Counted from the first letter of the stretch, positions 1-64,000 are shown. The stretch: DNA of 64,000 nt from Macrostomum lignano (GCA_002269645.1 NIVC01000730.1:124001-188000), one strand, 5' to 3'. Numbers and translations: made by a program. Notes: a model not told the origin generated them from the letters alone.

Positions 1-1656
1 TTTACATGACGCTTCTATGATTGTTTCATGACGCTTCTATGATTGTTTACATGACGCTTCTATGATTGTTTACATGACGCTTCTATGATTGTTTACATGA
101 CGCTTCTATGATTGTTTACATGACGCTTCTATGATTTTTTACATGACGCTTCTATGATTGTTTACATGACGCTACTATGATTTTTACATGACGCTTTTAT
201 GATTTTTTACATGACGCTACTATGATTTTTACATGACGCTACTATGATTTTTACATGACGCTTTTATGATTTTTTACATGACGCTTCTATGATTTTTTAC
301 ATGACGCTTCTATGATTGTTTACATGACGCTTCTATGATTGTTTACATGACGCTTCTATGATTGTTTATATGACGCTTCTTTGATTTTTACATGACGCTT
401 CTATGATTGTTTCATGACGCTTCTATGACTGTTTACATGACGCTTCTATGATTGTTTCATGACGCTTCTACGATTTTTACATGACGCTTCTATGATTGTT
501 TACATGACGCTTCTACGATTTTTGCAGGACGATTCTATGATTTTACATGACGCTTCTATGATTGTTTACATGACGCTTCTATGATTTTTACATGACGCTT
601 TTATGATTTTTACATGACGCTACTATGATTTTTACATGACGCTTCTATGATTGTTTACATGACGCTTTTAGGATTGTTTACATGACGCTTCTATGATTTT
701 TACATGACGCTTCTATGATTGTTTACATGACGCTTCTATGATTGTTTACATGACACTTCTATGATTTTTATATGACGCTTCTACGATTGTTTCATGACGC
801 TTCTATGACTGTTTACATGACGCTTCTATGATTGTTTATATGACGCTTCTATCATTTTTACATAACGCTTCTATGATTATTACCTGAAGCTTCTACGATT
901 TTTACATGACGCTTCTATGATTTTTTACATGACGCTTTTATGATTTTTTACATGACGCTTCTACGAGTTTTTGCAGGACGATTCTATGATTTTACATGAC
1001 GCTTCTATGATTTTATATGACGCTTCTATGATTTTTACATGACGTTTCTATGATTTTTTACATGACGCTTCTATGATTGTTTCATAACGCTTCTATGATT
1101 GTTTACATGACGCTTCTATGATTGTTTACATGACGCTTCTATGATTGTTTACATGACGCTTCTATGATTGTTTCATGACGCTTCTATGATTGTTTACATG
1201 ACGCTTCTATGATTGTTTACATGACGCTTCTATGATTGTTTACATGACGCTTCTATGATTGTTTACATGACGCTTCTATGATTGTTTACATGACGCTTCT
1301 ATGATTTTTACATGACGCTACTATGATTTTTACATGAGGCTTTTATGATTTTTTACATGACGCTACTATGATTTTTACATGACGCTACTATGATTTTTAC
1401 ATGACGCTTCTATGATTTTTTACATGACGCTTCTATGATTTTTTACATGACGCTTCTATGATTGTTTACATGACGCTTCTTTGATTGTTTACATGACGCG
1501 TCTAGGATTGTTTACATGACGCTTCTATGATTTTTACATGACGCTTCTATGATTGTTTCATGACGCTTCTATGACTGTTTCATGACGCTTCTATGATTTT
1601 TACATGACGCTTCTATGATTTTTTGCATGACGATTCTATGATTTTTTACATGACGC
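1..1656 (+). repeat. Tandem satellite, 22-24-bp unit (consensus TTTACATGACGCTTCTATGATTG), roughly 70 copies, runs off the window start
   Basis: Directly visible tandem units with length variation in the T-run; abrupt inner boundary at ~1656. Confidence 0.98.
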
Positions 1657-1705
1657 CTTTAGTCCTTTATTATTTTTTTAATAAAAGCTTTTAATAAAAA
1701 AATTT

Positions 1706-1768
1706 TCGCTACTAAGATTCGAACCCAGGTCGCTGCATTAGCAGTCCAGTCTGTTCACATCTAGGCTA
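1706..1768 (-). ncRNA. tRNA-derived element (SINE head or tRNA pseudogene)
   Basis: Minus strand reads TAGCCTAGATG (A box, TRGYNNANNNG) ... GACTGCTAATGCAGCGACCTGGGTTCGAATC (B box GGTTCGAATC); acceptor stem not intact. Confidence 0.6.
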
Positions 1769-2142
1769 GATCTTATCGAATTTGTAATTGAAATTGTAGC
1801 ACTCATATAATTCAACACTCACTCACGAAGCAGTTATGACATAATCAATTTCCCAGGCAAGTCAGCATCAGTCTCAAATAAAGTTGAGAATATGGTTACG
1901 CAATCTAAATCAAGTCTGGTGCTACGCTTCCACACTGCATTTTCAATACTGTGACGCAATTCAAGTTGGAGTTACAATTCAGTTATGATGCAATCTATTT
2001 CAGAATCAGATTCAACCAGTCAGTTTTTCTCTTAGCATTCTTACAATGCATTTCAAGTCGAAAAGTTTGCTTGACCTTTGCAAAAAAGCATGTTTTTTGA
2101 ATATTTAATGCCTTTAGCATCGAGCAATTTCTTAGCCACGAT

Positions 2143-5100
2143 CAGTGTGACCACAGCGCATTTTGAAAATAATTGAGCAGGACAAATTTTTTTGAGCAGC
2201 AACATCAGGCACTGTTATTTTTGGAAAAAACGCTTTTTGTAAAATAATTAACAAACATAAAACAAAAAATGTGCATTTTCAGTCACAAAAACCTTTAAAA
2301 AAACTTTTTTTAGATCCAGTGATATTTTATTTTTAACTCAGACAGCGGCCCTGTGACACTGACACGATTTTTATTTATTTCTAAATTCCAGACTTCCAAC
2401 TTTACTGCGCCGGTTTCAAATCATATTCAAATCAAATCATTCAGTCTCAAATCATATCTCAAATCATGTCTTAACTCAAACTCAACTCAAACGAGTAATA
2501 TAGACGCTAAGTTTTTACTCGTATTATCGTCCACTCGTCCAGCGATTCACTTCTTTTTCTTTTCAGCTGGCGCTTTTTTAGCTTGGCTGCTTTGGCGCTT
2601 GCGCAGTTGCTGATCTCGTTGATCCGCCTTTTGGAGCATTTCCTGTGCCGCTTTTCTCATTTCGTCGATGAACTTTTGCTCAGCAGCTTCGTCGCTTTGT
2701 TTTTTCGTCTTTTCCTGCTCATTGGCCTTCTGACGCTGCATGTTTAGCTGTTTCTGAAGGCGGTTCATTGCTTCTTCACGCTCCTTTGCCTTAGCACGTG
2801 CTTCGGCGTTTGCACGGGCATCGAAGCTGAGGACCAACAGCGAGCGGTCAATGCAAAAATCGGATGGCTCTTTTCCGAAGGCCTTTAGCCAGGACTTGAT
2901 GGACAAAAGGCAGTCCAGTGTATAATCGGCCAGCTGGTTTCGCTGCTTCGTGAGATTGTTGGCAATCCATTTGATGACCCGCTCACTGTCGGCGTTTCCA
3001 TGCGGTAGGCTGCACGCAGCACGACCAAGCCGGGCCAGCAGTGGAAATTCCTCACACGGCAATGCGGCCCAGAACTTCTCCGGTTCTTTGATTCTAGCGA
3101 GCTCCTCAATCGAAGCGACACGCAACTTAATGACCTCCAGTCGCAGGTCGTCTAGACGAGCCGGTTCAATTACATTTGGAATAGCCTTAGCAGTCACGAT
3201 GACCGTCTCTTCCAAATTTAATTGGTGATCGAGCAGCTGGTTTGGGTCAACAAAGCGCAAGCCTCGTAGAAGTTTGCTTTCCAACGGCAGGTAGGCAAAG
3301 AAGCGACTGGTGAGCTCAACATAAAAGTCTCGCACTGCCTTAAAAAACCCCACTCGATCTATCTTGGGCAGGCGGCCAATAGTGGTCCTAGTGTTGGCTC
3401 CTATTATCACGTCAGCGTTGACTAGCTGGTTAGAGCGATCCTTTGCAGCAGTGAAGAGATCAGAAAGTGATGTTGCGGCCTCCACCACGTCAGGACGAAC
3501 AAATCCGAGCAGCATGTCACTACAAAGCTGGTCAAGAGCGGCTGATAGCAGGTGGATTTGCGTAGCTTCACGCTGAAACAACTTCTGGACCTTTTCACAG
3601 TGCGGCAACGTCTGCTCCAAAAACTGTAGTCGTGCAAGTGTTCGGTCGTGAAGAGCATTTTTGATTCGATCTGCAGTGGGCTTCATCTTACAAGCCGAGG
3701 TCACTGGCTTGCTGAAGTACTCCTTGAGTGCATCCCACTGCTCTAGCACACGCCTGACAACTGCTAGCACCTGCAGCCACCGAGTTTCCACTCGCCTAAG
3801 AAAGACGTGCTGGGACAGCTCCATTGAATCCTGAAGCTGGATGTGAAAATAGTATGGATGTACTACTGTGGATGTCTGTTTTTTAATACTTTGTGTTAAA
3901 GTATTAGTGTTAATTTTAAGGACTATTATACCTCTTGGAAACTGGCGGCGTCCAGAGTAGCGGAAGAAATTGTAGATGTCGTCCACTAGCGCTTCCACTG
4001 CACAATCGTCGTCAAATGCGCGCACAGCGTACTGTACACTGTTGTGAACATGGTGAAGGCTACAGCCCCCAACGTCAATAAGATGGGGCATGTCGGTACG
4101 CAACTTTGTCACTAGGCCACCGCGGGATCCTAAGTGAAAAAAACACAAGAGTTGATGAGTTAGACTTAAATAAGAACACTGGGGCATTATGGTAATCGCT
4201 GTCACTTACCTCGCATAGCATTGCAATTGTCTGTCATAATGGACGTGACGTTCTCGGTAGGCAAATGGTTGTCCTTGAGCATTTTCAGGACCAATCCTTT
4301 CATGCCATCGGCAGTTGAGTCGACCAGCTCCTCTGTGCCAATGTGCATCAGTAGTACCTTTTTGTGCTCAACTGAGAATACTCGACCTAGCACAACAAGC
4401 CAGGAGCGATCTCCTCGCGTGCCTTCGTCAAGCAGAATTGAGAACGGCGCAGTTCTCAACTCCTCAGTCATAGATTTTTTCGCATGAGGTCCTAATGCCT
4501 CGCGTATGATATACGCTGTTTTCGTTCTGGAGCAGGAGTAATCCTCAGCAATTTTGCTGTCTGAGAAAGCAACAGGAAGTACCTTGGCCAGCACATCCAT
4601 GAAGCGAAAGGAAACATCCTTCTTGACGATTGTAGTGCACAACCGAAGGCATGCCTGCATCTGCTGATCAGCAGCTTTGTCGCGTTTTGACTCGCCAGCA
4701 TTAGCAAAAAACGAGGTGATTGATTGTTGCTGGTTGCTATTGCCCATTGGGTTTTGCAGATGACCGCTGGCAGCCTTATGCTTCGCCCCATCAGCATGCT
4801 GGCGCAATGCACTTATTCCGTGCAACGAAACTACCACGGTCTTCTGGCACATGTTACAATAACCTTCGTCCAGCTTGTTGCCTTGGGCGTCACAGTTTTG
4901 TCGGCACCATTGGCCAATTTCTAGACCATTACGGTCTTTTTCTCTTAGCCAAGATTCAGAAAACTTAGTTTTCCGTTGATAATCCGAAGCAATACTCATT
5001 GATTGGCTGCAATTTGAAACATATGGTATTAAAACTGCCAACAAAAGCAACAAAAGCCCATGATATATATGTATACTTGACAGAAGCTGAATATAACACA

Positions 5101-5306
5101 CAGCTACTATTTAGCTATTTGCAGATCCACTCAATTTCTAAAAGTAAAAAAGCAAGCTAGAATGTTGATGATAAGCTCAAATTATCCAAAAAAGTTTTTT
5201 GAGCAGATAGTGACATTTATTAGTGTATTTCAAAAATAGTTGCGCAATTGAGCAGAAAAATAAAAATAGTACAAAATACTAAAATAGTGCAGATGTGGTC
5301 ACACTG
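2143..5306 (-). mobile_element. hAT-superfamily DNA transposon, full length
   Basis: TIR CAGTGTGACCACA at 2143 and TGTGGTCACACTG ending 5306; perfect 8-bp TSD GCCACGAT (2135-2142 and 5307-5314); encodes a hAT transposase. Confidence 0.96.
2547..4999 (-). CDS. hAT transposase (spliced; intron 4130-4209)
   Basis: N-terminal zinc finger (C..C...LRQH...KH), DDE motifs SILLDEGT and IMTDNCNAMRG, CSLH (CxxH), ETRW, HGNADSER. GTAAGT donor at 4209 and TTAG acceptor at 4130 join the two track ORFs in frame (MRG/SRGG). Confidence 0.92.
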
Positions 5307-5314
5307 GCCACGAT

Positions 5315-5432
5315 GCATGTACCGTCACGGGAAAATTTCTGATCGAACAGTGCAAGTCTCATGAAAATCGGTCCAGCCATTTTTTCTCTAATCGATTGCG
5401 TACAAACAAGCAAGATTTTCATTTTTAGTATA
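5315..5432 (+). mobile_element. 3' end of a Helitron/Helentron-like non-autonomous element
   Basis: GAAAATCGGTCCAGCCATTTT...ACAAACAAGCAAGATTTTCATTTTTAGTATATAG resembles HINE/Lep1-type 3' ends; the same terminal string recurs at ~26590-26626. Confidence 0.5.
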
Positions 5433-6721
5433 TAGTTAGTATATTATTCACCATTGTTTATTGTCTAGATCATGCTAGGTGCATGCCTAAACAAAAATAT
5501 ATAGTTACAAATGCATGCCAAAAAGATTTAAGTGCAAGTCTACACCCTCTAATCTACTTGAAATATGATTATAAATGATTTTTTTTCCATTTTGCATTAT
5601 CTAAAAGACCTTTTTGGCTGAAAATTTGATTGATTATTTATATTTCTTGCTTATACTATTTATAATAGAAATTTGATATATATATAAACATTTGTTTTAA
5701 CACCTATTACAAGCTTAAAAACTGGAAAGGTTAAAATTTATATTTAAAAATAAACTTTTTAATCTTTTTTCCACTTAATTTTAACTCTGCTATATGATTC
5801 TATGAAATGTACACTAGGTATGTATGCACCCTATTGTTTTAGGCGTGATTGTTCTCACTGAAATTATCCTACTGCTTAGTCATCAGCTGTTGTAGGATAC
5901 TTTCTTTAATAATAATATCCCCACTACTAGCACCAGCAATTGTAGGGCTATTCTCACTCCTATTTTCTGGTTTCCTAAAGCTGCCACCAAAGTGGATGCA
6001 AGGTTGAACTTCTTTCCATTAATTAATGTACTTTTGTATTAATGCACTTACTTATTAGTAGTGTGACTACTTCTCTGTCTACTTCTATATTTATAGCATC
6101 TACTTATCTTATTGGTAGCATTTGTATATTAATTATACTCTTTGGCCTGAGCGGTATAATGGCACTGTCTATTCCTACTATCTCTTAGTCCTAGGCATTC
6201 TTGGGACCAGAGGGTCATAGCCTTATGCAGTTTTCTCTGCCCTGAGGTGATTTCTCTTGCCTTGGGGCAGTTATATACTCCATAGGGTTATTGCCCTAAT
6301 GCAATTCTTGCTCCTTAGCGGTTCTCTAATTTTCCCAATAAGGGGCTTAATACTCTAGAAAATGAATAAGTCAATTTGAACAATAGCTTTTTAAAGATTT
6401 AGTAAGGACTTATATTAAACTTTGCTTGCAATTAGAAGCTTGTGGCAAGTTGCTTCTCTTGGCTCACTTGGGGCTTCTATTTATATCAATATTTCTTGCA
6501 GTTTAAAAAAATACTTATCGTGAGAATATTTCTGCAAATCACATTTAAACAAAGTTTAGTTTTAGCTCAAATTTGAAAAATGGTTTTCTATGAAATATAG
6601 GCCAAATGAGTAAATTTAAAACATTTGTACATATTACAAGTGCCCTTCCTCAACCTGCCTTTCCTAATATTAATTTTTGAACAAAGAAAGTTATAGAATT
6701 TCTGCGTGAAAAAATATACAT

Positions 6722-7298
6722 ATACATGTATATTTTTGAGCCGGGTCAATTGCCTGAATGCCGGCAACCACTTCAAATACGTTCCCAGACATTGTGACCA
6801 GGACGTCCACTGCCGTGTTCATGATGCAGGCAGCTGCCATGGCAAACCTGTGTGTGGACATCGCTGCCGGGTTATCATGGATAGCTTGCACTTGAGTATC
6901 CGCAAGCGTTGCTCTCACCTGCTGCAGTCTGGCAACCAGGAACCTTTGCCAATTGGCGCGGCCAATTCTCAAGCCACTGAAAAAGTAGCCGATGGCAGTC
7001 AGTGTCACCCAAGCAGAGTCTCTGTCAACACCATGGCATATGAAGTGCTGAACAAAGTTGGCCATATAGTCCAACATGAACCTGTTGGACTGCAGCACCG
7101 CAGCAGCACCATTCATTTCTAGGAACTGAAGTGCGGCTGCGAGGAGAGTTTGGACAGCTTGCACTCTCTGTTCACCTGTGACTGCTTGATCCAACATGGG
7201 GACCAACAGCGGGCGACCAAGGTTGACAATGTTCAGTAGGCCTCAGGCCAACTGGGTCCCCCTGGCGCCGGCTCTTACAGCAGCCACAGGGAGGAAGC
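6722..7298 (-). pseudogene. GC-rich coding island of unknown function with one in-frame TGA
   Basis: Track ORFs 7243-7530 and 6691-7206 are in the same frame, separated only by TGA at 7245-7243; the island sits in AT-rich DNA between near-identical 17-bp direct repeats. Confidence 0.45.
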
Positions 7299-8760
7299 CG
7301 TGAGAAAATATACATGTAAAATTGTTACCATAAGTATAACAAATATAATTTTTATCAACCAGAAAAGATGCAACACATAAAAATTGGCTAGAAAAAATGT
7401 ATATACAAGCTAAGCAATGCAAAAATAGATTGTTTTTAGGCAGAAAGGTGCTTATATAAGCAATGCAATAAAAATGGCTAGAAAAAGTGCTGATTAAGGT
7501 ATATAGAATATAGTATAGAATATACAACAAAGATAATTTCTAAGTAAAAAAACATAGAAATACCACTTGTTATTAAGGCATAAAGAAAAACTATAAATAC
7601 TTGGTAATCTAAATATACTAAATCTCTTTTTTTACTGTTAGTGCTTTTAAAAGTTACAATCACGAGGCAGATTGTGGAAAGCTGGCTAGCCTTACTGCAA
7701 AAAGAGCCAGCGGATCTTGATACCTAGAAGCTGGTGCTAGATTGGCTGGCGGGTGGCGTTGATGTTGTTGCAAAGCTTGCCGATGGTGTAGCACAGAAAA
7801 ATGATAGCTTCTTTGCGTGAATAGCAAGCTTGTAGCTGTCTTACCCCTGGCCAAACATAGGCACAATGTGGCAGCGCTTGATCTAGCTGTAGGTGGGCAA
7901 TCTGCAGCAAGTACCTTTGAATACCATGCATGGTTCATTCTAACAGAGCACTGTGCATCGCAATAAAATTGAGTGTGCAGGTTTCTTGGTTGCTAGGTCT
8001 CGCGGGAAGATGTCCTGAATAGCATCTATAAATTTTTTATATTGGTAGGCATGTGAATTCCAAGACAAAATATGAGTAAAACTCAACACTTTACTAGCCA
8101 CAGTAGCTTTTCTATTCCTTCTGCAAAACACAATAGAATTCATTTAACTTAACAAGATTAGACAATAAAGAAAAAGGAGCAAAAAAAGGTAAAGGAGGGA
8201 GGGAGAGATAAGACTATAAAGGAAACACACAGTCATAAACTCACAAACTCACAGTTGTGTGTAGATTAGATCACTCATATGCGACTAGCTAAAGTTGGTT
8301 CTAAGATCAAAAAGCAACAAAGCCCAGCCCCTCTTTCTTACAAATGAAAATCTTCCGCGCATTTTGAAATTCCAGCTCCTCGTTAGGGACAGTGCATTCC
8401 GGAACCTCGGTCTAGCAGCAATCCTGCATGCTCTTTCCTGTCCAATTGACAATGGAAAGCATCTTAGCAGATAGTCATTTCTTCATCATGTGGAGTACCA
8501 TCTTTGTAAGTGTAGTGCAATAGCAGCCACATGGATGCTGTGACTGATAATGATTGTGAAATTTTTTTGAATCAAACAGGTTTTTTTTTATTGTTCTGAA
8601 TAGTTTTTTTGCTATTTAAAATGTAGTAAAATGTAGTATATGACATGCATGCTTAATACAATATTCAATTATACAATACAATATTATTAGAAAATATGAG
8701 TATATTACTTACAAGGCGTGATTAAAGCTCCGAAGAACAGATAAATTGATTATACTGCTC

Positions 8761-9369
8761 CTAGGAGTCAATACGCTCAAAAGCAGTCACACTGTGTTCA
8801 TAGCCCAATCTACCCATTAAAGCAATAAAAGCGTGTTGCAAATCTGCTAGCAAAACAGCAATTCCCCCCAGAAGGGGCAACACTTGTTCCAGCTGCTTGA
8901 TTCGGCAGATTGCGTTGCAGCTTCGGTGAGCATTTAGCATTGACAACAAGGCCACTCTACCAAGTGATTCAGCATCAACACCTTCCCTGGCCAGAAACTG
9001 ACAAATGCTTTTCACCGCAGCAGGACACAGCTAGTCTATCCTAGCGTCACTTTCAGAGTCAGGTCAGGTGTTTTTTTCCTCGTCGTAGCTGCACTGGCCG
9101 CTGTTGCTGCTGATGCCAATTGCAACGTCCGCTGTATCCCCGCAATGGCTGCAGGTGTTGCGGGCATGCACTGAGCGGTTTCCATTTGCCGAACCGTCCA
9201 TGTGGGAGTTGTCAGTGTCACTGGCATCAACGTCTTGGGGGTGGCATTGGAGCTCAAAATGCTTCTTTGCCCCACCAATTAGGACAGTAGTGGTGAGGCG
9301 TTGAATGTCGGCAGTTCTGGCTCCGGCAGGTTGACCTACATGACACCCATTGCTTAATGCTCTTAGCAA
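8761..9369 (-). other. GC-rich coding-like fragments of unknown identity
   Basis: Short ORFs (8761-9015, 9064-9369) with higher GC than their flanks; no recognisable motif. Confidence 0.25.
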
Positions 9370-10466
9370 TTATTGGACCTCGCTCTCTCTGCGTTGCTAT
9401 CCTCAGACATCAGAATGCTCTAAATTATTGAATATGAAATGATAGGAAAGTTAAAAAAACACGATGTTACCTAATGTACAAAATAACATTTTAAATAAAG
9501 TGGAAGATGTCTTGATGAAAAGAGAGCCTCTTTATTTGCAGTTTATTGATGATAAAAGATGTGAGAAATGGGAAATTGTTATAATTATTTTACTCTTACA
9601 ATTTATTTGCAGGCAATCAGTCTCAGCCCCCAGTCTGCCATGACCTGCCCCTCCTGGCTGTCCTGTGAGCGTGCTCGCGCTAGGGCCAACTAGTCTTCTT
9701 CCTTTTTGCCCTCTACGTCTTTATATATTAAATAGGAATACAGTCGAAATGCATGTGATTATAAGCTAATTAATAAAAATTGAGCAGTACTTACTAACAT
9801 GTTTGGTAAGTAGTTTCGCTTGCCTACATTTACTCAAGGAATAGTGTTGAAGATGCCATCGGCACCTTTATTTTTTATTTATCAAGTCTCGGATGAATTT
9901 GATTGTTGGCTCTGTGTCCGTTTCTTCATCAAGCACTACTTATAGAACGATACCGTTGACGATACCGTTAACGATAACGATACCATTTGTTCTCGTACTT
10001 TGCTCGGACAGTGATACTCTCCAAGCTGTACTTATTGGAGATACCATAGCTGATCCAGTTCTCAGTATTAAAATCTTGAAATTCTCCTAAAGAAATTTCA
10101 CTAGCGCCTATTTCTAAAATCTGCTTGTTGCCCAGAAAGAACACCAAAAACCTGAGCTTGTCCATGACAAACACAAAGAGGTATTACAGGAAGATAAATT
10201 AATGTGTTTAGTAATGTGGTGAAGTAGTATGCGAAAGGGGCTATCTAGGACAAAAATTATTGCAGCCTCCATAGTCCACAAACTAATACCTTTATTCTTC
10301 CCAAAGAGATCAGGAAAAAAGGTACCTGCGTACAAAAAAACCTGCCTACATATTCTAAATTCTCTACTTTTTTATTCCAGATCAGTTTGTGAGTTGCATT
10401 CTATGGACATAGTATTCTAGGACAAAATTATAACTGCAAAAATCATTAAGCAATTGTAATTTTTTC

Positions 10467-10950
10467 TCACATTCTCTCAATGATCAATGTCAATACAAAC
10501 TCTTCACCATTGAAATCAACACCCATCCCATCTTCAGTCTCAAACTGTAGCACAATCTCGTGAATCTCCTTATTACTCAATACAACTCTTTTCACTGGAT
10601 TTGGTTTCTCTACCAGCATCTGTCCTCCAGCTACAGAATTAGAGACGTACAAAATTTTCTTTCGCTTTCCCTTAAATACTCAATCAAGACTGAGATTAGT
10701 TCTGATTAGAATATTCAAACCCTTTACAATGTCTGCAATATTAGGTGCTAAGAACAAACCGCTTACACTTTCGCGGGCCATGCTAACGACCCCCGATGAT
10801 TTCAGCACTTGAGTGTCAGCGCTTCCGCGCCGTGGATTCTGCCTTATAAACTTTCTTCTCGAATCCTAATTCTCAATGCCAAGTGTCATCTTTAAACTCA
10901 ACCTCCGCATCTTTGTGAACTTGCATGACCACTCTCATTACAGTATGATC
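10467..10950 (-). pseudogene. Polinton minor capsid (penton)-like gene, disrupted
   Basis: C-terminus EIHEIVLQFETEDGMGVDFNGEEFVLTLII matches the penton consensus (i.ltD..G..vdf.GE.i...L.i); upstream frames give ELGFEKKVY and NIADIVKGLNILIRTNL with stops and frameshifts. Confidence 0.7.
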
Positions 10951-11039
10951 ATAGGCTAGTTTGACAGAGACACATCTAAGTCGCAAGATGACACATCTAA
11001 ATGATTTAATATTTAAATTTTTTCATCATAGAAAAAATT

Positions 11040-11830
11040 GACTTTTCAAACGACTTCAATCCTCACTGGACGCGTAATCAGATTAAGTTTTCTCATCACG
11101 AGTCAATCCCGAGTCACTTCAGATGCATTGTTGTTTGTTCAGCAGGTTCAGGTAAAACATTCAGTCTTTAACATGCTTCTTAGACCTGGCTTTATCGACT
11201 ATGACACTCTGCACATCTACTCTCCCACACTATCAAGATGAGTATAGAATGCTGATTGCAGGGCTTCAAAACAAGCTGAACAAAGAGGACATTATTGCAT
11301 GTTTTAATAACCAACAAAACCTTCCCAGTAACCCAGAAATTGTAGCTGCCGAATATGCAAAGCACCTCAAAGACAATAAAAAATGGCACAACATTAAAGT
11401 GTTCACCTATGGAGATCCGCAGGTTGATCGAAAGACCAAACTTTTACCCCAACCAAATAAGCTAGAAAAGGGGAGAAAGCATTTGATCGTCTTTGATGAT
11501 TGTATGACAAGCCCACAGAAGCAGATAGAAAACTATTTTCAAGAGGATGACATAACAATTGTAATATAATTTACATTGTACAGAACTGGTTCGAGCTCCC
11601 GAACAAAACAATTCGTGGGAACTGCAATCTGATTCTCCTGTTTGGAACCACCCCACAGGACAGGCTAAAAAGCTTTTACAATGAGGTCATTGCGCCTGCC
11701 TATTTTACAAACCCAACAAAAAGCTTAAACTGAAATATTTCACAGGAGGAATTCGTTAATCTTTGCTATGACAAGCCGAATCAACCTTACCAGTTTGTGA
11801 TGATCAGCAAAGAAAATAGAACTGCTATTT
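11040..11830 (+). pseudogene. A32/FtsK-like DNA packaging ATPase, frameshifted
   Basis: Walker A RCIVVCSAGSGKT (GSGKT at 11145-11159), Walker B HLIVFDD, then SRG*HNNCNIIYIVQNWFELP..TIRGNCN (A32 RGRH...Q motif with CGA changed to TGA), spread over several frames. Confidence 0.88.
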
Positions 11831-12714
11831 AAAATTTGCTATCAAAAGATGTCTATTAATTTTGCAGGCGAGTCTTCAGCTGGACATTCTGAGCTGAAGA
11901 CGGTAAAATCGCTTGAAAGCCCTAGAGCGATCAATGCACCAGGCGCAAGTCAATAGTGAAGACATAAGGATGAAAATAGTTCGACAATAAGAAGAGATGG
12001 AAAAACATCTAGAAACTTTCGGATCTGCAATCAGAACTCTAACTAACACCATTATTGCAAACACCCAGAAAACTGCAAATTTTGAAGACGTTATGCTAAG
12101 ATCAAGTACTTTGCATGAGAGGCTAAGTTCGCGACTCACAGCAGCAGAGTCAGATATAACAACTCTTCAGAGACTAAGACCCATGGGGAAAACATAACAA
12201 CACACACTGACTATTTGTATAGGATATACAATGACTGGGGGAAACAAAAGAAAAGACTCAGCCGATTAGACAGACTGCACAATCTGCAGGGACATTGACA
12301 TTAGAGAAGCAAGAGTAGCTGATGGACCATCAGTTCCGTCATCAAAAAAGTCTATAAGGCGTGCAACAGATTTGCGCAACCGGTCATAAAATTTATATAT
12401 TTTTTCGTTAAAAACGGCAGAAAAAGAAAACTCTCTTTATGATCAAGAGCAACCTAGTGCTCCTCCAAGCCAACAACATTCAACAAAAAAAGTATATTAA
12501 AGGTAATTTCTCTTTCTGATATGGGCCTAATTCAAACTGAGTCATCTTAATAAGAAAGTCAAACTTTAAAAGGCTAGCAAAATTATACAAAGCTTTATTT
12601 TTAGAATATAGAGCTACTAAGGCCAAAGGCATAAGCCTAAGGTAGAGTCAATTAAGGGAGACTGCAGATCTGTAGGGGAGTGGAATTGCTAGTTAGGGAG
12701 ACTTTAGTTCAGGC

Positions 12715-13005
12715 TTAAGTATATAAGTTAATAGTTAATAGGCCATAGGCCCTAATATCAATATGTTCTAACTTACCATTACCAAGGCTGACAAGATTTA
12801 TTGTATGTGTTCCAGAAGGATATGTGGTTCTAAAAGCTAAGTGAGCATCACTAACTGGCTGACTAATACCCTGAGAAGAAGTAGCTTGACCTTGAGCTCT
12901 TTCTCCATCAATATCTTGAGTTGTTTTAATAGTAAACATTAAATATGTTAAAACCAAAATAGCTACAAAGCCTGCAATTTCGAAGGAACAAAAAGGAATT
13001 GGCAT
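12715..13005 (-). CDS. Small putative single-pass membrane protein (paralog of 22699-22932)
   Basis: Hydrophobic N-terminus followed by KTTQDID; the paralog has KTTQEID. Confidence 0.45.
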   Translation of the reverse strand: MPIPFCSFEIAGFVAILVLTYLMFTIKTTQDIDGERAQGQATSSQGISQPVSDAHLAFRTTYPSGTHTINLVSLGNGKLEHIDIRAYGLLTINLYT

Positions 13006-13364
13006 TGTTAATTAATAAGCTTCCTGTTAGTGTTAGTTACAAATAAAATGTTGTTTCAGTGGAATTAATTTGATATTTAAATGACTGCACCTGTTGCTCT
13101 TTATAAAACGAAGACAAGATAAACATTGAATATGCATTGCTTAAGACAAAGTGCGTCATAAATATAAAAAAATATAATTTAGGTATAAATGAAATAAGTC
13201 TATTTTGTAAAAAAAACAAACCACTATGCTTTAAAAACATTAAAAGAATAATATGATGCTTTTAAGAAAAAGACAAAAAAGCAACTCACTCTGAGTTCTT
13301 GCGCTTTTTAAATTACTTTTTTCTGACAACATTTATGCAATGCCGGCACTGGGACAGACACTGG

Positions 13365-13580
13365 GAGAGACACTGGGACACATTTGGACAGACACTGGGA
13401 CAGAAACTCTTACAGACACTCTTACAGACACTGGGACAGGCACTCTTACAGACACTTTGCAGACACTAAGACAGACACTGGGACAGACACTGGGACATAC
13501 ACTTAGACAGACACTGGGACAGACACTTTACAGACACTAAGACAGACACTGGGACAGACACTAAGACAGACACTGGGATA
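13365..13580 (+). repeat. Degenerate 10-12-bp minisatellite (GACAGACACTGG/ACTAA)
   Basis: Directly visible tandem units. Confidence 0.9.
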
Positions 13581-13879
13581 GATAACAGATATGACAGAAA
13601 TAACTATATATAGCTTATTACTAAATATATATATATAGCTTATTATGAACTGTAAGTATCCACCTAAGTAGTTGTTTAGAAGACTTTTTGTTTTTCAATT
13701 CTTATGCACTTTTTTTTGGTTGAGCGAAGTGTCTATGACACAAACCCCCTCCCGGATACAGAATTACGTTATTTTTTTTCTTGTACTACGAGTGTATATT
13801 ATCGGCCTAAGGCAGAAAAATAAACACGTCCCACAACCGCAAAGGTCGCGCGCGCTCAAAGAGTGAAAGATAAGGTAAG

Positions 13880-14521
13880 ACAACAATCCAAAATCAGTGC
13901 ATGGCATGCGAAAGCAAGACATAAGCAAGTGTAATAGTAGAGTCGTCGTAGAAAGTGATAAAAAATATATGTAGTATATAGAATAATACACATACATTAG
14001 ATACTACTAATAGTAGACACGACGACTACATGTTGCACAGATGTTGATGGATGTTGATTTTGCAATGTTGATGCGTCAACCATTCTGCAACGTTGTTTTG
14101 CGAGACAAACGTTCGCTTCTAGCAACGTTTAGCACTTGTTGCGCGTCAACATTTCTACAACATTCCCGCAACAAAAATGGCACTAGGGGCTATCTCCTTA
14201 CCCCTAGTGCCATTTATGTTGCGGGAATGTTGTACAAATGTTGACGCGCAACAAGTGGTAAACGTTGCTAGAAGCGACCGTTTGTCGCGCAAAACAACGT
14301 TGCAGAATGGTTGACGCATCAACATTGCAAAATCAACATACATCAACATCTGTGCAACATGTAGTCGTCGTGTCTACTATTAGTAGTATCTAATGTATGT
14401 GTATTATTCTATATACTACATATATTTCGTATCACTTTCATTCTATAATATACGACGACTCTACTATTACACTTGCTTATGTCTTTCTTTCGCATGCCAT
14501 GCATTAATTTTGGATTGTTGT
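13880..14521. repeat. Long near-perfect inverted repeat (~310-bp arms, 11-nt loop 14190-14200) formed by two transposon ends
   Basis: 13880-14189 is the reverse complement of 14201-14521 with few substitutions and one ~12-bp indel; both arms terminate in CCCCTAGTGCCAT. Confidence 0.96.
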
Positions 14522-15135
14522 TAAGGAACTTCTACCGGTAGTAACACTGACTACATAGTAAAAAATCTGTAGCTTGCACACAGGTTCAAAAATCGAGACT
14601 CCTACATCTTGAAATAATACGAAAATACGGCCATGACTTAGCATTTGCTAAAAAGAATAAGTAAAATAGCAAAAAACGTTTCGATTTAAAGGTCTGCGAA
14701 GATTAGCTAATGAGCACCATTAATTTTTTTTGTTTTATCGTAAACACATCAGATCAGACGGTTACCATTATAGTAGGTCAAGAAAGCAATAAAAATATTT
14801 ACTACATTAGATGCGCATGATGTGTATCTTTGTGTGTGACTGCAAGCTGCAACCTGCAGTGTTTCTTTTAATGAATAAAAAAGTTAGCAGGAAAATAAGA
14901 GATTCGCAAAACTATTATTAATGGCAACTGCTATTTGCATGCTGGCAAAACAGACATGTCGTTCAGAAAAGATGCAAAGATAACTAGAGATCTGATGGCG
15001 ATGATTAAAAACAGCTATAGCCTCCAAAGAGATTCACCTAACCTAGAGCGAGTCTATACTGATCTTTGTTCTTAGAACTTAGAACAACTAGTTTTATTAA
15101 GCCACCAATCCCGTGAAGTCTGAACTCCTATTTAC

Positions 15136-18102
15136 TCAAAGTTGAGTAAGTGTACAACCGTCAACGTTGATGACTTCAAATCGTTGGCCGCCATTGTCAT
15201 TATCTTCGCTGCTGTCGTGAGCGCCCTCGTCGTCAGAACTGCTGTCGCTCTCGCCACTTGCATCGCCGTCAGTGTTCATGTCTGCGCCGTCACCTCCGCT
15301 TTGCCGAGTGCTCCTTGGGCCTGCAGCCGAGTTCCGAAGTTCTCCAGTCGGACGCTGTGCGGACTGCTGTGAGCACCTTTTTCGGCGGAACCGAGTGCCT
15401 GAGTGGCGCAGATGTTCGCCCACCGCGGATTCAATGGCCTCGCCTTTGGCGTCTTTGTGAACACTCCACACGACGTCTAAAAGTAGGTAAATACTGCCCA
15501 TTAGTTTTGCTTACCCAAAGTAGATTAGTATCTAGATATGGACGTACAGAATTGATATATATTTAACTAAGCAGCTTAAATACACATTTTATCATAGAAG
15601 AGACAAAATCCTAAGCACCATTATGTTGCTTACTTTTGATAAAAGGCAGCAGGCCAGTTGACTCAAAGCAATACTTGGAAACGCCAGAACGCTTGGCACC
15701 ACGGAGACTGAACTGATGAGCAAGCTTGTCATCCATGATGTGGTATAAGATATTAGCGACGGACTTCATTAGAGTTTTGCTGGTAAGCCGCTTGAAGAAC
15801 AGAAACTGAAATGTGTGGAATGAATTCGAATGGTAGACTAGAAATTGAATTAATAAACTACAAGACATTACACATTAATAGTCATGTCTTGTAATGTGTT
15901 ATATTCTCTCATAAAATACATGCGGCAGTTAAGCGGCATCCAGTCGCTTTTGTAAATCGTGCAATGATAAAAATCATACAAAATACTAGCACTCACTGCA
16001 TCATTTAAGCAGCCTCGATCACTTGTTAGTCGTGTGGCCCACTCAGTCAGTTTATCGACTTCGGTAAATGGCAGATCTTGAAGTATAGGCCTGTCGGTTG
16101 GCTGTTGGCCGTGCTGGGCATTGCTGGAGTTTGCACCTGTACTACGAGACGAAGAGTTCTGCAGAGCAAGAAACTGCAGGTGAAAGTCTTTCACCTCTGT
16201 AGCCAGGCCACAAATCGCACCATGCATCGCGCGCTGGGTTGCTAAAATGAAGAAAATTATCGAGAAGATGTATCAGCCAGTCAGGGATAATAGTCAGTTA
16301 GTGACTCAAATAGATTATTCTCTATACAAACCAGATGAACCTCCGAAACGTTAAGTACAAATTAAAAAGTGTAAATCGCAGCAAAACTCAGAATCATGCG
16401 GAGCTGAATGTTTAATAGTGCATTACGCCATTTTAATTTAAATCGTAACTTTACTTAATTCTGGAAATGAAGAGCTCGGATTAGAACTTCTAAATTTTCT
16501 TATATCAGCGCCTCAGTAGCGAAAGAAATTTTTTTAGCTGGCTTACTTTCAATCCGCCGCACGGCTGTCACTAGAAAGTCCAATATGTCTGCACGGCTCG
16601 CGTCGTAAACGCCAATCGCAGAGGCCGCGGCAGCTGCAGCAGAAGCAGGATGGTGCTGGATTCCATGCCCCATCGGAGAGGCCGCGGCAGATGCAGCAGA
16701 AGCAGGATGGTGCTGGATTCCATGCCCCATCGGAGAGGCCGCGGCAGATGCAGCAGAAGCAGGATGGTGCTGGATTCCATGCCCCATCGGAGAGGCCGCG
16801 GCAGATGCAGCAGAAGCAGGATGGTGCTGGATTCCATGCCCCATCGGAGAGGCCGCGGCAGATGCAGCAGAAGCAGGATGGTGCTGGATTCCATGCCCCA
16901 TCGGAGAGGCCGCGGCAGATGCAGCAGAAGCAGGATGGTGCTGGATTCCATGCCCCATCGGAGAGGCCGCGGCAGATGCAGCAGAAGCAGGATGGTGCTG
17001 GATTCCATGCCCCATCGGAGAGGCCGCGGCAGCTGCAGCAGAAGCAGGATGGTGCTGGATTCCATGCCCCATCGGAGAGGCCGCGGCAGATGCAGCAGAA
17101 GCAGGATGGTGCTGGATTCCATGCCCCATCGGAGAGGCCGCGGCAGCTGCAGCAGAAGCAGGATGGTGCTGGATTCCATGCCCCATCGGAGAGGCCGCGG
17201 CAGCTGCAGCTAAATTGGTGCTGGTGCTGAAGCTGCCACAAGAAGACTGTGAAAACGGGCTCAGACTCGATGTAGTAGCATGAACTGCGCTTGCCAAGAT
17301 GGCTTCATGTTGGATGGAAGCCAAATTCGAACTGCTGCTTATTGTCAAAGGTGGCCTCGTGCCATCAGGTTGAAACTTTGGTGGCGCTGACGACTGTCCA
17401 GCACTCCGGCTGTTACCCAGTGTAGAGGATTTGCTCTTTGTCGTTCTCTTTCGGCCGGTTTTTCGAGTCTCAATGTCGAAATTCTCATTGTAATAGTGGT
17501 CGACAACTTGAATTCTTCGTGGAGCATCTATATCAGTAGAATCAACTTCTCCCCGACTCTCGTACCGCTTCCGCAGGTTGACAGCAGCGGGAAATTGATC
17601 TGCATGAAGGGGAATAGACACATGTACATGTACACTATATAAAATTACATCCTTTATTATTAGCTATGAAAATTCGCTTTCACGTGGGACTTAGTCATCC
17701 CACATCTAATTAAACAAGAAAAAATATCAACCCCCCGATGTAGATAATAGGAGCCACATTGAAGTACTTTTTTCTAATGTATACAAGAAAATAGTACAAT
17801 AATTGCACTTAAGACTGGCTTCATATGTAATCATAGGCATATCATATATAATCTACCTATTTGAAAATAATTCTGCATTAGCACATAAACTCACCTCTCG
17901 ATCCAATGATGTCGACTTTGTAAGGCAACCAACTATCGTCTGGGACTGACTTCGACTGGTTTGTCAAGCAAGCCTTGAACTTTTTCAGGGGAGGGCACAA
18001 GACGCTGTCGCTGCCCTGAAGCCAGGAACGACGAACGATTTCAATTTCTTCAGTTTCATTGAAGCGAACAACAACAAATGCATTCAGGTCGTTTAGACTC
18101 AT
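15136..18102 (-). CDS. CMC accessory protein, DUF4806-like, about five exons
   Basis: N-terminal exon FVVVRF..TEEIEIVRRSWL...CPP...W.PY.V; C-terminal IMDDKLAHQFSLRGAK...KYCF and AVGEHLRHSGTR; GTGAG/GTAAG donors and TTAG/TCAG/GCAG acceptors at exon edges. Confidence 0.75.
16623..17211 (-). repeat. 57-bp coding minisatellite, ~10 copies (PASAASAAASPMGHGIQHH)
   Basis: Near-identical 57-bp units inside exon 2 of the DUF4806-like gene. Confidence 0.97.
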
Positions 18103-18601
18103 TCATAGACTTGGCCCGAATATGCTGAAATAAAAGTTGGAGGGAAACAAAGCAAAGTTAGAAAAGCTATCGGATCGGAACACATTTTCCTTTATTATTT
18201 TATAGTACTATGGGTGAAAACGCAACGCATATATTTCAGAAGCCTACCTTCACTAAAAATCTGTTAACAAACAGCAAAACCATTTTGCGAAGCAAAGAAA
18301 ACCATCTAAAAAGGGACTGTCATATATTTCGCATGTCTATGCCTAATCATGTCTAGGTCTATATGCGATTGTTGGAAAGAATTTAATATGAAAGCATGAA
18401 ATTAGTGACAGCGTGAAATGATAGTATGTTCTTCCCACAAACATTTATATTTTCTAATATTACCTGCTTACTCAGTGGGAGTGGCTAAAAATGAAACCAA
18501 CATTTGCTGAATGAGAAAGCAGCTAGCTAGAAGAAGTCAGACAGAGAGTTCATTCAGTTGCTTCCAAACATTTGCAGAGAAATGCTTGATGTGCGTAGAA
18601 G

Positions 18602-20938
18602 CTACGCACAGTCGACCAATGTATGTAAAATAGGGAGAATGCAGGAACGATTTTTGAGACTTACAAGCATCGCTTTACCATAGAAATCAGTCCATCGTAC
18701 AGTTACGAGTGAGTTGCTTAAAGTATTGACAACGGAAATGTGCAGAGACATTGAGTCGAAAGTTTCGTCGTAGAGGGCGGTTTGCTGAATAAATTTCTTG
18801 CCAACGAAAATACAACCGACATCAGTAGAAATTATATGAGTGACTACAACTGCAAATCCATCTCGAGTTAAAATATAGCAGTCTGGATTAGCAACAGATA
18901 TATACGTTCCACGCAATACAAGACTAACTTTACGGTAAATACCAAATGTCTGAACTCCTTGCAATGAGAAGTCTACATTCGAAGATGCAATTGGACCGGA
19001 ATATTCAAAAGGCGACTGAATAGAACACATGTGCTTAGGAAAAAAACCGAGAGTCACATCTCTCTCCAGAATTCGCTTCACAGTCTGCTCGAGAGCAAAA
19101 CGTGGACTGCGAACAAACTGGGTAATAAAGCGGATAAAATTTTCGCCCCAAAAGCAACTAAAACTATCCAACGGACCACGTCGACGAACTTCTGAAGGAA
19201 TATGAATTATTGAATGCACAGTGTACACGATAAACTCGTCACCCCAAATAATTGCACATTCATTAACAATGTGCTTTGCCAAATCTTCGGCATAAGAGCA
19301 GTACGTTTGACAAACCAAAGGATGCGACAATAGGAAAACAAACGAATGCAGAGAAAGAAATAATTGATACACAGATTCAGGGACGTTTCCAGCTAAAACA
19401 ATTGGCGCCAAGTACAAAATAAACAATCTAAACTCAGTTGCCTTCCAAAGACCCACGCACTCAATCGACCGTGGCTTTCGTGCAAAATCATGCGGAATGC
19501 AAGACGAAATAGAACACAGATCAGCACTTATCTGACGAATATTAGGTCCAGATGCTCGATGGGGCAAGCGTCCCTTACCGAGGAATTTTAAACATTTAGG
19601 AACAATACCCTCGTATATTAAGTGCATTGGATCCAGAGGAAAATCATGAACCATGTCGATGGGCAAACTTAAAAAAGGGCTTGGTAGAAGAACATGATTT
19701 GGGTATACATCACCTCTGAAGCCAAAGTCAGTTCGTAGTGCAGCACTTAGGTCAGAAAATGTCACTCTTCCATTACAAAAGTCCCCTTCAACAGTGCACT
19801 TGTCGCAACCAAAGTATCCCCAACATGCTTTTGTTCCTTTTACAAAGCTGCGTGCTGGTGAATCGCAGGTAATCATTGAAAGTTTAAAAGGTAATATGAG
19901 ATCTGACTCTGAAGTGACAGTAGAGACAAATCCATCAGCCATCAAATCACGCAATTCAGTAATACAGTCGGCAAGAAAGTCCGAAGCAGAGAGGGGTTTG
20001 CCAGTTCCATAGTAAAGCCCGATTATAAAAACAGAATGAGACAAATTCGAAACTCTACCCAACACAGGCCACAATGTATAGGTAGTGCTATTGTGCACTT
20101 TTGCACCATCAACAAAAAGGTGGAGGTTCAAGGAATCCAGACGAGAGCGTGATCCAATATTGCTCAGGAGAAAGTCAAGACCAGCTTTAACGCCAAAATG
20201 ATAATATCGCCCTGGGTTGACATAGCGAAAAGTAAGCTCCCTTGGTGTAGTCATTAGTCCACGATAGTCAGCAGCTAGACCAGGAAACTCGTCTTGTAGA
20301 TTCTGAAGCAAGTAGTTCACGCACGGCACTTCTGGGCCTGTTGCTTTAACCCAGTCTCGAAGCATGGCCTCGAGTCTCGCACATTGGTTGTCATCAGAAT
20401 GAAGGGCTGATTCAATCGTTGAAGAAGTCAGGTTTCCTAAATGTAAGAAATAAATAGCTAGAGTATTATCAAAAACTATTAAAAAGATTATGCACATACT
20501 TGTTGATAAAATCACATTTTTACTCTAAATTTTTGTTTAACTTTCAAAGTTACAGAAAAAATTTAAGTTAATTTATTTGTAAAGCAGAAATGAATAATGG
20601 ATGGTGTAAGGTTCATATTCAGTTTAGAGGATCAAGCACACTAAGATGTCAATAAAAAGTGTTGAAAGCAATTAGGGGTTATTATAAAAAATAGATACAT
20701 TCAATCTTACCAACATCATCACTAGTCATCTCCTGGTATTCAAGTTCCATTTGAGACTCTTCTGTGGGCTCAGGAGCAGCATGAATTCCAAGCTCTGCCA
20801 TAGGCTCAGTTGGCTGTTGACTTGGATCTTCAGTGTGACATGGGCAATGCAGCATAACTGCAGCTTCCTCGTAGCTTCTCTTAATATGTCGTTGGACTGT
20901 TCGCTTACTGGCTCCATGAACAGATGTTGAGGAAAAAC
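18602..20938 (-). CDS. CMC/EnSpm-type DDE transposase (intron 20437-20710)
   Basis: LFVDG, ITCDSPAR, GYFGCDKC, DPMHLIYEGI, WKATEFRLF.LY and FWGEN motifs; the upstream exon (SKRTVQRHIKR) joins via a GTAAG...TTAG intron in phase 1. Confidence 0.9.
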
Positions 20939-22464
20939 CTAGACAAATTATAGAGAAATGGATGAAATGAAAGCCTCATAATTACGCCAGCATAATGAAG
21001 CCTTCTATGCCTTCAATACCTTGAGCAAGACCTAGCAAGAAACTGTCAGAGTATCAAGATCATACCCTTGATAATGAGTACTCAACATAAGTATATGCTT
21101 ATTGCAACATATATATAATATAAATTATAGCAAAAAATATGTTTATATTACAAATCTAATATACAATCCACAAATTTCCTAAAACTTGCATCTTGTGCTT
21201 TAAAGAAAATAATAATTGTTTAACAACATTGCAAGCTTTATTTTCTCCAAACAGAAGCATTATAGATAAAAAAATTTACTCAAAGTTTTGCCAAAAGCAA
21301 AAATAAATCAAGTTGACAATTATCATTATGAACAAATCCCAAATACACCAAATTCATCATTTAGCATAGCAAACATTTTTATAGGCAAGGTTTGATTTAG
21401 GGTCTAATATAGTAGAACTAAAACTAATAAATATAATAAATAATAAAACTAATATAGGGTCTTTAGGAGCATATATAAAAATTAACAAATTAGGTTGAAT
21501 ACAAATAGCCAGCATTATATACTTTTAAGCTTGATACTCAAGTCTCTTGAATTTTGACTAGCACTTCATATCCAACAAATAACTTTTCAATAAATTTTGT
21601 TTTATTTAAATTAATTTAGCTATCATTAGCTAGTTATTAAATATAACATTTCTTATGAAACAATCTTATACCATAGTCCAGAAGAAGGCATCTTGTACCC
21701 CAGAAATTTCTAGGGTACACTCAAGAAATTTAGCATACATTGGCATACACAAAAAGTGATTTTCTAAGGCTTTTGGCATATATGTTTAATATTTTTGTGA
21801 CACACAAAGAATGAAAAGTTATGTTATTAATAATTGTTACAATAGTTGTCCATGCATACATTACTATAAAATTTGATATAAAATTAATGCAAAACTGAAT
21901 TCTGTTTTTTATAAGTTAAAAGTCATGATTTTTAACAAAAATGCACAAAGTTTACTTTTGTTTTTTTAATATATATAACATTATATAAATATAACTATAA
22001 CTGTTATTTTTAGTTTTTAGCTCATCTCATTTAAATTAAATATCTAAATCACCCATCATGTTCCATCACTTATTCCTAGCAATTTAGATGTTTTGTGTAA
22101 AGTATTATAAATGGTATATATTGGCATTAAAAGAATGTTGACAGTTTTTTTGTGGGGCACATATAGTGTTCTGAACTATAGATCTTATACAAAAAATCTA
22201 TGATTTGCAACACTTTTTATTTATAGTTGAAATTTGCTCTTTAATCATTTCTAAGTCTATTTTACATCCAAAATGCAAAAAAACTTATTGATATTTGCAA
22301 TCTACACTTTAATCTTTATTTTGGCAGTCTTAGTCTTACTTCTTATAATAAAGGAATGTTTAGACAAACATTTTATGATATAGAGCAATAGGCCTAATAT
22401 AGATATATAAATAGACTATACCAAATGGTATATAATTGAGGCAAACTTGAACTAAAAATAGTTA

Positions 22465-22465
<1 letters not shown>

Positions 22466-22498
<33 letters not shown>
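22466..22498. repeat. (TA)n microsatellite
   Basis: Directly visible. Confidence 0.95.
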
Positions 22499-22500
<2 letters not shown>

Positions 22501-22698
22501 TATTTATACCAACAACATGAGTTTGTATTATATTTATATTATAGGGCCTAGCAACATATTATACTAACTAACCTTAAGTATTAGGCCTATACTAACAAAT
22601 GTTTGGCCTAAATAAGGCTAAGCATAACATAATCAAAATACTTTATATATTAGATAAGCATAAAAAATATATATTAGAAACAGAGTTTCATTGCATTA

Positions 22699-22932
22699 TT
22701 ATTTACCTACAACAACTGTGTCTTCACTTAGAGTAGGTGCAGAAGCAGATGGCCCAGACAAAAATACAATATTAGATGCTAGACCACTAAGGGCCTGGTC
22801 CTGATTATTTGCAACTTCAGGTTCAACTTGATCTTTGTCTATCTCTTGGGTAGTTTTGCAAGTTACAATCAAGTAAACAAAAAAAGCTATGGTTGTAATC
22901 CCAGGAGCAAACAAAAAAACTGGCATTCCCAA
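22699..22932 (-). CDS. Small putative single-pass membrane protein inside the CMC element (paralog of 12715-13005)
   Basis: Hydrophobic stretch followed by KTTQEID. Confidence 0.45.
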   Translation of the reverse strand: MGMPVFLFAPGITTIAFFVYLIVTCKTTQEIDKDQVEPEVANNQDQALSGLASNIVFLSGPSASAPTLSEDTVVVGK

Positions 22933-23579
22933 CTTAATATAGTAGCCAGGCTAAGGCCTAGGCAATAATATTTTTATGTTCTTTAAGTTTAAATTCAAGG
23001 GCTAGTGTAGTAGGAAGAGCTTTGCAACAACAGATTTTTATCTAATTAATTTTAGTTACGTTTTTGTATTCTAGGCCTTCGACTTATGCCAACTTTAAAG
23101 CTAAGCAAACATGCAATAAACCAAATAAAAAGCTAAACAAAAAGTCAAATAGAAAGTTAGGTAAACAGTAGGCCTAAATAGCAACGATTTTTTGTGCAGC
23201 TAGAAATCCGTGTCGATGTGCCTGACGGTAGAAATTAAATCAAGTTGGTTAGTAAAAACTGTAGCAGCTACATTTAACAAATCTTTACGTATACATTAAA
23301 GAAACAGATTCTTCTGAATTAGAATTACATAAATGAATAACTCCGTACAATTTTAATTTAAGGAGCTCCCGAATCTAAACGAGTTGCAATAATTCAATTG
23401 CCAGAAATTCACACATTTGAAATCTTTTTCTATATCAATGTTCCTGCAACAATTCAGCAACATTTTTATGTCAACGTTGATGCCAAGCGCGCGCTGTCAA
23501 CAACGTCAATGTTGCAGCAACTAAAGATGGCACTAGGGGTTAGTGTATTATTATGCAACTCAGCAGAACGTCTTAAAAT

Positions 23580-24060
23580 ACATTCAGAGCTATGAAACTT
23601 TATTTATCTTGACGCACGCGAGATGCGTGAGCAAGTCAAAAATCAGCACCCTACCTTAAAGCCTGTACGAGTTATTCACCTGAAAACTGTGTTCCTATCT
23701 CCGTAGTGTATTTTGGGGGTCCAGCTTGACATTCGCTGACAGCTACTTCTACTTAACGCTGAACTATGAAAGTTTTTGTTCTCTTGACGCACGCGAGATG
23801 CGTTGGAAATAAAAAAATCAGCACCCTACCTTAAAGCCTGTACGAGTTATTCACCTGAAAACTGTGTTCCTATCTCCGTAGTGTATTTTGGGGGTCCAGC
23901 TTGACATTCGCTGACAGACACTTCTACTCAACGCAGAGCTATGAAACTTTATTTTTCTCTTGACGCACGCGAGATGCGTTGGCAAGTCAAAAATCAGCAC
24001 CCTACCTTACAGCCTATAGGAGATATTCACCTGCAAAATGTGTTCATATCTCCGTAGTAC
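23580..24060 (+). repeat. Three ~175-bp tandem repeats (probably subterminal repeats of a DNA transposon)
   Basis: Units each contain GAAAACTGTGTTCCTATCTCCGTAGTG; distantly similar to the ~165-bp repeats in the MITE at 39699. Confidence 0.9.
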
Positions 24061-24899
24061 GAAAATTCTACTATTGAAATGGTAAGGTAACTAATTTAAG
24101 CCCTCGAAACTTTTAGATCCTGCAGTTAGTTCATTCCTGCTCACTCGCATAAAATGAATTTGTTACAGGAGCTAGTCACGTTGACTCGGTATAAAATCCG
24201 CGTGAAAGTATATAAATAGATTATAGTATTTACGCTTTCCGCCATGTAGCCTGGACAGTAGCTAAGATTCAGGAAATTCATCTAATGGGAAACAGATTGC
24301 GGGATAGAAGTTCGCAAAGCTGGCTCTGGTCATAGGTCACCCGCCCAAGCCTTAGAAATATTTAGGTAGCGTTCGATCCTGAGGAAAATGTTCTGTACGG
24401 ACCCCTGCCACACATCCCTTACTGAGCAGGCACACCGCATCATTTCCCACGCTGCATTAGCGGGTCCTGATGATCGGGAGTTGTTTGAGCTATCTGGTGT
24501 AGCCGGGAATAAGAAAATGGGACTCATTGGGAGTCTGCTACACCATGCAGCCATGCAGAGGACTTTTCAAGCAATGGATCCTCTGGCCGTGAAGGAAGAA
24601 GATACGCCCGTACTAGCGCATTCGACTACAAAGATTGAGGGAACGTGAGCTCTATTGTTTGTGACGCTCGATCGTACTTCTGGTTGATTATCAACTTAAG
24701 TTGAAAAGCAACCTGCAACAGTGGCAAAAACTGGATGAGCCACATATGATGTTGGATGTACCTTATTCATGACTTTCAAGGCGCGAGGAACACTGAAATG
24801 CATATTTAATTTGTTTTATAAGAAAGTTTCTGGTAAGCGAAACAGTTGAAAGGAATGCAAGATTTCGATTATTTAAACCGTGGTCTTAGTCTTCAAATT

Positions 24900-25225
24900 T
24901 GAGTTCTCGTCAGCCTCGTTCGATCGGCAGCGTTAACACACCACCTTTTGTGGTGTCGCAGCATAATTCTGTATTGTAGTCCAAGCGTCTATTTTCGTGA
25001 ATTTCACAGAAACGCTGCAGTGGCGGAAAATAGCAAGCTCGAACTCGTCACGATGCTCCGTCCATAAAGGCAGATAAAAACTCCACAGCTCATCGAGTCT
25101 CCTTGCTGAGTACACTGCACTACTCCTTCGTGAAACAAATCGTCTATACGTCTTTCCTCAAGTCCCATTTTAGCTAGAGTAACCCTACTCTCCTCGCATG
25201 GATAAATCATGGATGAAGCATCCAT
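24900..25225 (-). pseudogene. Ulp1/C48 protease C-terminal fragment (paralog of 51883-52284)
   Basis: CTQQGDSMSCGVFICLYGRS carries the catalytic Gln and Cys; very similar to CTQQKDAYSCGVFTCLFGRS at ~52.1 kb. Confidence 0.75.
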
Positions 25226-25582
25226 GATGCCATGTATGGATCATACCTGAACATGTATGGAGCCATACCTGATGATACATGGTTCCACGTGAACTTCATC
25301 CATGGTTACTTTCCATCCATGTACATTGATGTATGATTTTAAATTTAGTTTTTCTTATTACACTACTATTTTTTAACCTGAAATTTTCTAAACAAATTCG
25401 GCAGCATCTTTAGTGCTTCTGTGAAATGTTCCCATTTTCTTATAAATAACTTTCAAAACTAAAAAAGTACTAGAACAAATACTTATGCAAATAAATATAG
25501 AAGTAATTGAAAACTCGTATGATGACCCCATTTTAAGACTTTTATATTATTAATGATAATATTAAATAATTAGGCATAATTC

Positions 25583-25773
25583 GACGCATTTCAAGGTACT
25601 GTAAGAAAAAATAAGACAGAGCTCAGAGAGCTGTATAATACAGAATAAACAAAAATTGATGCATTTCAAGGTACCGGTACTGTAAGAAAAAATAAGACAG
25701 CTCAGAGAGCTGTAAAATACAGAATAAACAGAAATTGATGCATTTCAAGGTACTTTAAGAAAAAATAGGACAG
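25583..25773 (+). repeat. ~76-bp tandem repeat, ~2.5 copies
   Basis: GCATTTCAAGGTACTGTAAGAAAAAATAAGACAG... repeated. Confidence 0.9.
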
Positions 25774-26134
25774 TACCTAAAACAGTACATTTTACTAAAC
25801 AGTCAATAAATAGAATTAGCCGAATTCGATACGCATTAAGGGCAAGGGCCGGCAAATCCTTTACAAAACGAAGTTAATGCTGCATAAGTCAATTATTTGC
25901 GCACAGAAATAATTTTAAGTTTCTTTATTCTATTGAGATTTTGAATATGGAGAGATCGGGACAAGGAGAGGTAACGGAGTGAGTCTGAGAGGGAGGAAGT
26001 TGGGCATCTGGAAAGTTATGCTGATTCTCTAATGGTTTTATCTTGATCATGGAGCATAATTTTATTTGCTGCCAGACTGCAGCATTAACAATAAAATAAT
26101 CGGATCTAAGGTACGGACACATACTCGCACCTTT

Positions 26135-26780
26135 TCAATCATGTTCAAACGCTTTGAACAATGGCACAGCGAAATAACAGTCTTTGCTGAACGATTCTAC
26201 TGAAACAGCGATGCAGGGTCGATCGACCTCTGAAAAATTAACTATACGTTCGCGTCTGGCCGATCTAGGCGCATTAGACAGGGATATCAATACAAAACTG
26301 AATGTCGAAGACTTTTTGAACATGGATTCCAGCAATGCTTTCCAATTAAGTAAATCGATGGGGAAAGTTGCCGCTGGAAAAACAAAATCAAACAGCGAAA
26401 CAATGGGATCCAAAATTTGCACTTGAATAGTATTAGGCTCGAGGAACTCTGCAATAGTGCAGAGTTCGCCGGACTTCATTTGGCAAAGATGGTTAGAATT
26501 TTTTGACGCACAAGCTGAGCTACTTGTCGAGAAAAAATGTCCGTTAAAATAAGCAAGTGAGTTTCAAAGAATGCCCTGTGGCAAGCAAGCAAGCAAGCAA
26601 GCAAGATTTTCATTTTTAGTATATAGGACTGCATCCACTACAATAGAGTCCTTAACACAAGAAAAGTAGTGATTTAGCAACTTTTGAAACAAAAACTTGC
26701 AAACAAGCTGTGGGCCAAACGACAAAGTTCCACATAAGAACTTTTTAAACATTCCAATGGAGCTCTCGAATGCGAACATA
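26135..26780 (-). pseudogene. C-terminal fragment of a second CMC-type transposase, interrupted by a Helitron-like end
   Basis: MFAFESSIG matches the F.FE catalytic-Glu motif; ends YFAVPLFKAFEHD; (GCAA)n-GATTTTCATTTTTAGTATATAG is inserted at ~26580-26626. Confidence 0.6.
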
Positions 26781-27049
26781 GAATAATTAAATACAGGTTA
26801 ATTATATGTTAACTCATTGTATGTTAACTCGTACTGTTCAGCCATATGCAAAAGCAGGTGGAAATTAAGGCGGAGTACTTTTGGTCCGAATATTTGCTGA
26901 GCATTTGAGATAAAAGCTTTGCATAGCTTTTCGATATCAGTCTTATTTGATTGGGGTGTGATAAATAGGCAATTAGATAAATAGCATGCACGGTGAGCAA
27001 TTATTTAGGCCCTAGACAAACCTACTTGGAGCATTTGGAGATTTTAAAG

Positions 27050-28015
27050 CTATTAATCCTAATCGCCTATCGCCGGTCGGCGAGTTCTACCAGTCTTCTC
27101 CAATAGCCGCAGGTACAGTACAAGAAAAGAAAGAACACGAGGGAACACAAACAGAAAGATTTAGAGAGTGATAATCCTATGTGATACAACTGATAATTGG
27201 CTAGACGATTTAATTTGATTATTCAAGCTACAGGATTCAAGCAATTCGCGGCGCAGATAATTAGACTGATGATAACGAATAATAACGATTAATAATAATG
27301 ATTATATTACGCACTGACAAGCGGATCTCAGCTTGAAGAAGAAGAAGGAGGCACCGAACACAGGACCACGGAGAAGACTCCTAACCCCTGGCCTAAGCCA
27401 GAACCTACTCTCAAACGAGAGCCCTGCCGAATCGACCGTTCAACGGAGTACCGACTAAATTCTATCGGCACTGCCCTTCAGTGTAACACTGAGGCCCTCG
27501 GGGTCGAGGCCGCGTACTTGATCAGATCCGACAGTCTCTATCTAACCGCGCTTGATAGCGACGACGTCAGACAAGGATGCCGAATCGTTCCGCTATAAGA
27601 CTGAAGCGGTTGGGCGGGGAACAAAACACGGACCGGGGGTGATGAATTCAGGCGCCTCAAAGCGCGAACCAACAAGAGAGGAGAAATCGGGCCACCGGCC
27701 GGGAAGCTGGACAAGACAAAACCGGGGAAAGAGAGGCGAGAAAGAAAAGTGAGATCCGATTGCCAAACACACTTTCATATATAGTCAGAGTCACAACCCC
27801 TCAAAACCCCCTCAAGCCGGGTGGTGGTCGTCTGGCCGGCCGCTTGCTTAAGCCGAATTGTACCGTGGCCGCGGCGCCGGGTAGAATTGAAACTTGCCGC
27901 GTGCCAGGGTCCAGGCCGGTTCTGATTGGCTGGCCGCGCAAAGCTGGGGTTCGCAGACAAAAACTCAACCCTCCGCTGAGTCACAAAATTGGCGTCTAAC
28001 TCTAACCTGTTTACA
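27050..28015 (-). other. GC-rich LTR-like or promoter-like block
   Basis: Minus strand begins TGT and contains GCCAATCAG and TATATATGAA; the distal terminus and TSD are not convincing. Confidence 0.3.
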
Positions 28016-30141
28016 ATTTTAGATTTCAACCAACTAGAAAAAGCACACAAAAAACGCATGACTAAACTAAAGCAAAATAACAATTCAATAACAATATAGA
28101 AACTAATGCAGTCAATTTACAACAAAATACACGCAAAGATGCTCACACTACAGGGGGCTATACAACATGTGATAAATTAGAACTGAATTAGTTAACAGCA
28201 GTTTCAATGGAAAATGCAAAATTCTCTGCAAAAACGTAGGAAGAAAAAAGTATAGCGCAAAGTTTTTAAAATGCTTCGCTTCGAAAAAAAAGTTTCACAA
28301 AAAGATAAGATTCAAGAATCAATCGAGAGGCCAATCATCAAACCAATTAGAATTGAAACTGTACCATATGATTTTTATCATTAGGCCTTATGCCACCTGA
28401 GGCCTTTGCTTAGGTCTACCTATCATTATAAAAATGCATCAAAATATCATTTGAAAATATACCTCTAACCCCTATAGGTAATCTTTGAATCCCTAATATA
28501 ATATGGTTTCTAGTTTATCTACAAATATAATTTTCACTGAAGATCAAAATTAGCATGCCAAAAAACGTTACAAGCCACCGAATTTTAAAGCTAGCTACCA
28601 AAAGTGGAACTGGAAGTATTTTATAGAACTAAAGTTAAACACAACATGCAAGAGTGACAGTCTTCTTAAAAAGCTGGAAAAATAGGCCCAGTATTTTATG
28701 TCAACACGAAGTTAAGTCCGTAATTAATTAAACCGAAACAAAATGGCCGATAAAATTGCTGGTAATATATTCAAAGCAATTTGTAGGCGGAGAATATAGC
28801 AAATTTATTGAACTATTTTTTGTATTTACAAATTAGCTTTCAATAAATATATTTAAAACTTTACCAGATATACATAAAATAGCCTGAAATTTTTTAGGCT
28901 TAGATATTTCTTTTCCCGTATAAACTCTCTAACATGAATGATTTTGTCAATTGATCATGGATCATAGATGATTTATCCAAGATGAGAGAGTAGGATAGTA
29001 TGGCCGGTCTCCGGTAAAGCATCCGATTGCTGATTTTTGACTTCCCCGTCCGCAATGGTCACCAGTACGTTCCAATTAGGTACCAATTGAAACGTTCCGG
29101 TACGTCCCATCGGGAGTAAGTCGGTACGTAGCAATAACGTACCATTGGTACGCACTAATAACGTACCATTGGTACGCAGTGGTACGTTTGCTAAAATAGT
29201 AAATTATCAATTGAAACTATGATAGCCTGATATATTTTTTATCCTTGTGTCCTTTGTCGTAGCTGCAAGGTATGCCACTTTACTATAAATTACAAAAGAA
29301 GGATTTAATTAAGAAAGCCAATATATAGGCCATTTTCTATAAATATCGTTTTCAATTCTCAGTTTTCATGCTAGTAATTGCTTAATTTAAAACAGATAGC
29401 TCGTATGGTTGGTGCTTATACATTATATTTATCCAGCAAAAGAAACAGCAACATAAATATTATGAAGGACGATAAGACTTAACATAGCTAAAGGTGGCAA
29501 ATTATACGACAGGTGGTAATCAATACATGTAACGTGAATTGCGTCATGACTTGTGAATGGATAAACGCATCTTACCCAGCAATTTTTCTAATGTCGACAC
29601 CACAGCTTCATTTTCCTACCTTTCGGTTAAAATGCACCAGGGACCGAGAAATCATTTAGAAATTCGATCGAAGGAAGGACAATGGCCCCTTATTGTTTAA
29701 TTGAATTAACTTGGAAAAAAGCTATGTAATATCGCTCTGTTGAGAGAATTTATACTCACTGTTAATCCATTATACAATTTGACACAATTCTCGTAGATTT
29801 TGAAGTACCACTAATATAAGTATGTGCGTTTATTGTTTATCAATTATCTACCAGTGATCAACGATCAGTTCTCGGAATCTTATTCGGCAGAGTCATCAAA
29901 AAGCTGTTATTATTGCTTCTGCAGTCCTGGGACACATTTAGTAGTCTCAAGACTTTCACAGAAGCAATTTTCACTTAGAAAGTTTTTTTAACTAAATTAA
30001 TGTATCAGAAAGCTTATGGGTTCGGCCTTTTAAGCCTGTAGTGTTAGCACTGTGATGAACTTTTATTTATTAGAGAATGCACTTTGCTTAGTAGCCGTCA
30101 ACGGCTGAGAATCCTATTGATGTCTATGGACATTTGTACAG

Positions 30142-30873
30142 TACATGTTGGTACTGATTGATGCGTTCAGTAAATGGGCTGAAGTTCACGTGACTAAGGG
30201 AACCACTTCATCTGAGACAATCAAGCAACTGCGAAGAACGTTCGCCCAAGAAGGCGTGCCCGTGACTATTGTTTCCGACAATGGACCTCAATTTGTATCG
30301 AAAGAAATGCAAGGTTGGTTCAAAGGAATCAACTGCCGACATGTTCTCACACCACCGTATCATCCAAGGTCAAATGGACTGGCCGAGCGCTTTGTGAGAG
30401 ATTTAAAAAATCACGTCCGAGCCGCTGAAGAAGACGACCTTCAGAGTTGCGTCGACCGGTTTCTGCTTCAATACTGGAACGCGAAACATTCTACGACCGG
30501 AAAATCGCCCTCTGAGCTAATATGAGGTCACCTACTTCGCACCCCTGCATTTTCTCTGGCACGTGAGCCAGTCTGGGTGAAAACCTACAACAACGAGATG
30601 ACAAAGTGGAAGTCTGGCGAAGTGGTGGCAACAGAGGGAAAGGTTGTGGTCGACGTTGAGCTGGAGGACGGAAGGCGTGAACGCTACCATCGTGAACAGA
30701 CAAAGCCAAGGAGTTCCGGTTCCGATGACCTGGTGGAGATGGAGACTGAAGAACATGTGCACACGGATCAAGAGTCTGGTCTTCGGAGAAGTAATCGCCA
30801 TCGGCAAGTACCAAGGCGACTTGAGTACCGCAAGCTTGGTGTACCTACCTAGCTGTTAACTAATGGGAAGGAG
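30142..30873 (+). repeat. Duplicated integrase 3' half, 3' UTR and PPT
   Basis: Nearly identical to ~33862-34593 with only a few substitutions (e.g. HVL versus HFL). Confidence 0.95.
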
Positions 30874-31098
30874 TGTTAGCACTGTGATGAACTTTTATTT
30901 ATTAGAGAATGCACTTTGCTTAGTAGCCGTCAACGGCTGATAATCCTATTGATGTCTATGGACATTTGTACAGTTCAATTCGGTGGCTTAAAGAGTTGCC
31001 AAAATATAATTGAAAAGACCAAGCGTCTGCAGAGTTAAGCTAAAGGCTGAGACTCGATCAATTTTCTTACTCGTCCCAAAAAACGAACACTGGCGACG

Positions 31099-34000
31099 AC
31101 GGCTGGTCTTATTGAGCCTCTGGAGACAGAAGCCCCAGCGGAAATTGAGCGCTGGTTCCAACGCTTCGAAGCAGTTTCCAAGCTGAACAAGTGGGATGAC
31201 ACCGCTCAGAAGTTCGCCCTCATCGCACACCTCGGCAAGAAGGCCTTCGCACTGTTGGCGGACGCGCTATTGCCAGATAAGCCTGACGCCAAGACCTACG
31301 CTGATCTGAAAACTCAGCTGATCAAGGAGACGAAAGCGGCGAAATCCGAGATTGCATACCGGTACGCGTTCCATCACCTCAAGCAGGACGACGGCGAAGA
31401 CGTTTCTGCCTACGCAAGAAGGCTGCGACTGGGTTCGGAGAACTGCGGCTTTTCAACCGCCGAACTGAATGACCGCCTGCGGGACCAATTTATCTTCGGA
31501 TTGTCGAACAAGGAAATCGTCAGAAAGTTGCTCACGGAGAAACTGAAAGATCTGACGTGGGAAAAAGTAACTACGGTGGCCAATGCATGCGAGGCCGTAA
31601 GTCGCGGCGAAAGACAAATCTCAGGAGGCGAAATTCTACATGTCAAGTCAGATCCTCCTTCGACATCGAAAGCCCAGAAGCCAGCGTACCAGAAAAGCGA
31701 CCAGAAGAACGGCCAATTGCGCCAAGTCAAGTGCTTCTGCTGCGGCAAGGAAGGACATACAAAGGACCAGTGCCACCACCGGACTAAGACATGCCTTCAG
31801 TGTGGTAAGGTTGGTCATCTCAAAGCAGTTTGCAGGTGCGGACCGAACAAAGGTGGACAACGGCCTTCAACGAGCAACAAATGGTCACAAGGAGGCGGAC
31901 GGCATCCAAGGAGCAGAGTCAGAGCAATCGACGATGCAGCTGATCAAGTCGGACACATTTTCTCGATGATGACGCCGGAAGATGGTCGTGGAAGCAGAAG
32001 GATAACGCGACATTTAGTAGTCAATGGTACGAAAATCAAGATGCTACTGGACACCGGGTCGTGCTCAACGGTCGTGTCAAGCTCGGTGTTTCAAAGCCTA
32101 CTCGAACCAGCAAATGTAAGGCCCACAAGCAGACGATTCGCTGCGTATCAAGGGTATCCCGTATCAAGGGGAGTAAGTTCCGACCTAACTCTGTTTGTGG
32201 TGGACAACCCAAAAGCCAAATCTATCTATGGCCTAGATTGGATTGCTGCCCTTGAGCCAGACCTCTACACTTTTATTACAAAAAGTACGGTGCCTGAGGA
32301 AGACGGCTCGAATCCTACAACGGCGTGCTCTGTAAAAAGATTTTCTGTATCATTGGCCATTGAGGCGGGAGCAAAGCCCATCTTTTTTAAACCTCGGCAA
32401 ATTCCATACGGGATTCAGGACGATGTCAAGGCCGAGTTGAAGAGAATGGAAGAGGCTGGACAGCTCCAGAAGGTGGAATCCAGCGAGTGGGCTACACCCA
32501 TTGTCTGTGTTCGAAAGCAGTCTGGAAAAGTTCGGATTTGTGGTGACTACAAGGATACCCTCAACCCACTGCTGAAAGACATGGTGTCAACAACGCCCAC
32601 AATTGACGAAGTTCTGTCAAAACTAGGCCGTGCCCGCCGATTCTCTACGTTGGACCTATCAAATGCGTACCTCCAAGTACCGGTGGATGAAGACAGCAGC
32701 GTGATGCTGACGTGGAGCACTCCGTTCGGCTTATACAGGCCCACTGCATTGGCATATGGAGTAAAGCAAGCACCAGCAATTTTTCAGTCATTCATGGACA
32801 GGTTGCTTCTAAACATAGAAGGTGTCATTTCCTACCAAGATGACATTCTTGTGTGGGGTTTCAACCAACAGAGTCATGACAACAGACTTCCAATGTGCTT
32901 TGAATTTTAAAGGAGAGTGGACTGAGCATTAACGAGGAGAAATGCACTTTTAACAAGCCATCTATCATGTTCCTGGGATATGAGATCAGTGAAAATGGCA
33001 TTCGTCCACCACCAAAGAAAGCCAAGGAGATTGCAGGATTAGAAGAGCCAAAGAATCTCAAGCAGCTGCAGTCATTTATCGGGATGGTCGATTTCTACGG
33101 ACGGTGTATCAAGAATCTCGCGAACCTGAAAGAACCTCTAACAAAACTGACCAGGTCAGGAACGAAGTGGGCATGGGGCCCAATCGAGCAGAGAGCCTTT
33201 CAGAGCATCGAGGACGAACTACACAATGCAGTCGCTCTCAAGCGTTGCTGCAGCGAGAGTGCAACGCTGGGCAATCACTTTGATGAGCTACGAATACGCC
33301 ATTGAGTGCAAGAGATCTGCTGAGATTCCCATGGCCGATGCCCTGTCAAGACTGCAGAACAGCACGTCTGAAGGGGAGCAGTTTGACATTAGCTCAGTGC
33401 AGGACTGCCTACTAGATTTTCCAATCAACAAGGAGCGTTTGAGAAGACAATCGAAAGAGGATTCAGAGCTCCGGAAGTTATTCGCTCAAGTCAAGTTTGG
33501 CTGGAATGCAGAAGGACTTCGAGAACTACAACAGTTTAGCCGATTCAGGGACGAGTTAGTCATTGAGAATGGATTGCTGTACAGAGGTATTCGGCTGGTT
33601 GTACCAAAGCAGGAGCGTTCTGCAACTTTGCGATTGCTGCACGAAGGACACATCGGACCAGAAAAGATGAAATCCATAGCTAGACAATGCGTCTGGTGGC
33701 CTGAAGTAGATCGAGACATCGAAAAGTATGCGAAAGGATGTAGTTCGTGCCAGGAAAACAAGGATCATGGGGCCACCCGACAATGGACTTCGTGGCCGGA
33801 TGAGACCGAATGCTGGTCAAGAGTTCACATGGACTACGCAGGGCCTATGAAGGGAGGAAACTACATGTTGGTACTGATTGATGCGTTCAGTAAATGGGCT
33901 GAAGTTCACGTGACTAAGGGAACCACTTCATCTGAGACAATCAAGCAACTGCGAAGAACGTTCGCCCAAGAAGGCGTGCCCGTGACTATTGTTTCCGACA

Positions 34001-34245
34001 ATGGACCTCAATTTGTATCGAAAGAAATGCAAGGTTGGTTCAAAGGAATCAACTGCCGACATTTTCTCACACCACCGTATCATCCAAGGTCAAATGGACT
34101 GGCCGAGCGCTTTGTGAGAGATTTAAAAAATCACGTCCGAGCCGCTGAAGAAGACGACCTTCAGAGTTGCGTCGACCGGTTTCTGCTTCAATACTGGAAC
34201 GCGAAACATTCTACGACCGGAAAATCGCCCTCTGAGCTAATATGA
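31099..34245 (+). pseudogene. Gag-Pol (CCHC zinc knuckles, LLDTGS protease, YQDD RT, RNase H, H2C2/DDE integrase), frameshifted
   Basis: Track ORFs 31255-32910, 32967-33305 and 33226-34245; SDNGPQF and SNGLAER integrase motifs. Confidence 0.93.
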
Positions 34246-35649
34246 GGTCACCTACTTCGCACCCCTGCATTTTCTCTGGCACGTGAGCCAGTCTGGGTGA
34301 AAACCTACAACAACGAGATGACAAAGTGGAAGTCTGGCGAAGTGGTGGCAACAGAGGGAAAGGTTGTGGTCGACGTTGAGCTGGAGGACGGAAGGCGTGA
34401 ACGCTACCATCGTGAACAGACAAAGCCAAGGAGTTCCGGTTCCGATGACCTGGTGGAGATGGAGACTGAATAACATGTGCACACGGATCAAGAGTCTGGT
34501 CTTCGGAGAAGTAATCGCCATCGGCAAGTACCAAGGCGACTTGAGTACCGCAAGCTTGGTGTACCTACCTAGCTGTTAACTAATGGGAAGGAGTGTTAGC
34601 ACTGTGATGAACTTTTATTTATTAGAGAATGCACTTTGCTTAGTAGCCGTCAACGGCTGATAATCCTATTGATGTCTATGGACATTTGTACAGTTCAATT
34701 CGGTGGCTTAAAGAGTTGCCAAAATATAATTGAAAAGACCAAGCGTCTGCAGAGTTAAGCTAAAGGCTGAGACTCGATCAATTTTCTTACTCGTCCCAAA
34801 AAACGAACATGTAGCTTCGGGCCTCGGAACTCAGAAATGAATCACTTAAAGCTCCGGCCTCTCAATCCTGTCAGATGGTCAGCCCCGTGGTAGCAAGATT
34901 GTGGGCGAGCAGCAAGGTCCTACAGTTAAGAGAAGACAGCGAAGAACAAGCAGGGAGAATTTAAAAGGTAGAGATTAGCTAATCCACAGATTAACCAACC
35001 CGCTGCCACCAGTCCGTGCGCCCTGGCTCACCAAACCGGAGCTATCGAAATCGGACTTCCGACTAGAGGGGCACTGCACTTACCTGCCATCTAGTGTCTT
35101 TTAGCTGTCTATTTCGAAGTCATAGCCGAATAGTAGGGACACTGCTGGGACTAAGATCGCATTGGCCATGCAGGGACAGAGAGGACTTTTGCAGGGGGTT
35201 CTTGCGCTGGCGATCCTTTATACACTACTAAATGCACTATTTCATTGCCAAATTCGCAGAAGTACATGTACGCTCGTACAAGTACACGTAACTGCACACT
35301 TTTGGCACTAAATGTGTTAACGCGTCGACAGATAGCGATGATGTAGGTGTATTGCCGCCTTTGGAGATGTTTAGACTAACATTTAACTCGTTTTAGCCGC
35401 TTAGCTGCCTGAGACTGCGCGAAAGCACCAGTCTGGCACTTAGGTTGCATGCTTATCATGATCCCGTACGACATTTTCCGTATCGAGACGTATCGGAGAC
35501 GCCCCCTCAAGGTCCCATTAAAACGTCTCTGGGAACGGTATTTCGATAGTTACGGATTCGTCCCGAAGCGAGAATTTAGGGCCTCCACTGCAGGCCGCAA
35601 AGGAACGTAAAAATACGTGCCCGAGAATCAGCAATTTTGTCGCATTTCC

Positions 35650-36220
35650 TTTATGAATGAAGTTATTCACTGTGCCAATAAATCATAATTATAAGAGTTA
35701 GAAATCTGAAGTTTTGACCCTAAGTTAGAAGATAGGTAGAAATTTATGAAAAGCCCAGGCGCAGTGAAGGGCGAGGCAGAAGAGTACAATGGAACCCCTA
35801 GATAGCTATTAGAAGAGCAAACAGAAGCAGCTTTAAGATAATTAATCAACTGTCAAGTCAATGTGAATAGCCGAATCTAATAAAGCCTCTTTCCATTCCA
35901 GTTAGTAGCATCACCCGCCGCAGGCACAAGGGCGACTAAACCGGCCGGGAAAAGCAAACTGAGCAGCGGCCTGACTTAGAGAACAACGCGGCACGCGGCA
36001 TCTTCTGGCGCACCCTGAGGGAGAAAACGTGAGGCCCACCTAGAGACTCCTACCCAACCCGAAGCTGCCTGACAACCGAGAGAAACAGAGGACTGTTTAA
36101 TCATTCATGGACAGAGTGTAGAGACGGAAAACTAAGCACTTTTTCCATAATCTTTCTATCCAAAATTTTATCCAACTCAACACATAGATTTGCGAAAGCC
36201 CAAATAATCTCTAACCTTCA
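35650..36220 (-). pseudogene. Possible degraded non-LTR reverse transcriptase fragment
   Basis: VCSSNSYLGVPL resembles the RT domain-7 YLG motif; the rest is heavily decayed. Confidence 0.3.
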
Positions 36221-37344
36221 CACTTAGCAACCTATTAGAACTAACTAAATTCATGTACAATTAGGGGACTGAGTCCCAGATTTTTATTGCTTAAAACCCC
36301 CCGCCGTTGCTAACAACGCGAAGACACCCCACCGGCGGCGGGGGAGGCCAAAAATGCTAATTGGTACAAATAGACGCTCATCTCAAACTGGAGCGGCGCT
36401 TCGTTTTTTTCTGCGCAGTTTTCGATCTTGAATCGCTCCATTTGAATTAGTTTCTGGATTATCCAGTTGGCACCAATCCAAGTCTTGAATCAATTATTTG
36501 CCTTGACTATTGCCTAGAGCAAATACTAGACAAAATCGAACTCAGCTTAGATACTAGGAGATCCCGTCAGTTTATACGGTTTTCTCTGACGGCCTTAGGA
36601 GAGACTAAGAGCTGTAAGAACCTTAGACCGCTAGACATCTATCTCAAGAAAGTGAGAACACAAACTCAAAGGCCCCAGAGAAAAACGCGTATAATAATGA
36701 ATGACTGTGCAAATTATAGAGAAAAGAATTAAAAGGAAACATAATCCTACTCAATCAACAAAGAAGTTTTTTGTTTAGCTAAAACGCGTGAGTTTTTTTT
36801 TACAGTTTTTCATCAGCATATTGCAGAATGTATTAACTGCGTATGCTGAAATTAATTATGAATATATTATACTACATGAAATAATTTTAGTTGATACATC
36901 AAACAATTGTGAATATTGACATAAATGTGTCTAATTATAAAAATACACAGGTAAAATATTAAAACAGCAACATAGCATAAATATGTAGGTATACGGAAAC
37001 AGAAGCATTCAATTTACGTATATAATGTAGCACAAAAGGCTTAATAAGAGTACGTGTACCGTTAATAATTTTTTTTTATTTCAGCTAGTGTTATAAAAAA
37101 CGCAATGCATTTAACTGTTAGACTTTTTAATTAAATAAGGGGAAAATGTATGCTTTGAGAGCAGGTCGCAGCTGCAAGAAAGCGCATGGTAAGATAAAAC
37201 GGCACGCTTTGAGAGCAGGTCGCATCTGCAAGAAAAAACGGCCCAAAAAGTTCAAACAATGCTGTGTTCTTTTATGATAATTGTCTTTTACTCTTCCATG
37301 ATGCTATCAGTGTCCAGATTAACGCCGTCATTATTAACGCTTTC

Positions 37345-37975
37345 TACGTCGTCTTATCTTGTCTTGTATAGCCATTCGACCTCCTAGGAGGCATGCCACT
37401 CATTGGCTTTGAGACGGTTCCGCGGTGCAGACTTTCCGGTGTCTTGCCATCTTTTTCTTCGAGATGCTCTTGCTGCAGTCTGGGCAAGTAATCTTCGCTC
37501 TTCTCGGTACGTTGGTTGGTTCAGGCCTGTCCGTCGTGTCGGCGTCTTGGTCCTCTTCTTCTTGTTGGTATCCTGTTTGTAGGTCGTGTACTGCGCACAG
37601 GTGCGTATGTGTCTCGCCATGTTGCTGGTGCTTCTGGGCTGGAGACAGTATGGGCATGTCCCTTTCGGGGCGCCTTTGCAGATCTTGAGGTGGTTCGTCT
37701 CTCTTACTATTTTGTTTAGGATGTCTCCGCATCTTGGGCACTTTTTTCTTCTTGTCTTTGTTCTCGATGCATCCTAATGTTGTGTATCTTTATTCCCGTG
37801 TGAGTCTTGAACTCTCTGTCGCAGATGGTGCAGTATCTGTCCTCTGTTTGCCGTCCTGTTTGGTCCCTTGGCATGAGCGTGTTCTTGTTCAATGCTTTCA
37901 CCTCTTCCCATTTTGTTATGTGCTCCAACCTTGCCTTGACTGCCGTTTTCCAAGATGCTCGTGTTACGGGTGGAG
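37345..37975 (-). mobile_element. 5'-truncated RTE-like non-LTR retrotransposon 3' end with four zinc fingers
   Basis: TRASWKTAVK...WEE (the dR..Wr..v motif), CTICDREFKTHTGIKIH..MH, then CPRC..HLKIC, CPYC..MARHIRTC and CPDC..MARHRKVC across two frameshifts; (CAAGA)n-like tail. Confidence 0.6.
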
Positions 37976-38627
37976 TTTTAATAAGAGTTTCCGGTGGTAG
38001 CTACTAAATTAGCAGCTACTAAAGTCGCAGCAAATGGACGAATGGGGTCAAACGCTGGAGGCAAAAGGTGGTCGCGCTGACCAAGCATTGAACGGAAGAA
38101 ATCATCACGGAAATACATTGACACAAACAAAATTACCAAACAAGGGACGCGCAAGGCTAGAAAAAGGGGCAGGGTGACCAGCGCAGGAACAGGAGAAAAA
38201 GATGAAATATCCCAACAGCTGGGGGCACAGGGTGGACACAATAGGCCAAAAACTAGGGACAGCGGAGAAGGGTCATGGGGTGGTCAAATAGATAAAAATA
38301 AAATTTCAAAAAAAATATTAAGCGTTAATTTAAACAGTCAGTGGCAGCCCGAAACTGCCACATATGCAACAAAATTTCGCATACTTCAAAGGGGGGAACA
38401 AGGAGGGGAACACCAGGTGGAGCACTAGCTGGAAAAAGGGGGCAAAACCCGGGGAAAAACACATTAAAACAAGGGCGGGACCAAGAGAAGGAGCAACAGG
38501 GGGAACAAAGGTGGGAGTAACCAAGGGAATGTTAATAAACATTCAAAGGAGCCGTCGGTGACGTCAATTGTCGCTTCCGGAGGGAGACGTCGCGCTGTCG
38601 CCAACCGCTGCCTGAAGCCCAGTGGTA

Positions 38628-39061
38628 TGAGGTGGGGTGGAGAAGGTTTTTCTTGGAATGGGTTAATTTGAAATTAGTTGATGACACCAGTGAGGTGGGG
38701 CGGATTCCACGTTTCAATTGCCGCCGGCGTTGTGTCCGCACGAATAAAGCCGGAAAAACCGCGCAGACAGATCTCAACGAATTTCTTCTCCTTTTACTCC
38801 GACAGCCGGGTTCTCAAGTCCGGGGGGGAGGGTAGTCGTAATCGTAGCGGAGCGGTCGTAGAGCGGCACGGTCGTTCAGATGATAAATCACTGGAGGTTC
38901 TGACTCCGTAAATTAAGGCGTCGATGTGTTGAACTTGTTGAACTTGTTACTTTCAGTAGGGTAGTTGCTGCCACCACCGTAATTCTCGTATTACGGAACG
39001 TTGATGGTCTCAGAGCTTTCTTTGAGTTGAGACTTCGGTTATTTTACGCCCCACGGGCAAA
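38628..39061. ncRNA. Conserved structured ~430-bp unit, copy 1
   Basis: TGAGGTGGGG...TTATTTTACGCCCCACGGGCAAA; conserved hairpins with variable loops across three copies. Confidence 0.5.
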
Positions 39062-39698
39062 TGATTCAAGATAGGCTATGGCTTATGTCAACGGAATAAT
39101 TATTAAATGATTAAGTTTGTCGGTTATTTATTTATTGAATCAGGTTTTACTGGCTCGCGCGGATGGTTAATAGGTTGAAACTAATTACTACAGACGATAG
39201 ATATCGCGGGCGCCGGTGCGTTAATGAAACTTAAAATAAAAGAAAGCTGATACGCTAAACTTAACTCGGAAACAAATGACAAGAAGAACAAACGGTAACA
39301 AAACAAAACTAAAGGAAAGAAAGGACAGAAAAAGGGGAAATGAAGAAACGAAAAACTGAGCAATGAGTATTTATAATAGAAACGTATATTACATCCAAAG
39401 CATGGGGGCTAAGTTGGCCAACGTGGGGGCCATGCAATGGCTAGTGAACCAAAAATAACTGAAAAAACACATAAAATGATTAAATTCCACGGGTGATATT
39501 GCGTTTAGCCAGAAAATGGGGAGCTAAAAATCAGACAGTGGTCCCGACTTGGGACCAGCGGAGGGAGGTGAGGTCATAGTATACCATGGTTGGCCGCACG
39601 GGTTGGCATTCACGAAAAAATATTAGCACGCATTTAAATGTTAGGAAATAATTATTTAAAAAAAAATTAATGTCTGCGGCAACACTACTGCCACAATG

Positions 39699-41641
39699 CA
39701 GGGATTCCCAGAGCGATATTCAAGATCGATATTTAGAAATAACAAAAATCTCTGCTTTTAAAACACTAAACGCCATGATTTTTTACAGAAGAAACATCAC
39801 CCACGAGATAAACCGACTTAAAAAAAATTACAGCTACAGATTGAAATGATTTTTTACAATTTGCCAAAAACTGGTGCTTCCCTATCTCCACAGTGTAATA
39901 AATTGATATTCGATTTCGAGTACTTCTGCTTGCTCTCTGTCGCTGAAAATTGACATACAGGACTTCACCCAGACACTAATCGATTATCATAACTCAAACT
40001 GAACTCAAAGTTTCATGCTCGAGAACTATTCGAGAAAAACTGATGTTCCTATCTCCACAGTGTATTAGATTGATATTCGATTTCGAGTACTTCTGCTTGC
40101 TCTCGTCGCTGAAAATTGGCATGCAGGACTTCACCCAGACACTAATTGATTATCATAACTCAAACTGAACTCAATTGCTTCATGCTCGGGAACTATTCGA
40201 GAAAAAAACTGATGTTCCTTTTTCTACAGTAAAGTGTAACATTTTATATTGAGTTAAAAGTTTTTTTGCACTGAATAAATTATAATTTAGGTGAAACTCA
40301 ATTAGCTCTTTAGTATTACTCATTTAATTAAATATTAATTTAATCATTAGATTAAAAAAGCGAACGGAACACTCGCCGATTGTTAAAAAAAAGTTTAAAA
40401 GGCATGTTACAGCATAGCACGCGCATTTTCATCTAGCAAAAATGAAGCAAAACAAGCAGTTTTTGTTCCTTTCTGCTGTTAAATGCATTCTATGGGTCAC
40501 ATTATTGTAGACCAAATGTATTTGTCTCAAGAATTGCTGTCTTCATAATTTTATCCTGGTTGTCGAAGTAAGACATCATCCGAAAGGAATGTCTTGCTGT
40601 CTAGTAAGAGTACGAAGAAATTGACTACTCATTGCATGACAGTAGACCGGCCGATATACTAAAACTTTAATAAAAGCTAAAACTTTCTGCAAAAATTCTC
40701 ATGTATCGTTACATGCTTCTCTATAGACCAAAAATAAGACATACATCTACTTCTGAAGAGTCAGGGTCGAAAAAATAAAAAACTTGGCCTTCTAAACTTT
40801 TTGCACAAATTTGGAGTGGTGCGTCCTTATAGTCTAGCAGTCCTTGAATAGCGTACGCGTCATGCATATTTAATGCTGCACAAAGTTAAGCCTTTAAATT
40901 GTATGCTAATCGATCAGTTGAGTAAATTGGTGCAGTTCGAGCAGCAGAAGTTTGCCTTTTCTTGCGTTGTCGATGCACAGATGCAGTGGATCCAGTCTAG
41001 ACATGATGAGCACTCGATCTACCAGTAGTGCATGCACAAGAATTAAAATTTAAAGTAAAGTGTACGTGCGTATGCATGGATATTCAGCACAGAGGCTGCA
41101 TCAGGTCTTTATATACCTACAAGAATTTTACAACTCACCCAATAAATTGTTGCTGCACCGTCTGCTTTTGCGGCTCTTCTGCTTGACAAATGGCACAAAA
41201 ACCTTGGTTGCTATCGACGGCGTTTTTGCTAGCTGATTACTCGAACAACGAAATCGAATATAGCTACATCTACATGTAATACTGTGGAGATAGGAACATC
41301 AGTTTTTCTTGAATAGTTCTCGAGCATGAAGCTTTAAGTTCAGTTTGAGTTATGATAATCGATTAGTGTCTGGGTGAAGTCCTGTATGTCAATTTTCAGC
41401 GACAGAGAGCAAGCAGAAGTACTCGAAATCGAATATCAATTTATTACACTGTGGAGATAGGGAAGCACCAGTTTTTGGCAAATTGTAAAAAATCATTTCA
41501 ATCTGTAGCCGTAATTTTTTTAAGTCGGTTTATTTCGTGGGTGATGTTTCTTCTGTAAAAAATCATGGCGTTTAGTGCTTTAAAAGCAGAGATTTTTGTT
41601 ATTTCCAAATATCGACCTGAATATCGCTCGGGGAATCCCTG
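39699..41641. mobile_element. Non-autonomous long-TIR element (MITE/foldback-like)
   Basis: ~360-bp inverted repeats starting CAGGGATTCCC and ending GGGAATCCCTG; 2-bp TSD TG; ~165-bp tandem subrepeats in the left arm; no ORF. Confidence 0.9.
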
Positions 41642-42072
41642 TGAGGTGGGGGCGGAGAAAGTTTCTTGGAATGGGTTTATTTGAAAATTAGTTACTGACA
41701 CCAGTGAGGTGGGGCGGATTCCACGTTTGAATTGCCGCCGGCGTTGAGTTCGCACTAATGGTTCCGGAAAATCGCGCAGAAGAATCACAACGAATTACTT
41801 TCTCCTGTTTTACTCCGACAGCCGGGTCCTCAAGTTCCGGGGGGAGGGTAGTTGCAATCGTAGCGGAGCGGTCGTATAGCGGCGCGGTCGTTCAATTGAT
41901 AAACACCGGAGATTCTGACACCGTAATCTACGAGCTAATGCGTTGGCTTGTCGAGCTTGCTACTTCAAGTAGGGTAGTTGCTGCCACCACCGTAATATAC
42001 GTATTACGGAATCTATGGTCTCAGAGCTTTCTTTAAGATGAGACTTTGGTTATTTTACGCCCCACGGGCAAA
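41642..42072. ncRNA. Conserved structured ~430-bp unit, copy 2
   Basis: Homologous to 38628-39061. Confidence 0.5.
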
Positions 42073-42677
42073 ATACTCAAAATAGACTACAGGCTTCTTA
42101 TTAGTAATGAAAGTATTATCGCTTAATATTAATTATTATTATTAATATTATTATTAACTGACTTTTAAAATAATATTTAGCAGGCAGGTACTAATTATTA
42201 TGGTGCGATCGAAATGATTTGACGAGCAGAGCCGGAGTAAGGTAGATGAAGAAACTAAAAACGTAAAACGTAACAAAAACGCAAGAATAAAAAGAGAGTG
42301 AGTGCGAGAGAGAGAGGGCGAGAGTGAATTAGCAGCGCTTGAAACATGCAAGATAAATAGTTAGTATAAATTCCAACTACAGGGGCGAAACTTGGACGGG
42401 TAGCTGGGCAGCTGGTTGGGCAAAGGAGTGGGCACAAGGTTGAGCGAAGGCAGTTTTACGCAGAAATTAAAAGAAAAGAAAATAACAAACAAGAGTGGGG
42501 AAACATGGATTCATAGGTGGGACAAATTGGAGGAACAAAAATTGGGAAAAAGGAAAACATACGGGAAAGTGACTAAATAAACAACTATTGGAAAACAATA
42601 CGCAAAAATTTCCGGGAGTTGGGGCACGTAATTAAATTCATAGAAACTTAGTAAATTGAACGCAAAAATTATTAAAG

Positions 42678-43095
42678 TGAGGTGGGGGTGGAGAAAGTTT
42701 TCTTGGAAATTGGTTGGTTTTTGAAAATTTTCTGACACCAGTGAGGTGGGGCGGATTCCACGTTTGAATTGCCGCCGGCGTTGAGTTCGCACGAATAAAC
42801 CGGAAAAATCGCGCAGACGAATCACAACGTAATCTTTCTCCTTTTACTCCGACTGCCGGGTTCTCAAGTCCGGGGGGAGGGTAGTCGAAATCGTAGCAGA
42901 GCGGTCGTTAGCGGCGCGGTCGTTCAAAGCGATGAAACACCAGGGATTCTGTCTCCGTAAATTAATGCGACGATTTGCTGAGCCTGTTACTCTCAGTAGG
43001 GTAGTTGCTGCCACCACCGTAATTTACGGCGGACGATAAGTCTCAGAGCTTCCTTTGAGATGAGAACTTTGGTTATTTTACGCCCCTCGGGCAAA
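42678..43095. ncRNA. Conserved structured ~420-bp unit, copy 3
   Basis: Homologous to 38628-39061. Confidence 0.5.
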
Positions 43096-43653
43096 TGACT
43101 CACGAAATGCTATGGCTTTAGTTTAATGAGTAAATAATAATGGTTAAAGTTTATTACATTGGCTTATTTTGAGCAGGCTGGATATTAAAAAAAATATTAC
43201 TACGACGCTACGCGGATGTGACGCGGGCCGAGGTCGAAATAAAAGTTTCAACTGGGCTTAAACGATAAACACGAAAGTAAGAAAAGAAAAGCAGAGAAAC
43301 GGGAATGAAGACAGTCATGTAATCATCGCGTTTAAATAGAGGAGAATTAACGGTCACGCAGCGGGGATAGAGGCTGGACATGCACATGGGAGAGAAAATC
43401 ACGAAAAAGGGCATAATGCGGGGCGGCATAAACACATAAGAAAAAACTAAAATTTACTGTACACATCCAGCTTCGTGTAATCAAAACACGTTGCGGGTAC
43501 AAACAGAATCCAGCATCGGGAGTGATGTCACTCCAAAAATGGGAGAAAACGCGACAATTCACCAGCCACATGCAAAATTAAAAAAATGACAAATACAAGT
43601 TTTATCGCATCTTACGTGGCAACCCGCCTGCCACATGCGCAGGGCGGCCGGCA

Positions 43654-44286
43654 TCACTGGCGAAAATTAGCAGCACCCGCTGCCGATGTACGTCCTCGGC
43701 CGCCGCGGCCGTTTGGGCGAGGGTCTCTCGGCTGGTCTTCGGTTGGGACTTGCTGGGTCGGTCGGGGTGGCGCGTTGACCGGCGCCGAGTTGACGGCTGG
43801 GGGCCATCCTTGGATTTTAACGCGACCGTCGATAATGCGGAGCCGCTCCAGGTACTTCTCGACGGCCGCGTCCCAGAAGGCTTTCAGACGCTCGTCCCAG
43901 CCGGCCTCCAGATGTCCGGCTTCGAAGTAGGCAAGCGCAAGGAAAAGCGCTAGAGCCGGTCGGGGCTGGACTTTCTGCCGAAGGTGTTCTTCGGCTCGGC
44001 CTAACTGCTCGTCCAGCAGATCGCGAGTTGAGGCCGGAGGCATTATGCCGCAAAGTTGCCGCCACGGGGCGTCGATCTGTACACGGCCTTTCTCGACGGC
44101 CTGCGCAAATGCCTTGAATAGCGCCTGTCTGAGGCGGATGCGCGCCGGGGCTGCACCGGTCGCAGCGGCATTGATGACCCGGAGGGTCGTGGCGTCTTCC
44201 TGGCTGAGCCATGGCGCCCGGCGCAGTGAGGCCTCAAGTTCGGGCGCGCGAAGAGCTTGGTCGCTGGCTGACTCTTGGTTTGCCAT
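43654..44286 (-). CDS. Orphan ~210-aa protein with a Pro/Arg/Gly-rich (RGGRGR) tail
   Basis: Uninterrupted GC-rich ORF starting MANQESAS; predicted helical core; no recognised family. Confidence 0.6.
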   Translation of the reverse strand: MANQESASDQALRAPELEASLRRAPWLSQEDATTLRVINAAATGAAPARIRLRQALFKAFAQAVEKGRVQIDAPWRQLCGIMPPASTRDLLDEQLGRAEEHLRQKVQPRPALALFLALAYFEAGHLEAGWDERLKAFWDAAVEKYLERLRIIDGRVKIQGWPPAVNSAPVNAPPRPTQQVPTEDQPRDPRPNGRGGRGRTSAAGAANFRQ

Positions 44287-44599
44287 AGTAGGATGATTTC
44301 CGCAGAAGAAAATCACAAACGGAGCAAAATAAATGAATGGAGCAGCAAAGGAAGCAAAAAAATACAAAGGGGTTAATTACAGCGGGGCGATGAGGGATGA
44401 TGCGCAGTCGAAAATAATAGCCGAAGGAAATAGATAGCACGGAGGCAAAGTTAAACAGTTTGAGAAATTTTGGACCAGAGATAAATCGCGGCCTTAAATA
44501 CGACAGAAACCTCCAGTCGCTGAAAAAGGTTTCCAACCACGGGGAACGACCACCACCCCGCTTGCACTCTATGGCGGGCACACACGGAGGTGGGGTGGG

Positions 44600-47200
44600 T
44601 GACAAAAAGTAGAGTCATAAAACGGATAGTTAACCGCGGCTGGTTCGACTTCGCTTTCGTCACTCGACTCGTAGGGCAGCATTGGCCGCTCTGTCTGGCG
44701 CGGAGGCTCCTGCGGTCGATCTGCCATCACTTGCGGCACCTTGATGACGTTATTGCGGTGTACGAGCATATCAGCAGGGCGTCCACGTCGGGCTGTTGCA
44801 GGCTGGATCCAGTAGGCTACTTCGCCGACCTTTCTGTTGACTTTTTACATACTCTTGTACGGTCGGTGAAACTTCGGCAGCTCGCCCAACTCAAAATGCG
44901 GCGAGAATCCCGTCGTACGGTTGACAGCTGATCGCAGGGCTGTCAAAGCGGCTGGCAGCATCTTGTCCCACTGTTGATGATCTTCGAGGAGACAAGTGAG
45001 CACCTTCTTGATGTTTTTGTTGCACGACTCAGCTTGACCGTTGGCCCAGGGCGAGTATGGCGGCGTCGTTGTCTACCGGATGCCATAGACTTCGCAGAAA
45101 TGTCGAAACTCATGCCCAGTGAACTGCTTGCCTTGGTCTGAATGGATCCACGCGGGGATTCCGGTGATCGGGAAGACTTGTTCCTGCAGCAGAGTTTTAA
45201 TTGTCTTGGCGCGCTGATTTTTCATGGCGAAGGCGAATGGGTACTTCGACGTAGTATCGACGTAGGTTAGGATTTACTTATTGCCTCGGTCTGTCGGGTC
45301 TCCAGTGGGGCCCATGATGTCGATTGCGCATCGCCCATAGATTTCGCAAACCGGGAACGACTGTACATGCGCCGGAACTCGTCGCCGTCCTTTGCTCTGA
45401 GTGCAGGTCTGGCAGAAAGCGACGTAGTCGGACACGGCCTTGGCCAGGGCCGGTCGCCAGAACCTCTCGCGTACCTTTGCGATGGTGAGATCTCGGCCCA
45501 TGAGTCCGCAGTAGGGCGAACCATGCAGGTCGGCGAACACCGTGGCGTCGAGACTCTTCGGCAGGACGATCCTCGCTTTATCCTCTTCGCCAACATCGTC
45601 GAGATGGATGACTAATAGTCCGTCGTCTCGGACTTCCAATTGCTCATAGAATGCTAGGAGATTTCGCTCATCTCTTGTTAGATTTAAACGCTGATTTAGC
45701 GGCGGCTTCGGTTGTCGACTTTCAATTAAGTTGATCATCATCGCGATGGCGGAGTCAGCACGCTGATGAGTCTGGAGCTCCCACGAGTGACTGGTTTTGG
45801 GATGTGATCGGTTAGATTCAATGCTTGGCGTCGGTTAGTCGAATTAGTCGGCGCGGCTTCGGCTGTGGCGGCATGGTTCGGGGTCTGGAGCTCCCTCCGC
45901 ACGGTCGCTACTCTGACCGATTGCCGGGTCGTTGAAAAATTTAAAGGCCGCTCCTTGTCAGCAGATAAGGGTGAGCAGCAGATAAGGGTGAGTCAGCAGA
46001 ACTGTCGGCGTCGAGGCTGAATCTCACTTTCTTGAACACAGGACGGTGAGCGGATTGGCAGCGGTCGTCGCTGGCTGCGCTGTGGTCGCTGTCCTCGTCG
46101 CTTTCAGCTAGTAGACGGCGGCTCCTTGACGGGCAACATGTCGTGCTGCTAACGTGCTGGTGGGCGACTTCTGAGAGTCTCGAAAACGGCTGGTTGATGG
46201 CCTCGGCTTCGTCGCCGGCGAGTGCAGCGCTGTCAGCGGCTTGCTGTCGGCTGCCGATGTTGCTGGCGGAGTAGCCTCGCCGTTGGACTCATTCGGCTTC
46301 GTCGACGGTTCCCGTCGATTCCGACGGTTCGGTTGCTTCCTGCTCGGTGGAGGGCTAGGGTGGCTGCTGTCGGGGACCTTCGGCGCCGCTGCGCCAGTTT
46401 GCGCGGCTGGCTGCTTACTTTGGTCCTCGTCTGCTGCCTCACGCTGAGCCTCCTCCATGCATTCGGCGTCGTCCTCGGGCCGTCTCGAAAGACCGTCGGC
46501 GTTCTGATGCTGACTTGATTTACGATGCTGGATCTCGAACTCGAATTCTCTGAGGCGCTGTAGCCATCGTCCGAAGATTCCTTCTTGCTGAGTTCTTAAG
46601 ATCCAGGTTAATGCGGCATGGTCAGTTCGGCAGATGAACTTTTTTGCCAGCAGGTAGAATCGGAAGTGTCGCATCCCGTCTACAACTGCCAAGAGTTCTT
46701 GCTTTGTAATTGGATACCAAGCTTCGGCCGGTTTGAGTCTCCGGGAGAAATAGCCAATTGGTCGCTCAACTCCGTCAGCTTGGCGTTGGCTCAGGCAGGC
46801 TCCGATTCTGGTCGCAGAAGCATCCGTGTCCAGGATAAAGATAACATTAGGATCCTCGCTGAACTGCGGATACGCGAGCACAGATGTCGAAGTCAAGGCT
46901 GCTTTGAGCTGGTCGAACGCGTCTTGCTGGGCTTTTCCCCATAGACAATTGAAATTTCGGATCTTCTTCTCCTTGATCAGATCGTGGAGCGGAGCAGCAA
47001 GTTCTGCATAGCCAGGTACGAATTTTGAATGATAAGCGCACGTGCAGACAAAACTTTTAAGTTGTCGCGCTGTTCTTGGTCTTGGCCAGGTCTGAATAGC
47101 CTCGATCTTCGCCGGATCAGTTTTGATTCCATCTTTTGTTACAACATGGCCCAGGTAGTTTAAGCTTGCCCGAAATAGATCCCGGTGTAAAATTCGCTGT
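44600..47200 (-). mobile_element. Gypsy pol fragment (RT end, RNase H, integrase), 5'-truncated and disrupted
   Basis: YLGHVV, LDTDAS, TDHAAL, HxxxxxH...CxxC, IHSDQG..F and NGQAE motifs; internal stops; no LTR found. Confidence 0.9.
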
Positions 47201-47323
47201 CGAATCGACCAGAGAATCGACCAAAAATTCTGGATCGAATAGACCAAGAAATGGCACTCAGAAATTTTCTTAATTCGACGATCGAATATTCTGTCTAATT
47301 TCTACCAGTAAATTTTATTCACC

Positions 47324-50300
47324 TGTTGTGTTCTAATTAACACAGATAGTTTCTTTGATTGAAGCTTTCTCGGCGAGACACAAATCTCGCTCACAATATA
47401 TTTATAGAGGTGAAACTCCTACTTGCACGTTGCATTGCCAAATCGATACGCAATCACCTACACATTCTAGTCTGAGTACAGTATACGCCCACGCATTCAA
47501 TAAGGTCAATAGTTAATTGTCAGTGGTCAGTTCATTGTGCAAGCATTGTCAATCACAACATTCTCCCCCCCCCTTCCGGAAGAGGATAACGCTCCGGTTG
47601 CCGTCGAGCTCGAGTTGACCTTCGAAGTTCAGGTGGAGGTGGCGGCTCCCCCGTCCGTGGGGGCGGAGCCGGCGGCAGCGGCAAATCGAACAAGTCGTCC
47701 TCTTGGTCGGCCGCGCCGTTGTCAGCCGGTGGGCTGTTGCACTTAACCAGCCGACTCGCTTGCCACTTTGTACCGTCGGACAGCACGAAGGTGTTGAGCC
47801 CTGCTCGGGAGGCGATCTTTAGCGGTTCCTTCAGTCGGGTCGCCAGCTTGTGCGCTCGGTGCGGCGTCTGTCGCCAGACCCAGTCTCCGGCCTGGAATGC
47901 TGAGTCTCGAGCTCGCCTTCGCTTGTTGGTGTAGTCGGCATTCTTGGCTTGCCTCTGTGCGATGCTGTCTCGCAGGTCGCTGTCGTCCCGCTGTTGCACT
48001 GGAGTTGGCCTGAGCAGCTGCAGTCCGGACCGCAGCTTGCGCCCGATCATCAGCTCGGCTGGAGTCAGCCCGGTGAGAGCGTGCTGGCTGGTCCTGTAGG
48101 TCTTGAGCACCAGGTCGATGGCGTCCTCGAACTTCGCTCCCGCCCTCAGGTTCGCTGCCAGGCCCTCCTTCAGACTTCGGTTGAATCGCTCGACTCCGCC
48201 GTTGCCTTGCGGGTAGTACCGGCTCACTCGGCTGTGCTTGATGCCCTCGGCTCGCAGGAACTCTTCGAACTCGTCGCTGACGAACTGGGGTCCGTTGTCG
48301 CTGATCAGCATCTTCAGAACTCCCCACCGGCCGAATAGCTTCCGAAGCGTCTTGATGATGTTCGCAGAGGTGACGGTTTCCATGGCTGCAATCTCCGGCC
48401 ACTTGCTGTACAGGTCGTGGATCACCAGTAGGAACCGCTGGTGTCGAGGAGCCGCGGCGACGTCGCCAAAGATATCGATCTCGACCTTGTCCCACGGTCC
48501 ATCTGGCCACTCGATTGGTGTCACGATCGTCTGTTGAGGCTTGCCGGACTTCTCCGCCAGAGTGCAGGCCGTGCAGTTCTTGACGTAGTCCTCAACCTGC
48601 CGGTCAATTCCAAGAAACCAGACCATGTCGCGGCACCGCTGCTTTGACCGAACGACGCCCGGATGCCCTTCGTGGGCCTCCTCGATGACTTGAAGTCGCA
48701 GGCTCGTCGGGATGATCGCGCGTTCACCACGGCCGAGGCACTGACCGTTGTTCCAGCAGAACAGCTCGTCCCGGACGTTGAAGTACGGCTTCAGAGAGCT
48801 GTCCACATTCGTCGGCCAGCCGCCCGAGATGTACTGCCAAACCGCCTGCAGCACTTCGTCCTCCTTGGTCGCCGTTGCCAGTGCGTCTGCCGTCAGCGTT
48901 GTCTTCGAGTCGACGACTGCGTAGACGTAGCCCTCCTCGTCGGTCTCCTCGGATGGATCGCGCTCCGTCGTGGCCCATCTGGACAGCATGTCCGCGCACT
49001 TGTCAGCGCCAGGGATGTGCTCAAACCGGACGTCGTAGCCGCGAAGTCTCTCGACCCATCGATGAATGCGAAGAGGCCTGTGCCCCATGCTTTTCGAGTC
49101 GAGCAGAGTTTTCAGGGCCTTGTGGTCGGTGCGCAGCGTTCTCGTCTGTCGTATAGATAGTAGTGCCAGCGTTCGATGCTCCATACACAGGCCAGGGCTT
49201 CTCGCTCTCCGGCTGAGTATCGCTTTTCCGCTGGGCTGAGTGCTCTCGTTGCGAACGCGATTGGCACCTCTTTTCCGTTTTGTACTTGGCTGAGCACTGC
49301 CCCCAGTCCGTCTAGACTTGCATCGCAGGTGACGTACGTCTCAGCATGGCAGTCAAAATGAGCTAACACTGGGCTGCTGGTTACGGCTGACTTGAGTGTA
49401 CGGAAGGCTGTACGTTCTCGCTCACCCCAGTGCCAGTCCGCGTCCTTTTTGAGCAGTTGTCTCAGAGGCTCGGCAATTGCTGAGTAATAAGGTATGAACT
49501 TGTGCAAAAAGTTCACTGCCCCGAGAAACGATTGAATTTGCGCGACTGTTGATGCCTCAGGAATTCTTAGAATTGCGTCGACGTTGGACTTGGTCGGTTT
49601 GAGGCCGTCTGCAGAGATGACCAATCCGAAGAAATCCACGCTCGCCTGCCGGAATTTGCACTTCTCTCGATTGAATGTGAAGCCTTCGCGATGAATCCGC
49701 CCTAGGACTTCTCGGAGGTTCTTGTCGTGCTCAGTCTCGTCCTTGCCGTGCACCAGGATGTCGTCCACGATGTTAATGGCGCCAGGAGCTCCTCGAAGCA
49801 CCGTCTGCAGGGCTCTCTGGAAGGCAGCTCCGGAGCTGGATAGCCCGAATGGCACCACGGTGAACTGATACAGGCCGGCATCGGTGATGAAGCACGTCAG
49901 TCCTCGAGAGTCTGGATGCAGCGGAATCTGCTGGTAGCCTTGACGCAGGTCCAGCTTGCTGAAGCACTTCGAGCCGTTGATGCTGGCCGATAGGTCCTCG
50001 ATTGACGGTACCGGATAGCGGTCCGCGATCACCGCCTTGTTGACCTGCCGCAGATCCACGCAGAGACGAACCTTGTTGGACTCCTTCTTGCGCGTCACGT
50101 CAACGTTGCTAACCCACTCGGACGCGTCGACCCTCTCAATGATGCCCTGTTGCTCCATCCGGCTGATCTCTGACGTCACTTCGTCCTTCAGGCCGATCGG
50201 CAGCTTCCGCATTGGCTGAGACACTGGCTTGACCGAGGCGTCGATCTTTGTCCGGTGAATGAAACTCTTGGACCGGCCCAGACCGTCGAAGATTCCGGGG

Positions 50301-51196
50301 AAGTCGCGCTTGATCGTAGTCTCGCTGATGCTCATCACTCTGTTGTCACCTTGGAAGATTTTGAATCCGAGGGCCTGAAACAGGTCGCGGCCCAGGATGT
50401 TCGCTCCTTTGTCGGCGACGTAGAATGTGGCTTCTGTCCTGATGCCGTTGAACGTCACAGGAAGCTCGACCTTGCCGATGGTCTTGATCGCAGATCCGCC
50501 GTATGCCTCCAGTTTTGTGCTCGTCGGAAGCAGCGGGTGCCTAGCGAAGGACTTCTTGAACGTCTCCATGTTGAGCAACGAAACGGCAGCACCGCAGTCG
50601 ATTTGCAGTCGAATCAGCTTTCCGTCCAGACGGCATTCGCAGAATAAGCTGTCTGTGCTCTTGTTGTTCACGGCCAGGACCGTCAGGCTGGACTCTGCAG
50701 GCTCTTTGGTGTCGATCGCAAAGACCGCTTTCATGCGGCACATTCTCGCGAAATGGTTCGTCTTGCCGCATCGTCTGCATTTCTGGCCCATCGCCTTGCA
50801 TTCGCCCTTGTGTCCGTGGTTGCCTCCGCATCGAGTGCACTTTAGACCTGCTGCTGCGGTCTTCTCATGGCGAGCAGCTGGCTTCGGCTTCTTGCTCAGA
50901 GCCTTCACGTGGAGCTCTGGGCCGCTGACCTGCTTGGCATCTCTGATGGCTGCTTCGATTCGCTCAGCCTTCTTGATGGCGTCATGTAGCGTCAGATCGT
51001 CCTCCTCCATCAGGAGTCTTTCCCTAATGCGAGGTACGCAGGTTTTCTCCACAAGTTGGTCTCGAATCATTTCGTCGTGAAAGGTGCCAAAGTTGCAGTT
51101 TGTTGCCAGTTCTCTCAGGGCCATCACGTAGTCTCCGATGCTCTCGCCGTCGTGCTGGGGTCGCTGCCGAAAGGCGAAGCGCTCTGCTATGACGCT
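47324..51196 (-). mobile_element. Gypsy LTR retrotransposon, 5'-truncated in gag, single 3' LTR
   Basis: LTR 47324-47560 (TGTTGTG...CACAACA), adjacent PPT GGGGGGGGAGAA on the minus strand; TCACC flanks both junctions (47319-47323 and 51197-51201). Confidence 0.92.
47553..51190 (-). pseudogene. Gag-Pol (CCHC, IDCGA protease, IVDD RT, RNase H, integrase), frameshifted
   Basis: Track ORFs 49112-51127 and 47553-49184; SDNGPQF and GNGGVER motifs. Confidence 0.93.
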
Positions 51197-51882
51197 TCAC
51201 CTGTGCTCCACCTGTGTTTTTCAGTCAATTCCGATGAAATTTAACTCGCTTTTTTTACGCATGTCCCAGCTTTAAAATGACACCTCAGGCGTCGCCAAAG
51301 ACGCCTCCGTTCGTGAGATATTCGACTCGAAACATTGCTCGGCGTGTACAGACATTCACCTTGAGAAGTCAATTGCAGTCAATCTTGGCGAAACTTTAAT
51401 GAAGATATTTGATTCGAAACATTTCTCGCCGTTTAGTTCGAGCCATTATAAACTTTTGACCGAAACAGTAAATTCTATTTTTCGGTTTTTTGAATGGAGG
51501 CGAATCATCTGAATGATTGATAATTTTCGACAGTAAATATAATAATATTATTACATAACATTATAACATATTAATAATACGAGCGACAGTGTCACATCAT
51601 TATTCACTGACTTCCGCTTAAATTTTGGCATACCTGCAATTAAAAGGGCTTTTAATAAATGATGCAGTTATCAGATTGCCAGCGGAAACAAGTTTTAGAT
51701 GTCAATCTGGGAGCACGTTTTACAGACGGCGCTAGCAGCACTTCGGTCCCAACAGATTTTGTGGTGCCAGAAGAGGCAGGATGGACACTCAATCTAAATG
51801 ACGAAAACAATTGTGATATGTATATAATGACATTCTATACTCTATCTACCCTTTATACATTTTATAAATTATTAAAGTATAC

Positions 51883-54300
51883 TTATTTTTTATTTGCATG
51901 CAATTGAAACGCTTTTTCGATTACCCATTCAATGCGGCAACTCCGACCAGGTGGTTCTTCTTTTCCACAGTACTTGCATGTTGGTTGACTAGCCGCCTCA
52001 GAGAAGTTAAGCAGTGCAGTTTTTATTATTTTTCTTGCAGTCTCAAGCTTACGTTGGGTGCAGTTAACGATTATTGTACATTTGTCAAGAAGCAAACTGC
52101 GACCGAATAGGCAGGTGAAAACACCGCATGAGTAGGCGTCCTTCTGTTGAGTGCACATTCGATTAGCCAGGTTAAAGTGCTTATAGCGAAGGTGTTCAAG
52201 ATGAGGATGTGGCAGTGGACTCTCAAGTTCGGTGCCAGTCAGAAGTGCGCTATGGTACACAAGTAGTAAAAGAAACTTTAGCAATCTGTTTTCATGTGAA
52301 TTGAATTATTAAGTAGAGTAAGGTGAAATTAACTTTGTGACTTACTTAAACCGTGCTACACACTCTGCAGCTATCATACGCCTGGCGTTTGAATGCTGCA
52401 TCGAGTCTATGTAATAAATTTTCCGTTCGTCGCAGTCGATTGCGAGTGACCAAAAATGATTTTTTGTGAGCATCGGTACGATTATCCTTGCTGTGATCTA
52501 AGTGTGAATAGGAAAATCGCAGAAAGTCAATCCAAGCAACATGCCTCTATGCTACTTGCAATCTAATGATAGACTAGACACGTACGTCTCTTCCAACGAA
52601 GTAGTCCTGCAGGGAAGCTCGCTTCACGTCAGAACTATGTTCTGATAAATTGAGGAGAGCAAAGAAGTCGCTTTGTTGCATGACGACGCCATCAGATCCG
52701 CTTGCCACTGCAGCTAGGTAGCCGTACACGACCTGCAAGAACAATTTTGCAGTACATTAGGAGTAGGATGTTATGCAATTTAATTATCTGTCACTGAATG
52801 TTCTTACCGAATACTCAAGCCAGTTTTTCCCGTCCCGAGAGTTCAGTTGGTCCTCAGTGATCGGAGTTCCTCGGAAGTCCCGCAATGTCATAATTTTGAT
52901 AGCAGCTGAACCAGGAGGGTCCTGCGATGAAGCTTGAGTAGCTGACGGACGAGGAGGGTCCTGCGATGGAGCTTGAGTAGCTGACGGACGAGGAGGGTCC
53001 TGCGATGGAGCTTGAGTAGCTGACGGACGAGGAGGGTCCTGCGATGGAGCTTGAGTAGCTGACGGACGAGGAGGGTCCTGCGATGGAGCTTGAGTAGCTG
53101 ACGGACGAGGAGGGTCCTGCGATGGAGCTTGAGTAGCTGACGGACGAGGAGGGTCCTGCGATGGAGCTTGAGTAGCTGACGGACGAGGAGGGTCCTGCGA
53201 TGGAGCTTGAGTAGCTGACGGACGAGGAGGGTCCTGCAATGGAGCCTGCGTAGGACCTGGTGGCTTGCTTTGACTTTTTCGCCCGTATTTAGCTCTCTTT
53301 CTACTCCAGTGTTCCTCGGCTCCTTCAGCACTTTCAGAGTTTCTTTTTTGAGCTTTGCGAAATTGCGGATGTGACTTCACATGAGTCATAATTCTTGCTT
53401 CTGATATTCTTTCGTGAATAACTTTAGCATTAATGGTAGTAAATTTTCCCAGAGACAAAGGCAGTCCGTAGGATTCCTTTACTCTTTTGAACCAACTTTC
53501 AACGTGCGCATTAGATAACGGAGACTTCAACAATGAGCCTTTAAAGGCGTGACTCCATGTGCTGGCACTCCACAATGGCAGATACGCTAAGTAATGCGAT
53601 ATAAGCAGGCTTACGATATCAGGAAAAAACAAGAAATTTTCAGTGAAGCTCTCCATGGTTTCTTTTTCCTGCCTCAATTTTTGTATCACAGAATTTTGCA
53701 AATCGATGAAATAATCATAATACTTTGACCGCCTGTAGGCAGACTTTTCCCATTTTTCGTTTTCCCTGTCGATTATTTCTTGCTTTTCTTCATCATTTGC
53801 ATCATGAATTTGCTCCTCGAAGTGTTGAGACTTCTCTGCACCAGAATTTAATTGAGATCGAGCAGTAAGACAGCCTTCTGTGGTCTCAGACAGAAACACA
53901 GTCATCATATTGGTAATTATTTCTTTCACTTCTTCTATGCTTTCGAACGTTATGATTAAACTAAAGTAAGCAAGGAATGTCTCTCGGACATGTTTCGGTG
54001 TTTGTTTCCGCCTTAAATACCGACTTGCTGAATGCATTAAATGGTTCTTGCATAAAAATATGCCATACTTGTGTTCATATGTTTGTGACCTTTCAAAATA
54101 ATGAAAATGTAATCCAAGATAAGTTTCCAAGTCACACTGATGAAACTCTAAGCAGCTGTGAATAAGCGCCCACGAGAAATCGGTGACCCAAATAATAGGT
54201 ACATATGACCGTTGAAAACCAGAAACCATATTTAATAGATGATGCCTCACAAAAAGGCCCACAAGTGAAGGGACCGGAAAACAGAAAGGCACTCCAAATT
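51883..54300 (-). CDS. NOF/Foldback-like Mutator transposase fused to a Ulp1 protease, multi-exon, 5' part disrupted
   Basis: VTDFSWALI (Asp), CKNH (CxxH), SNAHVESWFK (Glu), AEEHW; downstream exons give NWL, NHFWSLAID..IYYIDS (His, Asp) and QQKDAYSCG (Gln, Cys), then CKYC. Confidence 0.75.
52914..53251 (-). repeat. 39-bp coding minisatellite, ~8.5 copies (QDPPRPSATQAPS)
   Basis: Near-identical tandem units in the linker between the transposase and Ulp1 regions. Confidence 0.97.
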
Positions 54301-55463
54301 TGGAGATGCCTGACAGAGAACGAAACAGAGGCAGGCCAGACCAAGCTGTCTGGGCACTGCAAAAGGGAAAACGAAACAAAAGGGGGCAAACGAGGACAAA
54401 CAGACAGACAGGCAAACGGGCAAGGGACAGGCCAGAAGACAGGCGGGAGGGACAGGCAACTGCCCAGCGGCAGACAGAAACCTGGGGCGAGGGCGAGGGT
54501 AACAGCTGACTAGTGCGGCGCCTAACTAAACTAGCGACTCACTACACAGACACTGAAAAGAAGCTTTGCAAAATTCTGCGGCTGCATCGCTAATGAGTAT
54601 CTATTGACAACAGTAAATGATCAAAATTGCAATCAAAAGGCGCCTTGAAAATGCAAATAACTATTTAAGAAAAACTGCTCTACCCTTTGAAAACAGCGCT
54701 GCAACCGGAGAAAAATCTACAGGAACCGCAAAAAATACCAAGTCACAGTTGCTCTATAAAACTGTTACAGGGGTCTTGGGGGAGGGAAGTTTTCCTATGC
54801 TGACACTAAATCTGTTGTAGGGTGAGGTTACTGACTCCTATTCTATCAAATTATCACAAGGGACTTAATTGGGGAATAAAGAGAGATGCAAATGTTACTA
54901 CTGACAGGAGTAAGCCGTGGGTTGCTCCTGGTGGCGTGAGTGTCCGAGCGGCAAGACACTGTCTATCTATATTTACTGGGATTAGTCCGAGTGAGGGCAC
55001 GCGGTATATCAGAGTTGCCTGGGATAAACGCACTAATGGGGGATTTCAATACCTAATGGGTAATTTCAGTATCTAATGGGGCATGTCAATATCTAATGGG
55101 GAATGCTGACATGGGATGCGAAATGGGCCTGATAGGGAAAGAGAATATCTAAGACTTGGGGTAAGTCGCTAGATATGCGCTACGACCGGGCGGCGTGTAC
55201 GTTGGGGGGAACGGGGGGGAAAAAGGAGATGGAGGGAGGCCTGACTGTACACTTGACTGGGGAAGGGATCAAGGAAGGGAGAACTCAGTTCTTTCAACGA
55301 GGGGGGGGATAGAGAGGAGATGTTCACCGGGAGGGGAGAAACGGTCGGGGCTTCTAAGGAATATGGCAGTTTATGGCCGCCCGTTAGCGGAGCCCATCCC
55401 ACGCTAAAAATAGCCCGTTAGCGGGGTCCGCCCCACGGTGGGGTGGGCTCCCTTAGCGCGGGC

Positions 55464-55565
55464 CAGCCCACAATGGTTAGGATATGCATAGAAATCTAGA
55501 ATCTAGATTTAGAAATCTAGAATCTAGTATTCTAGATTTCTATGGGATATGCCATTGCGGGGCTG
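55464..55565. repeat. ~100-bp imperfect palindrome built on TCTAGA units
   Basis: CAGCCCACAATGG...CATAGAAATCTAGAAT / ATTCTAGATTTCTATG...CCATTGCGGGGCTG. Confidence 0.8.
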
Positions 55566-55800
55566 TGGAGAAGCAGACGCCGGAACTTGACTCGCATTGG
55601 TTGTCAAGATACATGGCACTAATTCAAAAAAGATAAAAAAACTTTTTTTTGGCTTTATTGCGTGAGAACTGAATGCATTGACCTTGCCAGGGCGCTAAAA
55701 TGGGCGCCCAAAGGCTGAAATTGGCGCCGGTACATTAAACTTTGCGCCCAGAAGTAGCAAGCTGATATATGCTGTCACTTCTACGCCCGTTGGCACATTC

Positions 55801-57377
55801 CAGCGCTGATTTAGGGACCCTGGCGCCGATTTAGTGATCCTGGCGCCAAATTTGACTTTCGGCGCCAATTTGAGCTATCCTGCGCCAATTTGAGCTTTCC
55901 CGCGCCGATTTGAGCTTTCCAGCGCTGGTCCGGGCTTTATGGCGCTGATTTCAGCATTCCGGCGCTAATTTGGCGATCCTGGCGCCGATTTGGTGATCCT
56001 GGCGCCAAATTTGACTTGCAGCGCCAATTTGAGCCTTCCCGCGCCAATTTGAGCTATCCTGCGCCGATTTAAGCTTTCTAGCGCCAATTTGAGCTTTCAA
56101 ACGCTGGTTAAGGTCTTCTCAAGCTGATTTCAGCATTCCGGCGCTGATTTGGCGATACTGGCGCCGATTTGGTGATCCTAGCGCAAAATTTGACTTCCGG
56201 CGCCAATTTGAGCTTTTCCGCGCCAATTTAAGCTTTCCAGCGCTGGTCCGGGATTTTTGGCGCTGATTTCAGCATTCCAGCGCTGATTCGGCTATCCTGG
56301 CGCCGACCGGCGCTTATTTGGTGATCCTGGCGCCAAATTTGACTTCCAGCGCCAATTTGAGCTTTCTCGCGCCAATTTGAGCTATCCTGCGCCGATTTAA
56401 GCTTTCTAGCGCCAATTTGAGCTTTCAAACGCTGGTTAAGGTCTTCTCAAGCTGATTTCAGCTTTCCGGCGCAGATTCGGCGATCCTGGCGCCGATTTGG
56501 TGATCCTGGCGCCAAATTTGACTTCCGGCGCCAATTTGAGCTTTTCCGCGCCAATTTAAGCTTTCCAGCGCTGGTCCGGGATTTTTGGCGCTGATTTCAG
56601 CATTCCAGCGCTGATTCGGCTATCCTGGCGCCGATTTGGTGATCCTGGCGCCAAATTTGACTTCCGGCGGCAATTTGAGCTATCCTGCGCCAATTTGAGC
56701 TTTCCAGCGCTGGTCCGGGCTTTTTGGCGCTGATTTCAGCATTCCAGCGCTGTTTTGGCGATCCTGGCGCCGATTTGGTGATCCTGGCGCCAAATTTGAC
56801 TTCCAGCGCCAATTTGAGCCTTCCCGCGCCAATTTGAGCTATCCTGCGCCGATTTAAGCTTTCTAGCGCCAATTTGAGCTTTCAAACGCTGGTTAAGGTC
56901 TTCTCAAGCTGATTTCAGCTTTCCAGCGCGGATTCGGCGATCCTGGCGCCGATTTGGTGATCCTGGCGCCAAATTTGACTTCCGGCGCCAATGTGAGCTT
57001 TTCCGCGCCAATTTAAGCTTTCCAGCGCTGGTCTGGGATTTTTGGCGCTGATTTCAGCATTCCAGCGCTGATTCGGCTATCCTGGCGCCGACCGGCGCTT
57101 ATTTGGTGATCCTGGCGCCAAATTTGACTTCCGGCGCCAATTTGAGCTTTTCCGCGCCAATTTGAGCTATCCTGCGCCGATTTGAGCTTTCTAGCGCCAA
57201 TTGGAGCTTTCCAGCGCTGGTTAAGGTCTTCTAAAGCTGATTTCAGCATTCCGGCGCTGATTCGGCGATTCTGGCGCCGACCGGCGCTGATTTGGTGATC
57301 CTGGCACCAAATTTGACTTTGGGCGCCAATTTGAGCTTTCCCGCGCCAATTTGAGCTTTCCCGCGCTGTTTTGGGCT
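55801..57377 (+). repeat. GC-rich 20-21-bp minisatellite with higher-order repeats
   Basis: Units GCGCCAATTTGAGCTTTCC and GGCGCCGATTTGGTGATCCT; the marker CGCTGGTTAAGGTCTTCT recurs four times at irregular 325-460-bp spacing. Confidence 0.95.
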
Positions 57378-57666
57378 TTAAGGCATGGCTTCGGGGATCA
57401 GCGCAGATTTATATCTATTTGGCACTATAAAAATCAAAAGTGTCTTTTTTGGACTTGCTATTGTTGATTGTTTTGTTATTGATTATTTTTCAATAAGGTA
57501 TACTCCATCTAGATCACTATTTGCTGAGAGTTCAGGATCTACTAAATATCTTTACTCAGCAACATTGAAAAGTCACCACTCTATGCGCCAGTGAGTAATA
57601 TCTCTTGGACTATTTTAAAAATATAGATAAAAGATATGATATAAACTAATCGGGGTAGCTTTAATC

Positions 57667-57868
57667 CAGTGGTTCTCAATCTATGGGTCGCGACCCCCAG
57701 TGGGGTTGCGTGACCATTTTCTGGGGGTCGCAGCACGAAGAAATGTGTGAGTTTGTCATACATAATAATGCATTACATGTATATTGATTTTAAAAGGGGT
57801 CGCGAACATTAAAAAATGATGCGAGTGAATAAATTGGGGTCGCCTGAAAAAAAGGTTGAGAACCGCTG
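57667..57868. mobile_element. hAT (Charlie/MER20-like) MITE, 202 bp
   Basis: TIR CAGTGGTTCTCAA / TTGAGAACCGCTG; 8-bp TSD CTTTAATC; GGGGTCGCG subterminal motifs. Confidence 0.95.
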
Positions 57869-58919
57869 CTTTAATCCGTTCAACCCTCGCACACCGCTCC
57901 CCCACTTCATTCCTCAACTCAAGTCTGCCGCGTGGCGTAGCTGAGTTGCGTCACTCGCAAAGATTCAGAAACTTTACCTGCACTTTCAAAAGTGACGACC
58001 ACAGACTTCTGTGATGGCGACTTTTCGATGTTGCTGAGTGTATACGAAGTTACTACCTTGTTATTATAATTGAGTTATGATTTACTTTTACTACTTAATT
58101 GTGTAATGCCTTTGTCTTAATCTTTTACTCACTTGATGCACTGTTGCACTGTTAGTGTTGCCACACAGAATCGCCCATATCGCTTTTATCGCTTTTTATC
58201 ACCTTCCTCCAGGTCATTCAGTCATGCTACTCTCGTCCTACCCCCCTCTCTGTATCTCTACCTATTGTCCTATCTCGCGATCCTCTCCTTTACAGTACAT
58301 CACTCTTCTGATATTTCATCACCCTAACCTACAGGAGTAGGGGGGGGGGAGATGTGGCGCATGAGGGCGGGAATCAGAGTTTTCGCAGACGGAAATCTTC
58401 ATTATGAAGTTTATTAAGCCTTTGAATAGGCTTTTACCCCCCCCCCCCCAACTAAAACCGCACCTGCGTATAATCCCACAAGGTGTAGTATATTTAAACA
58501 CGCCGGAAGGAGCCAAACGAGACAAAGTCAGTTGCGAAAAGCAGGCAGCGGCCGAGAAAGCGGATCCCAGTGGATCAAGCGAGGCATTTATTCATTAGTT
58601 TAAACGAGTTAATATTTATTGGTTCGTAAAAAGGAAATAAAAAAATTGAGAAATGGCGGCGGAGCCAAGCCGGGCCGGGTGCAGAGGCTTTAAGCTGGCC
58701 GGCGCGGCCAACACCCCCACACCTCAACCCCCCGCCAAAGTACAGCGATATGTACAGCGGCACCCTCCGGCGCGTCTAACACCCCTTACTCAGAGAGTAA
58801 CGATTGCATTAAACACGCCGGAAGGAGCCAAACGAGACAAAGTCAGTTGCGAAAAGCAGGCAGCGGCCGAGAAAGCGGATCCCAACCCCAATGATGGGGA
58901 AGGGAAGGAGTAAAAGCGG

Positions 58920-59560
58920 GAAGGCAGTCAGGTGGACGCAGCCTGCAGCTGCGAAGCCATGAAAGAAGCAGAGCGCTGGCGGCGCGACAGGGCAGAGCTG
59001 GCAGAAAAGTAGCGGAGAACAGCGTCCGATCTCCAGCCCCCAAGAGCCCGAACGTCCGAATCTGACAAGCCGATTTGATGGCAGAAACTGGCACCCCCAC
59101 GTCGGATGCTGTGGCCGGAGAAACCAGCAGCTGGGAGGCCGCACGCAGCCAGACACGCACGAAGACAGCTGATGAACTGGCTGGCTGAGAGCTCGCCTCT
59201 CTGAGGCCGTAGCCAAAGAGTGGCGCCCTTGGGTCGCTGGTTGGTGACAGGTGCAGGTGAGACCGGAGGCTAGGCAGGCTAGAGAAAGACCGGAGCCGGG
59301 TGCTCACCAGGTGCGCAATGTAGCGGCAGAGCAGGTCACCGTCAGCTGGAGATGAAGGGCGGCCTGCGCTAACACAGAAGGCTTCCCAGGAGCGCAGCTG
59401 GCTGAGGTAGGATCGCCAGGAGTTCTCCGCCAGGCCGAGGCGGTACAGGTGTCCGGCAGACACAGCGCGGGGGCGGGCGGCGTCTCCGGAGGGCGAGGGC
59501 GACCTGCAAAAGGAGGCGAGATTGGGAAGCGGCAGAGAGCGCGTGCGACGCGAACTCAAG
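58920..59560 (-). pseudogene. Tyrosine recombinase, internally deleted and frameshifted
   Basis: LAENSWRSY...W..FC N-terminal domain, APLF, GVPVSAIK and WRSDAVLRY (catalytic Tyr) remain; the HxxR region is missing. Confidence 0.85.
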
Positions 59561-61309
59561 CGGGCAGATCACGAGCGTACGGTAGTAGCGGCAACAAAAG
59601 TTAATGAGCTCAGACTGCGAGGCAAACATGCGGGAGGCGGCATCAGCAAAAATCTGCATGCGACCAGGAAGGTGAAAGGCCTCCAAACTGATGCTGTTCC
59701 TGATGCACAGCAGAGCCACAGTCTGGTACACCTGCAGGAACCGCGGGTCACGACAGCTCAGCCGATTGATCATGCCAGCCGCAGCGGTGCTGTCGGTGTA
59801 GATGACAATCTTGCAGTTCTTTAGCTGAGAGCGACGGTGCAGGATGATCAGCAAAGGTGCCAGAGCCTCCTTGAAGTTGATATGAACATCCTTGAACACA
59901 CCACCGCAGTCCAGCTCCCAGTCGATGACACTCCAGAAACTCTCGGCACCCCAGATGACTGCGGCTGCTCCCGACCGGCTGCTGTCAGTCTCCATGGCAA
60001 ACTCCTCATCAAAGCGCGGCCACAAAGACACCGGGGGGAGCCGAGCCAGGGCTCTGAGCCACCAGGACAGGTTGGCGCGGGTCTCATCGGTCACCCAAAG
60101 CTTGCAGTCAACAGCAGTTGTCAGCCAGTCGAAGAGCGGACGCAGGAAGACTCTGACATGAGGGACAATCTGACAGAACCAGCCAAGCTTGCCAATCAGC
60201 TTCTGAGCAGAGCGCATGTGCACCCGAGTCTCCGAGCAGGTTTGAGTCAGCAGCTTTGTCGTCTCGAGAGCTTTCTCCTCGGGCAGCGACTTGGTGCCGG
60301 TAGCGGTGTTGATGCGCACGCCAAGGAAGTCGATGCATTGCGTAGGTCTGACAACCTTGTCCCAGTTGATGGCAAAGCCGAGGCGCTGCAGGATGTCCAG
60401 CAGGCAAATGAAAGCAGCGAAAGCTTCGGACTCGGATTTCCCAGCGACTGCCCAGTCATCCAGGTAGTTCACCGTAGCAGAAAAGCCAAGCCGGTGCATG
60501 TGCCGGGTAACGGCGGCTGAAAGACGGTGAAAAACTTCGCAAGCAGCTTTGGCGCCGAATGGAAGCCTGGTGTCGCAGAGCAGACTGTCCTGGCTGTCTG
60601 AGTCAAACCGCCAGGCGAGGCCGACGAGCCCGTAGTCAGCAGGCCTGATTGGCACGGACCTGTAGGCGCTTTTGAGATCAATTTTGGCCATGTAGTATCC
60701 CGGATGGAGATGACGAACAAGCTGCTGGACAGTGCAGTACTTGATGTGCTTCTGTTGGTCGTAGCAGTCGTTGACAGACTGGCCGGTCGGATAGGACAGG
60801 TCATGGATCAGGCGGACCCGCCCGTTGGACTTGGGAAGGGCACCGATGGGGTTGATTTTGATCGGGCCGCTCCACCGGATGTACCTCCCAAGGCGCAGCT
60901 CCTCCTCGACCTGGGCTTCCACAGCAGAGCGGTGCAGCAGGGCGGAGGCGTGGTTCTTGGACGAAGTCAAAGGTGGCTGGCCAGCATTGGTGAGAGCGAA
61001 ACCGTTGACAACGCCTTGCATCAGGAAGTCGCGGTCTGGGTCGTCGCTGAGCAGAGCACTCCAGGCGTCAGGTTGCAGGTCAGACGAGATGGGCAGCGAA
61101 GAAGTAAAAGCAGAAAAATCGGAATTAAAAGCAGAGCAGTCAGCTGGATAAAATGGCATCAGTTTTTTGCACTCGCACCGGTCACGTGACCCGGCAGCTG
61201 TCCGGTGAGTAATGACTGCGGCGACTGCGTGTGAGCGTGAGCCGGATGCGCTGCCAGGCAGCCTTGGATTTTGCAGACATGGCGGAACTTGCAGTTCTGG
61301 CGGTTGCAT
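59369..61309 (-). CDS. Reverse transcriptase / RNase H of the Ngaro element
   Basis: RLIHDLS, KIDLKSAY, LPFG, NYLDD, FLG, ETDSS, NFKEA and IYTDS motifs. Confidence 0.93.
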   Translation of the reverse strand: MQPPELQVPPCLQNPRLPGSASGSRSHAVAAVITHRTAAGSRDRCECKKLMPFYPADCSAFNSDFSAFTSSLPISSDLQPDAWSALLSDDPDRDFLMQGVVNGFALTNAGQPPLTSSKNHASALLHRSAVEAQVEEELRLGRYIRWSGPIKINPIGALPKSNGRVRLIHDLSYPTGQSVNDCYDQQKHIKYCTVQQLVRHLHPGYYMAKIDLKSAYRSVPIRPADYGLVGLAWRFDSDSQDSLLCDTRLPFGAKAACEVFHRLSAAVTRHMHRLGFSATVNYLDDWAVAGKSESEAFAAFICLLDILQRLGFAINWDKVVRPTQCIDFLGVRINTATGTKSLPEEKALETTKLLTQTCSETRVHMRSAQKLIGKLGWFCQIVPHVRVFLRPLFDWLTTAVDCKLWVTDETRANLSWWLRALARLPPVSLWPRFDEEFAMETDSSRSGAAAVIWGAESFWSVIDWELDCGGVFKDVHINFKEALAPLLIILHRRSQLKNCKIVIYTDSTAAAGMINRLSCRDPRFLQVYQTVALLCIRNSISLEAFHLPGRMQIFADAASRMFASQSELINFCCRYYRTLVICPLEFASHALSAASQSRLLLQVALALRRRRPPPRCVCRTPVPPRPGGELLAILPQPAALLGSLLC

Positions 61310-62274
61310 CCGGACTCGGAGTTGAAGCGCAGACAGATCGGCCTGGTTGCTGCCGGGATTTGCTGCTGGCTGGGCTGCTTAGCGAACGTGAACCGCAGGT
61401 TTCTGGGGGCGTTGAGGTGCTTGTGGTACAACTGAGGGGGCTCCTCACCCCACGCCATGCCCGACTCCGCCACCAGCCTCCGGTAGTCCTCGTCAAACTC
61501 CCAGATTACGGATTCCGGGTAGTCAGCAGCCAGCAGCTCTCCAATCTTGCTATTGTAGTCAAGGTAGCCAAGGACGTCAGTCAGGAGACCATCAGTGCTT
61601 CCAGCAGCCGCCGGGAGTTTTTCCTTGATCAGCTTTTGCAAGATGATCGAGTTGGCCGCGATCCACTGACCAGCAGAGATACTAGACAGCTTCGGCTCCT
61701 GCTTTCTGAATGTGAGCGAGCCATTCTCCATAGTGGCGACCAACTGCTCCTGACTGGCTGAGCCGGGTCCTCTGGCTAGCTTGATGTGGTCTCTGACGAG
61801 ATGCAACTTGCGAGTCGGAGCCTGGCAATTAGCGGCCTGAAGCTGAGCCGCCTCCCTCATCCCAGATTCAAAAACCTCGGGCAACTGCAGACTGGCATGT
61901 GCGTTATGCTCACTTGATGATGATGCTGGCTGGGGCTGAGCCGTCAAGCGCTGCTGAGTGTGAAGCCGTTGCTGAAGATCACGACGACGGCCTACCAGGA
62001 CTTTCAGTTCGAGCAGCTCTACCTCCTGCCGCAGCGCAGCCAGCCGGTCGCTCCCCGCCCCCGGAGGCGCCTCGCCCGCACTGACGATGCCGTCTTCGGC
62101 GTCCGGAGCAGAAGTCATCTCGGAGTTGTTGAAGTCTTCGTCAGGTTGCTCTAAACCGAGTGCAGTAGACAAGCGCTTGGAAAGCTGTTGTTTGCGGCCC
62201 GTAGTAGGCAGGCCTCTGTTTCGCAGCTCAGCCTTGAGTTGGCGCACGTTTAGTCGCTTTGGGCTGCCACTCAT
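61159..62274 (-). CDS. Ngaro Gag-like protein with SAP domain and CCCH zinc finger
   Basis: LNVRQLKAELRNRGLPTTGRKQQLSKRL (SAP); CLRFNSESGCNRQNCKFRHVC. Confidence 0.85.
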   Translation of the reverse strand: MSGSPKRLNVRQLKAELRNRGLPTTGRKQQLSKRLSTALGLEQPDEDFNNSEMTSAPDAEDGIVSAGEAPPGAGSDRLAALRQEVELLELKVLVGRRRDLQQRLHTQQRLTAQPQPASSSSEHNAHASLQLPEVFESGMREAAQLQAANCQAPTRKLHLVRDHIKLARGPGSASQEQLVATMENGSLTFRKQEPKLSSISAGQWIAANSIILQKLIKEKLPAAAGSTDGLLTDVLGYLDYNSKIGELLAADYPESVIWEFDEDYRRLVAESGMAWGEEPPQLYHKHLNAPRNLRFTFAKQPSQQQIPAATRPICLRFNSESGCNRQNCKFRHVCKIQGCLAAHPAHAHTQSPQSLLTGQLPGHVTGASAKN

Positions 62275-62504
62275 GACGGCGGCTAAGCAAAAAAATTGAG
62301 AAATGGCGGCGGAGCCAAGCCGGGCCGGGTGCAGAGGCTTAAGCTGGCCGGCGCGGCCAACACCCCCACACCTCAACCCCCGCCAAAGTACAGCGATATG
62401 TACAGCGGCACCCTCCGGCGCGTCTAACACCCCTTACTCAGAGAGTAACGATTGCAATAATGTTTGAAAGAATATTTGATGTTTGATGTTTGAATGTCTA
62501 ATGT

Positions 62505-63555
62505 TTGAAAGACTGCCAGAAATCATAGAACCGAGAAAAGCTCATTTTTAATCTCAAACCCCGATTCTTAATTCCCTATCCCTGATTGCTCGATCATGTT
62601 TGGAATCCGAATCCAAGATTCTTGATTCCCTTTCCCAGATAGGGCATATGGCACCTTTTGCGAGAAACTTGAAAGATTGGGTCGGCTATCATAATTCATA
62701 AGGCAGAGAGGAGCTTATGGCACCTTTTTCTAAATGTTTGAAAGACTGCCAGCTATCATAGAACCGTGAGAAGCTCATTTTTTAATCTCAATCCCCGATT
62801 CCTAATTCCCTATCCCTGATTCCTAATGTTGGAATCCGAATCCCCAATTCCTAATGTAGTAGGGCATTATTTTAGGAACGGGAAATTTTGTGGGTCCAAA
62901 TATGCTTTTACCCTACTATCAGTAGTTTCAACCCGGGGAAATAATTAGAGCGGGGTGAGTAGATAAAATTGGGGTTTCTTTAGAACTACAGAGCAGTTGG
63001 GCTCTTGGGAAAGAAAGTGTTGGAGTGTCTTCTCCTATCCTCGAACTTGGAAAATTCACAAGGAAGCGGTAAGAAGGGGAAATAAATAAAAGAAATATAA
63101 TTTAGGCTTGCACAGAGGAGTCTTGCCTCTAAATCTATAAACTGGGAGTCTTGCCCAACGCACAACAGGAAAACTTAATATAGGAACTAATGAAAAGACA
63201 AACTTTTGTACAATCAAATAACCATTTCCGTTTTTTTTATTATTAAACTTTTGTGTTAACTAAATCTAAATTGGTGTCCTGACTCAGTTCTTTAAACCTA
63301 AAGCTAGAATTAGGGAACAGCAGGAACCTGGTGGCAGCGAACTACCAAAAAGTCTCAACCAGTAGGAAGTAAAATCCACTAGTAAGAATCCTTAGCAAGA
63401 AAACCAGTAGCTTAGCCACGAGGTTACACGCCCATTCCACTAATTCCCTATCCCTGATTCCTAATGTTGGAATCCGAATCCCCAATTCTTAATTCCCTAT
63501 CCCTGATTCCTCACTTTGGAATCCGAATCCACGATTTCTAATTCCTTATCCCTGA
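62505..63555 (+). repeat. Dispersed/tandem ATTCCCTATCCCTGATTCC...GGAATCCGAATCC repeats, interrupted by a solo LTR
   Basis: Repeated blocks at ~62560, ~62795 and ~63440-63555. Confidence 0.8.
62855..63428 (-). mobile_element. Putative solo LTR with an 11-nt PPT-like remnant
   Basis: TGTA...TACA termini; the CTAA 4-bp duplication (62851-62854 and 63440-63443) encloses the LTR plus CGCCCATTCCA; it splits the surrounding repeat. Confidence 0.6.
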
Positions 63556-63868
63556 GAAGACGAACTTGTTTAAATCCTTCAGAGGGGAATGGTGAGGGGA
63601 AGCTTCTGACGTTCTAGTTGCTTTAGCTATACAAGTAAATATATATGTAGTCTTCGCATAAATTTTTATGGCACCTTTTATCGAAAGGTTTGAAAGCCTT
63701 TAATCGGTTTTCGGTAGAAGAAAATAACAAGTCAAAGTGGCTGTCAAACCATAAACTCAAGCCAGACTTGTCCACAAACGTGTCCGCAAAATTCGGCAAA
63801 AAGCCCTGGGACTGCGCCTGTATGTGTATTCTAATATCAAAACATAACTAATAAAAGCGAAAAAAGAA

Positions 63869-64000
63869 AGAAGCGTCATGTAAACGATCATAGAAGCGTC
63901 ATGTCAACAATCATGGAAGCGTCATGTATAAAATCATAGAAGCGTCATGTAAAAATCATAGAAGCGTCATGTAAAAATCATAGAAGCGTCATGTAAAAAT
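63869..64000 (-). repeat. Same ~23-bp satellite as at the window start, inverted, runs off the window end
   Basis: AAAATCATAGAAGCGTCATGTA is the reverse complement of the left-array unit. Confidence 0.97.

Follow-up and report, generated by a model that had tools for sequence, protein, structure and literature searches.

The locus studied here, part of a 64-kb stretch of Macrostomum lignano DNA (the window), raises the question of why three neighbouring units of about 1 kb should share a strongly conserved core while the spacers between the cores have diverged beyond recognition. The earlier note on this DNA proposed selection on a folded RNA or single-stranded DNA, for example in an ncRNA array or retrozyme, and stated that no feature class in the window explained the pattern. 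Our analysis points elsewhere: on balance, the array is probably a same-orientation cluster of a dispersed, mobile-type repeat of ~1 kb, here termed Y, whose copies are most likely the LTRs (solo or 3') of Gypsy elements, and interspersed-repeat and LTR biology accounts for most of what is seen. This removes a false lead, in which a conserved core, diverged spacers and palindromes together resembled a structured-RNA gene array; the array behaves like an interspersed repeat in which the core is a cis-acting module.

The three direct cores of ~440-470 bp described previously are real (38628-39100, 41642-42080 and 42678-43100), and, once an insertion at 39699-41641 is taken out, their starts lie ~1070 and ~1036 bp apart and the units measure 1071 and 1036 bp. 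All units lie head-to-tail in one orientation. While the three units stand, the extent first given for the array was too small, as a further fragment, Y0, ends at 38362 and a segment resembling a unit start lies at 44585-44625. The components of the array are as follows.

38030 to 38362, plus strand: Y0, the 3' fragment of a further unit, read from the sequence; left limit approximate.
38363 to 38627, plus strand: purine-rich linker of 264 bp between Y0 and Y1.
38628 to 39695, plus strand: Y1, a complete unit, with its core at 38628-~39095 and an AT-rich and purine-rich variable part.
39699 to 41641, no strand assigned: foldback-type insertion of 1943 bp with inverted and tandem repeats, ends read directly.
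41642 to 42677, plus strand: Y2, with its core at 41642-~42080 and a variable part that includes an (ATT)n-like run.
42678 to 43635, plus strand: Y3, a complete unit, with its core at 42678-~43100 followed by the variable part.

A complete copy of Y begins sharply with TGAGGTGGGG and continues with a ~440-bp part common to all subfamilies, then an AT-rich stretch and a purine-rich one of low complexity in which microsatellites tend to expand, before finishing with a terminal hairpin, GTGGCA-N7-TGCCAC, and a single A. The hairpin reads GCGGCA-ACACTAC-TGCCAC in Y1 (39677-39694) and GTGGCA-ACCCGCC-TGCCAC in Y3 (43617-43634), each time followed by A. Y0 has the same terminal architecture as these two units, its purine-rich stretch leading into an A-run and the hairpin GTGGCAG-CCCGAAA-CTGCCAC (38341-38361) plus A, and nhmmer detected no similarity between Y0 and the other spacers. 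An A-run is found 20-40 nt 5' of the terminal hairpin in Y0, Y1, Y3 and the solitary copy at locus L001 described below. Y2 adjoins Y3 directly; ~50 nt at its 3' end, the terminal hairpin among them, are missing. With the insertion removed, the junction of Y1 and Y2 consists of the Y1 end CCACA, 1-3 nt, and the Y2 start TGAGG; direct abutment of this kind is unusual for LTRs.

The insertion that parts Y1 from Y2 had been labelled a MITE, a name that does not suit it. At 1943 bp it is longer than a MITE (< ~800 bp), and it has no clear target-site duplication, its 8-bp flanks being unlike (CCACAATG versus TGAGGTGG) with at most a 2-bp TG repeat. Its ends, CAGGGATTCCC...GGGAATCCCTG, belong to terminal inverted repeats of ~360 bp, inside which a 167-bp sequence is repeated in tandem, and it is because of this combination of length and tandem-repeat-containing inverted repeats that we class the element as foldback-like.

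The contrast between alignable cores and highly diverged spacers was borne out. Pairwise identity among the cores of Y1, Y2 and Y3 is 83-84.5% (E-values 1e-119 to 1e-135), whereas neither blastn nor nhmmer --max picks up any similarity among their ~600-bp spacers, and the edge from core to spacer is abrupt, with identity dropping from 80-86% to about 50% and then to 35-45%. The spacers have a common architecture and yield weak collinear alignment scores (z up to 7.8), and tandem expansions occur in the variable part, namely (GGAGCAGTTGAA)5 in the L001 copy and the (ATT)n-like run in Y2. Within the core lie invariant blocks of 28-34 nt, a GC-box-like GAGGTGGGGCGG present twice per core, conserved T4/A5 runs on both strands, and GTGAGGTGGGGYGGA, of 12-15 nt, which also occurs twice and is the sole internal direct repeat of a unit. 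The opening motif GAGGTGGGGYGG has five occurrences in the window against 0.00 expected, and its reported recurrence at 44587, adjoining the point where a Gypsy integrase frame ends, was confirmed. A protein-coding core was rejected, given many 1-nt indels between copies and stops in every frame. The six-frame translation of the core consensus found no match in the protein collection, and two invariant core 24-29-mers were absent, by exact scans, from viral, metagenome and prokaryote genome contigs.

Y has discrete ends, is dispersed to other contigs and falls into subfamilies. Further copies were found in M. lignano loci L001-L004 (~83 kb), which were reached through homologues of ORF237, a reading frame beside the array; all come from GCA_002269645.1, and only about five independent copies of Y were available in all. 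The core profile matches L001 at 12769-13207, the homeologous loci L002 and L004, and L003. The solitary L001 copy measures 986 bp, reads TGAGG...GCCTGCCACA, ends in the hairpin GTGGCA-N7-TGCCAC and has CTTG on both flanks; its ends are those of Y1 and Y3. The CTTG/CTTG pair surrounds the solitary copy in L001, L002 and L004, representing one independent insertion, and by our own estimate its chance probability is ~0.03 when boundary slack is allowed for at this one independent locus. No flanking duplication was found around Y1, Y3 or the whole array. Compared over its full length with the L001 copy, Y3 is 87.5% identical in the core and 80.4% in the spacer, and it matches a solitary unit in the M. 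lignano contig NIVC01000292.1 at 79.6% over 1026 aligned bases. Y3 thus resembles a copy from a different contig more closely than it does its array neighbours Y1 and Y2, and the array units are subfamily members of a dispersed, mobile-type repeat, with no sign of concerted evolution. Core identity goes down to about 67% in the L003 copy. Y is probably an unannotated repeat family with defined ends, of use in masking and annotating Macrostomum genomes.

The class to which Y belongs is suggested by its neighbourhood, where three features lie on the opposite strand.

43654 to 44289, minus strand: ORF237, encoding an orphan Macrostomum protein (211 aa counted from the ATG) with homologues in M. 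lignano.
44290 to 44625, minus strand: conserved region upstream of ORF237, matched by nhmmer to L001, L002, L004 and L003 (E about 1e-5).
44569 to 47247, minus strand: degenerate Gypsy (Ty3/mdg4) RNase H-integrase fragment B, with Pfam RT_RNaseH and Integrase_H2C2 matches.

Read along the minus strand, the window presents the integrase fragment, ORF237 and Y3, and L003 has the same order and orientation. Fragment B, which lies upstream of ORF237 in the same orientation and has stops in its frame-0 translation, is 75-81% identical at the nucleotide level to L003 5176-6509. Y follows the last ORF behind the Gypsy integrase fragment at a distance of about 11-18 nt: in the window ORF237 and Y3 converge, with 18 nt between the stop codon of the former and the end of the latter, and in L003 the distance is about 11 nt. 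Within the conserved upstream region, GGAGGTGGGGTGGG (44585-44598) resembles the first ~15-45 nt of a Y unit, and 44551-44608 matches L003 at 79% (blastn). Remnants of the same integrase are also present upstream of the ORF237 homologue in L001, where no Y stands behind the ORF and the Y copy lies 2 kb off in the opposite relative orientation, which weighs against an LTR. Translated, the Gypsy segments of the window share 81-97% identity with the M. lignano protein P0057, and an exact look-up of one window Gypsy ORF returned no record. Ty3/mdg4 (Gypsy) LTR elements are plentiful in M. lignano, with 1928 copies in 409 families (PMC12801592).

The likeliest identity for Y is an LTR from a Ty3/mdg4 (Gypsy) lineage, oriented along the minus strand of the window, the strand of the pol fragment and ORF237. 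TG...CA termini (TGAGG...CCACA) delimit Y1, Y3 and the copies in L001 and L004, with an imperfect terminal inversion (TGAGG versus TGTGG, 4/5 positions), and in both the window and L003 Y lies directly downstream of a Gypsy coding region in the same orientation. Its length of ~1 kb is likewise shared with Gypsy solo or 3' LTRs, and the 4-bp flanking repeat of the solitary copy may be a target-site duplication of the kind that flanks solo LTRs. Among the alternatives offered by the earlier note were cis-elements in an extended 3' region of a retrotransposon; the discrete, dispersed ~1-kb unit with fixed ends, behind a Gypsy ORF at two loci, fits this proposal or that of a non-coding mobile element. 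In minus-strand order, Y would comprise TG, a hypervariable U3-like part, an AT-rich, TATA-like segment, a conserved, promoter-proximal R/U5-like part and CA; we infer both this assignment and the LTR identity of Y, and Gypsy LTRs likewise have a fast-evolving 5' (U3-like) and a conserved 3' (R/U5-like) portion. The core would then be kept by cis signals for the transcription, reverse transcription and integration of the element, with no host need for a folded RNA, while the variable part would be subfamily-specific and subject to quick turnover.

Y differs from Gypsy LTRs in several respects. Neither the 64-kb window nor the ~83 kb of M. lignano loci contained two Y copies enclosing an internal region, an absence that is weak evidence in so small a sample. 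On the Gypsy/ORF237 strand, the sequence before Y is GC-rich (GCCGGCCGCCCTGCGCA directly preceding TGTGG) and contains no polypurine tract, behind none of the Y copies is there a convincing primer-binding site, and the neighbouring Gypsy element A has no LTR partners in the window. Moreover, ordinary LTR biology does not predict three to four copies of different subfamilies lying end to end. If Y is an LTR, such an arrangement may have arisen when elements inserted repeatedly into or beside one another and then underwent LTR-LTR recombination, or by the targeting of resident copies, and it would be of interest to transposon biology if it proved general. The plant Ogre/Tat LTR retrotransposons, studied by Macas and colleagues, reportedly have hypervariable or tandem-repeat-bearing 3' regions, and Y resembles these in consisting of non-coding repeats downstream of pol with quick turnover and tandem expansions; Y differs in that it is also found solitary with fixed ends and in that its adjoining units are not closest relatives.

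A non-autonomous element of another class, which would form head-to-tail clusters by inserting at the ends of resident copies, is a possible explanation that we nevertheless consider rather unlikely, and this judgement covers jointly a LINE-dependent retroposon with the 3' stem-loop as its reverse transcriptase recognition site, a Helitron/Helentron-like rolling-circle element and an element moved by a tyrosine recombinase. Such an origin would suit the sharp 5' end, the conserved 5' block, the microsatellite-bearing variable middle and the hairpin at the very 3' end, together with the A-run before this hairpin in four copies, the seeming 5' truncation of Y0 and 3' truncation of Y2, and the presence of different subfamily members end to end in one orientation. 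The TG...CA ends and the possible 4-bp target duplication suit an LTR better. The ends of Y are TGAGG/CCACA and not the TC...CTRR of Helitrons, its flanks do not correspond to insertion between A and T, and only the 3' hairpin fits. DINE-1/HINE Helentrons and Helitron arrays have a conserved 5' block, a microsatellite middle, a 3' stem-loop and a head-to-tail tendency, all of which are shared by Y. In contrast to them, Y has its hairpin at the very terminus rather than ~10 nt from the end, shows a possible 4-bp target duplication, and lacks subterminal inverted repeats, TC/CTRR ends and insertion sites of the T-T or A-T type. A SINE is opposed by the lack of a tRNA (ARAGORN), 5S or 7SL head (Rfam) and by the T4/A5 runs of the core, at which RNA polymerase III would terminate on both strands, and a retroposon by the extreme end of Y, which carries neither a poly(A) nor a simple-repeat tail. 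A TRIM was also considered and rejected, with no terminal direct repeats of ~100-250 bp, no primer-binding site and no polypurine tract.

Little probability attaches to a more particular proposal, that Y is an undescribed non-autonomous element integrating precisely at the ends of resident copies by way of its terminal hairpin, perhaps with ORF237 as a partner and by a mechanism that could be of the single-strand/HUH type or the tyrosine-recombinase type. Targeting of ends would account for the head-to-tail order of different subfamily members.

An ancient tandem triplication of a 1-kb segment in place is also very doubtful as the origin of the array; on that view the spacers would be saturated, and the core would have been kept by core-limited gene conversion or by host selection, for example on a long non-coding RNA, a promoter/enhancer module or a platform for protein binding. 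The regular spacing and single orientation of the units would agree with such a history, as would the shared architecture and collinear scores of the spacers, the invariant core blocks and the doubled GC-box-like motif. Over its full length, however, Y3 has its closest relative, a solitary copy, on another contig, so the units did not simply diverge in place. Furthermore, since the spacers of Y3 and the L001 copy are still 80% identical where the cores differ by 12.5%, neutral decay by itself would be expected to leave the Y1-Y3 spacers alignable. The homeologous copies in L001, L002 and L004, which differ by 3-6 substitutions in the core and 2-4 in the spacer, give no signal of host-level constraint specific to the core, and Y is not an outlier relative to its flanks. 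The drift of the L003 core also speaks against the triplication.

Finally, it is extremely unlikely that the core gives rise to a structured RNA, or to a mobile RNA that cleaves itself (retrozyme-like, circular RNA). Short palindromes with differing loops are present in most copies (TTACT-N3-AGTAG, CCGTAAT-N6-ATTACGG, GTCTCA...TGAGAC and GCCC-N3-GGGC), and from these the core had been called hairpin-rich, with the persistence of stems beside varying loops read as evidence for selection. Local inverted repeats with a minimum stem of 5 bp are, however, no more frequent than in dinucleotide shuffles (P = 0.57, 0.24, 0.76), and across six copies the four named stems are either invariant or broken where they change (1 compensatory cell, ~9 unpaired cells). 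The covariation score of these stems was equalled in 309 of 500 shuffles, the RNAalifold covariation term was +0.7, and minimum-free-energy z-scores of -0.8 to +1.3 in every copy and on both strands indicate no excess stability. Rfam contained no matching family at the gathering threshold and gave only three weak, unrelated matches at E up to 10, the CUGANGA hammerhead box is absent from every unit, and the units contain no hammerhead or other self-cleaving ribozyme motif by which a retrozyme would be recognized. The Rfam and covariation comparisons suggested alongside the folded-RNA proposal thus returned neither a family nor covariation, the latter with power limited by six copies; a lack of covariation and a core belonging to an ordinary LTR or SINE, named in advance as the outcome that would speak against that proposal, are largely what emerged. 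Retrozymes, Sm-alpha-type hammerhead repeats and TRIMs are, like Y, non-coding, repeated, non-autonomous and retroelement-associated, and Y differs from retrozymes and Sm-alpha-type repeats in having neither a ribozyme motif nor evidence of structure.

The protein encoded beside the array merits separate mention. A word-indexed protein search with ORF237 gave no match, and an exhaustive representative search found the homologues P0107 (47% identity) and P0108 (51%), which are the annotated M. lignano proteins BOX15_Mlig017912 and Mlig013834. ORF237 has no match in Pfam, PDB or BFVD, and a PDB-sequence profile search was also empty; its AlphaFold2 model has a pLDDT of 66.5 and no fold match in PDB or BFVD with E < 0.6. 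The family, which always lies downstream of the remnants of one Gypsy lineage, may represent an accessory retrotransposon gene; the tail of ORF237 is RG-rich, and the protein could be Gag-like. ORF237 accompanies Y in two loci, and together with BOX15_Mlig017912 and Mlig013834 it forms an orphan family whose members are annotated as transcribed genes.

The three-copy array described in the earlier note is a real observation. A core of ~440-470 bp occurs in the window as three direct copies (38628-39100, 41642-42080 and 42678-43100) with pairwise identities of 83-84.5% (blastn, E 1e-119 to 1e-135), and once the element at 39699-41641 is removed the unit lengths are 1071 and 1036 bp, in agreement with that note. 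The ~600-bp spacers are A/G-rich on the plus strand, and no mutual similarity among those of units 1-3 (Y1, Y2 and Y3) was detected by blastn (word size 7) or nhmmer --max. In a three-way alignment, identity falls abruptly at the core-to-spacer edge from 80-86% to ~50% and further on to 35-45%. In global alignment the spacers score above shuffles (z up to 7.8), and they have a common layout: an AT-rich segment gives way to a short GC island, which is succeeded by a purine-rich tract and then by an A-run with a hairpin after it.

Dispersed copies were found on the GCA_002269645.1 contigs of P0107 and P0108, annotated M. lignano proteins (BOX15_Mlig017912 and Mlig013834), which yielded four loci (L001-L004), all four containing the core. 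In L001 and its homeologues L002 and L004, the repeat is solitary, 986-997 bp long, starts with TGAGGTGGGGGTGGAG, ends with ...CGTGGCAACCCGCCTGCCACA, and has CTTG on either side. The L001 copy aligns with Y3 over its full length (79.6% identity across 1026 aligned bases; core 87.5%, spacer 80.4%). Given this solitary full-length copy and the same ends in units 1 and 3, the repeating entity is a discrete ~1-kb element, here called Y. Y2 is without its last ~50 nt and directly adjoins Y3, and the Y1/Y2 junction reads CCACA, then 1-3 nt, then TGAGG. Tandem expansions occur in the variable part of Y2, as an (ATT)n-like run, and of the L001 copy, as (GGAGCAGTTGAA)5.

Features of the array, its neighbors and the ORF237 family (window coordinates unless a locus is named)
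Ends at 38362: Y0, a further 3' fragment of Y with the same terminal hairpin
39677-39695: terminal hairpin + A of Y1, same unit end as the L001 copy
39699-41641: foldback-type element, 1943 bp (1.94 kb), separating core copies 1 and 2
43617-43635: terminal hairpin + A of Y3, same unit end as the L001 copy
43654-44289, minus strand: ORF237
47247 down to ~44600, minus strand: degenerate Gypsy RNase H-integrase fragment 'B'
L001 10001-10702; L003 10001-10876; L004 10001-10717: ORF237 family members

The element separating core copies 1 and 2, previously labeled a MITE, is better described as foldback-like because its terminal inverted repeats (~360 bp, 96-98% identity) contain 167-bp tandem repeats (2.2 copies in the left arm). 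Its ends, CAGGGATTCCC...GGGAATCCCTG, look like those of Ac/hAT elements, and no clear 8-bp target duplication was found around it.

The nearer kin of Y3 is a copy on another contig rather than its array neighbors, and the array shows no concerted evolution. Neutral decay of spacers after a local triplication is excluded: the Y1-Y3 cores are ~16% diverged yet their spacers lack any similarity, and since the L001 and Y3 spacers remain 80% identical at 12.5% core divergence, plain neutral decay cannot explain those of Y1, Y2 and Y3. The three units belong to different subfamilies with a common core module.

A protein-coding core was ruled out by many 1-nt indels between copies and stops in all frames; a six-frame protein search with the core gave no match, nor did DNA scans of viral, metagenome and prokaryote collections. 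The proposal that the core is under selection as a folded RNA was examined through Rfam, hammerhead, folding stability, hairpin count and covariation, all with negative outcomes. Rfam gave no match at the gathering threshold across the entire window and only three weak, unrelated matches in 37900-44700 with E relaxed to 10, and the CUGANGA hammerhead box is absent from every unit. Against dinucleotide shuffles, minimum-free-energy z-scores were +1.10 and +0.58 for core 1, and in the remaining copies they lay between -0.8 and +1.3 on both strands; local inverted repeats showed no excess over shuffles (P = 0.57, 0.24 and 0.76), and RNAalifold on three copies returned a covariation term of +0.7. 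On a six-copy alignment, which includes one copy only ~67% identical, the four hairpins named in the earlier note are 92% paired because their nearly invariant stems hardly vary; we counted 1 compensatory cell against ~9 broken cells, and the covariation score was matched in 309 of 500 shuffles. The core also carries conserved T4 and A5 runs, at which RNA polymerase III would terminate whichever strand is transcribed. Nothing in these tests points to selection on a fold, within a statistical power limited by copy number.

Among homeologous Y copies, the core has diverged no less than the spacer (3 vs 2 and 6 vs 4 substitutions), and the divergence of Y is no outlier relative to its flanks; therefore, no host-level constraint on the core is seen. 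Across positions 6000-14800 of L001, L002 and L004, these three homeologous or allelic copies show mosaic divergence (0-22 substitutions per 500 bp), and which pair is closest shifts along the locus; the pattern is suggestive of gene conversion, or of redundancy in the assembly, in the hidden-polyploid genome.

The more exciting reading of the array is unsupported, and Y is very likely a transposable-element-type repeat rather than an array of RNA genes. Probably, Y represents an LTR-like family of Macrostomum repeats that has escaped annotation and is clustered here in a transposable-element-rich region. Ty3/mdg4 families are abundant in M. lignano (PMC12801592). LTR-like traits of Y include its ~1-kb length, its TG...CA ends with imperfect terminal inversion, the 4-bp flanking repeat on the single solitary insertion (one locus), and its location at two loci behind the final ORF of a Gypsy-type element, precisely where a 3' LTR would lie. 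On the strand of the Gypsy-type ORFs, the 5' part of Y evolves fast and its 3' part is conserved, in line with the U3 and the R/U5, respectively, of an LTR. Several observations speak against an LTR: no LTR pair of Y copies was found, nor a polypurine tract before Y or a primer-binding site after it; the 4-bp flanking repeat comes from one locus; and the direct abutment of Y1 with Y2 and of Y2 with Y3 is not predicted by ordinary LTR biology. The specific assignment as an LTR is a tentative one, falling somewhat short of probable. A serious rival is a non-LTR retroposon, or an element of rolling-circle type, that has a terminal hairpin and targets its insertion to ends. Y fails those Helitron, HINE and SINE hallmarks that were tested. 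The one remaining oddity is the end-to-end arrangement of members of different subfamilies.

ORF237, the ORF adjoining Y3, has no Pfam domain, and neither PDB nor BFVD yielded a structural relative; the protein is predicted to be helical, and its C-terminal tail is RG-rich (pLDDT 66.5). Two relatives emerged from an exhaustive search, P0107 (47% identity) and P0108 (51%), and ORF237 belongs to a Macrostomum-restricted orphan protein family (BOX15_Mlig017912g1/g3/g4 and Mlig013834g1; ~45-51% identical to the window protein). In every case its gene is located downstream of what remains of a single Gypsy integrase lineage, and this constant position makes it a candidate accessory or Gag-like gene of a retrotransposon. 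The Gypsy pol adjoining the array has one close match, M. lignano protein P0057, with segments 81-97% identical to the window. On the minus strand, the window order is fragment 'B', a conserved ~330-nt region, ORF237, 18 nt, and the reversed Y3, Y2, Y1 and Y0 fragment. The ~330-nt region contains CCCACCCCACCTCC, the opposite-strand form of the motif that the earlier note had placed at ~44587 as a recurrence of the core's opening; this motif is real and conserved but is part of the ORF237 module. Conservation of the sequence upstream of ORF237 extends to all loci (E ~1e-5), and the distal 15-45 nt of this upstream region are similar to the beginning of Y.

L003 preserves the order and orientation of the window, interrupted by later insertions (integrase 75-81% nucleotide identity, motif 79%, ORF 51% amino-acid identity). 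Its Y begins ~11 nt past the ORF stop codon, with a core that shares ~67% identity with those of the window and is divided by a 3-kb insertion. This insertion (11876-14953) is flanked by a ~15-bp duplication (CTGCCTG..TGAGTTCG) and holds a ~1-kb GA-rich minisatellite found also upstream of the L001 ORF237 homologue (9031-9438). In L001, remnants of the same integrase lie upstream of that homologue, and Y is 2 kb from it in the opposite relative orientation. A ~120-bp inverted repeat in L001 (12136-12248 and 19388-19509; 82% identity) is tRNA-like in sequence and probably represents a tRNA-derived SINE.

Elsewhere in the window, downstream of a nearly intact Gypsy gag-pol, 'A' (47553-51127, minus strand, and 47250-47560), come a textbook polypurine tract, GGAAGGGGGGGGGAGAA, and the beginning of an LTR, TGTTGTGATTG..., which has a TATAAATA box; this LTR is truncated after ~300 bp by fragment 'B', and a matching 5' LTR is absent from the window. 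Directly adjoining Y0, short minus-strand ORFs at 37400-37930 with C2H2/C2HC zinc-finger motifs (CTICDREFKTHTGIKIHNIRMH and CPDCSKSISKKKMARHRKVC) have no relatives in the window or the loci and may be a remnant of another retroelement. Short-period tandem arrays occupy 1-1700, 16498-17352, 52861-53328 and 55699-57400; the window's arrays include a ~23-bp satellite at its start, 57-bp and 39-bp arrays within long minus-strand ORFs, and a complex array with a 20-bp base unit. A second Gypsy (30040-34704, plus strand) contains 300-bp segments 100% identical and 3720 bp apart (30142-30441 and 33862-34161) and a 113-bp segment present three times, which could reflect recent internal duplication or assembly redundancy. 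At 58729-62460, 84-bp direct repeats (99% identical, 3648 bp apart) enclose minus-strand ORFs with a SAP domain and reverse transcriptase, and this unit resembles a retroelement that is either tandemly arranged or bounded by terminal repeats.
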